Below are positions 1 through 64,000 of a stretch of DNA of 64,000 nt, one piece after another. The DNA comes from Candidatus Bathyarchaeota archaeon (GTDB taxonomy: Archaea; Thermoproteota; Bathyarchaeia; Bathyarchaeales; DTEX01): assembly GCA_963714275.1 (NCBI GenBank), contig CAVQNT010000004.1, forward strand, positions 63,071 to 127,070, read 5' to 3'. Within the stretch, counting starts at the first letter, position 1, and every line of letters begins with the position of its first letter. Both the position numbers and the translations under genes were made by a program. The notes under the pieces were generated by a model. It was given only the letters and a program-made list of their open reading frames with translations. It was not told where the DNA came from and did not search any database.

Positions 1-174
1 ACTTGTCTGATTTGTGTGACAATACTAGAGCTTATGAAACAAACATTACACTATTTCGTGGAAGCTCAGCTCACTTTAAAACCATACTTTTTTTTACACG
101 TTTTTTTTGATTGATATTTTTTGTTTCCACAAATAGATCCTTCACTGATGATGATTTTAGATCTTTTTTGTATC

Positions 175-430
175 GTGGGCGCAGTTGTGTTCCGCGCAAC
201 TAACACTCGGCATCATCGCGAGGCGGGCACGCCATTCTCAGCCAAGCTCTCTCTTACGCGGCTTTTCTGGCGCCCACGCCCGCCTTGTCCCGCTTCTGGG
301 TAAACTCTCCATCACTGAAGGATGCGGAAGCATCCGTCTTTGTCGAGTCCGTCTAGGCGGGCCCATTTATGGGTTAGGCGGGATTAACTGAGCTCATATC
401 ATCGCCATTCTAGACTGTGATGCGGTTTTT
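175..430 (+). ncRNA. Candidate structured non-coding RNA, family unassigned
   Basis: GC-rich island inside AT-rich intergenic DNA. Local stems include AGGCGGGC (221-228) pairing with GCCCGCCT (278-285), and a GGATGC-GGAA-GCATCC hairpin (320-335) with a GNRA-type loop. An AT-rich TATA-like stretch lies about 25 nt upstream and a T5 run at 426-430. Track ORFs 121..303 and 185..391 look non-protein-like. No SRP, RNase P, 5S or tRNA consensus recognised by eye. Confidence 0.3.
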
Positions 431-471
431 AGATAAACATTTCTATATTAGGCTCGTAGGCAGCGAATTGT

Positions 472-2169
472 TCAAGTTTTTTCCAAGAGGTATTGCCCTA
501 ACTTGTTAAGGTTGATTTCGAAAGCAGCAGCTGGGTTTTCTAAGCCCCAGTTCTGAAGCACCTGAGGGTGAATTTCGCCCATGAACCCTAGTTCTATACC
601 CTTAACAACTATTTTGCCCATTCTGCCTTCGATGAAGCTTCCGTGACGAGCTTCAGTCAGCGAGTAGGAAGCCCCTAGGTTAACGAGTAAAGCGTCAAGC
701 ATAGATTTTGCTTCAGTGAAGCTTGCGTTTGAATGAAGCGTTACACAGGCAAGAGTTTCGATGTCGCTTGTTCTGTTTTCTTTTTCTTCGTCATGGATGA
801 CGCAGTATCCGACCTCAAAAATTTTCTGCGGATATTCCACGTGAGTGTTGTGACCAAGAAACTCCATTAGGCTTGGAAGCAGCCAGTTTCTTAGGCAAGT
901 CATTGACGCAAGTCTCGGATTTGCAATTTCGACGACCCTTTGCGGCTCAATGTTCATCTTCGTGGACAAAACCTCAGGAGCTGTCATAATGTAGGTTAGG
1001 GTTTCTTGAAACCCAAGTCCTACCATTAATTCTCTTATGAGGTCGCAGAACCCAGTTTCATGCGACAAAGCCCCAATCGTCAGCAGCTGCGGCCATCTCG
1101 GCTGTATTCGGTTATAGTTGTATACTATGGCAATGTCCTCAACCACGTCAATCGGGTGAAGCACATCCACGCGGTAACACGGAACCTTCACAGTTACCTC
1201 GGATTTTGTAGCCTTGACCACGCCGTAACGGGCTTTCCCCAGAAGCCCCCTGATTTCTTTGGCACTCAGCTGCATTCCTATGACTTTGTGGATGTAGTCA
1301 ACATCCAGTCTGATGGTTTCGCCTTTAAGGTTAGGTGTCGTCATGTTCGCCGTTTCCTTGTATGGGTAGCGGATTTTTACTGAATGGATGCTTCCCCCAC
1401 GGTCAGCTAACGCAAGCGTAACATTCGTTAAAGTGTTAAGAACGGTGCCAATAGCTGTCCCCGTAACCTCAACAAGAATGTTTTCCGTTTCAGAGGTAAC
1501 CCGTCCTAGATCATTCGAGTTTATTACGGGCGGGAACGAGAGAACCTTGTTTTCGGAATCCGTGAAAATTGGCCACATAGGATGACTGCGGACGATGTAC
1601 CCATATTCCATTCCCTTGGGATGTTTTTCCAGAATTTCTACAAGAGTCAGCTTCTCAGAAAAATCAAGTGGCACAAAACTGACTACTTTTGGATTAGCGA
1701 CTCCATAACGAAGCGGAGGATTAATCAAATCAAAATCATAAAGACCAATAGACGTTCTTCTTCGGTTTCTACCGTAAGTCTGGTCCATCTTATCTTGGAA
1801 ATGCATTATTTGGCGGATCGCCACATCCGAGAGTTTGACGCCTTTCATTACGGAACAAGCAATGTATGGGCGTATATTCTTCAGCTTCGAGTCTACGTGA
1901 ACAACGACTCCAGAACTGCCCTCTATTTCATAATTTTTTGGTCCTGTCTCAAGTCCGAGGTATCCTCTTAAGGCTCTGGCTAGTCCTTCGACGCTCCAGA
2001 TGTCAGCGCGGTTGCTGTCTTTTAACTCTACTCGGATTTCCTGAGACTCAAGGTTTTTTGCTTCGCCCTTGACGTATGACAGTATGTCGTTGAGTTCCTC
2101 TTCGTCTCGAGGCAGCTTCATGCCAAGTAATGATTCTAGGTCTTCAAGTTCAACTTCGATAGTCGGCAC
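472..2169 (-). CDS. pheT: Phenylalanine--tRNA ligase beta subunit (archaeal type)
   Basis: Intact 565-aa ORF with archaeal PheT architecture. It abuts pheS (2169/2170). Confidence 0.9.
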   Translation of the reverse strand: MPTIEVELEDLESLLGMKLPRDEEELNDILSYVKGEAKNLESQEIRVELKDSNRADIWSVEGLARALRGYLGLETGPKNYEIEGSSGVVVHVDSKLKNIRPYIACSVMKGVKLSDVAIRQIMHFQDKMDQTYGRNRRRTSIGLYDFDLINPPLRYGVANPKVVSFVPLDFSEKLTLVEILEKHPKGMEYGYIVRSHPMWPIFTDSENKVLSFPPVINSNDLGRVTSETENILVEVTGTAIGTVLNTLTNVTLALADRGGSIHSVKIRYPYKETANMTTPNLKGETIRLDVDYIHKVIGMQLSAKEIRGLLGKARYGVVKATKSEVTVKVPCYRVDVLHPIDVVEDIAIVYNYNRIQPRWPQLLTIGALSHETGFCDLIRELMVGLGFQETLTYIMTAPEVLSTKMNIEPQRVVEIANPRLASMTCLRNWLLPSLMEFLGHNTHVEYPQKIFEVGYCVIHDEEKENRTSDIETLACVTLHSNASFTEAKSMLDALLVNLGASYSLTEARHGSFIEGRMGKIVVKGIELGFMGEIHPQVLQNWGLENPAAAFEINLNKLGQYLLEKT

Positions 2170-3680
2170 CTAAACCATCTCCATGCGTCTCAACCAATCC
2201 AAGTCCTGCGCGAACAGGTAACGGATGTCGTCGATTCCCGCTTTCATCATGAACAATCGGTCAACACCCAAACCCCAAGCTAACACAGGCACTTTGATGC
2301 CCAAGGGAAGCGTAAGCTCCGGACGGAAGATGCCTGAACCTCCGAACTCCATCCACCCGTGACCTTTTTTGTAAGCAACCAGCTCAACGCTTGGCTCAGT
2401 GAACGGGAAGTAGTCTGGCCGATACTTGACCTTGTCTGCCCCTGCCACGTCAATCGCAAACTTCTCTAGGACGCCAAGCAGGTTCATGAGCGTAAGGTCT
2501 TCGCCGATGATTATGCCCTCAACCTGGTTGAACTCAGTCAGATGAGTCTTGTCAATCACGTCCGGACGGAAGCACCGCGCTATCGCGAAATATTTTCCCG
2601 GAACTTCAAGGTCCTCGCTAATCAGTGTTCTTGCGCTGGCTGCTGTTGTTTGGCTCCGCAGCATCAAACGTGCAGCCTCAAACTTTGAAAAAGTGTAGCC
2701 CCAGCCTTTTGAGCCAGTTTTCCATCCGTTTTCGTGCGTTTCCTTAACCTTATCTAAGAAGCGTTGGTAGTGTTCAAGACTGCCGTTTTCGGGTTCTTTG
2801 ATAAAATACATGTCGTGGACTTCTCTGGCTGGGTGGTCTTGAGGCATGAAAAGTCCGTCGCAGTTGAAGAAGCTGAGCTCAACGTTCGGACCAACCATCT
2901 CTTTGAAGCCAAAAGCAACGAGCCTATTTTTTAGGTCGTCAAGGAACCTCAGATACGGATGCTTCTTTCCAGGCCACGTGTGAGCCACTGGCGCCTTGAT
3001 GTCGTAGGTTCGAAGCCTTGTTTCCCTCCATCTACCTGAAACGATTAGTTCAGGTGCGAGACTGACTTACCTCTGATGTAACCTCAACGCCTTTTCTGAC
3101 CAAGTCCCATCCGGCTGCGGTGACTCCAACTCCTCTCCGTTTCAACGTGGACCTCAACAATTTTTCTACCCTTCAATGTCTCGACGGCTTCTTTCAATTC
3201 GTCGCTCAGGTCATCAACAACCACGCTTTCTTTTCCTTTTAACAATGATAAAAGTTTCTCGTCTGAGCCTTCAGCTGGTTCCTTCAACAATCTCAATTCT
3301 TGGGACTCCTTCTCTATCGCTGCCCATCCCTTACGGTTTATCCAGCCGAGAGCGATGACTGAAATGTTCCTGTATAACGAAGCAGCCCGTAATACGGCTT
3401 CTTTGCTTGCCTTTCCTCCCATATTTTTAAGAATTTTTACTAATCTTCTTTCTGGAAGCCCTTCTTCCGCGTATCTTCTTCCTTCGTCATTAAGCGAAAT
3501 TTTTGTTCTCTTCTTTTCATGAACCATTACCAAATTTAATGTTTCGAGTGAGAGGGTGGCTCGCATGACCGCAGAATCAGTTAATCCGCTGGCTTGAACA
3601 ATGTGGTCAACGGTCGAATGTCCCCTAGATTCCTTTAAGGTAAGCAACGTCTTGCTTTCGTTTTCGCGGAGATCAGCCAT
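2170..3680 (-). CDS. pheS: Phenylalanine--tRNA ligase alpha subunit, interrupted by two apparent frameshifts
   Basis: Fragments are 3084..3680 (N-terminal winged-helix repeats) and 2170..2988 (class II catalytic core: FRPD, FTEPS, GLGVDRL). Alternative frames across 2989-3140 read a continuous PheS-like sequence (VGVTAAGWDLVRKGVEVTSEVSQ / APELIVSGRWRETRLRTYDIKAPVAHTWPGKKHP). Confidence 0.88.
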
Positions 3681-3796
3681 GTTTCAGCCTTCCTTTTTCG
3701 GATTGAAACGTTATATCGGATTCGCGTTTGACGAACCCTAACTTATAATTTATGTTTTGTTAATAAGCCTTCGTCGGTAGAAAAAACTGGATTCGG

Positions 3797-4830
3797 TTAA
3801 AACCACGCTTCCAATGTGGTCTTCTTTTTTGACTCCTTCATTCCATCGGTCGCCTTTGAAAGAGCCTTCTGCACACGTTCCTCCGAAAAATCTTTTTCGC
3901 CACACAAAAACCCTACGACACCTTCAAAGTCAGGTTCCCGCCAATTAAGAACGTAGCTGTCAGTAACTCTTGGGTGAACAAAAACGTCTCTAATGAGCTG
4001 AGGCTCAACGGGGAATGCGGCATCTTTCAATACAGGAAGCGCCAGCTTCGAGGCTTCCGTGTTCCTTTATCAGCTTAAGCGCGGATTTTGGTCCTACGCC
4101 TTTCACGCCGTCCGGATTGTAGTCAGTGCCAATGAGGATGCCTATGTCGATGAGCTGTCCGTGCGTGATTCCCAACTCCTTAAGGGTCTTCGCCATTTCC
4201 ACGATTTCAGGCACAACCTCAATGTACACGTTCTTCCTGGGAAGCTTCCTTTTCCCCGAAATCGTCAAGTTCCTAAGAAGAAGCGGAGCTCCGAATAAAA
4301 GGCTGTCAAAATCCTGGCTGGAACAATAGTTAGCGTCTCCCTTTTCAGCAATGTAGAGCTGCTTGAGCCTCTCCTTCCGATGGCGCTTGAACCCAGGGAA
4401 TCCCCATGCACTTTAGGAGACGCTTCGAATCGTCCGCCATGTAGTCCTTAAGGCGACTCGTCATCTGAGCGTACGTTCGCGCCTCCTCCGTTTTTCCCGC
4501 AACCAACGCACGCTCGTACTTTACCTGTGCTTCCTCCTTAATCTTCGACCTGCGCTTTATCTCCGCTTCTTTGAGGGTAGGCGGCATCCCGTCGAAGACA
4601 TAGATGGCTTTTATTCCCATCTCCATGAGGTTGCATGTCCTGTAAAACAAGCCACTTAGGTGGCTCGTGATCAACCCTCTATGATCTTTCAGGGGCGTCC
4701 CGTCGGGCTGCCTAATGATTGCCAGAAACTGGTAAAGAGCGTTGTACGCGTCGATGGCGACCTTTTTTCCATTAAGGTTTTTTAGGTCAACCGCCGTTTT
4801 CGGAACCAAATCCCCTAAATTGACGCCCAT
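3797..4830 (-). CDS. fen: Flap endonuclease 1 (FEN-1), interrupted by two or more frameshifts
   Basis: Fragments are 4345..4830 (N domain [21 protein letters not shown] domain [16 protein letters not shown]), 4005..4268 (H3[23 protein letters not shown]) and 3797..4030 (C-terminal PIP box TTLEAWF). Confidence 0.9.
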
Positions 4831-5011
4831 CGTTCATCACTCAAATGGTTTTATTCGCCAGAATTATTATCGTTAATCAGTTTTTTCTTGTAATAGTATA
4901 ACGTTTTACGGATTTACCTTTTTTGTTAATTGTTCAACTGCTCAGTTAAATACGTGATTCAATAATCTTGTGAGTGACACAGCCAAGATTGAGTATGGTT
5001 AAGGTGGAAAA

Positions 5012-5904
5012 ATGGCGTTTCGAAAACCGGAACGGGAGCTATCAACCACTGAAATCCTGAGCCTATCCTTAAGCATGTATTCGTCGAAGTTTGACCTTTT
5101 TCTTGTTCCCTTCCTTTTAACCGCTGTCGTGAACAGCTTCGTAAACTATGTGCTTTGGAGGTTTGCGCCAGCCATTGAGTACCTCAAAACACAGCGGAAA
5201 TCGTTACGTGGCTGCTTGATTACTTGATCGCTATTATTCCCGTGTTAGTAGCATCCGTCGTCATCGGCTGGGTCATAAACTCGATAGCCAATGGGATGGT
5301 CATAAAAATGTCCTCTGAGATGTTTGAAGGAAGACCTGCAACCTTCAAAGTTGGGCTAAATTCTGTTCTGTCCAGTCTTCCGACTCTCCTCATTTCTGGC
5401 ATAATAGTATCCGCATTAACGATCCTTGGGTTAATCTTTTTCGTAATCCCAGGAATCATCGCAGTCATAATTTTCAGCTTAACCGTGCAGGTGATCATGA
5501 TTGAACGGCATAACGTTTCTGCGAGTTTATGGAGAAGCAGAAGGTTAGTCGCCAACAGATGGTCAAAAACTTTAGCCATTCTTGTTGCGGTTTTACTGTT
5601 GACAGCCATTTCAAACTTCGTAGGAAGAATCGTAGGCAGCTATGTCGTATCATATGATAGCACCATGGGACTGATAATCGAAAGCATTATTTCGTCACTC
5701 GCCCAACCCATCCAGCCGATTATGTTAACTTTATTTTATTATTCGTTGCGTGCAAGAGAAAAACCCGGAGAACAAGTGATACCTCCTCACCAGTATCCGC
5801 CGATGTCTCCGTTGTACCAGCCTAACTTCTGTTACAAATGCGGAGAAAGACTGCCTCCGGACGCAATCTTTTGCCCCAAATGCGGAGCTAACGTAAAATC
5901 TTAG
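5012..5904 (+). CDS. Multi-pass membrane protein with C-terminal zinc-ribbon (one apparent frameshift)
   Basis: Fragments 5012..5227 and 5224..5904. Several hydrophobic helices, with a C-terminal FCYKCGERLPPDAIFCPKCGANV double CxxC zinc-ribbon. Confidence 0.55.
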
Positions 5905-5987
5905 AAACTTGCAGGCTTACGTTGGCCAGAGTCATCTACCTTTAATATTCCCTTAGTGAATTGTAGAATTAAAAGCGGGAATTAGAC

Positions 5988-7748
5988 TTGAAGTATTCGT
6001 TAGTTGCGGATGCTTACGAGAAGATTGAGGCGACAACCAAAAGGCTAGAGATGACTAACTATCTTGTTGAGATGCTGAAAAATACTCCGAAGACCATCAT
6101 TGACAAGGTCGTCTACCTCACTCAGGGGAAAGCTTACCGGACTTCACAGGAATCGAGATAGGCATAGCTGAGAAACTTGCTGTCAGAGCGGTTGCCAAAG
6201 TAACTGGGAGAAGCGAAGACAAGATTGAAAGTGACCTGAGGCAAACAGGAGACCTCGGCGAAACCACTCAAAAGTTCCTCGAAAGCAAAAAGCAAGTCAC
6301 TTTTTTTCCGCAGCTGCTCACGGTTGAAAGAGTCTACGACATGCTTGACAGGATTGCCAAGTCAACAGGTTCAGGTTCAGTGAACCAGAAGTTAAGCCTT
6401 CTCGCTGGACTGTTAGCTAACGCCGATTCCAAAGAAGCAAAGTATATCATCAGAACCGTGACTGGAAAACTTCGGGTAGGAATAGCGGACATGACTGTCC
6501 TAGACGCCTTAGCCATCGCTTACGGTGGCGGAAAAGAGTTGAGACCCCTTTTTGAACGGGCTTACAACGTCTCGTCCGATTTGGGTAGGGTCGCAAAAAC
6601 GGTTGTTGAGTTAGGACCGGAAGAACTGAAGGGGTTTGAGGTGTCAATTGGGGAGCCCATCAGGCCTATGCTTGCTGAACGGTTGAGCTCAACACAGGAA
6701 ATCCTCGCAAAGCTGGGTGGAAAATGCATCGCCGAGTACAAGTATGACGGTGAAAGAATCCAAGACTCACAAGGACGGGGACGAAGTTACGCTTTTCTCA
6801 AGGAGACTCGAAAATATTTCAAGCCAATACCCAGACATCGTTAAGATAATTAGGGAAAGCGTAATTCCAAACAAGGTCATAATCGAGGCAGAATGCGTCG
6901 CGGTTGATACTGAAACCGGAGAGATGAAGCCTTTTCAGGAACTAATGCGCCGCAGACGGAAACATGGGATTCAGGAGGCAGCGGAGGAGAATCCCGTCTC
7001 GTTGTTCGTGTTTGACGTTCTTTATGTCGACGGGAAAGACCTGACCCTAGAAACATACCCAGTTCGCCACGAGACTCTGCAAAGCCTCATCAAAGAGCAC
7101 AAGTGTGTAAAGACAGCCAAATACATATTGACGGAAGACTCCAACGAGCTTGAAAGGTTCTTTGAGGAAGCTATCGAAGACGGTTGCGAAGGTTTAATAT
7201 GCAAATCGGTCAGCAGCGACTCCGTTTATCAAGCTGGGGCAAGAGGCTGGCTGTGGATAAAATACAAGCGGGACTACAAGAGCGAGATGAGAGACACGAT
7301 TGACCTTGTCGCCATAGGCGCCTTCTACGGAAGAGGAAAAAGGGCTGGAACATACGGCGCACTTCTTCTCGCAACCTATAATCCACAACAAGACACCTTT
7401 GAAACAATCTGCAAATGCGGGTCAGGATTCACGGATGAAGACCTAGAAAAGATTCCGAAAATGCTGGAAAGCCACCGAATTCTCCACCATCATGCCAGAG
7501 TTGAATCAAAGCTCGAGGCGGACGTATGGTTCGAGCCGAAGGTTGTCCTCGAAATCATCGGAGCCGAAATCACTTTAAGCCCAATCCACACCTGTGCCGC
7601 GAATACCATTAGAGAAGGCAGCGGCTTAGCCATACGGTTTCCGAGGTTCACAGGAAACTTCCGCCTTGACAAGTCAGTCGAAGACGCCACAGCTGTTGAC
7701 GAGGTTGTTGAGATGTACCGCAGCCAACTAAAAACCATTGAGGCTTAG
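5988..7748 (+). CDS. lig: ATP-dependent DNA ligase, interrupted by two frameshifts
   Basis: Fragments are 5988..6161 (TTG start, N-terminal DNA-binding domain), about 6137..6844 and 6717..7748. Adenylation motif I AEYKYDGER, EGLICKS, WLWIKYKRDY, and a C-terminal OB domain. Confidence 0.9.
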
Positions 7749-7825
7749 AAACAGTCATTTGCTAAAAATATAGAACTGATTAAGTATTTGTGATGTAAAA
7801 GTTCCAAGTCGAGTTAAGCCTCAGG

Positions 7826-8017
7826 CGCTGCCCAGCCCGTGCAAAGCGTTGTCTTTGACGTGCATCGGTCTTCAGTCGTTTCGTCCGGTGCTCTCAACGC
7901 TTTAACGCATCGCGCTTTAAGTGTCGCCCAGCCCATTGAAGCGACGTCTTCGTCACACGCCATTCTTCAGCTGTTTTGTTTGGCGCGTTCATCGTTTCAA
8001 TGCAACGCTTGAAGCGT
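7826..8017. repeat. Tandem duplication of a ~96-nt GC-rich, hairpin-rich unit in an intergenic region
   Basis: Unit A is about 7826-7921 and unit B about 7922-8017. GCCCAGCCC sits at 7830-7838 and 7926-7934 (96-nt period). Roughly two-thirds identity by eye, with conserved blocks GTCTT, CTTCAG, GTTT, TCA.CG.TT.AA.GCA.CGC. Confidence 0.5.
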
Positions 8018-8260
8018 GCTTCCCAGGTTGGGATTCAATCCTTGTGTCTAACTGAAATTTAAGGTTTTTGCACAAATTATTGAACTAAATTGTATTCAAT
8101 TTTTTAAAAACGGAGAGTTCAGAGTTTAACCGTTATCAGAGTCTCGGATTCCTATTTTTATGAGAATTCGGATGTTCGACAACTGTTTTTTCCGCTGAAC
8201 ATGCCAATAATGTGGTCGGGATATTAGGTGCAAATATTCAAGTTTTTTCTAATCTGAGCC

Positions 8261-8301
8261 TAGGTGATGCTTTTTTAGGTCATGTTCACATTTAGGTCAT
8301 G
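8261..8301 (+). promoter_or_regulatory. Three direct repeats TAGGT(G/C)ATG upstream of ORF 8366
   Basis: Copies start at about 8261, 8277 and 8294 (16-17 nt spacing). TTTAGGTCATG is exact at 8274-8284 and 8291-8301. They lie 65-105 nt upstream of the 8366 start. Confidence 0.3.
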
Positions 8302-8365
8302 GTTTTTGATAAAAAAATTTAAATGGTTTTATACAATATTCTGTATGATTCGGTAGGCGTTCTGT

Positions 8366-8983
8366 TTGAATGAATTCGATAAAGACCTTAACGTCTTAGC
8401 GGAAAGGCTTTGCCTTGGCGAGGAAAAATATGTTTCTAAAGAAATTGTGAGGTTGAGAGATCGACTGATTACTCTTCATGACAGCAATCTTGTGAAGATT
8501 AACCATTCCGTCATGGAGCTTGTCTGCGCGAAATATCTGGTTCTTGCTGGCTATTACGTTGATTTGGAAAGAACCCTTAATGGTATATCGTGTGACATTT
8601 ATGCCACGAAGGGACTCGGTGCGTTGATAATCGAGGTGGAAACGGGCTTTGTCCCGCCTGAACATGCGCTTGATCCGTCAACCTACATTAAAGCCCGAAT
8701 AGCAAGCAAAATCACCCGTTACAGCGGTTTTGCTGAAAAGTTTGGGTTAGCTGTTCCGTCGCATTATGTCATGCCTGTCCCTCAGGTTTTGGTTGAGCCT
8801 TCCCGTAGCCGTCGCGACGACGAAATAATGGCGGTCAAAAAATTATGCGACATGTACTATAGTAACCCTCCGGTGAGCCTTAACGAAATAAGGAACGCCC
8901 GCATCCACACAATCTACATCTTGGACGTTGACAACGGCACAGTGAAAGAAACTGAACCAGCCACCTACATAGAAAAAGTCTGA
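8366..8983 (+). CDS. Hypothetical protein, possible PD-(D/E)xK nuclease-fold
   Basis: 205-aa ORF. The segment CDIYATKGLGALIIEVETG resembles the D..(E/D)xK core strand pattern of restriction-endonuclease-like proteins. No stronger match recognised. Confidence 0.4.
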   Translation: MNEFDKDLNVLAERLCLGEEKYVSKEIVRLRDRLITLHDSNLVKINHSVMELVCAKYLVLAGYYVDLERTLNGISCDIYATKGLGALIIEVETGFVPPEHALDPSTYIKARIASKITRYSGFAEKFGLAVPSHYVMPVPQVLVEPSRSRRDDEIMAVKKLCDMYYSNPPVSLNEIRNARIHTIYILDVDNGTVKETEPATYIEKV

Positions 8984-9163
8984 ACACTATATTCTTTAAC
9001 ACAGAACCATGCGGATGTAGGGTGCTGCATAGATTTTGTTAAATGGAAATCTCGAACTTTCCAAAATCGTTAAGAACTTTTGAGATGTTTTTTAATCTAA
9101 CAAAACATGAACGACCCATCAAACCCGTCGGCGAGTTGAAAGAACCTAAAAGGAGACCCAGCG

Positions 9164-10349
9164 TTGAGAATATACTTTGGCGTTTGCGGCATTGGGCTTG
9201 GGCACGCTGGACGATGCGTCCCAATTGCTGAGAAACTTGTTGAGAAAGGAGCAGAGGTTTTGTTCTCAACCTATAGAGACGCCATTAAATACGTGGAGCA
9301 AGTCTGGTTTTCCTGTCGTTAAAGCCCCCGCAGTAGGCTTCGTAGTCAAGGCGGACGGAACTGTCGATTTCAGACAGACAATCGCCAATCCTGGACCAAT
9401 CTTAGCCTCATTCACACTAACGAAACAGGTCGAAAACGAAATCAAGTTCATACGAGCCTTTAAACCTGACGTGGTAATTTCGGACTCGCGGGTCTCTCCG
9501 TTGCTTGCAGCTAAAGTATTGGATGTCCCTGACATTTGCATCCTCAACCAGTTCCAAATAATTATCCCGCGGAGGTCTAGGCTTCTGAGGTTAGCCAAAC
9601 TGGTTGACACGGGCGCTCTAGCCATGATTGGGAAACTATGGACAAGCGGAGCGACACATCTTATGATACCCGATTTTCCGCCTCCGTACGTATTGTCTGC
9701 TGGGAACCTCAATATTCCGAAGGCCTACCAAAAACGGGTAAAATTAATTGGACCAATCTTGTCCGTTCATCCAGATGACCTTCCAAGCAAGGAAGAACTA
9801 CGAAACAGTTTAGGAATTGATGTTGATTCACAATTGGTTTATTTGCCTATCAGCGGTCCAGCCGAGGAACGTGCCTACATCACGGATTTGCTTCGGCAGA
9901 TTGTTCTGGACCTTCCGGACAGCTACCAAATTGTCATGTCTCTCGGATACCCCAACTCCCCCATGAAGCCCATTCATAAAGGAAACGTGCACATTTACGG
10001 GTGGATTCCGAACAGGTTCGATTATCTCAAAGCATGCGACCTTGTCGTGTCCAGAGCTGGGCATGGCACATTAACGCAGGGCATCTGTTATGGGAAACCG
10101 ATGGTTCTGATTCCGACCCCGAGCCACACTGAACAAGTCAACAACGCCCTAAGAGTCAAGGAGTTAGGCATAGCTGAAGTTTTGGACCAAAAAGAAGTAA
10201 GCAGGGACACCCTTGCGACAGTTATAGACGAAATGTTGTCAAACGAAAACCGCAAAAAAAGAGTCGAAGAAATCCAAAAGGACATTTCAGGCTTAAACGG
10301 ACTTAAGACAGCTGTTGAAACGATAATGCAAGTAGCCCAAAACAATTAG
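9164..10349 (+). CDS. Glycosyltransferase, MurG-like GT28/GT1 family (one frameshift near 9300)
   Basis: A TTG start at 9164 gives RIYFGVCGIGLGHAGRCVPIAEKL (G-rich N-terminal loop) in a different frame from track ORF 9177..10349. C-terminal SRAGHGTLTQGICYGKPMVLIPTPSHTEQVNNA is typical of Glyco_tran_28_C. Confidence 0.8.
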
Positions 10350-10984
10350 ACTTTAAGAGAGTCAACTTGGCTAACTTGGATCTTAAGTCCTAATCCTAGA
10401 ACGTAGATTTCTGCACTCTGTTTTCTGCTGGCTTTTGGCTTGATGACTTTTACCTCGGAAAAGCACTTACGCATTGAGTAAAGGAAACGGTTGAATAGTT
10501 CGCCCTGAAAAACCTTGACGAAGAAGTTTCCGTTGTCCTTCAAAACCGAATTGGCGATTTGCAGCGACTTGTCAGCAAGGTCAATCTGCCGGGCGTGGTC
10601 AACCTCCCATATTCCCGAAACATTCGGAGACACATCTGAAGTTACAACGTCCGCTTTACATGGAAGAATCGCAATAATCCGATCTTTTGTCTCAGAGGTA
10701 GTTATGTCCCCTACAATCGTCAAAACATTGGTAAAATCAAACGGTTTAATTTCTGTCAAGTCTACTCCCAACACAAACCCTTTTGAGCCTACTATCTTTC
10801 TTATTACCCGCAACCAACCGCCGGGAGTAGCTCCCATGTCCAAGACAACGTCACCAGGCGTTATGAACAGAAATTTTTCGTTTGCTTCGGCTATTTTGTA
10901 AGCAGCCCGCGACCGGTAGTTTTCCTCTTTCGCCTTCCTGAAATAGTAGTCTTTCCTGTGCCTTCTCACCCATTCTCTAGGCAA
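10346..10984 (-). CDS. rlmE: 23S rRNA (uridine-2'-O)-methyltransferase RlmE/FtsJ
   Basis: 212 aa. YRSRAAYKIAEANEKF and the SAM motif VLDMGATPGGW. Confidence 0.88.
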   Translation of the reverse strand: MPREWVRRHRKDYYFRKAKEENYRSRAAYKIAEANEKFLFITPGDVVLDMGATPGGWLRVIRKIVGSKGFVLGVDLTEIKPFDFTNVLTIVGDITTSETKDRIIAILPCKADVVTSDVSPNVSGIWEVDHARQIDLADKSLQIANSVLKDNGNFFVKVFQGELFNRFLYSMRKCFSEVKVIKPKASRKQSAEIYVLGLGLKIQVSQVDSLKV

Positions 10985-11361
10985 CTAGCTGTCACCAGAA
11001 GGCTCCGTCTCCCCTTGGAAAGAGCCGAGAATCCAGTCTGTGAGGGTGTTGCAGTCGCTGGGGGACACTCTTCCGCCTGCCCCACATCTTATGCTCTCTT
11101 CGCACGTCAAGCATGGGCACAATAAAATTGAGTCTATCGAGACAGGTTGCCTCATCGAAAACAGCCTGTAGGTCCAACGACCGTTCGAAACTTCCTTGTC
11201 GCGGCGAATTAAGCCTTTCTTTTCGAGCTTCAACGAGATTCTGGAGCCTTCTCTGCTGCTGGCATCAACATTTCGCCACAACTCAGCTGAAGAAGCCCCT
11301 GTTCGCCAGCGTTCATTACGAGCTGCAACGCTTTTTGTTCTAGGTCAGTCTGCTTAGGCAT
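10985..11361 (-). CDS. Winged-helix protein with C-terminal Cys cluster, TFE-beta/RPC34-like (one frameshift)
   Basis: An ATG at 11361 gives MPKQTDLEQKALQLVMNAGEQGLLQ, then shifts into track ORF 10985..11281. wH segment SRISLKLEKKGLIRRD, followed by CPCLTCEESIRCGAGGRVSPSDCNTLTDWIL, which matches the PC..C....C..GG.iSP..C....W Fe-S pattern of RPC34/TFE-beta. Confidence 0.55.
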
Positions 11362-11488
11362 CAAGCCTTCCTCAGTAATTCGTTTTCAATATTATATACC
11401 GCAGCCTCCCATAAAAGAGTATAGACTCAACATCGGGAAACTGGCATTCAACACAATTTTTATGTGTCTCCGGCTAATAGTTGGTTTC

Positions 11489-12502
<1,014 letters not shown>

Positions 12503-12513
<11 letters not shown>

Positions 12514-13135
12514 AAAGGGCGCTGAAGCCAGCCTTTATCTGGAGGATTGGCATGGCAGGAAAGTGGTTCTGAAGAAGCGGGTTTCGAAGAAGTACCGGGT
12601 GCCAGAGCTGGATGTGGAGATTCAGACTAAAAGGACTAGGCATGAACCCCAAATTATGCATAAGGCTAAGGAAGCAGGGGTTCCGGCTCCGATCGTTTTT
12701 CTGGTAGACCTTGAAGAGGCGACAATAGTTATGGAGTTTGTTGAGGGAAAGCAAGTTAAACACGTTCTGAACGGTCTGCCGCAGGATGAAAGGAGAAGGC
12801 TCTGCCAGCAAATTGGGGAGCTTGTTGGGAAGCTTCACAGCCACGGGATAGTGCACGGGGACTTGACGACTTCGAACATGATCTTGACGCCCACGGGCAA
12901 GGTTGTGTTCATCGATTTCGGATTAAGCGACCAAACCTGGGAGCTTGAAGCCAAAGGGGTTGACCTTCACCTCATGAAGAGGGCAATCGCGAGCACACAC
13001 TTTATGCACGCTGAAGAATGCTTTGAGGCAGTCATAGATGGGTACGAAAAGACCATGGGAAAAAATGCGACCAATGAAGTTTTGGAAAAAATCGCTGAAA
13101 TAGAAAGAAGGGGAAGATATATTTCAGAAAGATGA
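12503..13135 (+). CDS. bud32: KEOPS kinase/ATPase Bud32
   Basis: An ATG at 12503 overlaps the kae1 stop. MLIKKGAEASLY, HGDLTTSNMIL, IDFGLS (RIO-like kinase core). Track ORF 12470..13135. Confidence 0.88.
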
Positions 13136-13160
13136 CTTTGCATCAATGCAATAAAGTCTT

Positions 13161-13766
13161 GTGAGGAAGGCTGTAATGGTACGAAATCATTTTCCTTACG
13201 GGCGGCTTGTCTTCTTCGCCACCGGTAACCTTCATAAATTTAATGAAGCTAGACGAGTTCTCGCAGAATTCAACATTGCCACAGCCATGATTAAGATTAA
13301 AATATCGGAAATACAGGACGACGATATAGAGAATGTAGCCAATGTGAGTGCCACAGAGTCTGCGCGAAGAAGCCATTTACCTGTCATCGTTGAGGACGCG
13401 GGGCTTTTCATAGAGGTGCTGAACGGGTTTCCGGGACCATACTCGAAGTATGTCCATAGCACCATAGGAATGGAAGGAATTCTCACGCTTTTGAAAAACC
13501 GTCAAAACAGGAAAGCCTGCTTCAAGTCTGCAGTGGCGTTCAATGATGCTGAAAGAGCAGCTAAATGCTTCGTCGGAGTTGTCGAAGGCAAAATCACGGA
13601 GGAAATTAGAGGAACAGGCTCGTTCGGGTTTGACCCGATTTTTGAGCCTAAAGAAAAGCCGGGAAAAACATTCGGCGAAATGACGGTTGAGGAAAAAAAC
13701 AGTGTATCTCACCGTTTTCGAGCGTTGCGGGATTTTGCGGAATGGTATAAGAAAACTTACGTATGA
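13161..13766 (+). CDS. Non-canonical purine NTP pyrophosphatase (HAM1/RdgB family)
   Basis: FATGNLHKFNEA, VEDAGLFIEVLNGFPGPYS, FGFDPIF, SHRFRAL. Confidence 0.88.
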   Translation: MRKAVMVRNHFPYGRLVFFATGNLHKFNEARRVLAEFNIATAMIKIKISEIQDDDIENVANVSATESARRSHLPVIVEDAGLFIEVLNGFPGPYSKYVHSTIGMEGILTLLKNRQNRKACFKSAVAFNDAERAAKCFVGVVEGKITEEIRGTGSFGFDPIFEPKEKPGKTFGEMTVEEKNSVSHRFRALRDFAEWYKKTYV

Positions 13767-13956
13767 GGTAGTATTGGTAACCTGTTTCTTGGCTGTTTTC
13801 AGACATCGTTTTGTCCTTTTGCTGCCCTCTTTAATACACATCTTCCACCGCTTCCTTACAGGAATGGGTGTGAACAATGTCTAGTCTTTAGTGTCTCAAC
13901 AAAGTTTTTAAATAGCGGATGAGTTGCTTTAGAAGAATTCGAATGGAGGATAGGCA

Positions 13957-14411
13957 GTGCCCAAAAAAGAAAAGGGAACGTCGCATTCAAAGCGGCCTCT
14001 CAGTCGGCGAAGTCCAAGCTGGTGTAGATACACTTCTGAAGAGGTAGAAGCTCGTAGTCATCAAGCTTGCGCGGGAAGGAAATCCTCAAAGCAAAATCGG
14101 CGTAATCCTGCGTGACCAATACGGGATTCCGCTGACCAAGACTGTAACGGGGAAAGGTCTTTCTGACATTCTAAAGGAGAACAACCTGAGTCCTTCGGTT
14201 CCTGAGGACCTTGACGCATTGTTAAGGAAAAGCTACTAGACTTCGCGCTCACCTCGACAGGAACAGGTCAGACGCGTATAACAGGCGAGCGATTCAGGTG
14301 ACCGAGTCTAAGATTTACAGCCTTTCAAACTTTTATAAAAGTAAAGGCGTCTTGCCTGAAGACTGGAAGTATGCTTCTGCATGGAAGTATGCTTCTGCAG
14401 CTCGTTCGTAA
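13957..14411 (+). CDS. rps15: 30S ribosomal protein uS15 (S15P/S13e), two frameshifts plus an 18-bp tandem duplication
   Basis: GTG start at 13957 (PKKEKGTSHSKRP..WCRYTSEEVEA). Alternative frames give VIKLAREGNPQSKIGVILRDQYGIPLTKTVTGKGLSDILKENNLSPSVPEDLDALLRK and ATRLRAHLDRNRSDAYNRRAIQVTESKIYSLSNFYKSKGVLPEDWKY. Confidence 0.85.
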
Positions 14412-14423
14412 TCGTAGCCGTGG

Positions 14424-15884
14424 ATGAACATGGCAGCTAACAACGGTCAGACTGAACCTTTTTTAGACGAAACCCGTAAAGCTGCTAAACGTATCTTAGA
14501 ACATGTTAGAAAAGGAAATACCATTTCAATCATTTCCCACATGGACGCAGACGGGATTTCAGACTGCAGGAATCATGGGCGCACTCTCTCAAGGATAAAC
14601 GCTGTGTATCGGCTCAGGATTGAAAGGTGGTTTGATGGCAAAGTTGCCGAGTCAATCGCCAAAGAAAAATCGCTTACGATTTTAACTGACTTAGGAAGCG
14701 GATACCTAGACGTTTTGAATGAGAAGGCGAAGGAAAAACCCTTAATCATCCTCGATCACCACCAGCCTATCGGCGAACCTGATAAGGCGTTTTTGCACAT
14801 TAACCCTCAGCTATTCGGGTTCGATAGCGCCCGGGACATCAGCGGCGCAGGAATAGCCTATCTTACGGCAAAGGCGATTTCGGAAAAAAACTTGGACCTA
14901 GCCTGCGTCGGCATAGTTGGCGCCCTCGGAGACATGCAGGACAAAAACAAGGAAAGAAGGTTGGGAGGAATTAACCGCCTCGTCGTCGAGGACGCGGTTA
15001 AATCGGGCGGTCTGGAGCTCGTGACTGATCTCCTATTTTTTGGCAGGGAGACCCGTCCCATTCATAAGGCTTTGGCTTACACGACGACTCCCTTCATTCC
15101 CGGAATCAGCGGCGAAGAGGACAAAAGCCTTGATTTCCTCATTGGACAGGGCATCAAACCTAAAATTGGCGAAAAATGGCGCGCGTTAAGGGACCTTTCG
15201 CAGGACGAGAAACGCCAGTTGTTCTCGGCTTTGTCTGACCACCTTGTCTCCAGAGGTCTAAAAAGCGACGTCGCAATGAACCTTCTCGGAATGGTTTATG
15301 TTTTAACTCGAGAGGAGCCTTGGACTCCGCTCCGCGACGCGAGAGAGTTCAGCTTGCTTTTGAACGCTACTGGAAGAACGGGGAAGCCAGGTTTGGGCGT
15401 GGCTATCTGCATGGGCGACCGGGGCAAGTGTTTGGAGGAAGCCAACGTTGCGCTTGACGAGTACAGACAGGCTATCACTGAGATTCTGCGTTGGATTGAG
15501 GCTCATCCCGACCGTGTGGAAGAAATGGACAGCATATACGTTCTTCATGGCGGGGAATCCGTCGACGAGAAGATGATAAGCGCGGTCTCCACTATTATTA
15601 TGACGAACATGCCTAACTCGGAAAAGCCCGTGATTGCCTACGCTGCGGTTCCAAGCGAAAACATTCTCAAGGTTTCAGCTCGCACAGTGGACGCGTTGAC
15701 TTCAAGGGGGTTTAATATAGGCGAAATCATGAGAGAGGCTTCCGAAAAGTTCAGTGGCACAGGCGGAGGACACGACGTCGCAGCCGGCGCACAGGTTCCG
15801 ATCAAGAACCGTGAAAGTTTCCTGAAGTACGTCGACGAGCTCGTGAAAGACAGCTTAAAGAGGCTAACGAAGCATGGAAACTGA
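14424..15884 (+). CDS. RecJ-like DHH/DHHA1 phosphoesterase (archaeal GAN/RecJ-Cdc45-like nuclease)
   Basis: 486 aa. SHMDADGIS, ILDHHQP (DHH) and GGGHDVAAGAQV (DHHA1). Confidence 0.85.
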   Translation: MNMAANNGQTEPFLDETRKAAKRILEHVRKGNTISIISHMDADGISDCRNHGRTLSRINAVYRLRIERWFDGKVAESIAKEKSLTILTDLGSGYLDVLNEKAKEKPLIILDHHQPIGEPDKAFLHINPQLFGFDSARDISGAGIAYLTAKAISEKNLDLACVGIVGALGDMQDKNKERRLGGINRLVVEDAVKSGGLELVTDLLFFGRETRPIHKALAYTTTPFIPGISGEEDKSLDFLIGQGIKPKIGEKWRALRDLSQDEKRQLFSALSDHLVSRGLKSDVAMNLLGMVYVLTREEPWTPLRDAREFSLLLNATGRTGKPGLGVAICMGDRGKCLEEANVALDEYRQAITEILRWIEAHPDRVEEMDSIYVLHGGESVDEKMISAVSTIIMTNMPNSEKPVIAYAAVPSENILKVSARTVDALTSRGFNIGEIMREASEKFSGTGGGHDVAAGAQVPIKNRESFLKYVDELVKDSLKRLTKHGN

Positions 15885-16137
15885 GATTAGGCTAGTCTAC
15901 AAAGATCCGAAGGAGGCAAAAGCAGTCTCCGAAGCCATCTCGCCAGACAACGTCGAAACGCCGGGTGACCTTTCCATACAAACCTCTTGGACGGAAAAAA
16001 CGGTTACAACCACAGTCAAATACGACGAAGACAACATCATGACCTTCATCTCAACAATCGACGACATACTAAGCTGCGCCTCAGTCGCAGAAAAAGCCTT
16101 TATGGCAACAAAGATGATGAAACGCATCTCTCAGTAA
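15874..16137 (+). CDS. pcc1: KEOPS subunit Pcc1
   Basis: 87 aa. AISPDN..P and TIDDILSCASVAEKA are typical of archaeal Pcc1. It overlaps the recJ-like stop. Confidence 0.65.
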   Translation: METEIRLVYKDPKEAKAVSEAISPDNVETPGDLSIQTSWTEKTVTTTVKYDEDNIMTFISTIDDILSCASVAEKAFMATKMMKRISQ

Positions 16138-16507
16138 CCTTCATTCATTCGCAACCTACGTTGTCTCTCTTTTAGAGAAAAGTTACTAAAAAAATTATAG
16201 GTAGTCCGTTTCCCTCCTTTTTTATTATAAAATATGTCGAGTAATAACTAGAAACATGGTTCTTTTTTCGTAATCATCTTGATTCTAAAAACTCGTATTT
16301 ACCTGATATTGATAAAATATCAGCTGATTGCCCGTGATGTTTGATGAAATCCTGATTATTTAGAGGAAATTAATTGTATGCTAAACCTTTTTATATAGGG
16401 CTCCGGTTAGTTGAGTTATCACATTAATTTATGCTTGAATCACAAAAGCCTTTTGAAGGCTTTTAAAATTACATGCAAAATTTTTGTGATAGGAGAAATA
16501 AGAAAAT

Positions 16508-17775
16508 ATGCAGATACAATGCTTTGAAGATTTACCGTTAAGTTCGGAGGTTATGAAAGGTATTGAAGAACTTGGATTCACAGACCTTTTCCCAATTCAG
16601 ACTCAAGCAATAATTCCATTACTTGAAGGCAAAGACGTTATCGGGCAGGCACAGACCGGAACAGGCAAGACTGCTGCTTTCGGAGTTCCGATGGTCGAAC
16701 GTATAAATCCAAAAATTAACAATGTTCAAGGCTTAATCTTAGAGCCGACACGTGAACTCGCAATACAAATTGCAGAACAGATAAGCAAATTTGGCAAATA
16801 TGCTACATTAAAGGTCTTACCAGTTTATGGTGGAGAATCCATTCGAAAACAAATCTGGACATTGAAAGAAGGCGTTCACATTGTTGTTGGTACGCCAGGT
16901 CGCATAATAGACCTGCTTAAAAGAGGAATATTGAATCTGGCGTCGGTGAAGACTGTTGTTCTCGACGAAGCTGACAGAATGCTTGATATGGGGTTCATAG
17001 ATGACATAGAATACATACTTTCAAAGGTGCCTGAAAACAGGCAGACAAGCCTCTTCTCAGCAACAATTGACCAGTCAGTAATGAGAGTATGCGACAGATA
17101 CATGAAGAGACCAGAAAAAATACTTGTAAGCAAAGACGAAATAGCCCTTACACAGATAACCCAGTATTACATGGTTATAAACTCAGAGTAGAAAATTTGA
17201 AAATTTATGTAACATTTTAGATGAAAATCACATAGAACGAGCCATTATTTTCTGCAGAACGCGCAGAGGCACAAACATGGTTGGCAGATAGTCTAAGAGC
17301 TAAAGGATACGATGCAGAACCATTACATGGCGGCTTCACTCAACCGCAAAGAGACTTCGTTGTCAACTCATTCAGAAAAGGAAAACTGAAACTGCTTGTT
17401 GCAACTGATGTTGCTGCAAGAGGCTTGGACATTCAAGGAATTACTCACATAATAAACTATGATATCCCCCTAGAAGCATTAGTCTATTTCCATAGAATCG
17501 GACGAACAGCCAGAATGGGAAGCGACGGAACAGCCATAACGCTCGTGGGCTACGGAGAAATGGATAAATTAAACCAGATAAGAGCTTTAACAAAAACTGC
17601 AATAGAAGAAATAGAAAATCCAAAATCCCAAGAGATGCATAAAGCAGTCTGTTCTGATTGTGGTAATAAATGTGAGGTTCCCTTCAAACCCAATCCTAGC
17701 AGGTCAGTTTATTGCCAAAATTGTTGGGAAAAGAGAAAACCACAAAGACTAAACGGATACATAAATGTAATCTAG
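16508..17775 (+). CDS. DEAD-box ATP-dependent RNA helicase with C-terminal zinc-ribbon tail (frameshift near 17190)
   Basis: Fragments 16508..17191 and 17281..17775. AQTGTGKT, PTRELA, VLDEADRMLDMGF, SAT, ARGLDI, HRIGRTAR. Tail CSDCGNKCEVPFKPNPSRSVYCQNC. Confidence 0.9.
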
Positions 17776-17918
17776 GTAACATCAATTGTTATTGGCAAGG
17801 CTCTAAAAAACATTATTACGTTTAAAATTTTTTGTAAACATGAAATTGTTTCTTGGAAACCTGTCTGTTGCCAAGTAGGTGTGGAATCATCACGTGTAAG
17901 CATGACCTGCCATTATTA

Positions 17919-18625
17919 CTAATCAGACTGCTCCATCTCAATGTTGTTTGCAGTTGAATTCACAACATTGATTTTCCCATGTTTGCCGATTCTTAACTGG
18001 CGTTCACCTCTAAACCAAGCAACATGCGCATTCTCGATTTGAACAACGTCGTGAAGAGCTAACTCCTTCCATTTGAGCCTCCAAATAGACTTAGGTTAAT
18101 AGTTCCTGTTTCGTCGGAAATTAGGGCATTTGATAAGTTAGCGTAGAAGCCAGAACTCGTTGCAATATGTATTGGCTTCGATACTTTGAGGACTCGCGCA
18201 ATTATGTTAAGACGTCTCATTCCAGCCCTTAAATTTCCAATCTTATGGCTTTTGGATTTAGCCTCTTGCGATTGGGTCATTATAGCCGACTGCCTACAAA
18301 CAATTTCCTTTAGCGTACTTGTTTTTTCGCGAAGAAGGTGTTCAGAAATATGAAATTGTCCGACAACTTCCCAGCCTTCGGTTATGAGAAAGATTGCGTA
18401 GTCCTTTTCTCTCGACCGACATTCAATTGTTAGTTTTCCGCACTCAGTTTTCTGATGTTGATATGCACTGAAAAAACTATCAATAAATTTTTCTGGAATA
18501 ACATTGTATTTCATTGTAACCTTGGCAAGATACTCCAAAATCTGAAAATCTACTTGGGCAAGACTCCCTTCGTTCGGTCGCCCTCGCCTACCCTCATATT
18601 CATATAACATTTTTCCTTCTTCCAT
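17919..18625 (-). CDS. OB-fold nucleic-acid-binding protein (RPA-like), one frameshift near 18075
   Basis: Track ORF 18059..18625 ends ..ISDETGTINLSLFGG. The alternative frame continues WRLKWKELALHDVVQIENAHVAWFRGERQLRIGKHGKINVV, a classical RPA/tRNA-anticodon-type OB pattern, with its stop at 17919. Confidence 0.65.
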
Positions 18626-18732
18626 TATTGCCGTGTTAAGTTTATTTCGATCGTTGCTGATTTAGGTGCTTGGATTCATATGGCACTCATGTCAGACAAG
18701 CAGAAAGAATAGACTCTTTCAAATTTTACATT

Positions 18733-19047
18733 TTAAGTCTTAAGGAACCCCTTGCTTCTCAGTAAATCTGTTTGGTTTTTTTTGTATCGCCAACAAATAT
18801 CGCCTCGTATGTCAGATTGGATGTCCCACGGAGAAACTAAAACAATGTCTCCTAAACGAATCCAAGCTCGTCTCTTCATTTTCCCCCGAATTCGGCAGAG
18901 GCGCTCATGGCCATCTTGGCATTTTACCATGATTCGGTCAAAACCGAGGAATTTAACAGCTACTCCTAATATATCGTTAGCAACTGGCAATTGTATGTTA
19001 TTTATGTCGTCTTCGCTGACAATTTTTCGTTTACCCATTTTCCTCAC
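18733..19047 (-). CDS. eif1a: Translation initiation factor aIF-1A
   Basis: 104 aa, S1-like OB. VKCQDGHERLCRIRGKMKRRAWIRLGDIVLVSPWD. Confidence 0.92.
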   Translation of the reverse strand: MRKMGKRKIVSEDDINNIQLPVANDILGVAVKFLGFDRIMVKCQDGHERLCRIRGKMKRRAWIRLGDIVLVSPWDIQSDIRGDICWRYKKNQTDLLRSKGFLKT

Positions 19048-19618
19048 CTATCTTTCTTTTGTTATCTGTTTGTTGTCCATGTATGTTTTCTTACCAGTTT
19101 TTTTCTTCAATGTGCAATGAAATCTTACAGATGATCGACATTTTCTGCAGTTAGTAACGAAACCCGTTCTTAGACTACACACTCTCTTTTACCTCTTTAC
19201 ATGCTTTGAAAAGACCCAGTTATTCAATAGGACAAGCCTAAAGTATAAGAGAAAACTTTTCAAATATAGTAGTGCTTCCACTCTTATAAAGACATAGAAA
19301 AAACCATTCAAAAAAAATCCCAATAAAAGAGGTTTTAAAAGAGCTTAATGTTACAAAGGATCGCTGTACAACGAGTATTTTGACAAAGTTCAAAAAAGAT
19401 CTGCGTAAATGGTAACAGTTCGAAAAAGACGCTGAAAGCTTTAAAATCCAAACAAAAAGGTTTTTTCAGCCTCTGGCACCGGACTCCGACGGAAAAACTT
19501 CAGCACGGTCGCAAATCTCCCTCTTTTTTTCTGTTGAACCTGTTTCGTTTAGTTAACTGAGCTAAACCAAGACATGTTCCCAGTTAGAAATAAAGGAAAA
19601 TAAGATAGACATTTGTCG

Positions 19619-20569
19619 TCAATCAATTTCTAGCATTCTATCAACAACTTTTTTGGCCCTTAGTCGAACGTCTTGGGGGACTTTGATTTCATGTTTCATG
19701 TCCTGTAGTGACCACAGCACTTTTTCTAATGTAGTTAACTTCATGTTAGGGCATATCGCGGACTCTGAAGCAGGATAAAATGTTTTGTCGGGGTTCTCTT
19801 TTCGCAACTTGTGTAGTATCCCGACTTCTGTACCTACAATTATTTCATAAACTTTTGATTCTTGGGCATACCTGCACATTCCTCCGGTTGAAAGCACCTC
19901 ATCTGCCAAAGCAATAACTGGTGGCGTACATTCCGGATGGACTATCACTTCGGCTTCTGGATGTAGCTTCTTTTGCTTTAGAATGTGTTCTGGTAAAATC
20001 TTAACATGTGTTGGGCAGAATCCGTTCCAAGGAATGATTTTCTTTTCAGTTTTGGTGGACACATAATGCGCCAGATATTTATCGGGAACGAAGATGACTT
20101 CAGGTTTACGTATTGACTCTACCACTTTCACCGCGTTGGAAGAGGTGCAGCAGATATCGCTTTCTGCCTTAACAGCTGCGGCTGTGTTAATGTAGCAGAC
20201 CACCGTTGCTTCTGGGTGTTTGTCCTTTAAAGCGTGAAGTGCTTCTGCTGTGATCATGTTAGCCATCGGACATCCAGCTCTTACCTCTGGCATCAACACA
20301 GTTTTTTCTGGGCATAGGATGGAAGCCGTCTCAGCCATAAAGTGTACACCACAGAACACAATCACTTCTGCATCACTTCTAGCAGCATTTTGACTCAAAC
20401 CCAAAGAATCCCCTACATAGTCAGCAATGTCCTGGACTTCACCTATCTGGTAATTGTGGGCTAGGATAATCGCATTTCTCTGCTTCTTGAGCTCACTAAT
20501 TTTATTTACTAGCGACGAGGGCTTTAGATTCTCCAAATACAAACATCCCCAACATCTACCATATATCAC
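19619..20569 (-). CDS. nadA: Quinolinate synthase NadA
   Basis: 316 aa. AIILAHNYQ, VFCGVHFMAETA, and conserved Cys ligands (CPMA, CCTSSNA, HPECT). Confidence 0.9.
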   Translation of the reverse strand: MIYGRCWGCLYLENLKPSSLVNKISELKKQRNAIILAHNYQIGEVQDIADYVGDSLGLSQNAARSDAEVIVFCGVHFMAETASILCPEKTVLMPEVRAGCPMANMITAEALHALKDKHPEATVVCYINTAAAVKAESDICCTSSNAVKVVESIRKPEVIFVPDKYLAHYVSTKTEKKIIPWNGFCPTHVKILPEHILKQKKLHPEAEVIVHPECTPPVIALADEVLSTGGMCRYAQESKVYEIIVGTEVGILHKLRKENPDKTFYPASESAICPNMKLTTLEKVLWSLQDMKHEIKVPQDVRLRAKKVVDRMLEID

Positions 20570-20586
20570 GGGATAGATTTCAAAAG

Positions 20587-20751
20587 CTATTTGCAGGATG
20601 TTTTTTTCTGAATCTTTCTTTCAAATTGGTCAGCATGTTGTTTACAGCAGAAGTAGTATTCTTCCCCGTCGATAACTCTCTTACACTCAGCGAATAAACA
20701 TTTCTCGTTAGAGAATTCAGCGTTGCATACTTCACATTTCATGAATTTCAT
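20587..20751 (-). CDS. Small TRASH/YHS-type zinc-finger protein
   Basis: Not in the track (under 60 aa). M(KF)MKCEVCNAEFSNEKCLFAECKRVIDGEEYYFCCKQHADQFERKIQKKTSCK. Pattern C-x2-C..(Y)YFC-x3-H. The upstream ATG overlaps the iscU stop (ATGA). Confidence 0.5.
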   Translation of the reverse strand: MKFMKCEVCNAEFSNEKCLFAECKRVIDGEEYYFCCKQHADQFERKIQKKTSCK

Positions 20752-21128
20752 TTTTTGATCTCCTCTTTCTTTTTGAGATAGTCTTTTATAGCTTCACGCA
20801 GGCCGTCAGCAGCTAGGTTTGAGCAGTGCATCTTTATTGGAGGCAATCCTCCTAGATTTTCAGCTACGTCTGCCCTCGTTATTTTCATGGATTCTTCAAG
20901 CGTTTTGCCCTTTGCCAGCTCCGTTATCATGCTGCTTGTTGCTATGGCGGCCCCACAGCCAAAAGTTTTAAACTTAACATCCTCTATTCGATCGTCCTTT
21001 ACCTTTATGTAGATGGTCATCAAGTCTCCACAAACTGGGTTGCCCACGGTTCCAACGCCGTCCGCATCTGCAATCTCACCCATGTTACGTGGATTCCTGA
21101 AGTGATCCATAACCTTCTCGCTATACAT
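20748..21128 (-). CDS. iscU: Fe-S cluster scaffold IscU/NifU-like
   Basis: 126 aa. GNPVCGDLM, FKTFGCGAAIATSS, HCSNLA. Confidence 0.92.
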   Translation of the reverse strand: MYSEKVMDHFRNPRNMGEIADADGVGTVGNPVCGDLMTIYIKVKDDRIEDVKFKTFGCGAAIATSSMITELAKGKTLEESMKITRADVAENLGGLPPIKMHCSNLAADGLREAIKDYLKKKEEIKK

Positions 21129-22306
21129 TACATTATCAACTCCTTAGGGGTTAATGGAGACATCTTCCTCAACCTTTTAACTATTCCTGGTAGTAAGCCG
21201 CATACGTAGTTCACGTCTTCTTCATTGTTTTGCTTTCCTAAAGTGAAGAGTAAGCGAACCATGCGCTTCCTCGTGTTTTAAGCCTATAGCCAATAGAACG
21301 TGAGACGGTTCCAAAGTTTTAGAGGTGCATGCCGATCCGGAGGAACAGGCAACGCCTTCCATGTCCAGACTTAAAATTATAGATTCGCCTTCAATATAGC
21401 TGAATCTAACATTGACATTATTTGGCAACCTTTTAGTCGGATGCCCATTCAGATAGGATTCGGGTATACTGTTTAAAGTTCCTTTAATTAAGCCGTCTCT
21501 TAATTCCGTCAATCTTTGGATTTCAGTCTTCATTTCAGCTTTAGCAATCTCCGCTGCCTCTCCCATGCCTACTATTCCTGGTAGGTTCTCAGTTCCGGAC
21601 CGTAAGCCGCGTTCCTGTCCTCCACCATGCATTATCGGTTGAATTCGAGTTCCAGCCTTAATATATAGGGCGCCGACTCCCCTAGGGCCATACATGTCAT
21701 TTGAGGAAAGAGAAAGCAAGTCTATGTTCTCTTCTTGGACATTGATCGGTATCTGACCTGCAGCAGCAACGGCATCCACATGTAAAATATGCGCCTTTAT
21801 CATGGACGATTTCTCCAATCTCTTTTATTGGTTCGATCGTTCCAATCTCGCCATTCGCGTACATTATGGAGACTAGAATCGTTTTGTCCTGTGATCTCCC
21901 TTTCCAAGACTCGAACGTCCACTATTCCATATTTATCAACTGGAAGAAATGTTACCTCGAAACCTTGCTTACTGAGATCTTTGCACGTGTTTATTACGGA
22001 CATATGCTCAATAGAACTGGTGATAATGTGGTTTCCTTTGGACTTGTTTCTATAAGCTAGACCTTCTATGGCTAAGTTGTTGCTTTCCGTGCCACCAGAA
22101 GTAAATATGACCTCATCCTCTTTCTCAGCTCCAATTAATCCTGCAACCTTACCGCGAGCTTCGCCAATTGCATTTCTCGCCTCATTACCAAAAGAATGAA
22201 CAGATGAAGGGTTGCCATAATTTCGAGTGAAATACGGCCTCATAGTTTCAAGAACATGTTCATCAACGGGCATTCCAGCCGCATGATCCATATAAACTCT
22301 TCGCAT
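21128..22306 (-). CDS. iscS: IscS/NifS-like class V aminotransferase lacking the PLP lysine (two frameshifts)
   Basis: Fragments 21800..22306, 21222..21818 and about 21128-21240. [25 protein letters not shown] (ND replaces the canonical HK), Cys loop CSSGSACTS. Its stop overlaps the iscU start. Confidence 0.85.
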
Positions 22307-22328
22307 TACCGAATAACTCCTTTCAAAG

Positions 22329-22697
22329 TCAGAAACTTAGAACAGCATCCGCGTCCAAGATTCTGTCATTAAGAGTTGCTGCACCCACTACTTTGGCCTT
22401 CTCTACGAAATCTCCTCTTTTCAATCCGAGAAGCATGCAGCTCTGTTCACAGACCTCAAGCTTTACCCCCGCCTTCACTGCTTGATCCATTATCTGCTTT
22501 AAGGATGGAAAATCTCCCATCTTGATTTTTTCCGCTTCTCCCTGTTTGACAATGGTAACCCCTTTTATAAGAAAGTATATAGTAGCGTCTATTCCCATTG
22601 CTACGGCCGTGGTTGCCAGGATAAAGGGCGCGTAAGTACGCTCTGGAGTGTCTACACCACTTGTTACGACATATAATATCTTCTTTTTCTCACTCAA
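22329..22697 (-). CDS. DsrE/DsrF-like sulfur-relay family protein
   Basis: 122 aa. ILYVVTSGVDTPER.. and KLEVCEQSC are typical of the DsrE fold. Confidence 0.75.
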   Translation of the reverse strand: MSEKKKILYVVTSGVDTPERTYAPFILATTAVAMGIDATIYFLIKGVTIVKQGEAEKIKMGDFPSLKQIMDQAVKAGVKLEVCEQSCMLLGLKRGDFVEKAKVVGAATLNDRILDADAVLSF

Positions 22698-22963
22698 CTA
22701 CTTTCACCTTTCCAACTTTTCTGATGAGAAATCGTAGGACTTCGCCTTCTCTACTTATTTTCAGTACTTCATGCCCAATTTGCTTAATCAGACTCTTTAT
22801 GTCTTCCTCTGCTGCCGGATCATCAGCGACCACTTCTAGAACCTCTCCTGCAGCCATTCTATCTAGTTCCACACGAGTTCTAAAGACAGGCTCTGGGCAA
22901 TAAAGTCCGATACAGTCCAGAGCTCGGTCGGGATTAATGTCTGGAGACAGTTTAGATCGCCAT
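22690..22963 (-). CDS. TusA/SirA-like sulfurtransferase (one frameshift near the start)
   Basis: ALDCIGLYCPEPVFRTRVELDRMAAGEVLEVVADDPAAEEDI (CPxP motif). An ATG at 22963 is in a different frame from track ORF 22690..22872. Confidence 0.75.
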
Positions 22964-22965
22964 AA

Positions 22966-22990
22966 ATAAATATAACGTCGTTATATTTAT
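22966..22990. promoter_or_regulatory. Perfect 25-bp palindrome immediately upstream of the tusA-like start codon
   Basis: ATAAATATAACG-T-CGTTATATTTAT (12+1+12), directly abutting the ATG at 22963. AT-rich, so it could be an operator overlapping a TATA box. Confidence 0.4.
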
Positions 22991-23232
22991 GCTTTTCTTG
23001 GGATTCTTATAAATCTTTGTTGATCACGATTCTTTCAGGATTCGCATATATGTTGAATCGCCTTCCTCTAGCGAGAACCCAATTAGCGTCAAACCAGTTA
23101 TCTCTGCTATTTAGTAGCTTAGCTTCCCGAATAGAAGCCCACACGCTTCGATTGGATATTTCTCTCTTGTCTCTTTTTCAGGCAAACTTTTCTACTTTCT
23201 AGCTAAACTTATGGTCATAGGTTATCTTCAAT

Positions 23233-23544
23233 CTATTCTACTAATGAACGAGAAATCTTCAATTCGTCAATTATTATCTCACTGTAAAATTTATAGGCCT
23301 CTATGTCGCTTTTTGCGCCTTCAATTATCATTATGCCGCTCCTTAATACGCTAGCCACCTTATCTAACCGGTTGTGAAATGTTACGCCAAGTTTAGCCTT
23401 AACTCTGATTTCAAAACCATTGTTTTTAAGGGCGTTGTGTAATTCATTTATATTCAGTTCGAGATTTCTATTCGGCGCGATGACGAAGACCCTTTTTCCT
23501 TCTCTTCCACAGAGTTCAGAAACCAGTTTTTGCTCAAGTTGCAT
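23233..23544 (-). CDS. Hypothetical protein (conserved position between thiF/moeB and tusA)
   Basis: 103-aa ORF with no recognisable motif. Co-directional with, and 8 nt downstream of, the E1-like gene. Confidence 0.4.
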   Translation of the reverse strand: MQLEQKLVSELCGREGKRVFVIAPNRNLELNINELHNALKNNGFEIRVKAKLGVTFHNRLDKVASVLRSGIMIIEGAKSDIEAYKFYSEIIIDELKISRSLVE

Positions 23545-23551
23545 CGGAGCA

Positions 23552-24322
23552 TTAGATGGTTTTGAGCGTACACACTGGACAATTCCCAGCTTTTGAGATT
23601 TCTATCTTCTCAAACTCTAGGTTTCCGATGTCGCAGTGAAGTATCTTGTTCGCTAGAAGAGGCTTCTCTCCGAGAATGATCCTTATAGCTTCGGATACCT
23701 CAACGCTGGCTATGATGCTCAATATCGATGGGTGGACACCAACAATAGCACATTTTGGTAGCATGTCATCGTTGAGATTTCCCTGAAAACACTCTAAGCA
23801 TGGAGTCTTACTAGGTATTATTGTGGATACGTTGCCAAATGTCATGATTGCAGCTGCAAAAACATATGGCACCCTGAGTTTTTGGCATGCTCTGTTCAAA
23901 ATGTAGCGTGGTGTCATTCGGTCCAAGCCGTCAACTATGATATCCATGCCTTTAACAAGGTCTTCAGCGTTGTCTTTGTTCAAGGCTAAAGGCAAGGGTT
24001 CAATTTCTATGCTGGGGTTCAATTCATGTAGTCTTTCAGCCGCAACTTCAACCTTTGGATATCCCAAAAAGTTTACACTGTAGAGGTGTTACCTCTGTAG
24101 GTTTGAGAGTTCGACAACATCATAGTCAACGAGACGGAGATGACCCACACCTATAGCAGTCAACTGTAACGCTGCTGGAGAACCAAGACCTCCTAAGCCA
24201 ACTATGCAGACTTTAGCATTCCTGAGTCTCAATTGCCCTTTATAGCCAATTTCTGGAAGAACTATCTGACGTGAATAGAACTTCAGTTCCTCATCTGAAA
24301 GATCTTTATCGCTTTTAGGCAT
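23552..24322 (-). CDS. ThiF/MoeB/HesA-family E1-like adenylyltransferase (one frameshift)
   Basis: Fragments 24089..24322 ([41 protein letters not shown]) and 23552..24067 (CxxC pairs CLEC and CPVC). Confidence 0.85.
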
Positions 24323-24398
24323 AAATCACATTTCCACTTATTTTGCATCATTCTGTTATTGAACGTTCTTACCTAAGGGTGATATTTCTCTTAGTTTT

Positions 24399-25524
24399 TC
24401 AACAGTCTCTAGGCAAAACTTCTAGGATGTAGTCAACATCTTCCTCTATGTTGTACTTTCCCAAGGATAGCCTAAGGCTTCCACGGGCTTCTTCAGGACT
24501 CAAACCTAAGGCTAACAGCACATGGCTTGGCTCTTGGGATCTTGATGAACAAGCTGAGCCTGTAGCGGCTGCGATACCTTCATCGTTCAGTAAAAGAAGC
24601 AAAGATTCGCCTTCGATGTAAGAGAACCTGAAGTTAGTTATATTGGGCAACCTCTTGGTTGGGTGGCCGTTGAGGTAGGTTTCTTCAATCTCTATAGCAC
24701 CTTTTACAATACGGTTTCTTAACTCGTTTGTCTTTTTAGCCTCTGAGTTCATCTCCTCTTTTCTGAGTTCAACAGCTTTAGCGAAGCCTATTATGCCTAG
24801 GACATTTTCTGTACTGGACCTTAAGCCGAACTCGTGGCCTCCTCCATGTAACAGTGGCTCAATCTTTGTTGCTTCTTTACTTAAGAAGAGGGCTCCTACT
24901 CCTTTTGGTCCATAGATCTTATGGGCGTTTGCGGTCATAAAATCGAGGTTCATCTCCTTGACATCCATAGGAATCTTTCCGAAGCTTTGGGCGGCGTCTG
25001 TGTGAAAGTAGGCATCGTACTCATGGCACAATTTTCCGATCTCTTTTACTGGTTGAGTGGTGCCGATCTCGTTGTTGGCATGTATAATCGAAACCAGAGA
25101 AACGCCACTTCTCAGAGCATTTGTTAGCGTTCCCATATCTAGTAAGCCGTATCTGTCTACAGGTATTTGAGTTATCTTGAATCCTTGTCCTTCCAACCAC
25201 TTGGCTGAGTTTAAAATTGAATCATGTTCTATGGTGGAGATTGCTATGTGAGCTTTCTGCTTTCCCTCTTTGAAGGCAAATCCCTTTAAGACTAGGTTAT
25301 TAGCTTCTGTTGCGCTTCCTGTGAAGATCAATTCCTCTTGTTCAGCGTTCATCAATCCTGCCACAATTTTCCTAGCGTCTTCGACAGCTCTGTCTGGCCT
25401 CTAATCCGAACGTGTTTATAGAGGACGCGTTGCCATAGACTTCAGTAAAATACGGTTTCATGGCTTCAAGAACTCTCGGGTCTAAGGGTGTTGTGGCAGC
25501 GTAATCCACATATACTCTTTTCAC
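24399..25524 (-). CDS. nifS: Cysteine desulfurase NifS-like (canonical, one frameshift near 25400)
   Basis: GTG start at 25524 ([17 protein letters not shown]). [23 protein letters not shown] (PLP Lys present), catalytic loop GSACSS. Confidence 0.88.
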
Positions 25525-25530
25525 GATCCA

Positions 25531-26572
25531 CTACTCCTTTGATGCTGTCGAACCTGAATGCTTAATGGTGTGTTCGGGTGGAACTATTGTTACCTTGGTG
25601 CCGGAAGGAATGGAGGATGTTATCCACACGTTCCCCCCGATAACAGCATCATCTCCAATGATTGCTTCAGCCCCAAGAAGGGTTGCGCCTGAATAGATTA
25701 TAACATTATTTCCGATTGTTGGGTGTCTTTTTCTGCCTTTAATGATCTCTCCCTTCTCATCTTTTGGAAAGCTTAAGGCACCTAGGGTTACTCCTTGGTA
25801 GATTTTGACATCGTCTCCAATCTCTGCGGTTTCTCCTATGACCACTCCTGTTCCATGGTCGATGAAGAAGTTCTTGCCAATTCTTGCCCCCGGATGGATG
25901 TCTATGCCTGTTTTAGAGTGGGCATATTCGCTCATTATTCTAGGCACTAAAGGGACACCTCTAACATAGAGTCTCATGTGCTATCCTATATGTAGCAATT
26001 GCATGGACGCATGGATAACTTAGTATGACCTCGTCTATGCTTTTTGCAGCAGGATCTCCGTCATATGCCGCTTGGATATCTCCTCTAAGAGAGATTCTGA
26101 TTTCAGGAATCTTCTCTAGAAGTTCTTTTACAACCACCTGGGCTCTTCTTTGGCAGACATCTTCAGGACATTCCTTGACCTTTCTGCAGGCATATTTTAG
26201 GCTTTTCTCAACCTCTACCACGAGACGTGAATAGGTGGAATGTAAGATGTTGCCTAAGAAGTATTTGATATTTGATCTGGTAACTTCCGCTCTTCCTAAA
26301 TAACCTGGGAAAATGATGGTTAGGAAATCTTCTAAGATCTCTATGACAATTTCTTTTGAGGGTAGATCTTTTCCTCCTAGGTGGTTTATGCCTCCATACT
26401 TTTTGTAGTTTTCCATGATTTCATCGGTAAGTTTTGGTAAGCCTTCCTCGACCCAGTTATCTTCAACAGTCTCTTGCCCCTTCATTATCGTCTCCAGCAT
26501 CTGCTCTGGGCTCCAAACATAAAGTGCTTCCTGATCTTGTTCTTTAAAGTTTTTTGATTGATTCAACTTCAT
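25531..26572 (-). CDS. cysE: Serine O-acetyltransferase (one frameshift near 25970)
   Basis: Fragments 25961..26572 (SATase N-terminal helical domain) and 25531..25977 (hexapeptide repeats [37 protein letters not shown]). Confidence 0.88.
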
Positions 26573-26591
26573 CTCTCTTCCTCAAGATAGC

Positions 26592-27554
26592 CTAGATGGA
26601 AGGATTAGAAACACCCTGAGTTTCCTGAAATAGTGAAGTACTGAGATACCTTTCTCCCGTATCTGGAAGGACAACCACTAAGAGTTTGCCTTCACTTTCC
26701 CGTCGTTTAGCCACCTCTAAGGCAGCAAAAACTGCTGCCCCTGCGGAAATTCCCACGAGTAAGCCTTCCTTCTTAACGAGTAGCCGAGAAGTTTGCATGG
26801 CATCTTCATCTTTTACCTTGATAATTTCATCAACTAAATCAAGCCTCAGAACATCTGGTATGAAACCCGCACCTATGCCTTGGATTTTGTGCGGACTAGG
26901 TTTTCCGCCGCTTAAAACAGGAGAGTTGGCAGGTTCCACAGCTATGGCCTTAAACTTAGGTTTCAAAGGTTTAATGTATTGAGCTACGCCTGTGATAGTA
27001 CCACCGGTTCCAACTCCTGCAACTAAGATGTCGACCTTTCCATCGGTATCGTTCCAAATTTCTGGTCCTGTTGTCTCCCTGTGAATTCTGGGGTTAGCCG
27101 GGTTTTTGAACTGTTGAGGAATGAACGAATTGGAAATAGTTGCTGCTAACTCTTCTGCTTTCTTCACAGCGCCTTTCATCCCTTCCGCTCCAGGCGTGAG
27201 GACAAGCTCCGCGCCAAAGGCCTTCAAAATGTTACGGCGTTCAATACTCATGGTGTCTGGCATGGTCAAGATTAGGCGATAACCCTTTACAGCTGCGACC
27301 ATAGCAAGGCCGATTCCGGTGTTTCCACTGGTAGGTTCAATTATCGTTGTTTCCTTGTTGATCACCCCTGTGTTTTCTGCTTCAGATATCATGCTGAGGC
27401 ATATTCTATCCTTTACGCTGCCCCCCGGATTGCGGGATTCAAGCTTTGCTAACACAGTGCAGTCTAAGTCAGCTGTTACTCGGTTTAGTCGAACTAGGGG
27501 AGTGTTCCCTATTGTTTTCAAGACGGAGTCATAGACATTCATTGAATCTATCAC
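26592..27554 (-). CDS. cysK: Cysteine synthase / O-acetylserine sulfhydrylase
   Basis: 320 aa. NPGGSVKDR (PLP Lys), [19 protein letters not shown]. Confidence 0.92.
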
Positions 27555-27626
27555 CGTCAGTATAGTACAATAACGGCGTTATAAAGCTAACTAGCTGAGC
27601 TAGAGTTATTATGGGGGATTAGTTTA

Positions 27627-27890
27627 TTATGAAACTAGTATGCCAATGAGTTTAACGAAGTTGAGGTTTTCTTCTCCATGCGGCGCATTGGCTATTTCTT
27701 CGGTCAAATCTCTTCCTGCCCAGTGTTCCCCTTGATGTTCACCATCTAACCACATGTAGTTATCCGTAACATCGTAAACTTTGCCTTTGTAAGCGATGTA
27801 GGCTGGTCTTCCATCTTTTCCGTCATATTGTTTCAGTTCTGCCAGTGTAAATTTCCTTTCAACACTTCCCATAATAACACCACGAATCAA
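27627..27890 (-). CDS. Cytochrome b5-like heme/steroid-binding domain protein
   Basis: FTLAELKQYDGKDGRPAYIAYKGKVYDVT..G.H. The likely true start is the internal Met at 27872. Confidence 0.75.
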   Translation of the reverse strand: MIRGVIMGSVERKFTLAELKQYDGKDGRPAYIAYKGKVYDVTDNYMWLDGEHQGEHWAGRDLTEEIANAPHGEENLNFVKLIGILVS

Positions 27891-28077
27891 GATGGAAGAA
27901 AACGAATTATTTGAAATTTTCGTAAAATGGATAACAGATTAGCATTCGCCTTTTTCCGGATTTAGTTTTGTTTCTATATGCTCTATCTTCTAAAACAACT
28001 AAGTTTTTAGCCACGATTGCATATTATTAGATAATTAAGAGAGACGGAATAAATATCCCTTAGCAAAGGAGGACGGG

Positions 28078-29279
28078 GTGAATAAAATGCCAAAAGTTGA
28101 ATTGGTGGAGAATATTTATTGGGTAGGTGCCGTTGACTGGAACGTTAGGAATTTTCATGGATTCACATACTCTACACATCGTGGAACAACCTACAATGCC
28201 TATCTTATTCTTGACGAAAAAATCACTCTTATAGACTCAGTCTATAAGCCATTTGCTGGCGAAATGATAGATAGGATTAAGGAAATTGTGGATCCTGGAA
28301 AGATTGATTATGTCATAGCTAACCATGTAGAAACAGATCATTCTGGAGCCATAAGTGACATCTTGAAGCTTGCGCCAAAGGCGAACGTTCTTGGCACGGC
28401 TAAATGTAAAATCGGGTTGCAGAAGCACTATTTTGGAGATTGGAACTTTCAAGTCGTGAAGACTGGCGATGAGATTAGCCTCGGCGACAGAACACTAAGA
28501 TTTATTGAGGCTCCTATGCTGCACTGGCCAGATAGCATGTTCACGTATGTTGAGAAGGATGCTTTGCTTATGCCTAATGACGCATTCGGGCAACATCTCG
28601 CGACATCTTACCGGTTCGATGACATGGTGGATGCGCACATAATCATGGAGGAAGCAGGTAAATACTATGCAAACATTTTGTGGCCACTCAGTACGTTAGT
28701 TGCGAGAAAGATTGAAGAGCTCGTTAAGCAGAATCTCAGTATAAAGATGATTGCACCAAGTCACGGGATTATTTGGCGTAAAGATCCTATGAAGATAGTT
28801 CAAGCATATCTTCGCTGGGCAAAGGGAGAATCAGAAAAGAGAGTCCTCATTGTCTACGACACAATGTGGGGAAGCACAGAAAAAATGGCCCATGCCATAT
28901 TAGAAGGCGTAAGAAGCGAGGGGATTGATATTAAGCTTTTCAGGCTACCTTACTCTGACAGGAGCGATATAATCGCGGAACTGCTCGAAACTAAAGGACT
29001 ACTGTTAGGTTCATCAACCATAAACAATGGTATGCTTCCAACAATTGGACCTTTCTTAACTGATCTAAAGGGTCTTAGACCCAAGAATAAAGTAGTGCAA
29101 CCTTCGGTTCCTACGGATGGGGAGGAGGATCCATAAGAGACATGGGAGCCATACTCAAAGACGCAGGCATCTCAATCATTATGCCTGGGCTAGCTGTCAA
29201 CTGGGCACCAACAAAAGAAGAAACCCAAAAGTGCTTTGAATTTGGGAGTGAATTTGCAAAGAAGCTTCTAGTAAGCTGA
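28078..29279 (+). CDS. fprA: Flavodiiron protein (A-type flavoprotein FprA), one frameshift near 29100
   Basis: Metallo-beta-lactamase-like HVETDHSG plus flavodoxin VLIVYDTMWGSTEKMA. The alternative frame after about 29100 continues to a stop at 29277-29279. Confidence 0.88.
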
Positions 29280-29560
29280 GTCTAAACATATCTGTTTTCA
29301 ATCGAATCATTTGCTGTAGAACGTTCTTAAGTGGCGGAAAACCACCTTTATGTGGTAGCAAGGGAAAAGATAACTGAAGTCACGGAAGTAGAGTCGGCGG
29401 TTAATTTTTTCGGGAACAGTTGGCTTAGGCTAACTGCAACTGAAATGCTGGCGTCGTGCTGACTGAAACTGAGATTGAGCGTGTCACATTCTCAGCACCG
29501 GACCAAAGTTTATCTTACGGCGTCGAAGCACGCAAAACCGTATTACCTTGCTGCCACTTC

Positions 29561-29875
29561 TTACTTTTTCATAGTTTCGAAGTAGGCTTTGCTGACGAAG
29601 AGTCCGCATTCGCAGGTTCCCTGACGAGTGATCTCTTCCTTATGCGTTCGGCATGGACAGATGTTTCTCGAGTCCTCCTTGGGGATTCCCTTCACCTTTC
29701 GGCATGGACAATATGCGTACCCATATTTCACTCTGTTTCTAACGAGCCCTGAGATAATGTTCTTGACTACTACATCGTCAGGATTTAGAAAGAACGAGCT
29801 TCGTTCAGCATAATTTGTTACCATTTTCTCAACGGAAGCTCGAAACCGTTTACCATCATCGCTTTTAGTTTCCAT
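29561..29875 (-). CDS. Ferredoxin:thioredoxin reductase catalytic-subunit-like protein
   Basis: 104 aa. YAYCPCRKV..NICPCRTHKEE..GTCECGLF, the CPC..CPC..C.C FTR-beta signature. Confidence 0.8.
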   Translation of the reverse strand: METKSDDGKRFRASVEKMVTNYAERSSFFLNPDDVVVKNIISGLVRNRVKYGYAYCPCRKVKGIPKEDSRNICPCRTHKEEITRQGTCECGLFVSKAYFETMKK

Positions 29876-30027
29876 TAACGGTCACTTCTTGCACCTCATG
29901 AAGCCTAATTAACCCTACGCTTAGGGCTACGTCAGAAGAAGTGATTAAAAGGTGATCTAAGAAGAGATTGACTACTTTTAAAAGGTTAATTAGCAGTTTC
30001 TCGTTTTTCTATAGCGGAGGATAAATT

Positions 30028-30561
30028 ATGGCAAATCTGAAGATTGGAGACCCTGCGCCTGACTTCCAGTTACCTGGCGTCGACGGCAACACGTACAGCA
30101 TGAAAGATTTCAAGGAAAAGAAGATTGTCATAGTCATGTTCAGCTGTAACCATTGTCCCACTGTTAGGGCTTACGAGGACAGGTTCGTTGAGCTTCAGAG
30201 AGACTACAAGGACAAAGAGGTTGTGCTTGTTGCTATTAACCCCAACGACGACAAGGAATATCCTGAAGACAGCTTCAAGAACATGAAAGTTCGATCTAAA
30301 GAGAAAGGCTTTAACTTTCCCTATCTGAGGGACGAACCCCAAAGCGTAGCCAGATTGTACGGAGCTGAAAGAACACCTGAAGTCTTTGTCTTTGACAAGA
30401 AACGGGTTCTTCGTTATCACGGCAGAATCGACGACAACGTTTACGAACCAGACAAGATACAACAATATTACTTGAGAGACGCCATAGACGCTATATTGAA
30501 AGGACAGAAAGTCTCGGTACAAGATACGGAACCCGTTGGCTGCACCGTAAAATGGAAGTAA
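30028..30561 (+). CDS. Thioredoxin-fold thiol-disulfide oxidoreductase (TlpA/AhpC-TSA-like)
   Basis: 177 aa. FSCNHCPTV active-site region and PYLRDE..VARLYGAERTPEVFVF. Confidence 0.8.
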   Translation: MANLKIGDPAPDFQLPGVDGNTYSMKDFKEKKIVIVMFSCNHCPTVRAYEDRFVELQRDYKDKEVVLVAINPNDDKEYPEDSFKNMKVRSKEKGFNFPYLRDEPQSVARLYGAERTPEVFVFDKKRVLRYHGRIDDNVYEPDKIQQYYLRDAIDAILKGQKVSVQDTEPVGCTVKWK

Positions 30562-30896
30562 ACTACCTCTCCTTTTTTCTTAATTAAGAGCTCAGAAACC
30601 TAAAGAATGAAACATCACCTACCTCAGATGATAGTCATCTTGGCTAGATAGACTAGAGGAAACCACACATTATAGATGATGTTATTGCTGATAATGTCTA
30701 TAGCTGACTAATCTAGCAAGAATACTAAGACTCAATCGTTAATAAAATGGGTTATTATCTCAGTATTTTTTTAATTCATATCAGGTGAGTCTGATATTCG
30801 TGTTATCGGAAAAACTGTCACAGCTAGCACAGCAACCAGTTAAAAATGAATGACTGACTTCTTTATATCAATAGATAGTAAATACCTTTAGATCTG

Positions 30897-31475
30897 GTGG
30901 TTGAGTTGAAGAAAATCGTGAAGAACTATCGTGTTGTCTTTCCTACCCCTGCTGCTCTTGTAACCTCTGCTGATGAACAGGGAAAGCCTAACGTCGCTAC
31001 AGCCGGAGAGGTATACATGTTATCTCTTAATCCATTAATCGTTGCTGTCGGATTTAGGCCTGCAACATACACGAATAGACTTATCCATGCCACAAGGGAG
31101 TTCGTGGTCAATTTTCCTAAAAGTGAAATCTTGGAGCAAGTTGATTTTTGTGGATGTGTGTCAGGGAAATCGGTTGACAAGTTCACTGAGACGGGTTTAA
31201 CCCCACTTCCCGCCAAGTATGTGAAGCCCCCACTTGTTAAGGAGTGCCCAGTAAACATTGAATGTAAAGTCCTAGATGTAATACATTATCCCTATATGGA
31301 CCGAGATGTCTTCGCTGGAGAAACTTTGGCAGTCCATCTAGACGAAGAGATCATGGGCGAGGATGGTTTTGCCGATTTGACAAAATTTAAGGCGATAGCT
31401 TTTGCATCCAACAGTTACTTCCAACTTACAGGAGTACTCGAGCAATCCCACTTCAGTGTTAGAAAAAATGAATGA
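30897..31475 (+). CDS. Flavin reductase-like FMN-binding (split-barrel) protein
   Basis: 192 aa. Paralogous to 48122..48622 (shared ..FCG..SG..VDKF.ET.LTP....VKPP..KEC..NIEC). Confidence 0.75.
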   Translation: MVELKKIVKNYRVVFPTPAALVTSADEQGKPNVATAGEVYMLSLNPLIVAVGFRPATYTNRLIHATREFVVNFPKSEILEQVDFCGCVSGKSVDKFTETGLTPLPAKYVKPPLVKECPVNIECKVLDVIHYPYMDRDVFAGETLAVHLDEEIMGEDGFADLTKFKAIAFASNSYFQLTGVLEQSHFSVRKNE

Positions 31476-31562
31476 TAGTTTAAGATAAAGCACTAATGAG
31501 AATCAATATGCTATCACAGTGTGATGAATCAACGAACGAAGGACAAGCTAGCTCACTGGTGT

Positions 31563-32169
31563 TCAACCACCTAGAACCGTCGAGATCGCGTAACCTAATC
31601 CTATCCTGAACCTAATGGAGAGAGGAGAAATCCTGCCTGCGTAACCTGCTTTGCCAGCCTTGAGAGCCGCAAGAACCTTATCAACGTCTGGATCGTCCAA
31701 ATCAACCGTTGTGTACGCGTCACCAACAGAGGCTGTAGGGTGGGCTTTCCACCTTGTCTTGAGATGGCGTTCGAGTATGGCAGACTCGTAATAACAGCGT
31801 CAACCTTACACGGTTCACTATGCTGAGTATAGGTTGATTATCGTACCAAAAGACTCTATCATGTAGTATGTGAAGCCCTCCGAGAACCAAAGCGCAAATG
31901 TTTGCCCTCTGCTTGGAGATCGAAACACCATCGGATAGAATCTCCGCTTCAACTCCCTTTATGACCCCTGCATCATTCAAGGTGTTCAAATAAGTCTTAA
32001 GTTGACTTTTGGGCATTCTCTTTGGCAATTCGTGGAATTCATTGAAATGATCTGTAATTGCAAATATGTTCAGCCTTTTTGTTTGTGCTGTTTTAACAAC
32101 ATCCTTCACACTGCAAACTCCATCTGAGAAACTTCGAAAATACGCTGGCAACCTCCCAGAATTTTTCAC
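31563..32169 (-). pseudogene. PHP-domain phosphoesterase-like gene, degenerate (several frameshifts, N-terminal His motif absent)
   Basis: Track ORF 31720..32169 carries FSDGVCSVKDVVKTAQTKRLNIFAITDH. Alternative frames downstream read GDAYTTVDLDDPDVDKVLAALKAGKAGYAG.. to a stop at 31563. Confidence 0.55.
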
Positions 32170-32352
32170 ATGTTGTTGCTCTTAAAAAAGTTAGAAAACG
32201 AGCCTCTCTCAATAATATAGTTTTTTAATAAATTCGACCCTGCAAAAAACAGGGCTTCCCCCCAATATATCGTTGAGGTTTTGCCAAATCTTTCGCGTAT
32301 ACTGGATTATGAGGAGTCTACTAAAAACGTCTCTCAATAATACCGTACACAA

Positions 32353-32790
32353 TTATTTTGGTTTTTCTACTAACTGCCCATCCATCTCATAGTTAGTTGG
32401 TGGCATTTCTCTGGATGCTGGTTTAGGACGTGACCACTTATAAGTGATTGCTGAAGGTAAGTATCTTCTCTCATAACGGCAGTTTGGGTTTACACATCTG
32501 GCAAGAATTTCCCAAGAATGCTCGTTTTCTTTTTCCACTCTATGAGTGTAAGAGTATACTCTACGTCCACAGATGCATCGTGGGGGAAATGGAATGATTT
32601 GCTTCGCTAAGCCACAAAGCTTATCGAACTTTGATAGGAGGTCTCCTTTTTCCTGTTGTTCTAGTTGGATTTTCAGCATACGTTCAATGTCAGACCAATG
32701 AGCCTTGGGATTTTGCATTTTTAGTTCAGTAATGAGTCTATGTATTTCAACGATTTCTTCGTTTAGGACCCATTCTCTCGGGCGTTCCAA
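32353..32790 (-). CDS. Hypothetical protein with CxC/CxxC zinc-binding-like pairs
   Basis: 145 aa. PRCICGRR ... ARCVNPNCRY. No family recognised. Lies directly beside the cas1 remnant. Confidence 0.4.
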   Translation of the reverse strand: MERPREWVLNEEIVEIHRLITELKMQNPKAHWSDIERMLKIQLEQQEKGDLLSKFDKLCGLAKQIIPFPPRCICGRRVYSYTHRVEKENEHSWEILARCVNPNCRYERRYLPSAITYKWSRPKPASREMPPTNYEMDGQLVEKPK

Positions 32791-32844
32791 CTTTCCTTAA
32801 TTGCTTCATCGAATAAAGATTGTACTAACTCAGATTTAAGGCTC

Positions 32845-32980
32845 CAATCCAAAATTACATTTAGATAAGAGATAAACTATTGAAACCTTGATTAACGAAG
32901 AGGCTTTGTTATTCGCCAAATTTCTGAGACATGAACGAAAAACATGGACGCCGAGAGTTGCCAATCTAGAAAACCAATGA
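32845..32980 (+). pseudogene. cas1: Cas1 (casposase) 3'-terminal remnant no. 1
   Basis: 32885..32980 translates to TLINEEALLFAKFLRHERKTWTPRVANLENQ*. The intact Cas1 C-terminus is TLINEEALLFAKFLRNERETWIPRTVLP*. Nucleotide similarity continues weakly upstream, with an in-frame stop. There is no start codon and no N-terminal part. Confidence 0.8.
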
Positions 32981-33087
32981 CAGATTAGAGACATCAGCTA
33001 AGCTAGCGCGTGCTTTTGTTGATAGCTTCAGCTCACTGGCTTTGGCTGGATATAATAAGAAAACTAATTTAATCCTCAGGATTCTGT

Positions 33088-35067
33088 CTATGATCCTGTC
33101 AATATTGGAAGCATAAGTAAGGCGGTCATGCCTAGAAGCTTCATGAATATGAGGACAGATGGGCCTGCGACGTCTTTCAGCGGGTCTCCTACGGTGTCGC
33201 CAATTATTGTTGCCCTATGTGTGTCTGATTTCTTTCCTCCGTACAGTCCACTTTCAACTAGTTTCTTGGCATTGTCTAGTAGGGCGCCTGTATTGTTGAA
33301 GAAGAAGCCCAACATGGAAGCGGAAGCTATAGCCCCCATGAGCAACATTCCCAACGCGGTTGGACCGAAGAACATGCCCACAGCGATGGGAGTCGCTATT
33401 GAAATGAGTCCCGGCACCAACATTTTGCTTAGTGCAATTTTTGTTGCTATATCAACACATTTGGCATAATCAGGAGTACCTTTGCCCTCTTTTAGTCCAA
33501 CGATCTCCTTGAATTGGCGTCGTACTTCATCAACCATTCTGAAAGCCCCGTCGGCGGTCGCTCCTATCGTCAGAGAGGCTAATGGTAAAGGCAAGACTAC
33601 GCCCAGGAACAGTGCAGCAATGGGGTATGGAGATGCGACTGAGATTACAGAGATATTGGCTGTCGCGAAATAGGTTGCGAAAATTAAGAAGGCGGTAACT
33701 GTGCCTGATGCCATGGCATAGCCCTTGGTTGCAGCCTTCATAGTGTTGCCAACGGCGTCTAGAGAACTCAAGGTTTCAGAAGCTTGTACTGAGATTCCAG
33801 ACATTTCAGCTATTCCCGCAGCATTATCAATTATTGGGCCGAACGTATCAGCAGCCATAATGAACGCAATAGCAAAATCCGTGCCAATATTTGTTATGAC
33901 TAGTCCATAGAGAGACTCGCCAGTGAGCATGAAAGAAAGTACTACAGCAGCCAAAACTGCGATCATCGGAAGCAAGGGAGTTTCCAATCCAGTCGATATG
34001 CCAGTTATCAAGTTTATGGCAGGGCCTGCTTGCGAGGATTCAGCGACATGATGTACAGGCCCACGCCCCAGACCTGTATAGTGCAGTGTAACTAGGACAC
34101 AAACGAGTACTGCTGCAACACCAAGCAAACCTGCAAAGAATAGTGTCACATCATTCAAAAAAAACTTGGTCAAAAAGAACAAGCCAATCGAGCTGAGGAC
34201 GGCTGTAACCATGAGACCGATAACCAAAGATCCTGTGGCGCTTATCCCCTTCCACTGTCTAACTAAAGATATTCCAAACATGGAAGCTAGAACACCAACA
34301 GCTTCTAGGATGAATGGAAATACTACTCCATTGGGGCCGTATCTCGAAATGAAGAGAACACCCATCAACGAACCAGTTATTATGTCGTCACTAAAAGTCT
34401 GGAATAAATCTGAACCTCGCCCAGCGCAATCGCCTACGTTGTCGCCAACCAAATCGGCGATCACGGCCGGATTTCTCGGGTCATCCTCTGGAATCTCCAT
34501 TTCGATCTTACCCACCAAATCGGCTCCAACATCGGCTGACTTTGTATATATGCCCCCTCCGATTTGTGCAAACAATGCCGTGAGGCTTGCTCCAAATCCA
34601 AACCCTACAAGCGCTGAAATATCATTCAAGGCGGTTCGCAACAGGAATAGCGCAACAAGACTTATACCTGGAACCACCAGACCCATAACTGAACCTCCAA
34701 GGAAGCCCGTTCTCAAAGTTTCCCTTGGTGAAAGTACAGCAGCGTTTGCTGTTCTTACGTTTGTTCTTACTGCAACGTTCATGCCGATGTACCCTGCTAA
34801 TAAGGAGAGAAGGACACCACAAACAAAAGATAACGAAGTAGTCCAATTGAAAACGAAGAGAATTATTATAACTAACCAAGGAATGACAAGAATAATAGTT
34901 TTTAATTGTCTCTTAAGGTAGACGTTTGTTCCTATTACAATGTATCTACTCACTTCTCGCATGCGAGCTGTGCCAGAATCTTTTTTAAGAATCCAACGAG
35001 TGATATAAGACGCTGCCAAAATGGCAATCATCCCAACGCTGAAGGCAAACAAGAGTGGATCTGTCAT
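33088..35067 (-). CDS. hppA: Membrane-bound H+(or Na+)-translocating pyrophosphatase
   Basis: 659 aa, polytopic. GGIYTKSADVGADLVGK, DNVGDCAGRGSDLF, GDTVGDPLKD. Confidence 0.93.
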   Translation of the reverse strand: MTDPLLFAFSVGMIAILAASYITRWILKKDSGTARMREVSRYIVIGTNVYLKRQLKTIILVIPWLVIIILFVFNWTTSLSFVCGVLLSLLAGYIGMNVAVRTNVRTANAAVLSPRETLRTGFLGGSVMGLVVPGISLVALFLLRTALNDISALVGFGFGASLTALFAQIGGGIYTKSADVGADLVGKIEMEIPEDDPRNPAVIADLVGDNVGDCAGRGSDLFQTFSDDIITGSLMGVLFISRYGPNGVVFPFILEAVGVLASMFGISLVRQWKGISATGSLVIGLMVTAVLSSIGLFFLTKFFLNDVTLFFAGLLGVAAVLVCVLVTLHYTGLGRGPVHHVAESSQAGPAINLITGISTGLETPLLPMIAVLAAVVLSFMLTGESLYGLVITNIGTDFAIAFIMAADTFGPIIDNAAGIAEMSGISVQASETLSSLDAVGNTMKAATKGYAMASGTVTAFLIFATYFATANISVISVASPYPIAALFLGVVLPLPLASLTIGATADGAFRMVDEVRRQFKEIVGLKEGKGTPDYAKCVDIATKIALSKMLVPGLISIATPIAVGMFFGPTALGMLLMGAIASASMLGFFFNNTGALLDNAKKLVESGLYGGKKSDTHRATIIGDTVGDPLKDVAGPSVLIFMKLLGMTALLMLPILTGS

Positions 35068-35395
35068 AATAATTCCCTTAGATTCGTTTGGTTCCTTTGA
35101 CTATCCAGTAGCGCGCGCTCCGTAGAGGAGTTGGTCACATTTTTTCCCTTCCATGCGTTGGCTTTGTCAAAAGAAAGGATCCCCTTGATAAGGTTGTCTC
35201 CGAATGGTCCAAAACTGACTTATTAGTTATGGTCTTGAGGACTATGAAACCCGAGACCCAGTAGAAGTCTACCCCAAAGATTGTTTCACAGCATTAATAC
35301 AAAAATTAGCCAGGTAGCTCAGCTTCAAAGCCCTTAGAATTAATCTTTTGACGTTGAGGCTTACGACACTTTTTGGATTGGGCCTGATGCTTCCG

Positions 35396-35845
35396 CTATT
35401 TTTCGAAGACATCAGGAGTTGGGTAGTGATTTCGTCCTATTGCTTCAAGTATGTCGTCGGTGAGAGTTTTCTTGCTTAGGTATCTAGCGAAGTCTGTGGC
35501 GGTTATTATTCCAACCGACTTGTTATCCTTTATTACAGGAAGGCGTCGGATTTTCTTGTTGACCATTCTTCTAGCAGCTTCTTTAATCGGAGTTTCTGAA
35601 TCTATTACTCTGAGTGGGGTGCTCATCACATCTGAAACTCTAGTGTCCGCCGATTTTCCCTCCGCTAAGACTCTCCGTACAAAATCCCGTTCAGTGACGA
35701 TCCCGACGGGCGCATTGTTCTCTATGACCACCAAGTCGCCTACGTTATTCTGCGACATTAGGACTGCAGCGTCAATAATAGTCTTGTTAACATCAATGGT
35801 TACAACGTTCTTTGCCATTAAATCCTTGACTTTGATCGTCATCAC
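35396..35845 (-). CDS. CBS-domain pair protein
   Basis: 149 aa, two CBS repeats (VVTIDVNKTIIDAAVLM.., VGIVTERD, RLPVIKDNKSVGIITATD). Confidence 0.85.
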   Translation of the reverse strand: MMTIKVKDLMAKNVVTIDVNKTIIDAAVLMSQNNVGDLVVIENNAPVGIVTERDFVRRVLAEGKSADTRVSDVMSTPLRVIDSETPIKEAARRMVNKKIRRLPVIKDNKSVGIITATDFARYLSKKTLTDDILEAIGRNHYPTPDVFEK

Positions 35846-35933
35846 TTTTCAATAGTAATTGATCATATAAAAATTTTCCCCATCTTTGATTTTGATTTCT
35901 AGTATTGGACGTTGGGCAGTTTTTCGTGCTTCT

Positions 35934-36176
35934 AGCTAGCTATTTGTGTGTGTTTTTTGTTTGTGTTTTTTAGAGAGAGTGTATGTATGTGAGTGAATGA
36001 GAGAAGGAAAGCAAGAGCGTATAAGAGAATTAGTGTGTGTGGGGATTAAATTTTAATCTTTCTCTCTCTCTCGTACGTGTTCTCGTTCTTTCCCAGATAC
36101 TCCCTTGTATTCCCTCACTCCCACTTACGTATAGCGCGCGCGCACGCACGCACACAACAAGCACACGCACAAAAAA
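35934..36176. repeat. Left terminal inverted repeat (near-perfect core 36042-36176)
   Basis: 36042-36176 is the reverse complement of 41971-42105, with one mismatch (position 36051, the centre of GATTAAATTTTAATC). The outer part, 35934-36041, aligns to the right arm only with indels. Confidence 0.9.
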
Positions 36177-36324
36177 ACACTAGATTCTAGACACATTGAA
36201 CTGTGTATGTATACTTTGGTGCGGGCGGCGTAATTTGAACCGAAGTTTTGTTACCACCATGAAGACCACGCACATACCATATATAACTAGATAATACTTA
36301 TGTGACTTAGAAGGTTATATTGCT

Positions 36325-37134
36325 GTGCGAGTTCCAGAGGAAGTTCGCCAATGTGTTGCATTCATTGGTCTTCCTAACTCAACTGGTCAAGTGAGTTTTA
36401 CGGGTACTGCTTTCTTTGTAGCTATGCCTTTGAGTATAAAAGGTAGGTCGATTTGTTATTTAGTAACCGCTAAGCATGTTGCTGATAAGCTAGAAAACAA
36501 AATATCTTATCTCCGAATAAACACCAAAGACGGAAAATCAATGCCACTCCAACTTGATGAGGTAAGATGGTTTTCTCATCCTACTGATAGCTCGGTTGAC
36601 ATTGCAGTCTTACCCTACTCTCCACCTTTGAATGTTGAATACAAGTTTGTCCCAGTTGATCTGTTTCTCTCGGATGACATAATACAAAAAGAAAATATTG
36701 GTGTCGGCGATGAAGTATTTATTACGGGTCTATTTGCTCATGTGAGCGGCTCTCAAAGAAATCTTCCGATAGTACGAATGGGTAATATCGCCATGATGCC
36801 TGATGAAATCATTCCCACAGATCTGGGTAACATCGAGGCATATTTAATCGAAGCCAGATCTATTGGAGGCTTGAGTGGTTCTCCTGCTTTTGTTCGAGCG
36901 ATATCGGGACGTCGTTATTACTTCCTTGGACTAATGCATGGGCATTGGGAAATCCCTCCATATATGAAGAATGATTTATTGATGAATGAAGAACTTTTTG
37001 GAAAAGTTAATATGGGCATCGCAATTGTCATACCAGCAAAAAGGATATTAGAGGTTCTTAATCAGCCAGAATTGATTGCACGAAGAGAAAGGGCAGAAAG
37101 GAATTTAGAAAAGACTGATAAGAACACCCCTTAA
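36325..37134 (+). CDS. Trypsin-like (chymotrypsin-fold) serine protease
   Basis: 269 aa. Catalytic triad contexts LVTAKHV (His), SVDIAVL (Asp), GGLSGSPAF (Ser). Convergent with cas1; the two stop codons overlap in CTTAAG (37131-37134). Confidence 0.75.
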   Translation: MRVPEEVRQCVAFIGLPNSTGQVSFTGTAFFVAMPLSIKGRSICYLVTAKHVADKLENKISYLRINTKDGKSMPLQLDEVRWFSHPTDSSVDIAVLPYSPPLNVEYKFVPVDLFLSDDIIQKENIGVGDEVFITGLFAHVSGSQRNLPIVRMGNIAMMPDEIIPTDLGNIEAYLIEARSIGGLSGSPAFVRAISGRRYYFLGLMHGHWEIPPYMKNDLLMNEELFGKVNMGIAIVIPAKRILEVLNQPELIARRERAERNLEKTDKNTP

Positions 37135-38165
37135 GGCAAAACAGTTCTCGGAATCCATGTTTCCCTTTCATTCCTCAGAAACTTAGCGAACAGCAAGGCT
37201 TCTTCATTAATCAACGTATTCAGCGTTTGTCTCTTCCCAACCTTGATTCTCGGAATATCAACCATACGTTCAAACAATAACCCTAGAGCCTCAGCCAATT
37301 CATTAGTTTCATATTCGCATAAATGAATCTTTTTTCCCATTCTGAGATGCATCATAAAATCTGTTACAAGCACGAAGTCGTTCTTATGATACCTAGAACA
37401 GCGTTCTATCAATAAATCGTCTATGAGGTAACGGTACAATTCTTGGAAATCGCATACTAAGCTAGGCTTGCCAAACTGTACACTGTGCAAGAAGCCTAAG
37501 TAAGGTTCAAGTTTTGCCTTCAACAGCGCCTTATGAACTCTACATCGCAATACATAGTATCCAAAATTGAAAACGTTGTTTATTCCATCGTAAGCCTTGT
37601 ATGTCATTCTTCTTTTAGGTCTAATCTTTTCAGGAAATAAGCTGAAAATCTGGTTAAAGTAGTGTTCAGAAGACTTTCCTTCAAGACCATTAATTTTCCT
37701 TCTGAAAGATTCATTCCTAGACGATTCCAACCTTTCGATATGGCTTTCTAAATTTGGATCAATAGGCAATAAACCATATTTCCTTAAAACTCTCCTCTGT
37801 CCCTCAATTTTGCATAAAACTAATTGTTTAGTGATATAGACGCTCTTTCCATTCTTCAGAGCTTGATACTGCGCTATCCGAGTTTTGACATGACTATCGT
37901 CTTCAATGTTTTTCAGAACTGCTACAACCCTGTTTTTCTTTGTCATGATATAAGTGTCGATATTCCATAATGCAAGGTCAATTAAAGCGTCAACTGAAAC
38001 GTAATTTCCACTCCTGAGGATGCATTCGCCTATTTCCTTTTCAAAATGTGGATAACGAGTAATATTTCCCGTCTTATCTCGAGATTCAAAACAGCCTTCT
38101 CCCCTACCCAAATAAGAACCATAACCATCTAATGTCAATCGTAAGATTTTTGTACCACGAACCAT
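37131..38165 (-). CDS. cas1: Cas1 family integrase (casposase-like, solo)
   Basis: Intact 344 aa. LTLDGYGSYLGRGEGCF (N-terminal beta domain), LEGKSSEHYF, NNVFNFGYYVLRCRV, LEPYLGFLHS, PSLVCDFQELYRYLIDD (conserved E/H/D-E metal-binding set). Confidence 0.9.
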   Translation of the reverse strand: MVRGTKILRLTLDGYGSYLGRGEGCFESRDKTGNITRYPHFEKEIGECILRSGNYVSVDALIDLALWNIDTYIMTKKNRVVAVLKNIEDDSHVKTRIAQYQALKNGKSVYITKQLVLCKIEGQRRVLRKYGLLPIDPNLESHIERLESSRNESFRRKINGLEGKSSEHYFNQIFSLFPEKIRPKRRMTYKAYDGINNVFNFGYYVLRCRVHKALLKAKLEPYLGFLHSVQFGKPSLVCDFQELYRYLIDDLLIERCSRYHKNDFVLVTDFMMHLRMGKKIHLCEYETNELAEALGLLFERMVDIPRIKVGKRQTLNTLINEEALLFAKFLRNERETWIPRTVLP

Positions 38166-38249
38166 TATATCACCCTCTTTTCATCACATAATCATAACGC
38201 AAAAATAATTTATAAATCTTGTGATGCTAAAGTAATGAGGATGTAGTGA

Positions 38250-38408
38250 ATGAGTCTTAAACTGAAAAGAACCCTGAGTGAATCAGGGCGAACTTTAGTT
38301 CTCCGACTACCAAAAGATGTTGAACGCTCTCTTTCACTTAAAGCTGGAGACCAAATTCATATTTGGGTTGAGAATGGAAGAATCATCATCGAGCCAATAA
38401 CGAGCTAG
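38250..38408 (+). CDS. AbrB/SpoVT(MazE)-like DNA-binding small protein
   Basis: Not in the track (52 aa). MSLKLKRTLSESGRTLVLRLPKDVERSLSLKAGDQIHIWVENGRIIIEPITS, the swapped-hairpin pattern (v.iPk.i...l.l..Gd.v.i....g.iii.p). Divergent from cas1 across an 84-bp AT-rich spacer. Confidence 0.65.
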   Translation: MSLKLKRTLSESGRTLVLRLPKDVERSLSLKAGDQIHIWVENGRIIIEPITS

Positions 38409-38415
38409 TTTCAAA

Positions 38416-38949
38416 TTAGTCTCCGATTTTAATAATGTCCGCAGTATAAGACATTTGAAGTTCATTTAATGTAACTATAGTCATTAACTCCTGCCACTCG
38501 ATCTCACCCAACGAAAGATATTCTCCAGAACCACCATTCTTTAATTCAAACTCAATTTCAGCAACAAAAAGCCCAAGAACCAATCTACAAGAACCGTGAC
38601 TTCGCATTAGACTACGGTATAGAAAGAAACTCTTGAGTTTAAGACTTATATTCAAAGTAGTTTCCAACCACTGCTTCACTTGAACCAAATCTGCAAAATT
38701 GAATTTAACAAAAATAGATTTCCTCATAAATTGTATTAGAACAGAGTAATCTGGATACTTGAAGAAAGTGTAACTTCTAAATGGGATTCTGAAATAGGCT
38801 ATTATTGATTTCTCTCCTGAATTACCTTTATGCGTTACATTATCTTTTATTAAAATGTACACACCTTCTTTGTTCGTAGGCAATTCGATCTCTGTTGAGC
38901 TCTCAAAAGTCACATGCCCGCCTTTGTATACTTCTTTCAATTTGACCAC
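38416..38949 (-). CDS. Hypothetical protein (element cargo)
   Basis: 177-aa ORF, no recognisable motif. Confidence 0.4.
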   Translation of the reverse strand: MVKLKEVYKGGHVTFESSTEIELPTNKEGVYILIKDNVTHKGNSGEKSIIAYFRIPFRSYTFFKYPDYSVLIQFMRKSIFVKFNFADLVQVKQWLETTLNISLKLKSFFLYRSLMRSHGSCRLVLGLFVAEIEFELKNGGSGEYLSLGEIEWQELMTIVTLNELQMSYTADIIKIGD

Positions 38950-39003
38950 CGAAAAACCGACTCGGTTGCAGATACAATATCTTCAGATTATGGTGATATA
39001 AAG

Positions 39004-39219
39004 ATGCGATTGGGTTTAACCGAGAGGCTGAAGGCAGATGCTCTGCGATTTCTAAATCAAACAACATTAGCGATCAGTGTCTCGGATTTAGCCAAAAACC
39101 TGAATGTTTCGTGGTCGACTGCGCGTCAAATCCTAACCGAATTAACGCTTGAAGGAAGAATTGAGTGCCAGAAGACCACCAACTGGAAAATCTACAAACC
39201 TAAAGAAAATGATAGGTAG
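39004..39219 (+). CDS. Winged helix-turn-helix DNA-binding protein
   Basis: Likely start is the Met at 39004 within track ORF 38914..39219. ISVSDLAKNLNVSWSTARQILTELTLEGRIECQKTTNWKIYKP. Confidence 0.6.
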   Translation: MRLGLTERLKADALRFLNQTTLAISVSDLAKNLNVSWSTARQILTELTLEGRIECQKTTNWKIYKPKENDR

Positions 39220-39237
39220 TGTCAGGGAGGCTAAGAT

Positions 39238-39561
39238 GTGAAGGCTGAAAACGAGAATTTAAATGAAATCCTTTGTACAACGGATGAGGACAGAAAAATC
39301 AAACAATATTTGAATGAGCGACTTGGACCAGAACCTGTAGTTGCAGGTTCTAGACGTAGGTGGGATTTCCTACAAAGATGTGCTTTTTACATCTATTCAG
39401 AGAAAGAAGTGTCTTTTGTCTACATAGTTAAGTGGTTTGCCAAAAACGGTGAATGCCTGAAGGTCAGAACGATTCTGGAAGATTACATTCAATACCTAAA
39501 CACTCTGGGAATTGTTGAGTTTAATGTAGGTACAAAGACAGTCAGGTGGAAGCAACAATGA
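39238..39561 (+). CDS. Hypothetical protein with wH-like C-terminus
   Basis: 107 aa. TILEDYIQYLNTLGIVEFNVGTKTVRW. Confidence 0.4.
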   Translation: MKAENENLNEILCTTDEDRKIKQYLNERLGPEPVVAGSRRRWDFLQRCAFYIYSEKEVSFVYIVKWFAKNGECLKVRTILEDYIQYLNTLGIVEFNVGTKTVRWKQQ

Positions 39562-40079
39562 GGTTTAATTTCAGGATTGTGAAGTTCGGATGGACATTTT
39601 TCTTTATGCTGGCTAAGACTCAGAGTTTGGAAGGCTTAACGTCTCTGCTGTCAGATGGCAGACATATAGTAATGTGGGATCTTGAAAACTGCAATCTAGA
39701 AGAAGCTTCAAGGATTTTGATAAGGGTTCAAAGGAAAAATAATCTTAGCCACATTTACATCGTAAGTGATGCCGAAGGCTCTTACCGCGCATGGTGTTTT
39801 TCAAGTGTTACTTTCAAAAAGTTCCTCCGCATCCTTGTAGACTCTCTTGAAATCATAGATTATTCGTTTTTCTATTACACGGTCAAAAGATTAAAGGCAA
39901 CATTGAGAACGAGCAATAAAAAGAAAAGACCGCCTCAACGATTGGTACGCGTTCTAGAATCTTACCCTACAGATTTTCCCATTAAAATGGAGAAAGTCAT
40001 CTATGACACTGGCTTAGTGAAAAGAGGTTACACTATTTCTTTAGGTGATCGGCTTGGATCAATTTCCAGAAGCGTTTAA
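39546..40079 (+). CDS. Hypothetical protein (possible replication-related, speculative)
   Basis: 177 aa (likely start 39558). Acidic HIVMWDLEN and IYIVSDAEGSYRAW segments loosely recall the DxD / sGxGxH spacing of AEP prim-pol proteins, but the His is absent. Confidence 0.35.
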   Translation: MEATMRFNFRIVKFGWTFFFMLAKTQSLEGLTSLLSDGRHIVMWDLENCNLEEASRILIRVQRKNNLSHIYIVSDAEGSYRAWCFSSVTFKKFLRILVDSLEIIDYSFFYYTVKRLKATLRTSNKKKRPPQRLVRVLESYPTDFPIKMEKVIYDTGLVKRGYTISLGDRLGSISRSV

Positions 40080-40348
40080 GCGATTTGAAAAAGTCGTAGA
40101 CACAGAAAACATAAAAAGCTTTGCAAAGTTGCAGTTAGCTTTCCGTTCTTGGGCAGGACGGAATTGGAAAGGTACGCCAAAGCAAAAAGAAGACTCTTAT
40201 GGCTGAAGCCCAAAAACATGGAATCCTGGCTCCGCCTGAAAGAGTGATTGCAACTTGGAGACGTGAAGATGTCAGAGTCGGAACGAAATCTCAAGTTAGA
40301 TACCGAGACATTAAATCAGGGCGCTTCATAAAGAACCCTTTCCAGTAG
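40045..40348 (+). CDS. Possible small gene split by a frameshift (40045..40206 and 40199..40348)
   Basis: Two short protein-like frames, FPEAFKRFEKVVDTENIKSFAKLQLAFRSWAGRNWKGTPKQ and MAEAQKHGILAPPERVIATWRREDVRVGTKSQVRYRDIKSGRF. Neither is in the track (under 60 aa). Confidence 0.25.
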
Positions 40349-40551
40349 TGTCTAAAATCAAATGATACACACAAAAACCCCAAAACAGCGCTTTAGCAAT
40401 GACATTGACATTGTCAAAGGCACTGCTAAGGGCCTTTAAATTGCGTCTATACTGTCTAGAAACTCGATTACTGTCTCTAAATGTCTAGAGATTGGAGTTT
40501 TTGTCTCAGAAAATGTTTTAAAGTCTTAATTTTAAGTAAAATATGATAGAA

Positions 40552-40722
40552 ATGTCTCAACTGACTGAAGTAGAACTTGCTGAAAGGATTATTCTCTTTC
40601 ATGATACCCAGTCACTTAGTTTTCGAAAAATTTCAAGGAAATTGACTGATGAAGGCATACAAGCGAGTAAAGACAAGGTTCGCAAGATCTATCTCCGATA
40701 CAGAGCTGCTAAAGGAATCTGA
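40552..40722 (+). CDS. Small HTH protein
   Basis: 56 aa, not in the track. MSQLTEVELAERIILFHDTQSLSFRKISRKLTDEGIQASKDKVRKIYLRYRAAKGI (resolvase/terminase-small-like HTH). Confidence 0.45.
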   Translation: MSQLTEVELAERIILFHDTQSLSFRKISRKLTDEGIQASKDKVRKIYLRYRAAKGI

Positions 40723-40741
40723 GATAGACCAGAAAGCGGTT

Positions 40742-41296
40742 ATGGACGAAGATCTTAAGGCGTTAGTTGAAAAAGAAAAGGAAGCTCAGAAAAAAGTCGA
40801 GCTTGCAAAAATCAAGAATGAAAAAAGAAGAAACATTTTAGATTTGCGCATTAAGGAGTTGGACTGGAGCCTCGAAGACCGTGAAAGGCTCTTTGCGGAT
40901 AGGCAAGAGCTCTTTTGGCTTATGAAGGAGATTTTGTGTACTCATGAGCCAGCTCTCTGGTTGCGGTTATTGGAATTTTCCAATGAAGAAAATGGGCTGG
41001 TAGATATTGTCCAAGAAGTGATCGGCAGCCAGACTCTCTATGAAGAGATGAGAGTAAGAAATGAAAAGGACAATGTGGAATATCTCCTAAATCATCACGT
41101 TGTATTAAGTATCGAAGACTGGTTGGTTAGTAAGCAAAGCTTCAAGTCAGAGGGATTACCAGAAAAAGCGAAAGGATCAGGGATCACAGAAGGAAGCGAC
41201 GAGGAAGATATTGTTTTAACGATCCCAGTTGATAACAATGTTCGGCGAATATTTCACTATTACAACGTTAAAAGGTCAATGTCATCTAAGTCATAG
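40742..41296 (+). CDS. Hypothetical coiled-coil protein
   Basis: Probable start is the Met at 40742 within track ORF 40649..41296. Charged K/E-rich N-terminus. Confidence 0.4.
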   Translation: MDEDLKALVEKEKEAQKKVELAKIKNEKRRNILDLRIKELDWSLEDRERLFADRQELFWLMKEILCTHEPALWLRLLEFSNEENGLVDIVQEVIGSQTLYEEMRVRNEKDNVEYLLNHHVVLSIEDWLVSKQSFKSEGLPEKAKGSGITEGSDEEDIVLTIPVDNNVRRIFHYYNVKRSMSSKS

Positions 41297-41441
41297 AGGA
41301 AGCATGTGCTAGTTGTATTGTCCTTCAGCCCAAAAAAAGATATTCTGGTAGGTGCTAACTTAACATAAAATATAGGTGCCAACTTCATGCTATCTCACTA
41401 TTTTATTATGGAAAACGACGGTAATAATATCGTGTAAATGG

Positions 41442-41957
41442 ATGGCTGTTGTTGAGATTAGTTGTCCTCGATGCGGTTCCGTTTCTCATTTAAAAAATGA
41501 AAAAACTAACGAGTATCGTTGTGACAATTGTAGCACGACGTTCGTACTTGTAGATACAATGAAGAAAGAAGTTGTTCGAGACACCAAAAGACATAATTGC
41601 CCTACTTGTGGGCGACCAGTATCTAGAACAGAAGCTTATGTCTGCACAGAATGCGGAACTGAGGACTTATGCAAGAATTGCTTGGTCGAAATTAATAATA
41701 AAATTGTCTGTATGGAATGTGCAAAAAAAGAAGGAAAAGCGTGCTATATTTGTGGCAAGAAAGCATGGTGGCATTGTGGTGTCTGTGGGCATACGGCATG
41801 TCGCAACCACGCTGACAGATTTAACTTAAAAGGTAATTACTTGTGTCCTAATTGTGGTGCCGTATGTAAAAATTGTTATGTTGAGAAAGTCGATTTTCTC
41901 GGTAAAACCTTCTACTGTAAGAAATGTGGGACAAAATTAACGCGTGGGAAATTATAA
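41442..41957 (+). CDS. Multi-zinc-ribbon protein (about 8 CxxC pairs)
   Basis: Probable start MAVVEISCPRCG at 41442 within track ORF 41376..41957. Repeated CxxC...CxxC units run throughout. Confidence 0.5.
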   Translation: MAVVEISCPRCGSVSHLKNEKTNEYRCDNCSTTFVLVDTMKKEVVRDTKRHNCPTCGRPVSRTEAYVCTECGTEDLCKNCLVEINNKIVCMECAKKEGKACYICGKKAWWHCGVCGHTACRNHADRFNLKGNYLCPNCGAVCKNCYVEKVDFLGKTFYCKKCGTKLTRGKL

Positions 41958-41970
41958 AACTAATTAGATC

Positions 41971-42181
41971 TTTTTTGTGCGTGTGCTTGTTGTGTGCGTG
42001 CGTGCGCGCGCGCTATACGTAAGTGGGAGTGAGGGAATACAAGGGAGTATCTGGGAAAGAACGAGAACACGTACGAGAGAGAGAGAAAGATTAAATTTTA
42101 ATCCCAAACCCAAACATATACTCTTATTTCCAATCATTCTCTCATTCTCTCTCTTATTACACATACACACAAAACTAAGTT
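41971..42181. repeat. Right terminal inverted repeat (near-perfect core 41971-42105)
   Basis: Reverse complement of 36042-36176 (134/135). The outer 42106-42181 aligns with the left arm only with indels. Track ORFs 41964..42332 and 41977..42267 are low-complexity translations of the repeat. Confidence 0.9.
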
Positions 42182-42335
42182 GGATTGTTGAGTTGTGCAT
42201 TGAAAGAACTTTATTGAGAATGTTAATGAACAGTATGTGCAATATCAATGCATTCAGTTCAAAGTAAAAAATAAAACAAAGAGAGTATCTTGAAATCAGA
42301 CAGCAAGTATTATCACCCTCTCTCCGAGACACTTA

Positions 42336-43046
42336 GTGTCTAGCACGCGCTATATCACTAGTCAGCTCAAATACTCAAAGCACTACGCGAAGAATCTTAT
42401 ACAAAAAGGTTTCAATGATTATGTGTTCGGTGAGAGCATGCCTATTAGAGAAAATGTGTCACCACAGAAGACCTTGACGGGAAAAAGGGTTTACTTGAGG
42501 CCTTTTTGTATAAATGATTTACCTTACATTCAGAAGTGGTCGAATGACGATGAACTTAGAAAACTAACAGGTGCAATTGCGCCGATGAGTAACGCTGAGA
42601 CTAAGAAGTGGTACGAGGATTTGCTTACTGACAAGGACCGGATGTGGTTTGCGATTGTCCTTAAAAAAGGTGACCGCGTAATAGGGGAGGCTGGATTGTT
42701 GAGAATGTTTAGACCTTGGCGAAATACGGACATGACCATAATAATTGGAGAAAAGGACGCTTGGGGAAAAGGATATGGAACTGAGACTGGTCGTCTGCTC
42801 CTTGACTATGCCTTCAAACAACTGGGTTTTCATAGGATTTCGGTAGGGGTGGTCGGCTTCAACCAGAGAGCATTGAGATTTTGGGAGAGTCTTGGTTTCA
42901 AGAAGGAAGGCATCGAGAGAGATGAATATTACTACGACAACGAATACAGCGACGGCATCATGATGAGTATTTTAGAAGATGAATTCAAGAAGGCACACGA
43001 GACTGCTAGCGCGCGCGCTCTGCGCTACCACCACCACCAAAATTGA
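42336..43046 (+). CDS. GNAT family N-acetyltransferase (RimJ/RimL-like)
   Basis: VYLRPF..DL..I..W, VIGEAGL, WGKGYGTE, RALRFWESLGFKKEG. The true start is probably the internal Met at 42438. Confidence 0.82.
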   Translation: MSSTRYITSQLKYSKHYAKNLIQKGFNDYVFGESMPIRENVSPQKTLTGKRVYLRPFCINDLPYIQKWSNDDELRKLTGAIAPMSNAETKKWYEDLLTDKDRMWFAIVLKKGDRVIGEAGLLRMFRPWRNTDMTIIIGEKDAWGKGYGTETGRLLLDYAFKQLGFHRISVGVVGFNQRALRFWESLGFKKEGIERDEYYYDNEYSDGIMMSILEDEFKKAHETASARALRYHHHQN

Positions 43047-43189
43047 CGGAAAGCTTGCACATTGACATTGCTGCATTGAATGTACTGAAAAGCAATAAGC
43101 AAAGTAGACATGCAGAATGCAAGAATCAAAAGGGTATTTTATGCGTATATCCTTTCGAGTAGTTAGCTAGCTTAGCTAATTTAAGTAAC

Positions 43190-43690
43190 TTGTTTATAAT
43201 ATTTAAGAAAAGGGGTGGAGATATGATGGAAGAGTTCAGATTAGGAAATGAAGAAAAGATACTTTTAGATACTGTTACTGATGAGGATTATAAGGTTAGA
43301 CTTAAAAACAGAGTAGTTGTTACCAATCAACGATGCGTTTTCTTTAGAGTTTATGAAGTGCATCACAAAGCCAAAGCCATAAATCCCGCCACAGGAAAAA
43401 GCGAGGAAATAAAGCCCGAATTCAGAATAGAACAAGAAATAAAATTGAATAATATTAAGGAAACTTTTGCTCATTATTTTAATGGAAACGTATGCATAAA
43501 ATTTAAACTAACGAATGGACAGACAGCAATTTTTCCAATTTTTTCCTATTTAGATAGGGAATTAAGTTCCGCCTTAGATGTTTTAACACAAACAGCCTTC
43601 TCTGGGTCTGGTAGTCTTATGTTAATGATGATGGATGATATGTTTTTAGTTAATAGATTAGTGAGTTACATTAACAAATTGATAAAATAA
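43190..43690 (+). CDS. Hypothetical protein (AT-rich, possibly PH/GRAM-like)
   Basis: 166-aa ORF. No catalytic motif recognised. Confidence 0.35.
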   Translation: MFIIFKKRGGDMMEEFRLGNEEKILLDTVTDEDYKVRLKNRVVVTNQRCVFFRVYEVHHKAKAINPATGKSEEIKPEFRIEQEIKLNNIKETFAHYFNGNVCIKFKLTNGQTAIFPIFSYLDRELSSALDVLTQTAFSGSGSLMLMMMDDMFLVNRLVSYINKLIK

Positions 43691-44256
43691 AGGCGATGAT
43701 TTTTAGCGCGCGCTACGGATGAGAGCGATGACTCCCCTGCAATTAGTCTAATTGAAGAATCAATTGCTAGCTAGCTTTCTTCAAACCTTAATGTTTTTTC
43801 TTTCAGTTTCTTAGCTGAGCTAAAGGGATTTTAGGTGTAAGGTTTTGTTACATATGGGGAAGTTCCGAATCTGCCCCTTAATATCCATAATTATTCAGAG
43901 GAATTGAACGAAATATTACAAAAATTAACCTAATTCTGTTTTCTTTTCAGATTATTGGCATCCTGTAAGGGTATCTAAAAGAGTAAGATCGCCCATGTTT
44001 GCCATAGATCCCCAAGCCATCCTCTTGGTGATCTATATTTGAGTTGATTAAGAAGTTATTTGGTTAGAGACTTTTTTACGTTGCAGAAAGACATAAATCT
44101 GTATTTTTCTGTTAGTTATAGATGTAATAATTTTGGGGGGTAGTCACTACGTACTTCACAGTTTTAACAATATTTCTCGTCGCTATAGGTGCCGTGACTG
44201 GCGAAATTGGAAGCTTACAGCGACGGAACATTGTACATAAGAGGTAGAGGGATGGA

Positions 44257-46851
44257 ATGAAAGTTTCACAAATAATCGTATTCATATTTTTAGTTGCGTT
44301 CTGCATTTCCTTTACCTCGATCCCAACCCAAGCCATCAATGTTTCCCAGCAAGTAGATGCAGTTCCCGTATACTTATCCATACAAGTCAGAGACTATAAC
44401 ACAGGCATTGCAGTTACCAATTTATCAGTAACTGTTGGTATTAACACAGATTGGGGGTATCGTGAAATCTCTAATCGGACAAGTGAGACTGGAGTTGTGC
44501 AAACAACTCTTGGAAACATTGAAATAAATACTATTTTCCTGACTATGTCGCTTGAATATGTTGACTTATCTGAAAATTATACGTTGATTAAAGTCCAGAA
44601 CACGTTTATTGAGGAATTGCAGCTATCTAACTTTTATGGTTTATATAGTGAATACAGTGCGAACCACACGAGATATTTTTTTGAAATTCTTTTATCACAC
44701 AGGGTTTTGACTGACAGACAATACGTAGAGGGCACAATATGGGTTCTTAAGGGTAAGCTCGTTAGAGTTTTAGACAGTGACCCAGTAACTGGAACACATC
44801 AAAATCTTATCGTGACACCTGCGATTTTGACAAATACACCTAGTAATGTAAGCGAGTTTGAGCGATTGTATTTCTTCCCGCTTGATTATGAAGTAACGAT
44901 GTATCATGAAACCCAAACGTGGCAAAATGTTGAAACTGAAAAGTTGAGATATGGTATAGATCCAGTTTCGCCGTTGATAGTCACTGTTGAGGTAAACACG
45001 ACCTTAATCAACTGGATGCGCCACGCAACCATTGAATATGTGAAACGTGCAAAATACAACATGGATAGAGAGTTCGAGTTCTTTAACTCCACAGGATATC
45101 CGCTTGACAGAGAACTGGAAGAGTACAACGCAATAAATAGCCTTTGGAATCGAGTCTTAGAACTCTACGATAAAGGCGAATACGCAGCAGCTTTCGGTGG
45201 CGCCAAAATCTCTGACAATAAATTTCTTAATCTCTTGAGTTGGCTTTATGATAATAAAATTACTGCAGTGTTTACAGCAGTTGGTATAAGCCTGTTTGCG
45301 TTTGGGTTAGGGTCGTTGCTTTCGAATTTTATTTTTGACGAACCATCTCAAAACAAGATTCGGCTTATACTAAAAGTTTTAATATTCTCTTTGGTCATGT
45401 TGATGTTTTCGCTTTCTCATCCTGCACTGAAAATAACTTTCGCCATGTTAATTGGAAGTAGAAGCGTTAGCTTACCGTTGTCTCTCCTAGGTTGCCTGGT
45501 AATAGGAATCATGATCTATTTTGTTATGCTGCTGATCTCAGTAAATCAAAAGACGATAACTGATCTTGCTTTGCAATTGGGTGTAAGAAGTCTGAAACGT
45601 AGAAAGTCCAGGACCCTGCTGACTCTATTAACAATCACGATCATTGTTTCTTCAGCCATAGTCTTCGTGAATATTTCCTTGAGCCGAGAAACCAGATTTA
45701 AGGGGCAATGGAAAGGCACCAGTACTTCCGGTGTTTTAGTAGAGCCAGACACTTACGCAGCCCCCATTTCTGAGTACGATGTAAATTGGACTCGTTTACA
45801 GCAATGGTGCAAAGAATTATCTTACATTGAATCAATACGAGACCAAGAGAGATCGCTATCAGGAGACCTACTAGTTCGTCAAGGGTACATCTCAGTCTGT
45901 TGGAGAAAGATACCCTGTCAACATAGTATGCATAGATCCCTCTTACATGGAAAAATACTACAACTTATTCTCGACGCATCACAGGCTTCTGGAACCAGTT
46001 CGTTGAAGGAGAGCCTGTTGTCATAATTCCGTCTGACTTTAATTTCCTAGTTAGCCAGGATGTTTATTTAAGTGTAACAGAACAGGTTGGAGTTTCGTTC
46101 GGTCCGCCCCCGGAAAGGACATTAGGCAAGTTTCGTGTAATAGGTACTTTCGATTCACAGACAGCCTTCAGCGATCTTGTAAAGATAGATAACACTCCCC
46201 TGTTTGAGAATCCTTCAGGAATCGTTCTAGTTCCATTAAAGTCTATTCAAGATTCGAGCATTAGCGATTTCCGAGGTCACAATCTTTGTAAACCAAGGTT
46301 ACAATCCTGTTGATGTAGCTCAGGAACTCGCTTACACACTTGCAGCCACAACAATAGCAAATTATAACGGATTGTCTCAAAAAATAGTTTGGTCAACAGA
46401 ATTTTCAGTTATTGGCCTTATACCTTACATGCCTCCACTCATCATAGCGGGATTAATGATGTACACCACAATGGTGTCAGTTTATGAGGAGAGAAGAAGA
46501 GAATTTTCAACTCTAGCAACCCTTGGACTCGACCCAAAGAACACACTTCAAGTTTTCCTTGTTGAAGCGCTTCTACTCGGACTAATGGGAACATTCATCG
46601 GCTTTTTTGGCAACTACCTCTTAGGAACAGGCATAACTTTCCTGTCAAGTTTTATTGCTGCCCCGGGGTTTGAGGCTTTGGAGCTTCCTCTTGCACATTG
46701 GTCAATGCCTTCAATCCTAGTTGCTCTTTTAACCGGTGTTGTTATGGTTTTTCTCGGAGGATACATACCTGCTAAAAGGGCGCGTGGAATAAGCCTCATG
46801 GGAAGGGAGCAAAAACGGGAGATGGTTGGAGAGCTTAATAACTTCTGGTAG
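44257..46851 (+). CDS. Large membrane protein: N-terminal extracellular domain fused to a MacB/FtsX-type permease (two or more frameshifts)
   Basis: Fragments 44257..46026, about 46030-46370 and 46372..46851. Signal/TM at the N-terminus. FtsX TM1 signature LGVRSLKRRKSRTLLTLLTITIIV. C-terminal FtsX domain VYEERRREFSTLATLGLDPKNTLQVFLVEALLLGLMGTFIG. Confidence 0.65.
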
Positions 46852-47645
46852 TGTCACTACACTGACATTGCCTATTAGGGAAAGTGTTCAGAATGGTGAG
46901 ATGCTATATTCATATATTAGAGAAACCATCGGGAAATTTAAGACATCACTTGTTGACTCGCACTCAGTAAAGGGAGAATTATACAGGGATGGCGCATTCG
47001 TTGTGTCTTTTGTGGCTTTAGCTGATACATCCCGAGTAACTATGCCGTGCGAGATAAGAGGCGTTAGAGAAGGCGATGTTCTCGTGCCAGTTATTCAATT
47101 CCCAGCAAGTCTACCGTAGCTACGAGAGAATCAGGCTGATGGTTCGAGACTTGGAACAATTCATGATAGGGTTCTCAACTTGGAAAGAGATGCAGTTGAA
47201 GATGACGATTATCAGAGAAGCCCCTCGGAAGGTTAAGACCTTAGAGGAAATTATGGCTGAGATCAAGGAAATCGTGGACCAAATCAAAGACTGCAGCAAG
47301 AAACTCAGGATACTGGACGGCCAGAAGGGCAGGCTTTCAGACGAAATCTACAATGAATTCAGAGAGAAATACATAAGAATGATTGAGGAAAAGTCGAAGA
47401 ATTTGAGAACAATGGCCATTAACTTAGAGCCGCATCATAGTCAGCTTCATGACGAAATCGGAAAAATCGAGGTTGAAGTAGAAAGAATCACAACCTCCTA
47501 CAATCTAAGCGAGATCACAGAAGAAGAATACGTGAAAACAGGTGGACCCATAGAAGCAAGACTTGCAGAGTCAAAAAATAAGGAACAAGAAATGGAAGAG
47601 ATCTTCGACTTCTTGAAGAAGCCTTTAGGAATGGAATACAGTTAA
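46826..47645 (+). CDS. Hypothetical protein with C-terminal coiled coil (one frameshift near 47100)
   Basis: Fragments 46826..47119 and 47076..47645. It overlaps the permease stop. K/E-rich heptad-like C-terminal half. Confidence 0.4.
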
Positions 47646-47800
47646 CTAGAGGATTGTAAAGGTTTCTTCACAAAAATGCTTTTTACAGCGAATTTTCTGT
47701 TGTTTTATGGGGAACTTTGTTGTCATAAAAAGAGAGTGAAGACACGTATTCTCTGATTTTTCTTTCGCTCAAACATCCGATTAGCGCGCTCTCTACTATC

Positions 47801-47995
47801 ATGCTGGAAACAACAAACGATCTAATTGCATTCAAAAGCCTTGAAAATAATGAAATTAGGATTATGCTGACGATAAAAGTGACGGATTATAATGACCCTC
47901 AACTTGCACAAAGAATGGATAAATATTTAGAGAAGATAGCCTCAGAGTTTAGAATGTTTGCATTTGAATGGACAAAAGGAACTGAATATAAATGA
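47801..47995 (+). CDS. Hypothetical small protein
   Basis: 64-aa ORF, no motif. Confidence 0.3.
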   Translation: MLETTNDLIAFKSLENNEIRIMLTIKVTDYNDPQLAQRMDKYLEKIASEFRMFAFEWTKGTEYK

Positions 47996-48121
47996 TGTTT
48001 TCCTAGGTGAGCTAGATGGTTCATGGAACCATAAAGGTATCAGGTGATGTTGAAGAAGATACCTAAAAACGTGTCAGCAGTATGGAAAGGAAATAGGTAA
48101 AAAAATATTGGAAGTGAACTT

Positions 48122-48622
48122 ATGAAAGTAAATCTATTTGACTATCTTAACCAGATACTTAAGACAGCTGAGACTACCGGAGTTCTCTTAGTATCTATGG
48201 CCAAAGACGGACGACCAAACATTATGACAATCGGGTGGCTACTGCTTGGACGCTCTTATCATGAGAAATCCATTGCTGTTGTTGCCGTCCGTCCAGCCAG
48301 ATACACTTTCAAACTTCTAGACGAGGTTGAGGAGTTTGTGATAGCGATCCCTACCCATGAACTCGGAGAATCTGTTGCTTTCTGTGGAGAGAAATCCGGC
48401 AGAGATGTAGACAAATTTAAAGAGACCAGACTGACACCAGTACAATCTGTCCATGTAAAACCTCCATCAATAAAAGAATGCATCATAAACATCGAATGCA
48501 GAATCTATAATGAGATAAGACCACCTCACTACATTCTTACTCCCGAACATAGAAGAGCCCCTATTCCAGAACAACACACAATCTATTTTGCAGAAGTTTT
48601 AGGCGCTTACAAATATGAATAA
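48122..48622 (+). CDS. Flavin reductase-like FMN-binding protein (paralog 2)
   Basis: 166 aa. Shared motif block with 30897..31475. Confidence 0.75.
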   Translation: MKVNLFDYLNQILKTAETTGVLLVSMAKDGRPNIMTIGWLLLGRSYHEKSIAVVAVRPARYTFKLLDEVEEFVIAIPTHELGESVAFCGEKSGRDVDKFKETRLTPVQSVHVKPPSIKECIINIECRIYNEIRPPHYILTPEHRRAPIPEQHTIYFAEVLGAYKYE

Positions 48623-48813
48623 TGATGCGATATGTTAACATCTGAAAAATTGGGGGCAAGAATAGTTCTTGGTAACCTTCCATTTAGCTAGTTAGCTGCA
48701 AACATCTCTAGTCATATTAATGGATGAAGGAGTTATAGTCAAAGAAACATCACGTTTTAAGAGCGAAAAGCTGAAAGTAAATGACGAACATGTGGGCTGA
48801 TGAGTGACTGATT

Positions 48814-49552
48814 ATGGTTGACTACTTGCTTGAGGGTATCGAATTCTCCGACATTACTGTCTTGGATGCTGCCACAGGAGCAGGAAATACTACTTTGAAG
48901 CTTGCTAGGAAGATGGCTGAGGCGGATGGTAAAGGAAAGATCATCAGTGTTGATATTGATGCAGAGACATTTCCAGACGTGAAGAAGAAACTGGGGGAGG
49001 CTGGCGAGATATGTTGAGTTTACTCTAGCCGACTTAACCTTTATGCCTGAGATAGAAAATGAACGTTTTGATCTTGTTGTATGCACAGCAACCTTGTGCG
49101 CCCTTAACAGCAGGCCACTTGGAGCTTTAAGAGGATTAGCAGAATTTCACCGGGTGTTGAAGAAGGGTGGGCACTTAAGGATCTCGGAGGAAGATCCTTT
49201 GCCTAGGGCGAGTAAGCCTGAAGAAGAGGTCCAGGTTATGCGTTGGCAACTGTACAAGTCGGTTTCAGAACTGATAGGCGAGGATACTTGGAGAGAGATC
49301 CATCCTGAAGAATTAGAGTTCGCAGCCAGGCTAGTAGGTTTTAAGAACATTGAGTGGAGGAGGTTTGTAGGAGACCCTTTAAGAAAGGTAACCATGGAGG
49401 AATGGAGGGACGTCATGTCTCCTTTGGTGAATAAGATAAAGGATGAGGAGACGAGGAAGGCATTCCTCGCTATGATCCCAAAAATATACAGGAAGTTCGA
49501 AGAGCAGGGAGGAAACTATCCGCCAAGCTTCATTATGAGAATGAGAAAATAG
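48814..49552 (+). CDS. Class I SAM-dependent methyltransferase (one frameshift near 49015)
   Basis: Fragments 48814..49017 (VLDAATGAGNTT, motif I) and 49043..49552 (FDLVVCTATL, LKKGGHL). Confidence 0.75.
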
Positions 49553-49846
49553 CCAAAAACCTTGACCCAAATCCAAACAACACTCGAAAGAATAAAGCAG
49601 CTTGTATCAACAAAAAGTTAATTATCTTAGAAGTTAATTCATAGCAAAACTTTTTTTGCTGTTTTTAGTCAGCTTAGCTAAGGACTGCCTTAACATATTG
49701 ACTAGGCTCCATGTTGAAAAGGTCAGCGCACTGTCTAAGCCTGTAAAAGGCTCTTTCTGTTAAACGGAACGAGAGCTAGTTCTCTTCTATTGGACAGAAG
49801 TGTTCTAAATATTAGATTTTTTAATCGATCTATATATCTTTAGTTT

Positions 49847-50671
49847 GTGAATACTATGAATCTGAAAGGATATAGATTGGCTTTGGTGGTTTCAATTGTT
49901 TCTATGATTGTTTTAGGTTCAGTGATGATCTATATGCTGCAAAACCAGAGAGCTCCAGAAAAACAGCTGCTATTTCAATATCCCACTGGAACAGCATCGT
50001 CTCTTGGCACAATAACGCTGGCTCAAGGAAGTGAACAGCAAACAAGCTACAATACTATTTCAGTTAGTGGTTCAGGAACAACGTCCATGAAAGCTGATGA
50101 AGCTACAGTTACATTAGGTGTTCAAACTCAAGGAAATACCGCTTCTGAAGCAGTTAACAGCAACGCTGTACTGATGGCAGCAATTGTAAACGTAATAAAA
50201 ACTCTAGGGTTAACTAAGGAAAACATGAAGACAGTCTCCTACAACGTGTACCCAATTTACTCAAAAGAGGATTATAACACGATTGTCGGATATAGAGTTG
50301 TTAACATGATTGCAGTGGAAGTAACTAACATGGACCTTATAGGCCAAGTTATAGACACCGCTTCTGCCAATGGAGCAAACATTATCCAAGGAGTCTCATT
50401 CGATCTTTCATTAGAAAAACAGGCAGAACTACAGACACAAGCATACATAGTAGCTTTAAGAGACGCTGAAGGGAAGGCTCTGCTTATAGCAGGTGAGCTT
50501 AAAGTAACAATAACAGGCGTTCTATCCGTAAGTGAAAACGTCTACTCACCCTATCAATCCTACTATGACTACAGAGTCAACTACGCAGGTGAAGCAGCAC
50601 CCACTACAACTATAATTGAAGGCAAACTCAGCGTATCTGTGACTGTTCGCGTAATATACACTTTCGAATAA
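49847..50671 (+). CDS. SIMPL/DUF541 family secreted protein
   Basis: 274 aa, N-terminal TM/signal. GYRVVNMIAVEVTNMDLIGQVIDTA..GANIIQGVSFDLS..K. Confidence 0.7.
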   Translation: MNTMNLKGYRLALVVSIVSMIVLGSVMIYMLQNQRAPEKQLLFQYPTGTASSLGTITLAQGSEQQTSYNTISVSGSGTTSMKADEATVTLGVQTQGNTASEAVNSNAVLMAAIVNVIKTLGLTKENMKTVSYNVYPIYSKEDYNTIVGYRVVNMIAVEVTNMDLIGQVIDTASANGANIIQGVSFDLSLEKQAELQTQAYIVALRDAEGKALLIAGELKVTITGVLSVSENVYSPYQSYYDYRVNYAGEAAPTTTIIEGKLSVSVTVRVIYTFE

Positions 50672-51044
50672 AACTGAAACCTTGCCAGCAAACGACTAAA
50701 TAAGTGGTCGAGGGGAAGAGCCCGAAAGTAAATGAAAAGATAACTTTAGCGGATGCTATTCCAACTGTTTCAGCAATGCATACGATTATTAAGCAATCTT
50801 CCAGCAGCTTTCGCCAAGATTTATGTATTATGATTATGTCTCGTCTTTTCTCTTAGTCTCCCTTTTAGCCTTCGATACTGTAACCAAGATTTTGTCTCTA
50901 GGCTGCAACTCATAAAACTTGACGAAGAAAGTAGAAAAACACAGAGATCCCGCTCGAACCTCATCGAGATTCTAATAGAGAAAGCATTAGTGAGCTAATC
51001 GATTTTTAGAAGGAAAATTTTTTAGGTGTACATGCGATATTAGG

Positions 51045-51509
51045 ATGCTTTGGAGGGCCGCTTTTTGGGATTTAAAAGCTATTCACTATGAGCAGGTTTC
51101 AGTCAGCCAAGTGAAGGAAGCTGGTGCAGAGGGTGTCCGGGTAAGGTGGCTGATCAATAAAGAGAATGATGGCGTAGAAAATTTTGCTATGAGGCTATTC
51201 GAGATTACGCCTAGTGGGCATACTCCTGAGCATTCACATGATTGGGAACATGAGGTTTTTGTGCTCAAAGGTGGTGGAATTGTGTTTTGCGAGGGTTCTG
51301 AGAAACAGTTAAGACCAGGATATGTAGTTTTTGTGCCACCTAACGCTGTGCACCATTTCAAAAACAATGGAAAACAAATACTACGTTTTCTCTGCTTGAT
51401 TCCATACAGCTTAGTTAAACAATCTGAAAAATTATGGCACATGTCGTTTCATTTAGGCAAATGTTTCGTCTACATTATCAAAGACCCTTTAGAGGTTTTA
51501 TTCTTTTAA
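51045..51509 (+). CDS. Cupin domain protein
   Basis: GHTPEHSHDWEHEVFVLKG and PPNAVHHFKN (cupin motifs 1 and 2). Confidence 0.75.
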   Translation: MLWRAAFWDLKAIHYEQVSVSQVKEAGAEGVRVRWLINKENDGVENFAMRLFEITPSGHTPEHSHDWEHEVFVLKGGGIVFCEGSEKQLRPGYVVFVPPNAVHHFKNNGKQILRFLCLIPYSLVKQSEKLWHMSFHLGKCFVYIIKDPLEVLFF

Positions 51510-51674
51510 AAACTCTTTTACTCTTTTTAATACCTCATCGAGAGTAACGTAGACGTCTTCATCTGGAAACTCTGGATTTTTTTTGGTTCTTAGGATTATT
51601 ATGTAACCTTTCTCCATTTTTCCAATTGTTACTTCTTTTTGTAAATACATTTTACCTTCTTTTCGATAATACAT
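51498..51674 (-). CDS. Possible small protein (58 aa)
   Basis: Not in the track. MYYRKEGKMYLQKEVTIGKMEKGYIIILRTKKNPEFPDEDVYVTLDEVLKRVKEFLKE. It overlaps the cupin 3' end by 12 nt. Confidence 0.25.
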   Translation of the reverse strand: MYYRKEGKMYLQKEVTIGKMEKGYIIILRTKKNPEFPDEDVYVTLDEVLKRVKEFLKE

Positions 51675-51909
51675 GCTTTAATCCCGATAAAAAAAGTTTC
51701 TGCAAATTAACTAATTATACAATGTTATATATAAAAAAGGGAGAGAAGTTTGCGTCTTGCTGAAAGACTTATTGATATCTGACTTGGATAGTTCAAATAA
51801 CTCATATTACCAACATTTGGACATTATAATGATACATCACTTACGTTTTTGGAATATTTTTACTCCGTTGAACTCGCAGCCAGTGCTTCTCAGCCAGACT
51901 CCAAATGTT

Positions 51910-52405
51910 TTATGCACGACTATTCGAGCTGTCTGTCTTTAGATCGGCAAAATAACCGAATATCCACTCTTTGATGTCATCTCTTGTGCGTCGAAAGGCA
52001 GCAATCTTTTCCTCGTCACTTCCATCCACTTCGGAAGGATCACTGAAACCATGGTGGAGATAATGTTTTGCTCCAGGTAATGTCGTGTTAATTATCTCAG
52101 GTCTGCTATGAAGTATCGGTGAAGAGCAAAATGGACAGATCACTTTCGGGCTGCTCCTGCACACTGATACAACTACGTCAATATCCTTGTTTCGGAACTC
52201 TTCAATGCTCTTGGAAGTCTGCTTGGAAATATCTATCCCTATCTCAGCCATAACCTTAATGGCTAAGGGGATGAACCTGCGTCGGGCTTGAGCCTGCACT
52301 AAAAACTTCATACTTTTCACCAAAAAAATGCCTAAGCAACCCTTCAGCCATCTGCGATCGGGCTGAATTGTGAGTACACAAGAACAGGACTTTAATCTTA
52401 TTCAT
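51910..52405 (-). CDS. arsC: Arsenate reductase, LMW-PTP family (one frameshift near 52300)
   Basis: An ATG at 52405 gives [22 protein letters not shown] (the CX5R P-loop). Track ORF 51910..52323 supplies the remainder ([18 protein letters not shown]). Confidence 0.82.
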
Positions 52406-52678
52406 TTATTAATACCTTCCCTTTCGATGGTTTTTGGCGAAGGGGCAACAAGAAGAACCTTCTTCATGATCATAAACCACCCAAAACGTCAAGTTGAAAT
52501 ATATACAATTTTGTAACTTAACCCTTACGATACTAAAGAAATATATAAGATGATGGAAGTTTTTGATGTTACCAAACTGATTTTGAAAGCAAAATCATTG
52601 AAAGTTAATCAAAATTTTAAATCATTATTAAAACAAAAGAACTATTTAATTGTAGAAAAGACGAAAAAGAGGATCGGA

Positions 52679-55262
52679 ATGAAAGAGAAAAATAACAATG
52701 TAAAAAATCAATCAAGATTATTAAAAGTTAATTTGCCCATCCCATTTTACTGGTGGGCATTGCCGAAAGAAAAAATATTGGAAAGTCTACATGTCGATCC
52801 TAAGAATGGTCTATCAATCAAGCAAGTTCAAGAACACCGAGCGATTTTTGGTGCAAATGTCCTAAAGGAACTGAAACCCACGAGTATTTGGAGACTAGTA
52901 CTTGAAGGCATTAAACAGCCGATGATGGTTCTGCTACTATCAATCGCCGCTATTTCATTTATTTTCAGAGAACTTGTTGAAGGAGTGGTAATGATCTTTG
53001 TTGTCGCCGCATACATCTCGGTTGAGTTCATAAACAAGTTTCGATGCCGATCGCACCATGGCTCGGCTCAGAGAACTCACCCAACCCACCACCAAAGTCA
53101 TTCGAGAAGGCAAGGAACAGGAGATTCCCACAGCAGATGTGGTTGTTGGCGATCTGATAATACTCTCTGCTGGCGTTCGCGTCGCAGCTGATGCCCGGCT
53201 AATAGAATCAAGCGGTCTACTAGTGAATGAAGCCTCGCTGACAGGTGAATCACAGCCAGTAAGAAAAGAAGCTGGAGCGGAAGTTGCCGAAAAATCAAAT
53301 ATTGCTGAAAGGGTCAACTCTGTTTTCTCTGGTACAACAGTTTTTGACGGTGAAGGAAAGGCAGTTGTCTTGGCGGTTGGCGAGAAAAGTGAGCTCGGAA
53401 AAATTGCAGAAGAAGTAGGAACAGCTCAGAAAGAGCAGACGCCATTGCAGCAAGCGATGACAAGACTTGTGAAGAACCTAGCACTGTTCGTGGTCATTGT
53501 CAGTGCCATAATTCCAGCTAATCGGTTTTCTGCGCGGGCTTGACTTGCAGCAGATGGTGTTAACGTGGCTAGCCCTCACGTTTCTCATGGTGCCTGGTCA
53601 ACCTCCAGTTATCATTACGATGGCATTGGCCCTCGCCTCTTTTGAGCTGGCAAGAAAGAATGTTGTAGTGAAGCGTCTACGAGGCGCTGAGACACTTGGG
53701 ATCAGTAACATCGATTGTTACTGATAAGACTGGTACGTTAACTGAAAACAGGATGAGAGTTGAGAAATTCATTCTTGCCAGATGGAGAAGAGGTAGCCCC
53801 ACAAAAAATGCCTCAAGAACTTAAAGAAAAAATTTCACTTGCTCTTCCCGAATACCTCAATGACCCCACTGATGAAGCTGTAGCGCAGATACTTGAAAAG
53901 ACTTCACGAGAGAGAAGCAAAGCCCACTCTCCTTTGAAGGGTTTTCGGAAGGGCATCCATGGCGTACTCTAATCTACAAAAGTAGTGAGGGTTATGTTCA
54001 TGCAGTTGCTGGAAAACCAGAACTTCTAATCGAGTCCTCAACACTTAACTTTGAGAGAAAAGAACGATTGGGAAAAATCGTTACAGTCGAAGGCGATTTG
54101 GGGAAGAGGGTCGTTGCATATGCCACATTTGAATCAGAGATCCCAAAAAAGGACAAACTTGAAGGGATAGATTTCTTAGCATTGGCAGTGCTTGAAGACC
54201 CTGTTCGCGAAGGTGCGAAGGAAGCAGTTGCTGTTCTTACAGATGCTGGTATCAAAACCTATATTGTAACTGGAGATCATCCAGCGACTACAAAAGCCGT
54301 AGCAGAGAAAATAGGGCTGGCTGGGAAAATTGTTACAGGCGATCAACTAGAGAAAATGGATGAGAAGGAACTTGACGAGGTAATCCAGTCAGTTCGCCTT
54401 TTTGCTCGTACGTCGCCTCTGCAGAAACTCCGCCTAGTCAAGGCTCTTCAATCGCAAGGAGAAGAGGTGGCGGTGATAGGAGATGGCGTCAACGACGCTC
54501 CTGCAATCAAATCTGCCAATGTGGGCGTGGCGATGGGTGAGATTGGAACTGACCTTGCTAAAGAGACAGCGGATCTTGTACTGACTGATGACAATTATGT
54601 CCATATCCGTGATGGAGTCGCTATTGGAAGGAAGGCGATTGACAATTTCCGAAAAGGGTTGACGTACTACCTTTCGGCAAAAGCAATTCTCCTCTCTGTC
54701 TTCATCGTTCCTCTGGCTCTGGGTATTCCTTTCCCATTTGCACCGATTCACATTATTTTGATTGAGCTTTTGATGGATTTGGCCTCATCAACAATATTTG
54801 TCACCGAGGTCGCTGAACCAGACGTTTTGAAGCGCCACCCCCAGAAGATAGACGAGTATCTAAAACGCTCTATTTTGTTAAAGAATCTTTCAGAACGGAG
54901 TGGGTCTTGCAATAGGGATTTTGGCGATTTATCTTTCACTCTATCTTCCAGACTAGGAAATGTTGTTTTGGCACAGACAGCTGCTTTCGTAACGTGGCTT
55001 CTAGGACATATCTTTCTAGCGCTTAATTTGAAGCAGGAAAAGGTGTCGCTTCTTGAAACAGGGGATTTTCTCCAACCGCTTTGGCACTTTCTGGCTTCTG
55101 AGCATGGTTGTACTGACTATCTCAATAACCAATGTTGCCCCTGTTTTCCCATATATCAAGACAACTTCGCTTACCTCTATTAATATGGTCGGAGATCTTG
55201 TTTATTGTTATTGTTTCGACATTTTGGATCGAGACTCCGAAGCTGATGCGACTAGGTTTTAG
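52679..55262 (+). pseudogene. Cation-transporting P-type ATPase (type II-like), broken by about 6 or more frameshifts
   Basis: Fragments 52550..53191, 53058..53543, about 53540-53760, 53760..53972, 54068..55183 and 55053..55262. Cation_ATPase_N (LS.KQVQEHRAIFGANVL), TGES, DKTGTLTEN (read in a shifted frame near 53720), GDGVNDAPAIKSANVGVAMG. Confidence 0.8.
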
Positions 55263-55414
55263 TAAGCGCACATTACAATAAGTTTATTTCGGGCTAACTC
55301 GAAATCCCGTATTTACCATTCTCTTATCTATGATTAATTTTTCACTGTTGTCTTTGAAGTGGAAATTGTGATATACGGATCGTTTACAATATTCTGAAAT
55401 GTAAGCGCGCATAC

Positions 55415-56221
55415 ATGTTGAATATTATGGAATTGAAACAGACTCTGAACCTGTTTGATGCCACTTCCATCGGCATTGGAGCCATAATAGGTGCAGGAAT
55501 CTTTGTTGTATTAGGCTTAACTACGGGTTACGCCGGTCCATCTGTCATCATTTCGATGATAATTGCTGGCGTTGTAGCCTCTTTTACTGCTTTCAGTTTT
55601 GCTGAGTTAGGCTCAGCAATTCCGAGAGAAGGAGGCGCCTATGCGTACGCATACGAATTGATCTCTCCCTTTGTGGCTTTCGTGGTAGGCTGTTTATGGA
55701 TGTTCGCACAGGTAGTAGCGGGAGCAGCGATAAACCTAGGATTTGCAGGTTATTTCGTAACTATATTCCCTGTTAGCGTTCTCTTGACTAACCTTATAGG
55801 TCTGTCCAGAGTCTCATTTGCGATGGCTAGGGATGGTCAGACTCCGAAAACTGCGGCAAAGATATCGTCAAGGTTAGGAACGCCGTATATTTCCATCCTT
55901 ATTATGGGTGCAATGACAGTCTCTGTTGCCGCTCGTTTTAGATTTGAAGCAAATAGTAGCAATGACAAGTTTCGGGATTTTATCTACGCATGTCGTCGTA
56001 AACCTTTCAGCAATAAGCCTTAGAAAGAAAATGCTGCATTCAACTACGTTTAGAACTCCGCTTTACCATTAATTCCCTTTTTAGGTATCACTAGTTGCAT
56101 TATCCTTATGTTTTCCTTACCTGAAGAATCTTGGATTGTTGCATTAGTAATCGTAGCTTCCAGTGCTGGTTTCTATTATCTAAGATCAAAGTGGAGACTT
56201 AAGGGGGCGACTTTAGCATAA
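55415..56221 (+). pseudogene. APC-family amino-acid permease with large internal deletion and C-terminal frameshift
   Basis: TM1-3 (SIGIGAIIGAGIF, FSFAELGSAIPREGGAYAY) join directly onto the late loop SRVSFAMARDGQTPK..GTPYISIL. The middle TMs are missing. An alternative frame continues to a stop at 56219-56221. Confidence 0.7.
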
Positions 56222-56238
56222 AGAATCTTTGAACATTA

Positions 56239-56662
56239 CTATTCCGAGGTTGCTTCAAACTCGACTTTTAGCGGTATTGGCTCCTTAAATATTGACAGTA
56301 CGGGACAGTTTGCTTCTGTTCTTCTCCATGCTGCATCCAACAGTTCCTTTCTTGCCTTTGCAGAAGTATGTACTTTAATGGTCACGCCGGTCAATTTTGG
56401 TGAATCAGCAGTTCTCGGCTTCTGCCACTGCCTCCAGTCTGATGATCTCAATATTGCTTTTTTTGCACACATCCGCAAATATCGTCACTGCACAATCAGC
56501 TAGAGACATCACGGCTAACTCCACGGCTGTGGGACCGCTGTCACTACCACCTTGGGCAGTTGTAAGATCGCAGACCACACAATGTGTCCTAGAATTATCA
56601 ACAACAGTACGAACGTTGTCGACCAATTTAGACTGTTGCTTTATAATTTGGCATTTTCTCAC
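56239..56662 (-). CDS. OsmC/Ohr family peroxiredoxin-like protein (one frameshift)
   Basis: Fragments 56405..56662 (GGSDSGPTAVELAVMSLADCAV) and 56239..56478 (TEANCPVLSIF). Confidence 0.72.
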
Positions 56663-56926
56663 CGTGAATATCTAAGTCGTCCCCCAAATTTAAGAGTTTT
56701 GCGGTTCGAAACACAATTCTTGAAAAACACCTCAATCAGCCACACATATCTAAACCATAGGACGAAGAGATCTTGCGAGTATAACATCTGAAACATGTAA
56801 TGCCATTTTTAAAAGTCTTAAAAAAAGAATTGAATTAGCTGGCTATTACGATACGAGGTTTGCCAAGATAAATTAATGAAATGTTATATGTGAAAAGACG
56901 GCATGACCTTAATGGTTTGAGCCCTC

Positions 56927-57991
56927 ATGATAAACGTGAAATACTATCCAAGCAACGTTTTTAGAGAGAGGGGCATCTTTCAGCAGTCAGTGAACTTCGA
57001 GTTCAGATGTCATATTGCTTCAGAGCGAAGTGCTGTCATCGAGAAAATTTTGGCGGAAGGATTTGACGAGAATGACCATTGCATTTTCAGTCTTTTCGTT
57101 GATAGTATTGCTATGTCACCGTCAGTAGAGATTGTTCCCGAAGGAAAAATGGAACCTGGAAAGACGCTTGAGATTTTCAATCCGATAGCGGAAATACCTT
57201 TGGAATATGAGTTTGAACGAATAGACTTTTCTTTGAGGTTCATAAGCGAAGATGCCACCAATTTAAGAGCAGGAGTTACTGTCAAGCCCGTCGTTTATGA
57301 GCAGAAGGTTCTTCTCGATCTCCCGTTTAGAGGTACTTGCCTCGTTACTGATGGCCACGATTTTCTTGCTCATCATCGACGCATTCCTCTCTTGAACCAA
57401 TACCTCGAGAAGACTGACCTGACGGCTAACAACGTCAGATTTGCATACGACTTCACGGTGGCTGACTCTGAAGGAAAAGTCTACAAGGGAGATGGTTCAA
57501 GATTAGAGGATTTCTATGGTTGGGGCAACCCAGTCCTAGCCCCAGGTGATGGAAAAATAGTTTCTGCAGCACACGATAAAGCTGATAATCCCGCCTTTCG
57601 TGGCTTACCTCCTATTGCACCTGAACAGTATGAACGCCTCCGCACACAGGCGCTTGAACACCTAGAGAGCGTCGGCTTGGAGGGGCTCCATGGCAACCAC
57701 GTCATCATAGACCACGGCAACAGTGAGTTCAGCCTGATAGACCACATGCAGAAAGACTCAGTTAAGGTTGAGGTTGGAGACGAAGTGACGAAAGGCACCG
57801 TTTTAGGAAACATAGGGAACTCTGGAAATAGCGTGACTCCTCATATCCATTACGGACTCCAGAATGGCTTAGACAGTCGCACCTCCGAAGGTTTACCAAG
57901 CAGGTTCAAAGAGTTCGAGCTGTTACTAGGAAATACTGCTAAAAGAATCCAGAATCTATGCCCGAATACTGGAATGATTGTGAAACACTGA
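56927..57991 (+). CDS. M23 (LytM-type) metallopeptidase domain protein
   Basis: HGNHVIIDHGNSEFSLIDHM and GNSGNSVTPHIHYG (the HxxxD / HxH zinc ligands). Confidence 0.82.
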   Translation: MINVKYYPSNVFRERGIFQQSVNFEFRCHIASERSAVIEKILAEGFDENDHCIFSLFVDSIAMSPSVEIVPEGKMEPGKTLEIFNPIAEIPLEYEFERIDFSLRFISEDATNLRAGVTVKPVVYEQKVLLDLPFRGTCLVTDGHDFLAHHRRIPLLNQYLEKTDLTANNVRFAYDFTVADSEGKVYKGDGSRLEDFYGWGNPVLAPGDGKIVSAAHDKADNPAFRGLPPIAPEQYERLRTQALEHLESVGLEGLHGNHVIIDHGNSEFSLIDHMQKDSVKVEVGDEVTKGTVLGNIGNSGNSVTPHIHYGLQNGLDSRTSEGLPSRFKEFELLLGNTAKRIQNLCPNTGMIVKH

Positions 57992-58055
57992 TGGTGGTTG
58001 GTTGAGGTATAGTTTTTAAAAGAAGATTTTAATTAGCGGAACTAGATTTAACATT

Positions 58056-58886
58056 ATGGAAAATACAAGGGAGACTGTACTAAAGGCATCTCGTGCTTAT
58101 TATGCTCATTTGGCCTATTACGAAGACCTCTTGGCTCAGCGATCCCGACGAGCTGCTGAAGCCACAAAACGTGAGCTCGACTTTCTTGAATCTGCCTTCC
58201 GTGCTCATGCTACCCATCAAGTCAGGGATGTGCTTGATGTTGCGTGCGGAAACGGCCGACACATAGTCGGGTTGGCGCACCGTAGTTACCAATGCACTGG
58301 ACTAGACTTCACTCCTGAACGAGTGGAGATAGCTGAAGCTAGAGCTAACCGTGAGAGGGTTTCTGTTAAACTGTTGCGGGGTGATGCCACGAGACTGAAG
58401 TATGAGAATGAGTTTGACGCAGCGCTTGCACTCTACATACTCTTTCTTTTGCCAGACGATGATGATGTATTGAAAAGTCTACAGCAGATTCACCGAGCCT
58501 TAAAACCGGGAGGTGTATTAATCTGCAACATTGGCAACCCTTTCTATGATGGAAAGGATTGGTTTTCTCTCAAGGAGATCCATAAAGGACATAGAGTTAG
58601 TGAAAGGCGTGTTCGTGGCATACGATTTACGACTATAGATCGAATCCAAGACTTTGACCCGGTTCATGGTGTGGCTTGGTGGCAGGAGAAGAGTATAATT
58701 GAGGCTCCCGACGGCATACACATTTTCCGAGACCGCGAACGCCTGCGACTCTTCACTTACTGGGACATTCTTCACTATCTTCATGAAGCTGGATTCAAGG
58801 AGATCAAGTGCTACCCTGATTGGCAGATTAAGCCACGTAAAAAACCCAAGAAGGAAAAGTTAATCTTCGTTTCCCGAAAAGACTAA
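58056..58886 (+). CDS. Class I SAM-dependent methyltransferase
   Basis: VLDVACGNGRH (motif I), FDAALALY, LKPGGVLI. Confidence 0.8.
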   Translation: MENTRETVLKASRAYYAHLAYYEDLLAQRSRRAAEATKRELDFLESAFRAHATHQVRDVLDVACGNGRHIVGLAHRSYQCTGLDFTPERVEIAEARANRERVSVKLLRGDATRLKYENEFDAALALYILFLLPDDDDVLKSLQQIHRALKPGGVLICNIGNPFYDGKDWFSLKEIHKGHRVSERRVRGIRFTTIDRIQDFDPVHGVAWWQEKSIIEAPDGIHIFRDRERLRLFTYWDILHYLHEAGFKEIKCYPDWQIKPRKKPKKEKLIFVSRKD

Positions 58887-58895
58887 CATTTTTTT

Positions 58896-58925
58896 TGGGA
58901 TTTGGGCTTAGGATTAAATTTAATA
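58896..58925. repeat. Solo copy of the casposon terminal module (G/T-rich tract + GATTAAATTTAAT)
   Basis: TTTGGGATTTGGGCTTAGG-ATTAAATTTAAT. The right arm of element 1, read outward-in, is TTTGGGTTTGGG-ATTAAAATTTAAT. Confidence 0.55.
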
Positions 58926-59077
58926 CATACCACTACCCGTAGTGAGCTTAGCTGAGCTTCTATATAGAACACATATATATATATTTAATACTTATTGCCA
59001 TGTCAAGAAGATTTAATAAATCATTAAGCTATTTTTATGATACATCAAATTTTTTCATCATTTAGGAAGATAGGCTT

Positions 59078-59386
59078 ATGAGTGAGGTTTTAACCCCAAT
59101 CGTCTATCAGATGGGAATTGGTGGAATTTTAGGATTCTTCAGCGGATACGCTGTCAAAAAAATCGCAAAGATCATTGCTGTCCTCATTGGCTTAGGAGCT
59201 CTTCTACTCATCTATTTAGGCTACGAAGGAATCATCACCATCAATTATGACAAGTCTATCTCAGATGATTCAGAACCTAATGGGAACAGTAGCCAAGCCT
59301 CAATTGCTTTGACACCGATAATTGCGAACCTGCCCTTCGCTGGAAGCTTCATCGCGGGCGTAGCAGTCGGCGCAAAACTTGGATAG
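59078..59386 (+). CDS. FUN14-family small membrane protein
   Basis: 102 aa. GGILGFFSGYAVKKIAKIIAVLIGLGALLLI. Confidence 0.6.
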   Translation: MSEVLTPIVYQMGIGGILGFFSGYAVKKIAKIIAVLIGLGALLLIYLGYEGIITINYDKSISDDSEPNGNSSQASIALTPIIANLPFAGSFIAGVAVGAKLG

Positions 59387-59644
59387 CAAATTAGGGGACA
59401 AAATCATGAACAGCGAAATACCTCAGTCACTACAGGTTATCCCCTATGTCTTGCTGGTTCAAACTAATCGAGAAAGATGGAAAAGAGCAGTCTGCAAGAA
59501 GCTGCTTTCAGTTATAGAATTTCTAAGTTAAATTGCAGGTAACAATCTAATTCCCAAACCCAATCTTTCTTGTTCTTTCTTTTATTCATGTTTTTTTACG
59601 ATAAGCTTTTATGAACATGCAACGAGTGAATTACTAGGAGAAGT

Positions 59645-59995
59645 TTGAAAATGTTTCTTGCTTCGAAATACTATATTAAGGCGGAAAAAACGGCTGAATT
59701 CCAGAAATGGCTCCTTTCTGACGACGCAAAGGACCTTATCAAGAAATTTGAAAAGGAAACAGGCTTCAAATACATTGACACATACTTCCCCATTCTTGGA
59801 TTTGGCGATGATGCTATTGTCGACTGGTATGAAATTCCCAATTGGGCTACTTTAGACAAGGTAAGGACGTCAAAAACTATGCAAGAGATGTCTGATAAGA
59901 CATGGGACTTCATGGATAATACGAGGTTTGTTTCAAGCGTGGTATATCGAGCAACTAGCGATGTTCAAGTCTTTGCCCCACCTAAGAAAAAATAA
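59645..59995 (+). CDS. Hypothetical protein
   Basis: 116-aa ORF, no motif recognised. Confidence 0.35.
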   Translation: MKMFLASKYYIKAEKTAEFQKWLLSDDAKDLIKKFEKETGFKYIDTYFPILGFGDDAIVDWYEIPNWATLDKVRTSKTMQEMSDKTWDFMDNTRFVSSVVYRATSDVQVFAPPKKK

Positions 59996-60663
59996 TCCAC
60001 CCCATTTCTCTTTTTGTGCGTGTGTGCATTAAAATTAATCTTTTTCTCTCAGACTATAGACTATCGATAAGTTTTTGAGCGAATCATATATAGAAGCCTA
60101 TTATCTGGGTGATTTTGAATGTCTGAAGGCGAAAAGGATTATTCTGATTTCATTAGTCACTTGGGAAGTATGAGTCACATTTTTTTTATTTTTTACAGGC
60201 TTTACTTTGACAGTGCTCGTAATATTCATCACTGGATTTTCTGACCCAAGCCCATTATTAATACAAGTTACATTGTTTCTCCTGTGTTTTCTACTTGATT
60301 TGTTTATCTTCTTACTGGGATGGATAAGCAACCTTGACATCTATTACATCAAAGACATACCTCCATACACAAAAGGAATGAGGATATGTAAGCTTTCTCG
60401 AATACTTAGGCATCAGCCTATTTGGCATAATAGTAGCTTTATTGTTTATTTTCTACAACCTTATTTTTCTGGCTTCAGCATCATTTACAATGTTTGCAGT
60501 TTTTCTCATCTTGAGTTACTTCTATATAACGAAACCACAAATGGAAATACGGAAAAAACAATCCTCAAAATCTAACCAGTAAAAATATTTTTATTTAGTG
60601 AGCTAGGCAATTATAAACAAGTTGCTTATATTAGTGAGTTGGCTGAACGGTTCGGGGTGAACC

Positions 60664-60798
60664 TATGACCACAGTAATGTTTGGTCTTGAATTTGTTCTT
60701 TTCCTAATTTGTTTGTTCATTTTCCTTTCTTCAATCATTGAGGTCTTCAATTATTATAGGGAACAGAAAGAAAGAAAAAAAAGTCAGAGGAAAAGATA
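60664..60798 (+). CDS. Possible small single-TM protein (44 aa)
   Basis: Not in the track. MTTVMFGLEFVLFLICLFIFLSSIIEVFNYYREQKERKKSQRKR. The nearby ORF 60207..60575 also looks like a frameshifted membrane protein. Confidence 0.25.
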
Positions 60799-60856
60799 AA
60801 ACAATTAGAGGAAACGTTGAAGCGATTAGAGAATGCCGACTCTTAAACTTTCGTGG

Positions 60857-60946
60857 TCAGAGTTGAACAATTCTTGGAATCCATGTTTCTCGTTCGCCAC
60901 GAAGGTATTTAGCGAACAAAAGAGCCTCTTCACAAATTAGCGTTTC
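60857..60946 (-). pseudogene. cas1: Cas1 (casposase) 3'-terminal remnant no. 2
   Basis: Translates to ETLICEEALLFAKYLRGERETWIPRIVQL*. The intact Cas1 reads NTLINEEALLFAKFLRNERETWIPRTVLP*. Homology stops exactly at an AGCTCAGCT motif (60948-60956). Confidence 0.8.
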
Positions 60947-61183
60947 AAGCTCAGCTAGTCTTTATACTAGCTTCATAAGTCTAAAATAGGGTGCATCTCA
61001 CACTTCAGAGGTAAATGTGATGTCAGTTATGACCACCTTGAAGGCGGAAATAGTGGAAAGAGATCTGAGGCTTAAAGCCAAGAAGTTTTGTAGTCTCGCA
61101 GATACATGCCTACACATAGGTCGGAACGAATGTGCTCAATGCCTTCAAAGCTCTCTTAAAGTTATTCTTCCTCCCCAGACTAC

Positions 61184-61924
61184 CTAAGTCAGCTTAGCTG
61201 AGGTGCTCAGTGAATCCAAGCCATCTTTTTGGAAATTTTGAATCTGTTTAATTTGAACATCGATCTTCAAAATTTCTTCCCGATTGTGTTGCATGCTTTT
61301 TTTAGCGTCTTCTTTGTTTCTTTCAAGCTTCGGTAGTAGATTAGCAATCTCTTCAATCTTCTTTCTTTTTTCTACTATCTCTTTTTCTAAAAGCTTCTTT
61401 TTTTCAAGTTTTTCTTGTATGTCATTTTGAAGGCTTTCATTTTCATCTTCTAGCTTTGGAAAAAGCTCGGTTACTTCAGTGATTCTTTCTTGCATCTGAT
61501 CAATATCTTTCTCTAAAAATTCTTTTTTTTCATCGAGTTTTGGAATTGACTCCGATATTGACTCGATCTTTGTCTTTATTCCCTCTCTAATTCTCTCATA
61601 CTCACCTAATATGTTTTTTAGCTGCGCTAACGTCTTATTTACATCCGTATTATCACGTATAATTTTTTCCCCGGATTTTTGAGCATTAAGAATCCCTTCT
61701 ATCAGCTCCTCTTTATGCCCCTTCTTTGAGATTCCGAGGCTAGAAGCCATCTTCCACAGTTCAGGCATCGACATCTGTAAGAATTTTTCTCTTTCAGAAG
61801 GTTTATTGGACATCTGAGGCTGTTCTTCATATTCTTGTTGCTCAGCTTCGTCCAACCATCTTTCCATATTTCTTTCAGTAGCATCCATTTGCTCTTCAGA
61901 CTTTTTTTCCTTAAATAAACCCAT
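61184..61924 (-). CDS. Coiled-coil protein with SAP/Rho-N-like motif
   Basis: 246 aa. MPELWKMASSLGISKKGHKEELIEGIL, followed by a long K/E-rich coiled coil. Confidence 0.45.
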   Translation of the reverse strand: MGLFKEKKSEEQMDATERNMERWLDEAEQQEYEEQPQMSNKPSEREKFLQMSMPELWKMASSLGISKKGHKEELIEGILNAQKSGEKIIRDNTDVNKTLAQLKNILGEYERIREGIKTKIESISESIPKLDEKKEFLEKDIDQMQERITEVTELFPKLEDENESLQNDIQEKLEKKKLLEKEIVEKRKKIEEIANLLPKLERNKEDAKKSMQHNREEILKIDVQIKQIQNFQKDGLDSLSTSAKLT

Positions 61925-62088
61925 TTATATCGCCTACGCTGACATTAAATAAAAAAAGATATTAGAATTATGAATACAGAGTAAGTATTCACACACCATA
62001 TTTCAAAAAATGTAATATTTATATGAAATATACATTTTATCAAGATATATAAAACCTAGAAAAGTAAAATAAAAATCCAGAAGCTCAG

Positions 62089-62307
62089 CTAGTTAGAAAA
62101 ATTTTTACCAAACTTAGACATTAACGAAAGACCTTGTTTATAGACTCTTTTTACATTGAAGTTCCTGTCGAAATGAACCTTAATCACTTCACAATCGGGA
62201 TTTGGACATATAAAATCTCGTTTCTGTCTACGTAATATTGAGCCGCACGATGGGCATTTTGGCTCAGCCTTTCTCAATTTTAAAACCCCATAAATGGAAT
62301 GAAACAA
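62089..62307 (-). CDS. Small zinc-ribbon protein
   Basis: 72 aa. CPSCGSILRRQKRDFICPNPDC. Confidence 0.45.
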   Translation of the reverse strand: MFHSIYGVLKLRKAEPKCPSCGSILRRQKRDFICPNPDCEVIKVHFDRNFNVKRVYKQGLSLMSKFGKNFSN

Positions 62308-62472
62308 AGGATATTAGGGTTTCGAACATTAGCAAGCTAGTATTTAGGAAGGAAGGAATTAAAATTTAATGCACACCACCAACCACCCAAGGTGTCGGGC
62401 CTAAAAAGGACTGATGTCTGGACGAAATTACAAAGCCTATGCATGGTAACTATGCATTTTTTGTTTTATTAA

Positions 62473-62660
62473 GTATCGTAGACTGATCTGATCTGTGTAA
62501 CAACCGATTTTCATTTTTGTGTAACAAACTGTAAATCGTAAAGACCTATCTGATTTGTTCATCATTCGAGTTTCAATTTTGAACAACAAACCATAATCCG
62601 AGAAGACCTGTCTGTTTTATGGCGCATTCATCCAGTTGTCTTGGGGCGCAAACCTTACCT
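62473..62660. repeat. Degenerate tandem array, three units of 61-62 bp
   Basis: Units start at about 62473, 62534 and 62595. The conserved part is ATCGTA-(A)AGACC-N-TCTGATTTGT ... AACAAAC. The variable 26-27 nt part is itself flanked by short unit-specific repeats. Confidence 0.6.
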
Positions 62661-62828
62661 GTTCCGTGAGGTGCAAAAGTTATTTTTTTATAAAGGCTGG
62701 CGTATTTTTTTGGGTTTGGGGGGCGCTGAGATTTTTATCTGTATTATTCCATTTTTGTTCGGTTGAGCTAAGCCGCCTTTTTTGGAGATAGCCATTCTCT
62801 GTTGACTCTGTCTAGATTCTTCTTTTTT

Positions 62829-63191
62829 TCAAAAAAGGCTTTTTTTTAGGCGTTCATACTCTTCTTCTAAACATTTATTTTTGATTTTCTTTGCGAATGT
62901 TGCAGTTTGCTCAAATGCTTTTGTCACGTTTTCGCAGGGGTAGTTCTTGCATTTTCCGCAGTTTTCGACACCTTTCTTCAATGCGCATTCTCGAACATAC
63001 ATTCTGTCACACTTTGTTCGCGAGAAACAGCCGGCGCAGGCCAGCTCTTCCGGTGGCACTATTTTGTTTCGGTAGCCAACTCTATACCACAAAGCTGCAA
63101 CTTTTTTTAATTGTTTCACATCACCACTTTGGGTTGCGACGTATCTTGGGCAAACGTTGCAGTCGTCGCCACAAAAACCCAACTTCTGCAT
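62829..63191 (-). CDS. DUF3795-like cysteine-rich protein
   Basis: 120 aa. FCGDDCNVCPRY at the N-terminus and CGKCKNYPCE later, typical of DUF3795. Confidence 0.65.
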   Translation of the reverse strand: MQKLGFCGDDCNVCPRYVATQSGDVKQLKKVAALWYRVGYRNKIVPPEELACAGCFSRTKCDRMYVRECALKKGVENCGKCKNYPCENVTKAFEQTATFAKKIKNKCLEEEYERLKKSLF

Positions 63192-63517
63192 AAACCTTCC
63201 TTTCCCATGATTCGTGTGTCTTCTAATTAACTTGTTGTATTTTTAAGTATAATTTTTCTTTATAAAGCAAGAAGCTAAGTGAGCTTAAAAATAAGAAGTG
63301 TTTAAGTTTTCGTAACGAAAAACCAAAACAAAAAAGTGAATTAGATGACGTATAAGCGAAGTAATAGAGAATCCCGAAAGACGCATCGAAGACACCCTAA
63401 AAAGAAGGAAAAAAGCTGAGCTAGGGAGAGGAAGTATTATAAAAATTCTTAGTTGGGTAATGAAGGGTTGCGAATACTAGCTGAGCTAAATATCATTCTT
63501 GAGGAGGTTAGGAGACA

Positions 63518-63736
63518 TTGAAAAAGAAATATTATGTCGTAATACTCGCGGCTGCAATAGCTATTTCTTCAATTATTGCATATTACTACTTCATGCCAAA
63601 AACGCAGACGTTCAAGATGGAAATTGACTACAGTCCTGGAATTGAGGCGAACACACTTGTCCAATTTCAAAATGGATGGTACCGACGGGGTAGCGTTATG
63701 CACATCATTAACAACCCCAATCAACAAACTATCTAA
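63518..63736 (+). CDS. Hypothetical secreted/membrane-anchored protein (probably frameshifted, continuing toward the window end)
   Basis: N-terminal TM/signal KKKYYVVILAAAIAISSIIAYYYF. Protein-like frames continue past 63736. Confidence 0.35.
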   Translation: MKKKYYVVILAAAIAISSIIAYYYFMPKTQTFKMEIDYSPGIEANTLVQFQNGWYRRGSVMHIINNPNQQTI

Positions 63737-64000
63737 TTGAGGAAGGGCGATTCTGTTGTTTTGAAACTTTTGGATTATCCTTCCAATGTGACACAAGAAT
63801 GGTATCTGAGATAAAATTACGTATTTTTGAATGGTGGTGGCGGACTAGGTGATATCGCATGTGAACAAATCATCTTGGATGATCCGCCGAGGTTTGTAGT
63901 TCCAGAAGACGGATATTATATTTTCGAACTTGGCGTCGACAACGTAGATGTCTACTATCCTGGGATTTCAATTGGTGTCTGGACCTTCAGTGTAACCGTG

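Follow-up and report, generated by a model that had tools for sequence, protein, structure and literature searches.

The short stretch of cas1-like DNA between ORF145 and hppA (relic 1; 32849-32980, + strand) in the 64,000-nucleotide stretch of Bathyarchaeota DNA analysed here (the window) is, on balance of the evidence, probably a dead cas1 3' end, left from the cas1-proximal tip of an earlier Cas1 transposon, of a lineage different from that of the intact element in the same window and without a family B DNA polymerase (PolB), with a history of deletion, overwriting and inversion. Taken alone, relic 1 is an ordinary pseudogene fragment, and its value is that of a marker for turnover, with repeated use of target sites and with earlier copies cut back or even written over. 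The family to which it points has every mechanical hallmark of a casposon (a Cas1 integrase, repeats and a 15-bp site-specific duplication), minus the "self-synthesizing" polymerase.

Relic 1 is a 5'-truncated pseudogene of ~130 bases in which Cas1 residues ~305-342 are still recognisable, followed by a divergent tail. Its frame is interrupted by TAA at 32873-32875, opens again at 32876 and runs to the stop codon at 32978-32980; the peptide encoded by 32885-32977 (+) reads TLINEEALLFAKFLRHERKTWTPRVANLENQ. The preliminary description had reported a peptide at 32885..32980 (+) that nearly matches the C-terminus of the intact Cas1, and translation and tblastn agree: within the window, the intact protein (37131-38165, -) aligns to 32849-32962 over residues 305-342 with 66% identity (E 5e-11). 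At the DNA level, identity is 76.7% over 32867-32956 (blastn, E 3e-13), and the score is 54.7 bits, whereas 200 shuffles of the region gave 18.1 at most, so the similarity is significant against shuffled controls. Together, the tblastn, blastn and shuffle results establish the homology of relic 1 and SIGNIFICANCE. Weaker homology interrupted by a stop codon had also been noted upstream; it contains the TAA and reaches about 32849, with weak Cas1 likeness over the first ~16 nt (32849-32864). Over 26 codons, relic 1 differs from the resident cas1 at 19 of 78 bases (24%; 5/3/11 by codon position), nine codons carrying synonymous changes only and five changing the amino acid, in keeping with the first estimate of about a quarter of positions, many of them synonymous. 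The variant residues (His, Lys, Thr and the -IANL tail) are found in intact Cas1 proteins, for example P0106, P0103 and P0046, which together with the third-position bias argues that relic 1 comes from a different lineage that diverged under purifying selection. Because it begins at residue ~305 and so lacks the catalytic residues, lacks a start codon and contains an in-frame stop, relic 1 is inactive as a protein; at most, it is spacer or promoter-proximal DNA for ORF145.

The resident intact element spans ~6 kb (36044..42103). It is flanked by direct repeats of an exact 15-bp target duplication, GATTAAATTTTAATC (36044-36058 and 42089-42103), a 15-mer with just two occurrences in the window, and it ends in 118-nt terminal inverted repeats (36059-36176 and 41971-42088; TTTCTCTCTCTC...). 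The inverted repeat detected at the element measures 135 nt, is 99% complementary, and inverted similarity reaches 35991 and 42151. A composition scan shows a strand-skewed, terminal-repeat-like flank outside the left duplication (35918..36043), mirrored at 42104-42190; earlier insertions at this target probably left these flanks behind as arms. The cas1 gene (344 aa) is accompanied by a 269-aa ORF (36325-37134, +), the largest in the element besides cas1, by AbrB-like (38250-38408, +), HTH (38914-39219, +) and Zn-ribbon (41376-41957, +) genes, by p177 (177 aa; 39546-40079, +) and by further ORFs at 38416-38949 (-), 39238-39561 (+) and 40649-41296 (+). Cas1 itself matches Pfam Cas_Cas1 (3e-41) and NCBIfam TIGR00287 (1.6e-40), and its catalytic residues E162, H227 and D239 are invariant among 40 homologues. 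The cas1 model TIGR00287 covers residues 10-335 of 344, leaving no room for an extra C-terminal domain, and among solved structures the CRISPR Cas1 4n06 (1.7e-20) comes ahead of the Methanosarcina mazei casposase 6opm (3.7e-13). Pfam and NCBIfam gave no PolB match in the ORFs of the element (36059-42088) or in the large ORFs of the window. A CRISPR-Cas adaptation module was rejected: no Cas2 was matched among the neighbouring ORFs, no cas2 lies beside cas1, and the window holds neither a regularly spaced repeat family nor a repeat-spacer array. No Pfam, NCBIfam or PDB sequence match was obtained for p177, and its fold matches are weak; it is nevertheless conserved in at least 13 other Cas1 loci as a constant partner of 165-177 aa. 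Exact-sequence look-ups for the Cas1 and hppA of the window gave no match, and homologues were used instead.

A second relic, absent from the preliminary description, lies at 60857..60958 (-; translation LAELETLICEEALLFAKYLRGERETWIPRIVQL*). Its core (60866-60949) corresponds to Cas1 residues 315-342 with 82% identity (tblastn, E 7e-9; blastn, E 1e-5), its differences fall 8/4/13 over the codon positions, and its nearest relatives are other Cas1 lineages, for example P0062. Around it stands a degenerate 2.3-kb element shell (60027..62371), delimited by terminal repeats and a target duplication: the left end (60027-60050) consists of CATTAAAATTAATC joined to TTTTTCTCTC, with GTGCGTGTGTG before it, and the right end (62346-62370) of GGAAGGAAGG joined to AATTAAAATTTAAT, then GCACACCACC. 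These ends rank 7th and 6th of 127,938 positions scored with a PWM, their orientation is correct as a pair, and the left one is also matched by nhmmer (60021-60050). The shell still holds an ORF at 60207-60575 (+), a coiled-coil ORF at 61184-61924 (-) and a Zn-ribbon ORF at 62089-62307 (-). In all, members of three or more lineages from a single Cas1 transposon family entered the 64-kb stretch.

Relic 1 has an allelic counterpart in a related contig, L094. The relic 1 sequence itself occurs in an independent contig, L089, at 99% identity. In L094, the host-relic junction is identical in position to that of the window, in a host flank that is 97.3% identical, and the relic stop is followed by an intact 88-nt terminal inverted repeat, then the ATTAAATTTTAATC target duplication and the GGGTTTGGG leader (END model, E 8e-8). 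Given this repeat, duplication and leader past a shared junction, the cas1 3' end of relic 1 pointed outward to the terminus, as had first been proposed. Left of 32865, the window and L094 mismatch at 14 of 525 positions (2.7%); right of it, they mismatch at 22 of 92 (24%; Fisher p 4e-11). This is not neutral decay, since host third-codon mismatch between the two is just 2.1%, at which 21 mismatches in 88 relic positions have a probability of 1.5e-16. Because relic 1 is a different allele from its L094 counterpart beyond 32865, it appears to have been overwritten after the junction formed, which runs against its reading as a passive fossil. The inferred crossover lies at most ~25 nt from the junction, which is tight for homologous recombination; given this and the weak Cas1 likeness of 32849-32864, two separate truncated insertions at one site, instead of allele replacement, keep a residual probability.

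Downstream of relic 1, homology between L094 and the window is absent beyond 32956. In the window, the 83 nt past the relic stop are not repeat-like, whereas L094 has its terminal repeat at the equivalent place; the spacer there (32981..33056, +) occupies the position of that repeat, has no repeat-like strand skew and contains AGCTAAGCTAGC (32996-33007). The AGCTAAGCT motif reported at 32996-33004 is indeed present, but it is a variant of the palindrome TAGCTAGCT, with 24 intergenic matches in the window against 11.3 expected (24 being reached by 0 of 100 shuffles), and this enrichment throughout intergenic DNA means that the motif is not element-specific. Beyond the spacer lies a possible, weak degenerate element tip (33057..33075, +), in which AAGAAAA, the last bases of a terminal repeat, is followed by CTAATTTAATCC, a partial target-duplication motif. 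Thus the sequence described as a terminal module at ~33064-33075 does exist, but its likeness to real ends is marginal: the gap-free PWM of ends gives -11.4 (rank 1070 of 127,938 positions), nhmmer gives 1.1 bits (E 0.09, with the search confined to 220 nt), and in gapped local alignments to 12 real ends the number of shuffles, out of 300, that equalled the observed score ranged from 1 (L049, the best case) to 156, with 5 for L040. Local alignment to real ends always selects 33057-33075, and the distance from stop to motif is 83 nt in the window versus 88 nt in L094. The final bases of the tip, TCC (33073-33075), lie inside a 9-10-bp repeat at an inversion breakpoint, which cuts the module. 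For the element of relic 1, the window yielded neither a distal end nor an empty site, and no proximal terminal repeat that could be called clear; its left end was sought between PHP and ORF145, where none was found.

Host genes lie on either side of relic 1. ORF145 (32353..32841, -) is a conserved host gene for a Zn-ribbon protein, with ~50 nt of conserved upstream DNA, and has 111 metagenomic relatives at 63-95% identity; it has no Pfam or NCBIfam match. As an element gene it was rejected, being absent from 86 Cas1 loci and conserved in 111 other contigs. Its nucleotide homology in distant relatives stops at 32839-32843, and relic 1 begins 8 nt beyond the conserved upstream DNA. On the other side, TCCTCAGGAT (33073..33082) bounds an inverted 2.2-kb segment, with hppA in it, on the left, its partner being TCTTGAGGA (35233-35241). 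In contig L087 (97.8% identity), positions 18-2164 correspond to 35216-33070 of the window reversed and 2153-2884 to 35233-35966 forward; the gene order of L087 is common to L088 and L090-L093, and that of the window is common to L089. Relic 1 faces the hppA 3' end because hppA is inverted here, so that its placement "upstream of hppA" is right by coordinates but not by gene direction. The hppA-CBS pair was discarded as cargo of the dead element: in relatives it sits among housekeeping genes (Usp, S6e, eIF2-gamma, CdhD and Lon), without element ends. Close to the relics, the inverted-repeat pairs I2, I5 and I10 were judged chance or promoter-like similarity. The window contains no tRNA and Rfam yields no credible match over 31000-44000, and a tRNA or other known RNA was accordingly discarded, both as the target and as a possible role; a promoter and terminator scan around relic 1 stayed at background level and is little informative, its patterns being bacterial consensus and the host an archaeon.

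We propose that an element would have stood between ORF145 and hppA, oriented so that cas1 ran toward the terminus, and that a deletion starting at about Cas1 residue 305 would have taken away the remainder as far as the distal end, halting at the ORF145 core promoter. What was left, ~40 codons plus the terminal repeat, would be the state that persists in L094. From 32865 onward, the relic would then have been replaced by another cas1 allele, most simply through recombination or gene conversion with a later-arriving copy, while the terminal repeat would have been lost or scrambled in the window lineage; a 2.2-kb inversion between the 9-10-bp inverted repeats would then have flipped hppA, turning its 3' end toward the relic. 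Of the original proposal, a scar of a second, diverged casposon whose interior has been lost, a second diverged Cas1 element and a loss are retained. However, the loss was put too small, as nothing is left between residue ~305 and the distal end, and the host promoter region directly adjoins the relic, and a strict casposon is not supported, with no PolB in the resident element or in 13 others.

One count sits uneasily with this history: among Cas1 fragments in 173 loci, 53 retain the C-terminus and just one the N-terminus, an excess that simple deletion alone does not explain and that is a point against a deletion model. Internally deleted non-autonomous DNA transposons (Ac/Ds derivatives, MITE precursors) have variable internal breakpoints and keep their termini. 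Termini are kept likewise by the relic 2 shell, where both surround a shortened interior, and by the truncated copies L020, L050 and L062, which are internal deletions since the distal repeat is joined directly to cas1. Unlike these derivatives, relic 1 has no distal end and adjoins the conserved host promoter, and simple internal deletion does not predict the one-sided, 53:1 loss. In 5'-truncated LINE copies, one end is fixed and truncation varies at the other, and truncated copies outnumber full-length ones; the elements here, in contrast, are DNA-based, carry inverted repeats, encode a Cas1 integrase but no reverse transcriptase, and show no evidence for target-primed synthesis. An abortive, one-ended insertion, by analogy with such LINE copies, would account for the asymmetry: copying or transfer would begin at the cas1-proximal terminus, Cas1 would join the cas1-proximal end only and host repair would seal the other, so that truncation occurs at insertion. 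The C-terminal fragments start anywhere from residue 81 to 326; L049, L060 and L094 have a proximal end with the distal end undetected, and L063 has five ends in one orientation and zero in the other. We nonetheless consider it unlikely, as the window and L094 share one junction yet differ in allele, which random truncation would not give, and as both the distal repeats joined to cas1 in L020, L050 and L062 and the two ends of the relic 2 shell speak for deletion from within.

Far less probable is that the relic would have been retained as useful, either as promoter or spacer DNA for ORF145 or as a Cas1 C-terminal piece that might hinder incoming casposases in the manner of truncated transposase inhibitors; longer relatives of the fragment could be kept likewise. 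Its start 8 nt upstream of the conserved ORF145 promoter region would fit the former; for the latter, many longer fragments elsewhere stay open for 110-190 codons and L094 has an 80-codon, ATG-started Cas1 C-terminal ORF. However, relic 1 has 31 open codons only, an in-frame stop and no start codon, in most fragments a stop codon lies a few codons upstream and the starts are inconsistent, and no promoter-like (bacterial consensus patterns in an archaeal host) or RNA-family signal was found. Moreover, ~42-46% of third positions differ in the relics, so the nucleotides are unconstrained, which also makes a cis-acting DNA site inside the cas1 3' end unlikely. Three copies of a ~90-nt cas1 3' segment in one window, and integrase-like genes in the neighbouring elements of relatives, could alternatively suggest a displaced gene end, with another element recombining into the cas1 3' end and bringing a replacement, att-like as in tRNA genes; this we regard as highly improbable, since orientation and position contradict it (relic 1 is inverted relative to the intact cas1 and separated from it by host genes, a terminal repeat and a target duplication, and relic 2 is found on the upstream side of the gene where a downstream position would be expected) and homology among the three copies ends at the stop codon. 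Finally, chance similarity or an independent small gene or domain has nothing but short length in its favour and can be set aside given E 5e-11, 54.7 bits against at most 18.1 in shuffles, the missing start and in-frame stop of relic 1, the inconsistent starts of fragments elsewhere, the coverage of TIGR00287 to residue 335, and a segment that is the Cas1 C-terminus in 44 full-length proteins and is otherwise found solely in Cas1 fragments.

Relic 1 is an ordinary remnant of an unusual, casposon-like and probably undescribed family. This family of Cas1 elements is apparently abundant in Bathyarchaeia, large, equipped with terminal inverted repeats, free of PolB and undescribed. Metagenomes contain more than 2000 Cas1 homologues, and in the literature, with most subscription journals outside coverage, we found no account of PolB-less Cas1 transposons or of Bathyarchaeia casposons. 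Terminal inverted repeats of 73-187 nt occur at 10 other loci, direct 12-15-bp repeats flank 10 elements besides the resident one with its exact 15-mer, and direct duplications of 14-15 bp were counted in 11 elements; as these duplications are non-palindromic in L001, L012, L013 and L018, their direct orientation is proven. None of 13 other complete elements (3.9-8.7 kb) encodes PolB or any ORF above 470 aa, and precomputed Pfam matches show no PolB within 10 kb on either side of the L001 cas1. IMG/VR gave one fragmentary match only and no sign of viral elements.

PolB is stated to be present in all casposons, which form families 1-4 (PMC4046053; review PMC9939771). Like casposons, the elements described here reside in archaea, use a Cas1-family integrase as their only recombinase, are bounded by terminal inverted repeats tens to hundreds of bp long, show 14-15-bp target duplications, and appear to reuse sequence-specific targets; the resident element in particular combines a Cas1 with catalytic residues, such repeats and a duplication of ~14-15 bp, and lacks the internal PolB. 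Unlike casposons (PMC4046053, PMC9939771), neither the resident nor the 13 other complete elements have PolB, there is no HNH nuclease, the 344-aa Cas1 has no room for an extra C-terminal domain and scores higher against 4n06 than against 6opm, the target is a near-palindromic intergenic 15-mer as opposed to the end of a tRNA or ef-2 gene, and the constant partner is a 165-177-aa protein. With no PolB in the resident or the 13 other complete elements, the family falls outside casposons strictly defined. The solo-TIR remnants and tandem arrays of Methanosarcina (PMC4779613) are comparable in that old remnants lie at a preferred, repeatedly used target, dead beside active copies. They differ in that what remains here is part of the integrase gene, whether or not a repeat adjoins it (a marginal tip at 33057-33075 in the window; a clear repeat, duplication and leader in L094), not a lone repeat, and in that it bears sequence evidence of overwriting by another allele. 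As in CRISPR leader-repeat spacer integration by Cas1-Cas2 (PMC9939771), a partly palindromic unit is duplicated beside an apparent upstream determinant and the site is regenerated, but there is no cas2, repeat array or spacer here; CRISPR-cas loci are reported to be wholly absent from Bathyarchaeota (PMC12669027).

If the absence of PolB holds, it is relevant to the spread and replication of Cas1 integrases and suggests a wider pool of Cas1 elements as a possible source of CRISPR adaptation modules. More speculatively, and with considerable doubt, Bathyarchaeia may host a large family of PolB-less Cas1 transposons that would use p177 as a small PrimPol- or Rep-like protein, the cas1 tails being, in place of random debris, directional products anchored at the cas1-proximal terminus. 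Such a directional process would be one-ended integration or repeated recombinational renewal at reusable targets, and would lead to exchange of cargo, to inversions nearby and to hot spots of integration, with relic 1 as one snapshot; the 53:1 excess of C-terminal fragments is a countable signal on the mechanism of transposition or decay. Reusable targets are suggested across the family: integration sites resemble GATTAAANTTTAATC, with a 14-15-bp duplication, and usually lie beside a G/T-rich GTTTGGGTTTGGG stretch, a GTTTGGG-rich stretch adjoins most element ends, the 15-mer target is conserved, and in L087 this 15-mer, next to the CBS gene, is occupied by another element.

Relic 1, a 5'-truncated cas1 pseudogene at 32849-32980 (+), is a true Cas1 C-terminal remnant, as the preliminary description held. 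Residues 305-342 of the intact Cas1 align to 32849-32962 (tblastn against the window, 66% identity, E 5e-11), the intact gene matches 32867-32956 at the DNA level (blastn, 76.7% identity, E 3e-13), and the relic withstands the shuffled control, with 54.7 bits against a maximum of 18.1 bits in 200 shuffles of the region. The open frame (32885-32977, +) translates as TLINEEALLFAKFLRHERKTWTPRVANLENQ and closes with the stop codon at 32978-32980; the first 12 codons of the relic match less well and contain an in-frame TAA (32873-32875), in keeping with the weaker, stop-containing homology noticed upstream. The divergence by eye of about a quarter, much of it synonymous, is also borne out: the 26 clean codons (78 bases) show 19 differences from the resident cas1 (5/3/11 by codon position), with synonymous-only changes in nine codons and amino-acid changes in five. 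The variant residues are also present in intact Cas1 proteins from other lineages, and relic 1 and the resident cas1 diverged while both were still coding.

The counterpart of relic 1 in contig L094 aligns with the window from ORF145, a conserved host gene left of the relic, across the host-relic junction. The L094 relic translates as PKLHLGKRQTIETLINEEALLFTKFLRDEREAWNPRIVFV up to its stop, past which an 88 nt C/T-rich terminal repeat leads into the duplication ATTAAATTTTAATC and then into GGGTTTGGGATTGGG; the element-end model detects this end with E 8e-8. The architecture first proposed for the window, with the cas1 3' end facing outward to the terminus, is thus seen in L094. Mismatches between the two sequences amount to 14/525 (2.7%) through 32864 vs 22/92 (24%) over 32865-32956, the best change point being 32865 (Fisher p 4e-11), and no homology is found beyond 32956. 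Neutral decay is ruled out for the relic differences, given 21/88 mismatches against a third-codon mismatch of 2.1% in ORF145 (P 1.5e-16). By this comparison the two relics are not simple orthologues. The simplest reading is one inherited junction at which a different allele would later have taken the place of the distal relic part; separate truncated insertions at an identical point are less likely.

In the window itself, the terminal module at 33057-33075 is a possible but unproven element end. Gapped local alignment of 32981-33079 against twelve real ends selected 33057-33075 every time, and the stop-to-motif distance is 83 nt vs 88 nt in L094. Shuffles matched the observed alignment score in 1/300 cases for the L049 end, in 5/300 for L040, and in 12-18/300 for L094, L087, L018 and the window's own two ends. 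On the other side, an end PWM built from 18 ends (the window's own left out), which gives the two true window ends 47 bits, scores at best -11.4 near relic 1 (rank 1070/127,938); nhmmer, with only 220 nt searched, reaches 1.1 bits there (33067-33078, correct orientation, E 0.09); and repeat-like strand skew is absent from the 83 nt between stop and module. Module bases 33073-33075 fall within the hppA inversion repeat. The motif AGCTAAGCT is a member of the palindrome TAGCTAGCT, which is enriched across the intergenic DNA of the window (24 matches vs 11.3 expected; for example 35933-35942, 43160-43173, 43764-43777 and 48685-48697) and recurs in related contigs.

For ORF145 (32353-32790, -) there are 111 metagenomic relatives, 63-95% identical, and since nucleotide homology of the distant ones extends to 32839-32843, relic 1 begins 8 nt past conserved host DNA, which must contain the ORF145 promoter. 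The window copy carries a 1-nt insertion (32790-32811) directly behind the ATG at which the L094 and L095 copies start, and would either start at a downstream TTG or be disrupted. The nearby PHP-domain gene (31720-32169, -) is short, 149 aa vs 201 aa in L088, and may be truncated. Mobile-element debris surrounds ORF145 homologues in several lineages: two Cas1 fragments and a SIR2-like gene in L094, further Cas1 relics in L128/L130, L139 and L173, and a candidate tyrosine-recombinase C-terminus, judged by eye, in L095.

The arrangement around relic 1 is real, as contig L089 is collinear with window 32614-35833 (99.0% identity). Contig L087, 97.8% identical, has the hppA segment flipped relative to the window (L087 18-2164 runs backward along window 35216-33070, L087 2153-2884 forward along 35233-35966); the inversion is bordered by a 9-10-bp imperfect inverted repeat at 33073-33082 (TCCTCAGGAT) and 35233-35241 (TCTTGAGGA). 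Both orientations therefore exist in nature, and because the more distant relatives L088 and L090-L093 share the order of L087, with hppA and a CBS gene convergent, that order is ancestral. In these relatives hppA-CBS lies amid housekeeping genes with no element ends, and hppA as element cargo is rejected. Beside the CBS gene of L087 (2940-3911), the target is occupied by a different TIR-bounded element (GGATTAAAATTTAACC followed by TTTTTCTTCTTTAC), one ORF of which matches phage integrases in their N-terminal SAM-like domain (E 1.5e-5); this target appears to be reused by different elements.

A second Cas1 C-terminal leftover, relic 2 (60857-60958, -), is absent from the preliminary description. 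Its core (60866-60949, -) matches Cas1 residues 315-342 (82% identity, E 7e-9) and is enclosed by a degenerate 2.3-kb shell (60027-62371) each end of which bears a target-duplication tip and a terminal-repeat tip: GTGCGTGTGTG, CATTAAAATTAATC, TTTTTCTCTC on the left (60016-60050) and GGAAGGAAGG, AATTAAAATTTAAT, GCACACCACC on the right (62346-62381). The tips form a correctly oriented pair, ranking 7th (left) and 6th (right) among all PWM positions, and the cas1 tail faces the left end from about 820 nt. This copy is an internal-deletion derivative with both ends kept. The three cas1 3'-end copies (intact, relic 1 and relic 2) have no common sequence past the stop codon.

Relic 1 is probably what decay has left of the proximal tip of an element from a second lineage. 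Deletion would have trimmed that element down to the host promoter, leaving the proximal tip; later recombination would have partly overwritten it, and the hppA inversion that now flanks it would have come last, an order drawn from three related contigs. Across 173 fetched loci, duplicates removed, we count 44 full-length cas1 genes, and fragments with the C-terminus only outnumber those with the N-terminus only by 53 to 1 (binomial p 6e-15, the 173 loci being phylogenetically non-independent). The genome scan that supplied most loci used one peptide pattern per Cas1 half, so ascertainment alone cannot explain this bias. The bias would follow from insertion of one end only, comparable to truncated LINE copies, but two alleles at a shared junction and derivatives with both ends retained fit this model poorly; we regard the model as unlikely. 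We find no support in this copy for functional retention, whether relic 1 were to serve as promoter/spacer DNA or as an inhibitory Cas1 fragment, and consider it highly improbable. We reject both chance similarity and an att-site model.

Fragments begin at residues 81 to 326, most with a stop close upstream and without a consistently placed start codon. The distal repeat is joined straight to cas1 in L020, L050 and L062, and the proximal end alone is seen in L049, L060, L063 and L094. Residues 214-226 contain a cluster of truncation points and may be a deletion hot spot; the junctions of L070, L074 and L079 adjoin (GC)n or (GT)n tracts resembling the inner ends of terminal repeats. L063 (6683-19125) holds five element ends in one orientation within 13 kb and L027 (7121-7459) two just 300 nt apart, none opposite in either; these look like arrays of one-ended remnants.

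The intact Cas1 (344 aa, 37131-38165, -; Pfam Cas_Cas1 3e-41) belongs to the resident element (36044-42103) and is bracketed by inverted repeats at 36042-36176 and 41971-42105 (135 nt, 99% complementary). The window contains exactly two copies of the outermost 15-mer, GATTAAATTTTAATC (36044-36058 and 42089-42103, both +); this 15-mer is near-palindromic, and it is the central base that identifies the two copies as direct and not inverted repeats. The same direct arrangement is seen in ten other elements, with clearly non-palindromic 12-15-mers in L001, L012, L013 and L018. In the resulting structure, 118-nt terminal inverted repeats starting TTTCTCTCTCTC lie inside a 15-bp target duplication; no empty site was found in the comparison contigs, which are mostly short. 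DNA just outside both duplications (35918-36043, 42104-42190) is strand-skewed and terminal-repeat-like in mirror orientation, which suggests that arms of earlier insertions already flanked the site when the present element arrived. In most elements a G/T-rich stretch (GTTTGGGTTTGGG; window 42104-42116, L094 1845-1862, L087 2946-2958) adjoins the duplication on one or both sides and may be a leader-like target determinant. The window positions that rank third and fourth with the PWM, after the true ends (51591-51622, +, 16 bits; 5079-5110, +, 15 bits), may be solitary ends or may have matched by chance.

The term "intact casposon" applied earlier holds only in part. Like casposons, the resident-element family has Cas1, terminal inverted repeats and a target duplication, here of 15 bp as reported for casposase (PMC9939771), and casposon sites are likewise reused, leaving tandem arrays or lone terminal repeats (PMC4779613, PMC6563490). 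In contrast, all casposons are reported to carry PolB (PMC4046053); no DNA polymerase is found among the ORFs inside the resident element, where the largest besides cas1 is 269 aa, and thirteen complete elements elsewhere (3.9-8.7 kb) have no ORF >470 aa. Because PolB is lacking and the resident-element Cas1 does not resemble the solved casposase more than it does a CRISPR Cas1, the family, which would work like a casposon, is not classed as one. No description of such PolB-less Cas1 elements was found in the literature searched, whose coverage is incomplete. Genomic relatives are nearly all in Bathyarchaeia genomes assembled from metagenomes, and metagenomic Cas1 homologues exceed 2000; Bathyarchaeota have been reported without CRISPR-cas loci (PMC12669027).

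The sole constant companion of cas1 is p177 (39546-40079; 165-177 aa, 43-67% identity, at least 13 loci), and the two form the minimal conserved set. None of its 226 database relatives is named. Its AlphaFold model (mean pLDDT 80.6) gives weak but recurrent matches (E >=0.075) to PrimPol / archaeo-eukaryotic primase domains and viral origin-binding domains among solved structures, and matches uncharacterised proteins of archaeal filamentous viruses among viral models (E 6e-4 to 4e-3); a replication role is a lead, not a finding. Also inside the element, an AbrB/MazE-like gene (52 aa, 38250-38408, +) adjoins an unannotated 177-aa ORF on the opposite strand (38416-38949), and the pair may be a toxin-antitoxin system.

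Follow-up and report, generated by a model that had tools for sequence, protein, structure and literature searches.

A cas1 gene that stands alone between inverted repeats raises the question of whether it belongs to a mobile element, and of whether such an element is a casposon without a family-B DNA polymerase (PolB). The locus comes from a Candidatus Bathyarchaeota archaeon (GCA_963714275.1, contig CAVQNT010000004.1, 63,071-127,070 of the forward strand). The whole stretch analysed, 64,000 nt, is referred to as the window, and coordinates throughout are window positions (position 1 is its first letter). We consider it very probable that 36059-42088 is a complete polymerase-less "family 5" casposon integrated between a CBS and a GNAT gene. 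The element is real, but it is of a known, thinly described kind, family 5 having been proposed in 2022.

Ends of the element and flanking DNA

An earlier note on this DNA had described a segment of about 6.2 kb ending in inverted repeats of about 210-240 bp. The element was found to be shorter, 6,030 bp (36059-42088), with repeats of 118 bp and the following ends and flanks:

35934..36043, no strand: left arm of the target site, low-complexity DNA rich in G/T and G/A, with GTGTGTGTGGG as its 3' end
36044-36058, no strand: left copy of the target-site duplication, GATTAAATTTTAATC, 15/15 identical to 42089-42103
36059-36176, + strand: left terminal inverted repeat, 118 bp, beginning TTTCTCTCTCTCTC
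41971-42088, - strand: right terminal inverted repeat, 118 bp, complementary to 36059-36176 at 118/118 positions
42089-42103, no strand: right copy of the target-site duplication, + strand sequence identical to 36044-36058
42104..42181, no strand: right arm of the target site, beginning CCAAACCCAAAC

The match between the two terminal repeats is thus perfect. The 135-nt core with one mismatch that had been reported was recovered at 36042-36176 and 41971-42105; its outer 17 bp are not inverted repeat. Since GATTAAATTTTAATC has the same reading on the + strand at both flanks (15/15), it is a direct repeat and not an inverted one, and the sole mismatch of the core, at 36051, is the centre of this near-palindromic 15-mer. 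A near-palindromic 15-mer is ambiguous in orientation in the window alone, and the argument for a direct repeat is made because relatives have clearly non-palindromic duplications, among them GATAAAACTTTACCC and GACTAAACTTTCGCC, which cannot be part of an inverted repeat.

The weaker similarity claimed further out was real but slight. Comparison of 35934-36043 with 42104-42181 gave an inverted patch of about 30 nt with a local score of 29, compared with 17.7 +/- 2.6 in shuffles (29 was reached in 1/500). This patch lies outside the duplication and belongs to the target site, not to the repeat; the left arm, which also lies beyond the direct repeat of 15 bp, is DNA of the host or target and not of the element. 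For the reconstructed empty site, folding into a hairpin roughly 150 nt long was predicted, with z = -6.8. Arms of the type (CCCAAA)n / (TTTGGG)n adjoin the 15-mer in other genomes too, at occupied and unoccupied sites. The neighbouring genes encode a CBS-domain protein and a GNAT acetyltransferase, in agreement with the placement first proposed.

Recurrence in Bathyarchaeia and the target motif

Fourteen independent elements of 3.5-10 kb, including that of the window, were found on Bathyarchaeia contigs. All 14 have long near-perfect, mostly CT-rich inverted repeats, a Cas1 and a 15-bp duplication of a conserved motif, and none has PolB, a CRISPR array or cas genes besides cas1. Other elements resemble the window's left repeat in beginning with pyrimidine-rich (mostly CT-rich) sequence. 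The 15-bp direct repeats abut the starts of the inverted repeats and were 13-15/15 identical in the 13 elements scored, and the window's own 15-mer, identical or related, flanks 13 other elements. More than 2,000 homologues of the window's Cas1 family were detected. Hits are confined almost entirely to Bathyarchaeia, single genomes have several loci, and frameshifted or truncated copies are numerous, a distribution typical of a mobile element. The abundance of family 5 in Bathyarchaeia is apparently new. On a related contig (L088) the place corresponding to the window's insertion, upstream of the CBS gene, is occupied by another element of this type that differs from the window's; nearer and further relatives had no element there. 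Further copies and 15-bp duplications were thus recovered, whereas a search of relatives gave no orthologous empty site for the window's insertion, so that we infer the insertion event itself.

The target motif, GAT[T/A]AAANTTTA[A/C][T/C]C, is 15 bp long and near-palindromic. In 1.29 Mb of family loci it was found 67 times, where shuffled sequence gave 0-4 occurrences, and 655 kb of DNA from distant taxa contained no site. It is flanked by inverted microsatellite arms, one G/T-rich and the other C/A-rich, and is dispersed through the genomes of the lineage, so that many insertion sites would be allowed; it may have arisen as a host repeat or through the elements. No target-site duplication and no target were reported for family 5 (PMC9755687), and the 15-bp duplication together with a site-specific, lineage-restricted target appears to be new.

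Gene content and the F2-F1-F3 operon

The ORFs between the inverted repeats were as follows:

36325..37134, + strand: cargo gene, candidate defence protein, 269 aa (PADLOC PDC-S45, E=4.9e-17; PHROG 7688, E=3e-19)
37131-38165, - strand: cas1 (casposase), 344 aa, intact (Pfam Cas_Cas1, E=3e-41)
38250..38408, + strand: AbrB/MazE-type (SpoVT-AbrB) ORF, 52 aa (Pfam MazE_antitoxin, 1e-08, above the cut-off)
38416..38949, - strand: 177-aa ORF at the variable 'X' gene position, upstream of cas1 on the same strand
38914..39219, + strand: winged-helix DNA-binding protein, 101 aa (many weak HTH matches, best HTH_11 at 7e-05)
39238..39561, + strand: ORF at the conserved F2 position, divergent or truncated, 107 aa
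39546..40079, + strand: F1, best-conserved accessory gene, 177 aa, with a possible primase/Rep-like palm fold
40045..40348, + strand: F3, conserved accessory gene, disrupted by a +1 frameshift within the A5 run 40184-40188
40649..41296, + strand: element-specific 215-aa ORF
41376..41957, + strand: element-specific multi-zinc-ribbon protein, 193 aa (weak zinc-ribbon matches only)

The longest of these is cas1, as had been claimed. Profile searches of the element's ORFs and 28 other ORFs of the window detected no PolB or cas domain, and there was no PolB among the large ORFs of the window. In the element, Pfam, NCBIfam, PADLOC and PHROG likewise showed neither PolB nor any integrase or transposase besides Cas1. 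The only cas-named match among the tested window ORFs, to Csm3 (E=3e-4, 18.8 bits), was weak and is probably spurious. Neither a tandem or CRISPR-like array nor a tRNA gene was found within the 64-kb window. The description of a Cas1 element bounded by inverted repeats and lacking PolB therefore held, as did the absence of a CRISPR array and, among the ORFs checked, of other cas genes.

Several of the accessory genes are peculiar to this element. The 269-aa cargo protein resembles a serine protease when its sequence is read by eye; it had no Pfam or NCBIfam match, and its gene is not conserved in other elements of the family. The same lack of conservation was seen for the 215-aa ORF, which had no significant match in Pfam, NCBIfam, PADLOC or PHROG. 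The 101-aa winged-helix protein gave weak Csa3/CasR-type HTH matches in PADLOC. In relatives an ORF of 130-250 aa lies immediately upstream of cas1, and several of these look winged-helix-like when read by eye; the window's ORF at this X position had no detectable similarity to them. The 107-aa ORF was not detected by the F2 profile, and 39322-39486 shares 67% DNA identity with the F2-position gene of the closest relative (L169). F2-F1-F3 is a conserved accessory operon of one subfamily and apparently new to the literature.

F1 bears on whether the element is functionally polymerase-less at all. If F1 were a small enzyme of archaeo-eukaryotic-primase or Rep-like type, serving to prime or initiate replication, the element would replicate itself by a non-PolB route, or the family would consist of integrated plasmid-like replicons using Cas1 solely for integration. 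Only cas1 is better conserved than F1, which was found in 10/13 elements and 13/33 loci with near-full Cas1, but a more distant Cas1 subfamily (about 50% identical) is without F1-F3. All 226 homologues of F1 are unnamed; D41, D71, R77 and W79 are invariant and E43 is kept in at least 90% of sequences, and in the AF2 model (core pLDDT at least 90) D41 and E43 lie at the end of a beta strand. Fold comparison with the PDB produced a run of weak matches to AEP primases (E 0.2-1), LigD polymerase domains, Prim-PolC, CRISPR-associated Prim-Pol and viral origin-binding domains, though never at E<=0.001. The top viral match (BFVD) was an uncharacterised archaeal filamentous virus protein (1.3e-4), followed by DUF927, helicase-primase and Rep proteins, and TM-scores were 0.2-0.5 (PDB, BFVD). 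One family member reached Pfam AEP-like at 0.056, whereas sequence-profile searches with F1 of Pfam, NCBIfam and the PDB gave no primase match, and about 170 aa is small for a primase-polymerase. F1 may therefore have a weak primase/Rep-like predicted fold and, more speculatively, may act as a small primase/Rep-like protein in copying of the element. We regard such a replicative role as rather unlikely; it would refine the reading as a polymerase-less casposon, with which it is compatible.

The state of F3 and F2 touches on whether the window copy is still mobile. The F3 profile matched in two frames, 40045-40203 (1e-22) and 40139-40345 (9e-05), and F2 is unrecognisable; if these genes are needed, the copy may be disabled. 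Together with the visible decay of many family members in other genomes, this would suit a dead relic, a once-mobile family 5 element that is now immobile chromosomal DNA. However, the F3 frameshift lies in an A5 run, and since essential genes elsewhere in the window (DNA ligase, P-type ATPase) are similarly split, an assembly error is plausible; the window's other frameshifts also suggest such errors. Cas1 is full-length with all invariant residues kept, and the 118/118 repeats and the 15/15 duplication argue for recent insertion. We thus consider the relic an unlikely reading, and the earlier term non-autonomous is not indicated for integration, Cas1 being intact and the ends perfect.

Cas1, known casposons and the proposed route of integration

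The identification of 37131..38165 (-) as a full Cas1 was borne out by the Pfam match and by NCBIfam TIGR00287 (139 bits, cut-off 71.7). Its catalytic E162, H227, D239 and E242 do not vary across the family alignment and correspond to those of A. fulgidus Cas1, and it has no C-terminal HTH extension. Of the six family 5 casposases printed by Salgado et al. 2022, five share 54-66% identity with it and one (Cas1_1244) shares 46%, while family 2 casposases share 27-32%, family 5 membership resting on pairwise identity to sequences machine-read from a supplementary figure. A further homologue (P0045) is almost identical to the printed Cas1_1219. As these family 5 sequences had already been described as polymerase-less, the kind is known, and the suggestion of a new family is not upheld.

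Salgado et al. 2022 (Front Microbiol, PMC9755687) proposed family 5 from six hot-spring contigs and termed its members non-self-replicative transposons, DNA polymerase being absent in most; the premise of a PolB in every described casposon family is therefore out of date. The window's Cas1 falls in the same clade by pairwise identity, and the likeness extends to a solo Cas1 with catalytic residues kept and no C-terminal HTH, to the usual lack of a polymerase, to inverted repeats and to a Cas1 positioned next to subtype I-A. The published neighbouring genes were called poorly conserved and the family was not tied to Bathyarchaeia, whereas here there are the numerous homologues, the 15-bp motif duplication and, in one subfamily, the F2-F1-F3 operon.

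Position near subtype I-A could also mean a stray or domesticated CRISPR adaptation gene, either what is left of a CRISPR-Cas locus beyond the window or an inactivated host gene of 'Cas1-solo group 1' type, with incidental inverted repeats. The window's Cas1 is closer by sequence to the CRISPR Cas1 of A. fulgidus (E=1.5e-25), its closest solved relative by sequence (PDB 4n06, aligned over residues 9-257 with catalytic residues in register), than to the M. mazei casposase (3.5e-19), and the published tree (PMC9755687) puts family 5 beside subtype I-A Cas1. The affinity to a CRISPR clade that the earlier note had weighed is thus half seen: Cas1 is nearer to subtype I-A than to classical casposases, but its clade is solo and mobile. 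CRISPR Cas1 has Cas2 as its partner and inserts short spacers next to repeats of 25-50 bp, whereas here no cas2 or array was found and the integrated unit is an element of 6 kb that ends in inverted repeats. The catalytic residues are kept, in contrast to the account of group 1 given in a review (PMC9939771); the plan of solo Cas1, inverted repeats and 15-bp duplication recurs in 14 contigs, copies are multiple and decayed, no CRISPR array was found across 87 related loci, and relatives on 0.4-0.9 Mb contigs had no cas genes within 10 kb. Such an origin is largely refuted and highly improbable. That the inverted repeat is an assembly artefact, such as a chimeric join or fold-back, has practically no probability despite the frameshift-type errors of this assembly, the same architecture and target motif recurring with different repeat sequences in contigs that come from many assemblies and sources independent of one another.

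Family 2 casposons (Aciduliprofundum boonei AciBoo-C1, Methanosarcina mazei) are likewise driven by Cas1 and end in terminal inverted repeats, about 31 bp in M. mazei against 118 bp here; they integrate site-specifically with 14-15-bp duplications and recognise sequence adjoining the duplicated segment (PMC6977970). They carry PolB, an HNH nuclease and a casposase C-terminal HTH and target the 3' end of tRNA genes, whereas the present element lacks PolB and HTH and targets a dispersed intergenic palindrome. The family 1 casposase (Ca. Nitrosopumilus koreensis) also lacks the C-terminal HTH; it integrates site-specifically with a 13-bp duplication and a short leader requirement (PMC8464041), and family 1 has a protein-primed PolB, occurs in Thaumarchaeota and usually targets the ef-2 gene (PMC6563490). 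The 15-bp duplication fits those of assayed casposases, which are 14-15 bp in A. boonei, 14 bp in M. mazei and 13 bp in N. koreensis (PMC6977970, PMC8464041).

By analogy with these enzymes, Cas1 of the polymerase-less family 5 casposon would bind both element ends, and the 3'-OH of the ends (...GAGAGAGAAA-3') would attack the target with a 15-bp stagger, one strand at each edge of the motif; host gap repair would then duplicate the 15-mer on either side. Target choice would be site-specific, for the 15-bp motif between inverted microsatellite arms. Without PolB, the element would be copied passively along with the chromosome, and copying during transposition would depend on host enzymes or possibly on the conserved F2-F1-F3 operon. 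Some insertion sequences, with DDE or IS110-type transposases, also target repeated extragenic palindromes scattered in intergenic DNA; the likeness is in behaviour only, the enzymes being unrelated.

Cas1 and the ends of the element

The minus-strand ORF that the earlier note had read as Cas1 was confirmed as such. It matched the Pfam Cas_Cas1 model with E=3e-41, nearly the whole model being covered, and scored above the cut-off of the general NCBIfam Cas1 model; all subtype-specific cut-offs were missed. The catalytic residues E162, H227, D239 and E242 were invariant in the family and in register with Cas1 of A. fulgidus in the alignment. The 135-nt inverted repeat with one mismatch (36042-36176 / 41971-42105) within which the note had placed the gene was also real, but the boundaries of the element were different from those proposed and were revised as follows.

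36059-42088: element, 6,030 bp
36059-36176 and 41971-42088: terminal inverted repeats (TIRs), 118/118 identical
36044-36058 and 42089-42103: duplication, 15/15 identical, direct, abutting the inverted repeats
37131-38165, minus strand: cas1, ORF of 344 aa

The 3' repeat terminus of the element reads ...GAGAGAGAAA-3'. Since the adjoining 15-mer, GATTAAATTTTAATC, is a near-palindrome, it was mistaken for inverted-repeat sequence in the first reading, and position 36051, the sole mismatch of the 135-nt repeat, is its central base. When related genomes were searched, a 15-bp direct repeat abutting both inverted-repeat starts was found in 13 elements on different contigs, the window's included (13-15/15 identical), and the same arrangement in a fourteenth on contig L096. 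TIRs bracketed Cas1 in 13 related elements as well, and long near-perfect inverted repeats surrounded cas1 in every contig of sufficient length. In several relatives the 15-mers are not palindromic (GATAAAACTTTACCC in L001, L019 and L041; GACTAAACTTTCGCC in L013) and are still direct, indicating that the 15-mer is a target-site duplication (TSD). Published casposons yield duplications of 13-15 bp (PMC6977970, PMC8464041). The window thus holds an intact Cas1, perfect ends and a conserved motif duplicated exactly over 15 bp, a pattern common to 14 elements. The weaker similarity noticed earlier beyond the repeats was recovered as a patch of ~30 nt with a score of 29 compared to 17.7 +/- 2.6 in shuffles, attained by 1 of 500; it just exceeds chance, and it sits outside the duplication.

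The element lies directly between a CBS-domain gene and a gene for a GNAT acetyltransferase, in agreement with the insertion point first proposed. The large ORFs of the window encode housekeeping proteins (phenylalanyl-tRNA synthetase beta chain, ATP-dependent DNA ligase, aminotransferase, PLP-dependent enzyme and membrane pyrophosphatase), with no polymerase among them, and outside the element the window looks like ordinary chromosome. No second element was found within it, no tRNA genes were detected in the window, and 35000-43200 gave no Rfam match.

No PolB domain was found with Pfam or NCBIfam in any ORF of the element, of which cas1 is the largest, or in the window's large ORFs, so that the element does not encode the family-B polymerase of the self-synthesising casposons (families 1-4), and no interior ORF emerged as the DNA polymerase that the note had considered. 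Some related elements are only 3.5-4.6 kb long and thus have no room for PolB. A role of this Cas1 in a CRISPR adaptation module was also not apparent, as cas1 has a PDC-S45-like protein on one side and a 177-aa protein of unknown function on the other, with no array. The scan for tandem or CRISPR-like arrays was empty over the 64-kb window, as the note had stated, and no CRISPR arrays were found across 87 related loci. CRISPR-like k-mer runs in L030 and L062 turned out to be whole-unit tandem repeats of 66 and 99 nt and were discarded. Among the window ORFs tested, in a scan that was non-exhaustive for cas2 and cas4, there was no convincing cas match, the sole one being a weak Csm3 (E=3e-4, 18.8 bits). 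In relatives on contigs of 0.4-0.9 Mb, neither cas genes nor a polymerase lay within 10 kb of cas1.

Solo Cas1 proteins of group 1 in Methanomicrobiales are inactivated, with at least one catalytic residue lost, and are vertically inherited without signs of mobility (PMC9939771). The window Cas1 does not fit this group: all four catalytic residues are kept, and there are multiple copies in a decayed state as well as inverted repeats and duplications. The observation is real and the element complete. With a Cas1-family protein of predicted integrase activity, TIRs and a TSD, and without CRISPR linkage, the element can be classed as a casposon.

Affiliation with family 5 and spread in Bathyarchaeia

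The earlier note had supposed that all described casposon families carry PolB and that this one might represent a new family. This view had to be dropped, since "family 5" casposases were already proposed by Salgado et al. 2022 on six hot-spring contigs (PMC9755687). In that study the family 5 clade adjoins subtype I-A Cas1, the catalytic residues are kept, the C-terminal HTH is absent and most members lack a DNA polymerase; the elements were suggested to be non-self-replicative transposons, nearby genes were called poorly conserved, and neither a duplication nor a target was reported (PMC9755687). Its supplementary alignment, which was machine-read, shows the motifs of the window Cas1, and the family 5 member Cas1_1219 is nearly identical to P0045, a homologous Cas1 found here. 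Over ~150 residues, the window Cas1 was 54-66% identical to five family 5 members, 46% to the sixth and divergent member Cas1_1244, and 27-32% to two family 2 casposases; these are pairwise identities to machine-read sequences, not a tree, and matches in the representative library were mostly fragments without annotation or context. On this basis the window Cas1 would group with published family 5 and not with the family 2 comparators. The element shares the family 5 traits of no DNA polymerase, no C-terminal HTH, kept catalytic residues and TIRs. The HTH, a family 2 feature, is absent, as the alignment of the 344-aa protein to the Cas1 model of 327 positions runs from end to end, whereas the M. 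mazei casposase (family 2) has 431 aa. Among solved structures, the nearest to the window Cas1 was the CRISPR Cas1 of A. fulgidus (E=1.5e-25), followed by the M. mazei casposase (3.5e-19), which agrees with the position of family 5 beside subtype I-A in the tree of Salgado et al. We found no later literature on family 5; Makarova et al. 2020, on Asgard Cas1 diversity, lies outside this comparison. What appears to be new is the TSD, a target that is site-specific and restricted to the lineage, a conserved operon of accessory genes, and the size of the family.

More than 2,000 homologues of the window Cas1 were found, and the best 120 were all at least 67% identical and ~345 aa long. A scan of one genome per species gave 80 loci, nearly all from Bathyarchaeia and several of them in some genomes; many were truncated or frameshifted. 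A Cas1 profile recovered a single weak fragment from IMG/VR, so the family does not figure as viral in that catalogue. Among L044-L087, dozens of Bathyarchaeia loci (e.g. L048:6708, L057:49 and L060:3953) held only the C-terminal third to half of Cas1, starting at about residue 110-235 and ending at 343; this is partly an effect of the search pattern, yet it points to many decayed copies. Family members were also seen in bins assigned to Levybacteria (L011), Aenigmatarchaeota (L027), Sulfotelmatobacter (L069) and Methanomethyliaceae (L084), which could be due to short contigs that were binned wrongly or to occasional transfer beyond Bathyarchaeia. L066 and L079, two loci of one MAG (CAVPBD010000011.1 and CAVPBD010000001.1), have ~7 kb including Cas1 fragments in common at 87-94% identity; they represent strain variants or else two copies that diverged within a single genome.

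Casposons have been proposed as ancestors of the CRISPR adaptation machinery, and textbooks present them as elements that replicate with a PolB of their own. A large family spread across Bathyarchaeia that moves with Cas1 alone, with a 15-bp duplication and a defined target, indicates that PolB does not belong to the essential equipment of casposons. Family 5 Cas1s are the casposases closest to CRISPR Cas1, closer than the classical ones, and this makes them a tractable system for the step from transposase to spacer integrase. Public annotations label genes of this type "CRISPR-associated protein Cas1", which overstates the presence of CRISPR in Bathyarchaeia.

The 15-bp target and its surroundings

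The consensus of the duplicated 15-mers was GAT[T/A]AAANTTTA[A/C][T/C]C. When sites were counted by a regular expression for this consensus, 67 non-redundant sites were found in 1.29 Mb of Cas1-family loci compared to 0-4 in shuffles, 6 in 217 kb of loci from close relatives of the window's organism, and none in 655 kb from distant taxa. About 27 of the 67 were element ends, as classed by the composition of 12 flanking bases. Most of the other 40 have inverted microsatellite arms on at least one side, one arm being (TTTGGG)n, (TTGG)n or (TG)n and the opposite arm its complement. The window flanks fit this pattern, with ...GTGTGTGTGGG preceding the 15-mer and CCAAACCCAAAC following it. The site without the element was predicted to form a hairpin of ~150 nt centred on the 15-mer (-28.8 kcal/mol, z = -6.8).

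By analogy with assayed casposases, Cas1 would join the 3' ends of the element to both strands of the 15-mer, 15 bp apart, and the gaps would be filled by host repair. Assayed casposases produce 13-15-bp duplications and recognize the duplicated segment together with adjacent bases (PMC6977970, PMC8464041). The ends and the 15-bp target are defined well enough for oligonucleotides to be ordered.

On L088, whose pyrophosphatase is 89% identical to the window's, the end of a different element of the same type and the same 15-mer were found upstream of the CBS gene, at the position corresponding to that in the window. Both the 15-mer and any element are missing there from L106, the closest relative, and from several others. 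To judge from these loci, one site upstream of the CBS gene looks to have been used recurrently. No clean empty allele was found through relatives carrying the H+-pyrophosphatase, and exact look-up of the flanking CBS and GNAT proteins, with three start variants, returned no record. At L101:2514-3110 and L102:2254-2884 the GNAT gene lies beside the CBS gene in the orientation opposite to the window's and with no element between them. This locus has been inverted or otherwise rearranged. A further 15-mer-like site, on the minus strand at window 62357-62395, reads GGTGGTTGGTGGTGTGC-ATTAAATTTTAAT-TC and then CTTCCTTCC and resembles the element ends of L039; no partner repeat was found in the window, and it may be an unoccupied or decayed target.

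Accessory genes, cargo and runs of 15-mers

In the subfamily whose Cas1 is at least ~63% identical to the window's, a variable ORF ('X') precedes cas1 and faces a divergent operon of the conserved accessory genes F2-F1-F3. In several elements this ORF has a winged-helix look by eye. L169, the closest relative found for gene layout, has the same arrangement as the window, where the operon was as follows.

39546-40079: F1, intact
40184-40188: A5 run at which F3 is split by a +1 frameshift
F2 position: ORF of 107 aa, with only DNA-level similarity to the F2-position gene of L169

The F2 and 'X' profiles gave no match to the window ORFs at those positions. Essential or long genes split between frames were also seen for the ATP-dependent DNA ligase (6341-7748), a P-type ATPase in at least three pieces (52550-55183) and a LolE/FtsX-type permease-like gene (44257-46851), the last recognized from a pair of neighbouring ORFs that match separate parts of the same PADLOC model. 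Insertion/deletion errors in the assembly are probable, and with the ligase and the ATPase split as well, the F3 frameshift may be such an error. L036:3308-6328 contains a 2,991-bp element with family-type ends (TTTTTCTCTCTC, 11/12 complementary), a 14/15 duplication and F3 but no cas1; it is probably a non-autonomous derivative relying on Cas1 from elsewhere.

F1 has 226 homologues, all unnamed, and no sequence match to it was obtained in Pfam, NCBIfam, PADLOC, PHROGs or PDB. Its AlphaFold model (mean pLDDT 73.6, core above 90) had no fold match in PDB at E<=0.001. The weak PDB list consisted mainly of archaeo-eukaryotic primases, LigD polymerase domains, Prim-Pol proteins and viral origin-binding domains, and the top viral fold match was an uncharacterised protein of Pyrobaculum filamentous virus 1 (E=1.3e-4). 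As a lead from the model and not a finding, F1 might be a small replication protein of the element.

ORFs specific to the window copy encode a PDC-S45-like candidate defence protein, an AbrB/MazE-type ORF, a zinc-ribbon protein and an unknown protein of 215 aa. The largest cargo gene, at 36325-37134, matched PDC-S45, a PADLOC family of candidate defence proteins (E=4.9e-17), and gave a weak hit to LmuA; its product showed a trypsin-like His...Ser (GLSGSP) pattern by eye. The casposon may carry a defence gene.

Beside Cas1 elements at several Bathyarchaeia loci, copies of the 15-mer were found to follow one another in one orientation at spacings of 0.4-1.5 kb, and an interval often holds a single gene (L001:4739-13954; L031:12105-14590; L076:11775-13878; L048:8018-9960; L024:14179-15708). 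In L001, the intervals 4754-5456 (unknown protein of 188 aa) and 5472-6808 (320 aa, metallo-beta-lactamase fold) contain one gene each, and the ends of the latter are inverted over 10 nt, CAACCAACCA/TGGTTGGTTG. It is conceivable, though we consider it improbable, that the 15-bp motif is more than a passive target and that family 5 Cas1 builds arrays of segments split by the duplicated repeat through repeated insertion at a self-regenerating site. An all-against-all comparison of the intervals gave only a few partial similarities across loci, too few to demonstrate that cassettes move. If this reading were true, 15-mer arrays would be a natural intermediate of transposon insertion and repeat-spacer arrays, or the equivalent of an integron driven by Cas1. 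In L088 (5361-5413), from a close relative of the window's organism, only 23 bp of unrelated sequence lie between two 15-mers, GATTAAATTTTAGTC and GATTAAATTTTAATC.

Follow-up and report, generated by a model that had tools for sequence, protein, structure and literature searches.

Casposons are self-synthesising transposons that encode Cas1; they are divided into families 1-4, with examples in Methanosarcina mazei and Aciduliprofundum boonei. Hot-spot islands are known from Tn7 at attTn7 and from IS elements that target REP/BIME palindromes. Casposon integration generates target-site duplications (TSDs) of 14-15 bp (PMC9939771; PMC4779613), and in Methanosarcina, tandem casposons with a common TSD occur together with relics consisting of a solo terminal inverted repeat (TIR) (PMC4779613). 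In the literature searched, no description of a casposon or Cas1 transposon in Bathyarchaeia was found. The 64,000-nt stretch of Bathyarchaeota DNA analysed here (the window) contains a complete Cas1 element at 36042-42105 and a sibling block at 60.0-62.4 kb. On balance, this block is probably a composite scar, no longer mobile, at a hot spot where members of a Bathyarchaeial Cas1 transposon family insert.

The Cas1 element family and its target

The intact element encodes a full-length Cas1 of 344 aa (Pfam Cas_Cas1, 3e-41; TIGR00287, 139 bits), and the 3' end of its cas1 gene lies approximately 1070 nt from the left core and faces that end. Comparison of its TIRs, the control for the ends of the block, gave z = 94. 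No open frame of more than 349 codons and no polymerase Pfam match were found in this element, and its 100-nt left flank is high-copy in metagenomes. Besides cas1, the sole other conserved gene of the family is a 177-aa ORF, which showed no Pfam, NCBIfam, PHROG or PDB sequence match and for which the single-sequence AlphaFold model was unusable (pLDDT 39.7). The Cas1 search returned 2075 homologues at E ≤ 1e-10, and the best 120 of these 2075 were all at least 67% identical; the family is abundant, with no earlier description found.

Thirteen Cas1 elements from other Bathyarchaeia were used as the comparison set. The Bathyarchaeial Cas1 elements are 4-10 kb long, with TIRs of 120-290 nt and no DNA polymerase gene; an ORF of PolB length was absent from 13 of 16 units (no ORF >400 aa). 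Among the other three, the domain scan covered the large ORFs of L023, which encode beta-helix/Ig surface proteins, and of L042, which encodes a PAS sensor; L007 has a frame of 516 codons. True non-autonomous members of the family include L062 (3.6 kb, two 119-nt TIRs that are 100% identical, and a cas1 fragment) and L042 (4 kb, with the PAS cargo). No cas2 was detected among the ORFs scanned in the intact element, the block and their neighbours. The window contains no tandem or regularly spaced array of the CRISPR type, and its cores are 0.4-2.3 kb apart and not identical.

The original prediction had taken an AT palindrome and the adjoining G/T tract as the outer half of a TIR, and this assignment has to be revised. 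In the 13 elements compared, the palindrome lies outside the inverted repeat and corresponds to a target core of 13-15 bp, and in 10 elements the long TIR begins immediately inward of it. A direct-repeat fit of the core pairs was better than an inverted fit in 11 of the 13 element pairs, and the direct orientation is clear from the asymmetry of the cores in L007 (2 mismatches as a direct vs 8 as an inverted repeat), L034 (1 vs 5), L023 (2 vs 6) and L008 (0 vs 3). The family core is AT-rich and near-palindromic (for example, ATTAAAnTTTAAT), usually with a G/T-rich arm on one side and a C/A-rich arm on the other. The tracts are also present at unoccupied cores, with 20 such G/T-core-C/A sites in other Bathyarchaeia loci (e.g. 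L081:10390-10432). As judged from these alignments, the palindrome is the target core duplicated at insertion, and the G/T and C/A tracts are external to the element. The arms may represent a motif of the host or the remains of old TIRs from a CA-type subfamily; the TIRs of L032 and L062 begin with CACACA. The family elements insert into a 13-15 bp AT-rich near-palindromic core and would double it, as expected for staggered cuts of the Cas1 type, by analogy with casposases. Since tRNA and Rfam scans of the window gave no matches, the target is not a tRNA.

The core was also enriched within the window. A scan with the 13-mer ATTAAAWTTWAAT, allowing at most 1 mismatch, gave 8 strand-matches, i.e. 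4 sites in 64 kb (one at 52720, one at 62358 and one at either end of the intact element), and shuffled sequences gave 1.67, with 0 of 100 shuffles reaching 8. A 1-nt deletion alone kept the copy at 60028 out of this count.

The two ends of the block

The left palindrome and its flanks were found as originally described, with ATTAAAATTAAT at 60028-60039, GTGCGTGTGTGC on its left and CTTTTTCTCTC on its right. This left core copy has 12 nt, with AAAA/TTT asymmetry and a 1-nt deletion in the T run, and a 39-nt unitig over the left junction in metagenome run X2 carries the full 13-nt core. The G/T-rich target arm (60013-60027) is external to the inserted DNA and extends the T-rich 3' flank of a 114-aa host gene; homology to the orthologous loci L081-L085 reaches 60015-60022, i.e. 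it ends 6 nt short of the left core, and TCCcCCnTTTCTCTTTTTTTGTGTG downstream of the host gene is kept in orthologues without the block. The 8-nt flanking repeat that had been proposed (CCACCCCA/CCACCCAA) does not hold up as a TSD, since its left copy belongs to this conserved 3' flank. Inward of the core, the polypyrimidine CTTTTTCTCTC (60040-60050, plus strand) forms the start of the left TIR, beyond which no more TIR is recognisable, and the same start was found at the left ends of L002, L003, L008, L012, L029, L039, L040 and L042. By this resemblance, 60028-60050 is a genuine left end of the Cas1-element family.

The right palindrome and its flanks also agreed with the earlier description, with ATTAAAATTTAAT at 62358-62370, GGAAGGAAGGA on its left and GCACACCACCAACC on its right. 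This core copy has 13 nt and shows the AAAA/TTT asymmetry already noted for its left counterpart. It is preceded by a right-terminal sequence of the (TCCT)n type (62296-62357, minus strand), which ends in GGAAGGAAGGA, and followed by a C/A-rich target arm (62371-62390) that is external to the inserted DNA, contiguous with a DUF3795 gene in contigs of X1, X2 and X3, and similar (83% identity) to the arm that belongs to the 58916-58938 site. The right terminus resembles the right end of L036, with which it has the stretch TCCTTCCTTC(G)CTAAAT in common, and both ends of L023. A 192-nt contig of X2 agrees with 62296-62370 except for 1 mismatch, beyond which it runs into another flank, CCCCCAACCCAAACCC; in the same run, these terminal 75 nt have approximately twice the depth of the SAP gene and are attached to a second, different C/A arm. 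Judging by these matches, 62346-62370 is a genuine right end, of a (TCCT)n terminal subtype unlike the left end. Exact-pattern scans gave 0 matches to the two termini in viral contigs and 0 matches to the right terminus in metagenome contigs.

To compare the two ends, 60040-60239 was aligned with the reverse complement of 62158-62357, and the local score of 16 did not exceed that of shuffles (17.4 ± 2.4; z = -0.6). The two inner ends of the block have no common inverted repeat. They belong to different terminal subtypes (CTTTTTCTCTC vs TCCTTCCTTCC), and neither matches the other end or the TIR of the intact element; in true family end pairs, the first 10-20 nt are common to both ends. The two cores, ATTAAAATT-AAT and ATTAAAATTTAAT, are direct repeats that differ by one indel, as in a TSD, and excision of the block in silico rebuilt the extended palindrome GTGTGC-ATTAAAATTTAAT-GCACAC (inverted pair I14, 60022-60036 and 62362-62376, 93%). 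Independent metagenome contigs covered the left junction (X14, 60011-60164, no mismatch), the joint at 60952/60953 (X5) and the right junction (X1, 1587 nt, 61731-63315), and the arrangement of the block is not an assembly artefact.

Contents of the block in related strains

The left remnant (60040-60952, 0.9 kb) contains the TIR start, a frameshifted cargo gene for a membrane protein and the final 31 cas1 codons. The small membrane ORFs noted previously are three pieces, in frames 2, 0 and 1, of a single gene (60119-60582, plus strand) with two +1 frameshifts; relative to the window, X5 contigs of 98-99% identity have 1-nt deletions at 60189 and 60390 that restore a single 154-aa ORF. X14 lacks 60307-60796, an extra deletion of 490 bp. 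Decay of the block is continuing, given this deletion and the absence from X5 of the frameshifts in the window. A low-complexity stretch is present at 60772-60807.

The cas1 3' remnant (60857-60949, minus strand) comprises the last 31 codons and the stop codon. In tblastn, 60866-60949 on the minus strand was 82% identical to Cas1 residues 315-342 (E = 7e-9), and the translation, ETLICEEALLFAKYLRGERETWIPRIVQL*, ends at the homologous position in a three-way alignment. The remnant and the left core are approximately 820 nt apart, and the 3' end of the remnant faces the left end, which bears out the claim that strand and side are the same as in the intact element. By blastn, the remnant matches the cas1 3' ends of approximately 40 loci, and a 4109-nt contig of X2 is 96% identical to 60810-60916. 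The homology breaks off sharply at about 60949-60952. The joint between the element-derived DNA and the SAP segment carries a AGCTCAGCT motif (60948-60956) that is 13-fold over-represented within the window, mostly in intergenic positions.

The adjoining SAP/coiled-coil segment (60953-62044, minus strand) behaves as a host gene family and is not element-specific. Its 246-aa gene (61184-61924) belongs to the SAP-domain family, as predicted, with PF02037 recorded on several homologues. The segment is 96% identical in L090 and L091, where its flanks are unrelated, and 95% identical in L093, and in the distant relatives L092, L094 and L095 it adjoins SMC_N-like and CdvA genes in a conserved chromosomal neighbourhood. 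In close relatives, the 72-aa ORF at 62089-62307 (minus strand) is linked to the SAP gene; diverged copies of this ORF are present at other places. The ORF reported as a zinc-ribbon gene is present, but its zinc-ribbon matches (Pfam, NCBIfam) are weak. X5 is identical across 62087-62231, and copies with approximately 85% identity and higher depth were found in X2, X6 and X7, and only 16 nt separate one of these copies from a GATTAAATTTTAAT core; a metagenome scan with the 72-aa protein retrieved a single short locus, L093. The 246-aa, 72-aa and membrane ORFs gave no tblastn match in 80 Cas1 loci and, on this comparison, are not recurrent cargo of the family. Exact-protein look-ups with four window proteins and P0188 found nothing on record.

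In related strains, matching contigs begin at 60953 (X1, X3) or 60961 (L090, L091), and contigs of X1 (999 nt) and X3 (1154 nt) link 59496 to 60953 via 58 nt. In close relatives, 60953-62357 is contiguous with both neighbouring host genes and 59497-60952 is absent. Such contiguity had been named in advance as evidence against a mobile block, and it was found for the right 1.4 kb; the suggested comparison with strains lacking the block showed only 59497-60952 to be missing. Because the surroundings of the 114-aa gene lack conserved synteny, no clean empty allele, with the 114-aa gene, one core and the DUF3795 gene, was found among the relatives compared. The block as a whole unit was not seen at another site, with only the terminal 75 nt present at a second one. 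A further candidate for a discrete element was 60953-62357, which has a core on either side in X1 and X3 and contains a subterminal inverted repeat of 15 nt (60964-60978 and 62329-62343). This candidate was rejected as unproven because the two flanking cores are not direct repeats.

Origin of the block and comparison with known systems

In the composite scar, the left part would consist of the left junction and the truncated left-terminal remnant (60040-60952), and the right part of the right junction and at least 62 nt of a right terminus of another TIR subtype, extending to 62357. Between them would lie the SAP/coiled-coil segment and the zinc-ribbon ORF, carried by related strains without the left remnant. 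Each side has the features of a solo-end relic, with the core, CTTTTTCTCTC, the cas1 3' end and a homology stop at 60952 on the left, and 62296-62357 followed by the core on the right. The locus would have been struck at least twice, or two remnants would have been joined, and later deletions would have taken the long TIRs together with the integrase and the conserved 177-aa gene, probably leaving no mobilisable DNA in the block. The strain difference may reflect either a deletion in the relatives or a gain by the strain studied here.

The original prediction regarded the block as a single unit, and we consider this rather unlikely. According to this explanation, 60040-62357 would be one degraded non-autonomous element from a single insertion, with TIRs decayed to the first 11 nt and with the SAP and zinc-ribbon genes as captured cargo. 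The junction types are complementary and in the correct order, the cores are direct repeats and the rebuilt site is a perfect extended palindrome (I14); non-autonomous family members with host-like cargo are known (L042, L054 and L062), and since family members capture host-like cargo such as the PAS sensor of L042 and the surface proteins of L023, the SAP and zinc-ribbon ORFs could be cargo. However, the inverted-repeat signal is not above base composition, the end subtypes differ where real pairs match over the first 10-20 nt, and total decay of the TIRs is at odds with the good preservation of the cas1 remnant and the cores. Moreover, relatives have 60953-62357 without the left end, and elsewhere the chromosomal surroundings of the SAP gene are conserved. 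What stands of the prediction is the left-type and right-type junctions with a cas1 remnant between them, but not the common inverted repeat or the single unit. The different end subtypes, the lack of a common repeat and the independence of the SAP segment in relatives therefore point to an immobile composite relic and not to a coherent non-autonomous element. The half-sites GTGTGC-core and core-GCACAC are perfect complements, and the two cores are of the same variant and orientation, an observation that runs counter to a composite scar. This fit favours one original site and is also expected from a single insertion.

It is also improbable that only the left remnant is element-derived and that the right module is simply the common G/T-core-C/A motif of intergenic DNA in its unoccupied form, purine-rich on its left by chance. 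The motif is indeed common, with more sites in the window (58890-58938, 59538-59563 and 62705-62745) besides the 20 unoccupied ones in other loci, and the right junction was kept in all relatives examined; against this, GGAAGGAAGGA-core recurs as a type of right end and, in mirror image, makes up a left end in L023, the stretch TCCTTCCTTC(G)CTAAAT recurs in L036, and the terminal 75 nt, at approximately double depth in X2, are attached to a second C/A arm. Chance resemblance among AT-rich palindromes and low-complexity tracts of intergenic DNA could be suspected because the tracts are short and of low complexity and many repeats of 14-20 nt are expected by chance in 8 kb. It is barely credible and effectively refuted by the core enrichment, the cas1 remnant and the junction types that recur in dozens of loci from other genomes; the homology breakpoints of relatives also coincide with cores. 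Another doubtful proposal is that the cores at about 58915, 59545, 60028, 62358 and 62730 form an array produced by repeated Cas1-mediated insertion beside an already duplicated core, with one unit set apart by each core. Two such units, 59552-60027, with the 114-aa gene, and 62371-62720, have inverted C/A...G/T arms. If this were true, the Cas1 family would move or shuffle ordinary gene cassettes between repeat-like palindromic sites, and the array would represent a natural intermediate step between the duplicated target of a transposon and an array of repeats and spacers.

As a composite scar, the relic is inactive, and its value lies in junctions that can be read against related loci. These junctions show the insertion logic of a polymerase-less Cas1 family, i.e. 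its target choice and duplication. A Cas1 that recognises and duplicates a short repeat-like palindrome behaves as the ancestor of CRISPR adaptation has been proposed to do, and the family supplies natural occupied, unoccupied and decayed sites for testing this idea of CRISPR origin. The locus also calls for caution, as a pair of terminal modules alone does not delimit one element in Bathyarchaeia genomes.

The parent family resembles casposons in its Cas1-family integrase gene, long TIRs, 13-15 bp TSD and repeated use of a specific target. It differs in that a family B polymerase was not found among the ORFs scanned in the intact sibling and related elements, in that its only other conserved gene is the 177-aa ORF without known relatives, in its host group, Bathyarchaeia, for which no casposon report was found, and in its target, which is not the end of a tRNA or EF-2 gene but an AT-rich near-palindrome that recurs with a G/T arm and a C/A arm at its sides. 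In the block itself, cas1 is reduced to 31 codons, and no full Cas1 integrase, family B DNA polymerase ORF or TIRs were found there. The solo-TIR relics and tandem arrays of Methanosarcina (PMC4779613) are similar in that terminal remnants stay at the target after loss of the body and that the target is used repeatedly, with adjacent elements that have a common TSD and one copy often inactivated; here, in contrast, two remnants of unlike TIR subtype flank a segment that relatives carry independently, and a complete partner is absent at the locus. Like MITEs and other non-autonomous derivatives of DNA transposons, the block has lost its integrase internally and retains ends and a TSD, but it has no matching TIRs, and no second site was seen to carry the whole unit. 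As at the hot spots of Tn7 and REP-targeting elements, a short, conserved and partly palindromic chromosomal motif has been struck repeatedly, giving mosaic, strain-variable DNA, whereas the enzyme here is a Cas1 homologue.

Termini and targets of the Cas1 element family

The intact Cas1 element of the window (36042-42105; 6.06 kb) is bounded by terminal inverted repeats (TIRs) of 135 nt that are 99% complementary. It encodes a Cas1 of 344 aa (Pfam, 3e-41; TIGR00287, 139 bits), and its longest open frame is at most 349 codons, indicating that PolB is absent. Homologues of this Cas1 in metagenomes numbered 2075 at E <= 1e-10, the best 120 of the 2075 all being at least 67% identical; those in species-representative genomes were nearly all from Bathyarchaeia, with many loci holding C-terminal cas1 fragments alone. 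Among the listed metagenome homologues, about one quarter had a longest contig of only ~5-6.5 kb, the size of one element, which fits multi-copy repeats breaking assemblies or, possibly, free copies. Ten elements were delimited with TIRs of 120-290 nt. Across the family, only Cas1 and a 177-aa ORF (39546-40079, plus strand; found in 14 loci at 37-61% identity) were conserved. The latter had no match in Pfam, NCBIfam, PHROG or PDB and no detectable relatives of known function, and AlphaFold, run on the single sequence, gave a poor and unusable model (pLDDT 39.7). True non-autonomous members of the family are L062:8225-11797 (3.6 kb; 119-nt TIRs, 100% identical; Cas1 residues 217-340 only) and L042:4147-8213 (4 kb; 36-nt TIRs with identical cores; it lacks cas1 and has as its cargo a PAS-domain gene of 858 aa).

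In all delimited elements except L003, the TIR proper starts with a polypyrimidine or CA tract (CTTTCTCTCTC, CTTTTTCTTC, GCACACAC) directly inside, or overlapping, an AT-rich near-palindrome of 13-15 bp, the core. The original prediction had counted this palindrome as part of the inverted repeat. However, asymmetric cores matched directly rather than inversely (direct/inverted mismatches: L007, 2/8; L034, 1/5; L023, 2/6; L008, 0/3), and the direct fit was better in 11 of 13 core pairs. The palindrome is therefore a target-site duplication (TSD), and its length agrees with the 14-15 bp of casposon TSDs (PMC9939771; PMC4779613). These results showed that the core is duplicated target, and we infer insertion through Cas1-type staggered cuts.

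The arms beyond the core, G/T-rich on the left and C/A-rich on the right, lie outside the element and may be either a host motif or old TIR relics. Unoccupied single cores with both arms were present at 20 sites in the fetched loci, such as GTGTGTGTGGGG-CTAAAGTTTAA-CCCCCAAACCCAAA in L081; 58890-58938 of the window is another example. With this one, three sites resembling the target, made up of an arm and a core and partly degenerate, were found at 58890-58938, 59538-59563 and 62705-62745, all within 4 kb of the block (60005-62390), around which cores are spaced at 0.4-2.3 kb. The 114-aa gene unit (59552-60027) and the stretch 62371-62720 each lie between a left C/A arm and a right G/T arm. The surroundings of the intact element suggest that it sits within older TIR-like relics. 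Its outer flanks (35943-36041 and 42106-42175) form an imperfect inverted pair across ~70 nt, and the 100-nt left flank is high-copy in metagenomes (depth 15-145 vs 5-25 for neighbouring genes).

The two junctions of the block

The predicted module coordinates proved exact: the left module reads GTGCGTGTGTGC / ATTAAAATTAAT (60028-60039) / CTTTTTCTCTC and the right one GGAAGGAAGGA / ATTAAAATTTAAT (62358-62370) / GCACACCACCAACC. The core 13-mer pattern had 8 strand-matches (4 sites) in the window vs 1.67 expected, a count reached by 0 of 100 shuffles, and two of the four sites are the ends of the intact element. In the junction catalogue, 60028 fell in the left-type class (G/T-core-CT) and 62358 in the right-type class (GA-core-C/A). 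Both modules are thus element-target junctions.

At the left junction, the match to orthologues of the 114-aa gene, the left host neighbour, extends only as far as 60015-60022, 6 nt short of the core. This gene is kept as a unit that includes ~80 nt before it and 27 nt after it (59572-60022 vs L081-L089, 80-91% identity), and both flanks of the unit differ in every lineage examined, with a tyrosine-integrase gene upstream in L081. An 8-nt repeat flanking the block had been proposed as a possible duplication; its left copy, CCACCCCA, lies in a conserved stretch just 3' of the stop codon of the 114-aa gene and is conserved in orthologues without the block, and is therefore not a duplication. The cas1 3' remnant (60857-60949, minus strand) reads ETLICEEALLFAKYLRGERETWIPRIVQL* (E = 7e-9). 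The left 0.9 kb of the block derives from the left terminus of a Cas1 element and is truncated.

Another 3' remnant of cas1 stands alone at 32849-32962 (plus strand; 66% identity to Cas1 residues 305-342) and contains an in-frame stop. It is followed by the motif AGCTAAGCT and adjoined by an H+-pyrophosphatase gene, and no core motif was found near it. In other genomes, the final ~40-80 nt of cas1 were also observed as additional copies near complete or partial cas1 genes (L002:6337-6417, L064:4758-4838, L062:9549-9608 and L023:1945-1982), in L002 and L062 inside the same element. Breaks or duplications seem to recur at the 3' end of cas1.

The right end is of the (TCCT)n subtype, which occurs at both ends of L023, and shares TCCTTCCTTC(G)CTAAAT with L036. 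A contig from metagenome X2 matched 62296-62370 with one mismatch and then continued into a different C/A arm, and the right-terminal piece had ~2x the depth of the SAP gene in X2. This second-site copy and raised depth indicate that this is a genuine, repeated element terminus, bounded by the end of the core.

Contiguity of the block in related populations

The original prediction of a single degraded element is unlikely to hold, since its ends share no inverted repeat, its middle is not element-specific and relatives lack its left part. No inverted repeat was detected between the two ends over their inner 200 nt (z = -0.6 vs 94 for the intact element), and neither end matched the intact element's TIR. 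Whereas real pairs agree over the first 10-20 nt, the first 11 nt of the block's ends are different sequence types, and the right terminus belongs to another subtype than the left remnant. Furthermore, we compared related-population contigs that are 95-99% identical to the window. In X1 (999 nt) and X3 (1154 nt), 59496 is joined to 60953 via 58 nt, and the 114-aa gene, left module, membrane gene and cas1 remnant are missing; the SAP gene (246 aa, 61184-61924), zinc-ribbon ORF, right module and DUF3795 gene, the right host neighbour, are contiguous in both, and a 1587-nt X1 contig spans 61731-63315. These contigs are taken as decisive against the one-element reading.

L090 and L091 carry the SAP segment (60961-62044) at 96% identity between flanks that are unrelated on both sides, and L093 carries it at 95% identity, with a breakpoint at 61200; genomes at a greater distance keep the SAP gene in a conserved setting beside SMC_N-like and CdvA genes. 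The middle of the block is thus not element-specific. The window's arrangement is real, as the left junction is bridged in X14 and the 60952/60953 joint in X5. A further 490 bp are missing in X14, and X5 is free of the membrane gene's two frameshifts; decay of the block is ongoing.

The palindromic motif AGCTNAGCT occurs at 16 sites in the window vs 1.24 expected (13-fold over-represented), for example at 32996, 43169, 58945, 60948, 61191, 62082 and 63414. Of the copies checked against the ORF list, most are intergenic, near gene ends. The homology breakpoints 60953/60961 and 61200 fall on or close to copies of the motif, and ~40 nt separate breakpoint 62044 from the copy at 62082. The motif could be a promoter signal, a terminator signal or a recombination site. 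A 25-nt inverted repeat (ATTATAAACAAGTTGCTTATATTAG, 92% complementary) lies upstream of small ORFs at both 43176-43200 and 60610-60634 and may be a shared promoter element.

Origin of the block and comparison with casposons

The locus would have been struck at least twice, or two remnants would have been joined, with the rest of the element or elements presumably lost via deletions; tandem casposons with a common TSD, and solo-TIRs, provide a precedent (PMC4779613). Perfect GTGTGC/GCACAC complementarity and an identical core variant favour derivation of the two half-sites from one original site. The SAP gene and zinc-ribbon ORF could be captured cargo, as host-like cargo is known in family members.

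The searchable literature yielded no description of casposons or other Cas1 transposons from Bathyarchaeia. The parent family resembles casposons in its Cas1 integrase, long TIRs, 13-15 bp TSD and reuse of one target type, but it lacks the PolB that defines them and differs in target and host. The block is a terminal relic, an ordinary kind of object from an unusual family.
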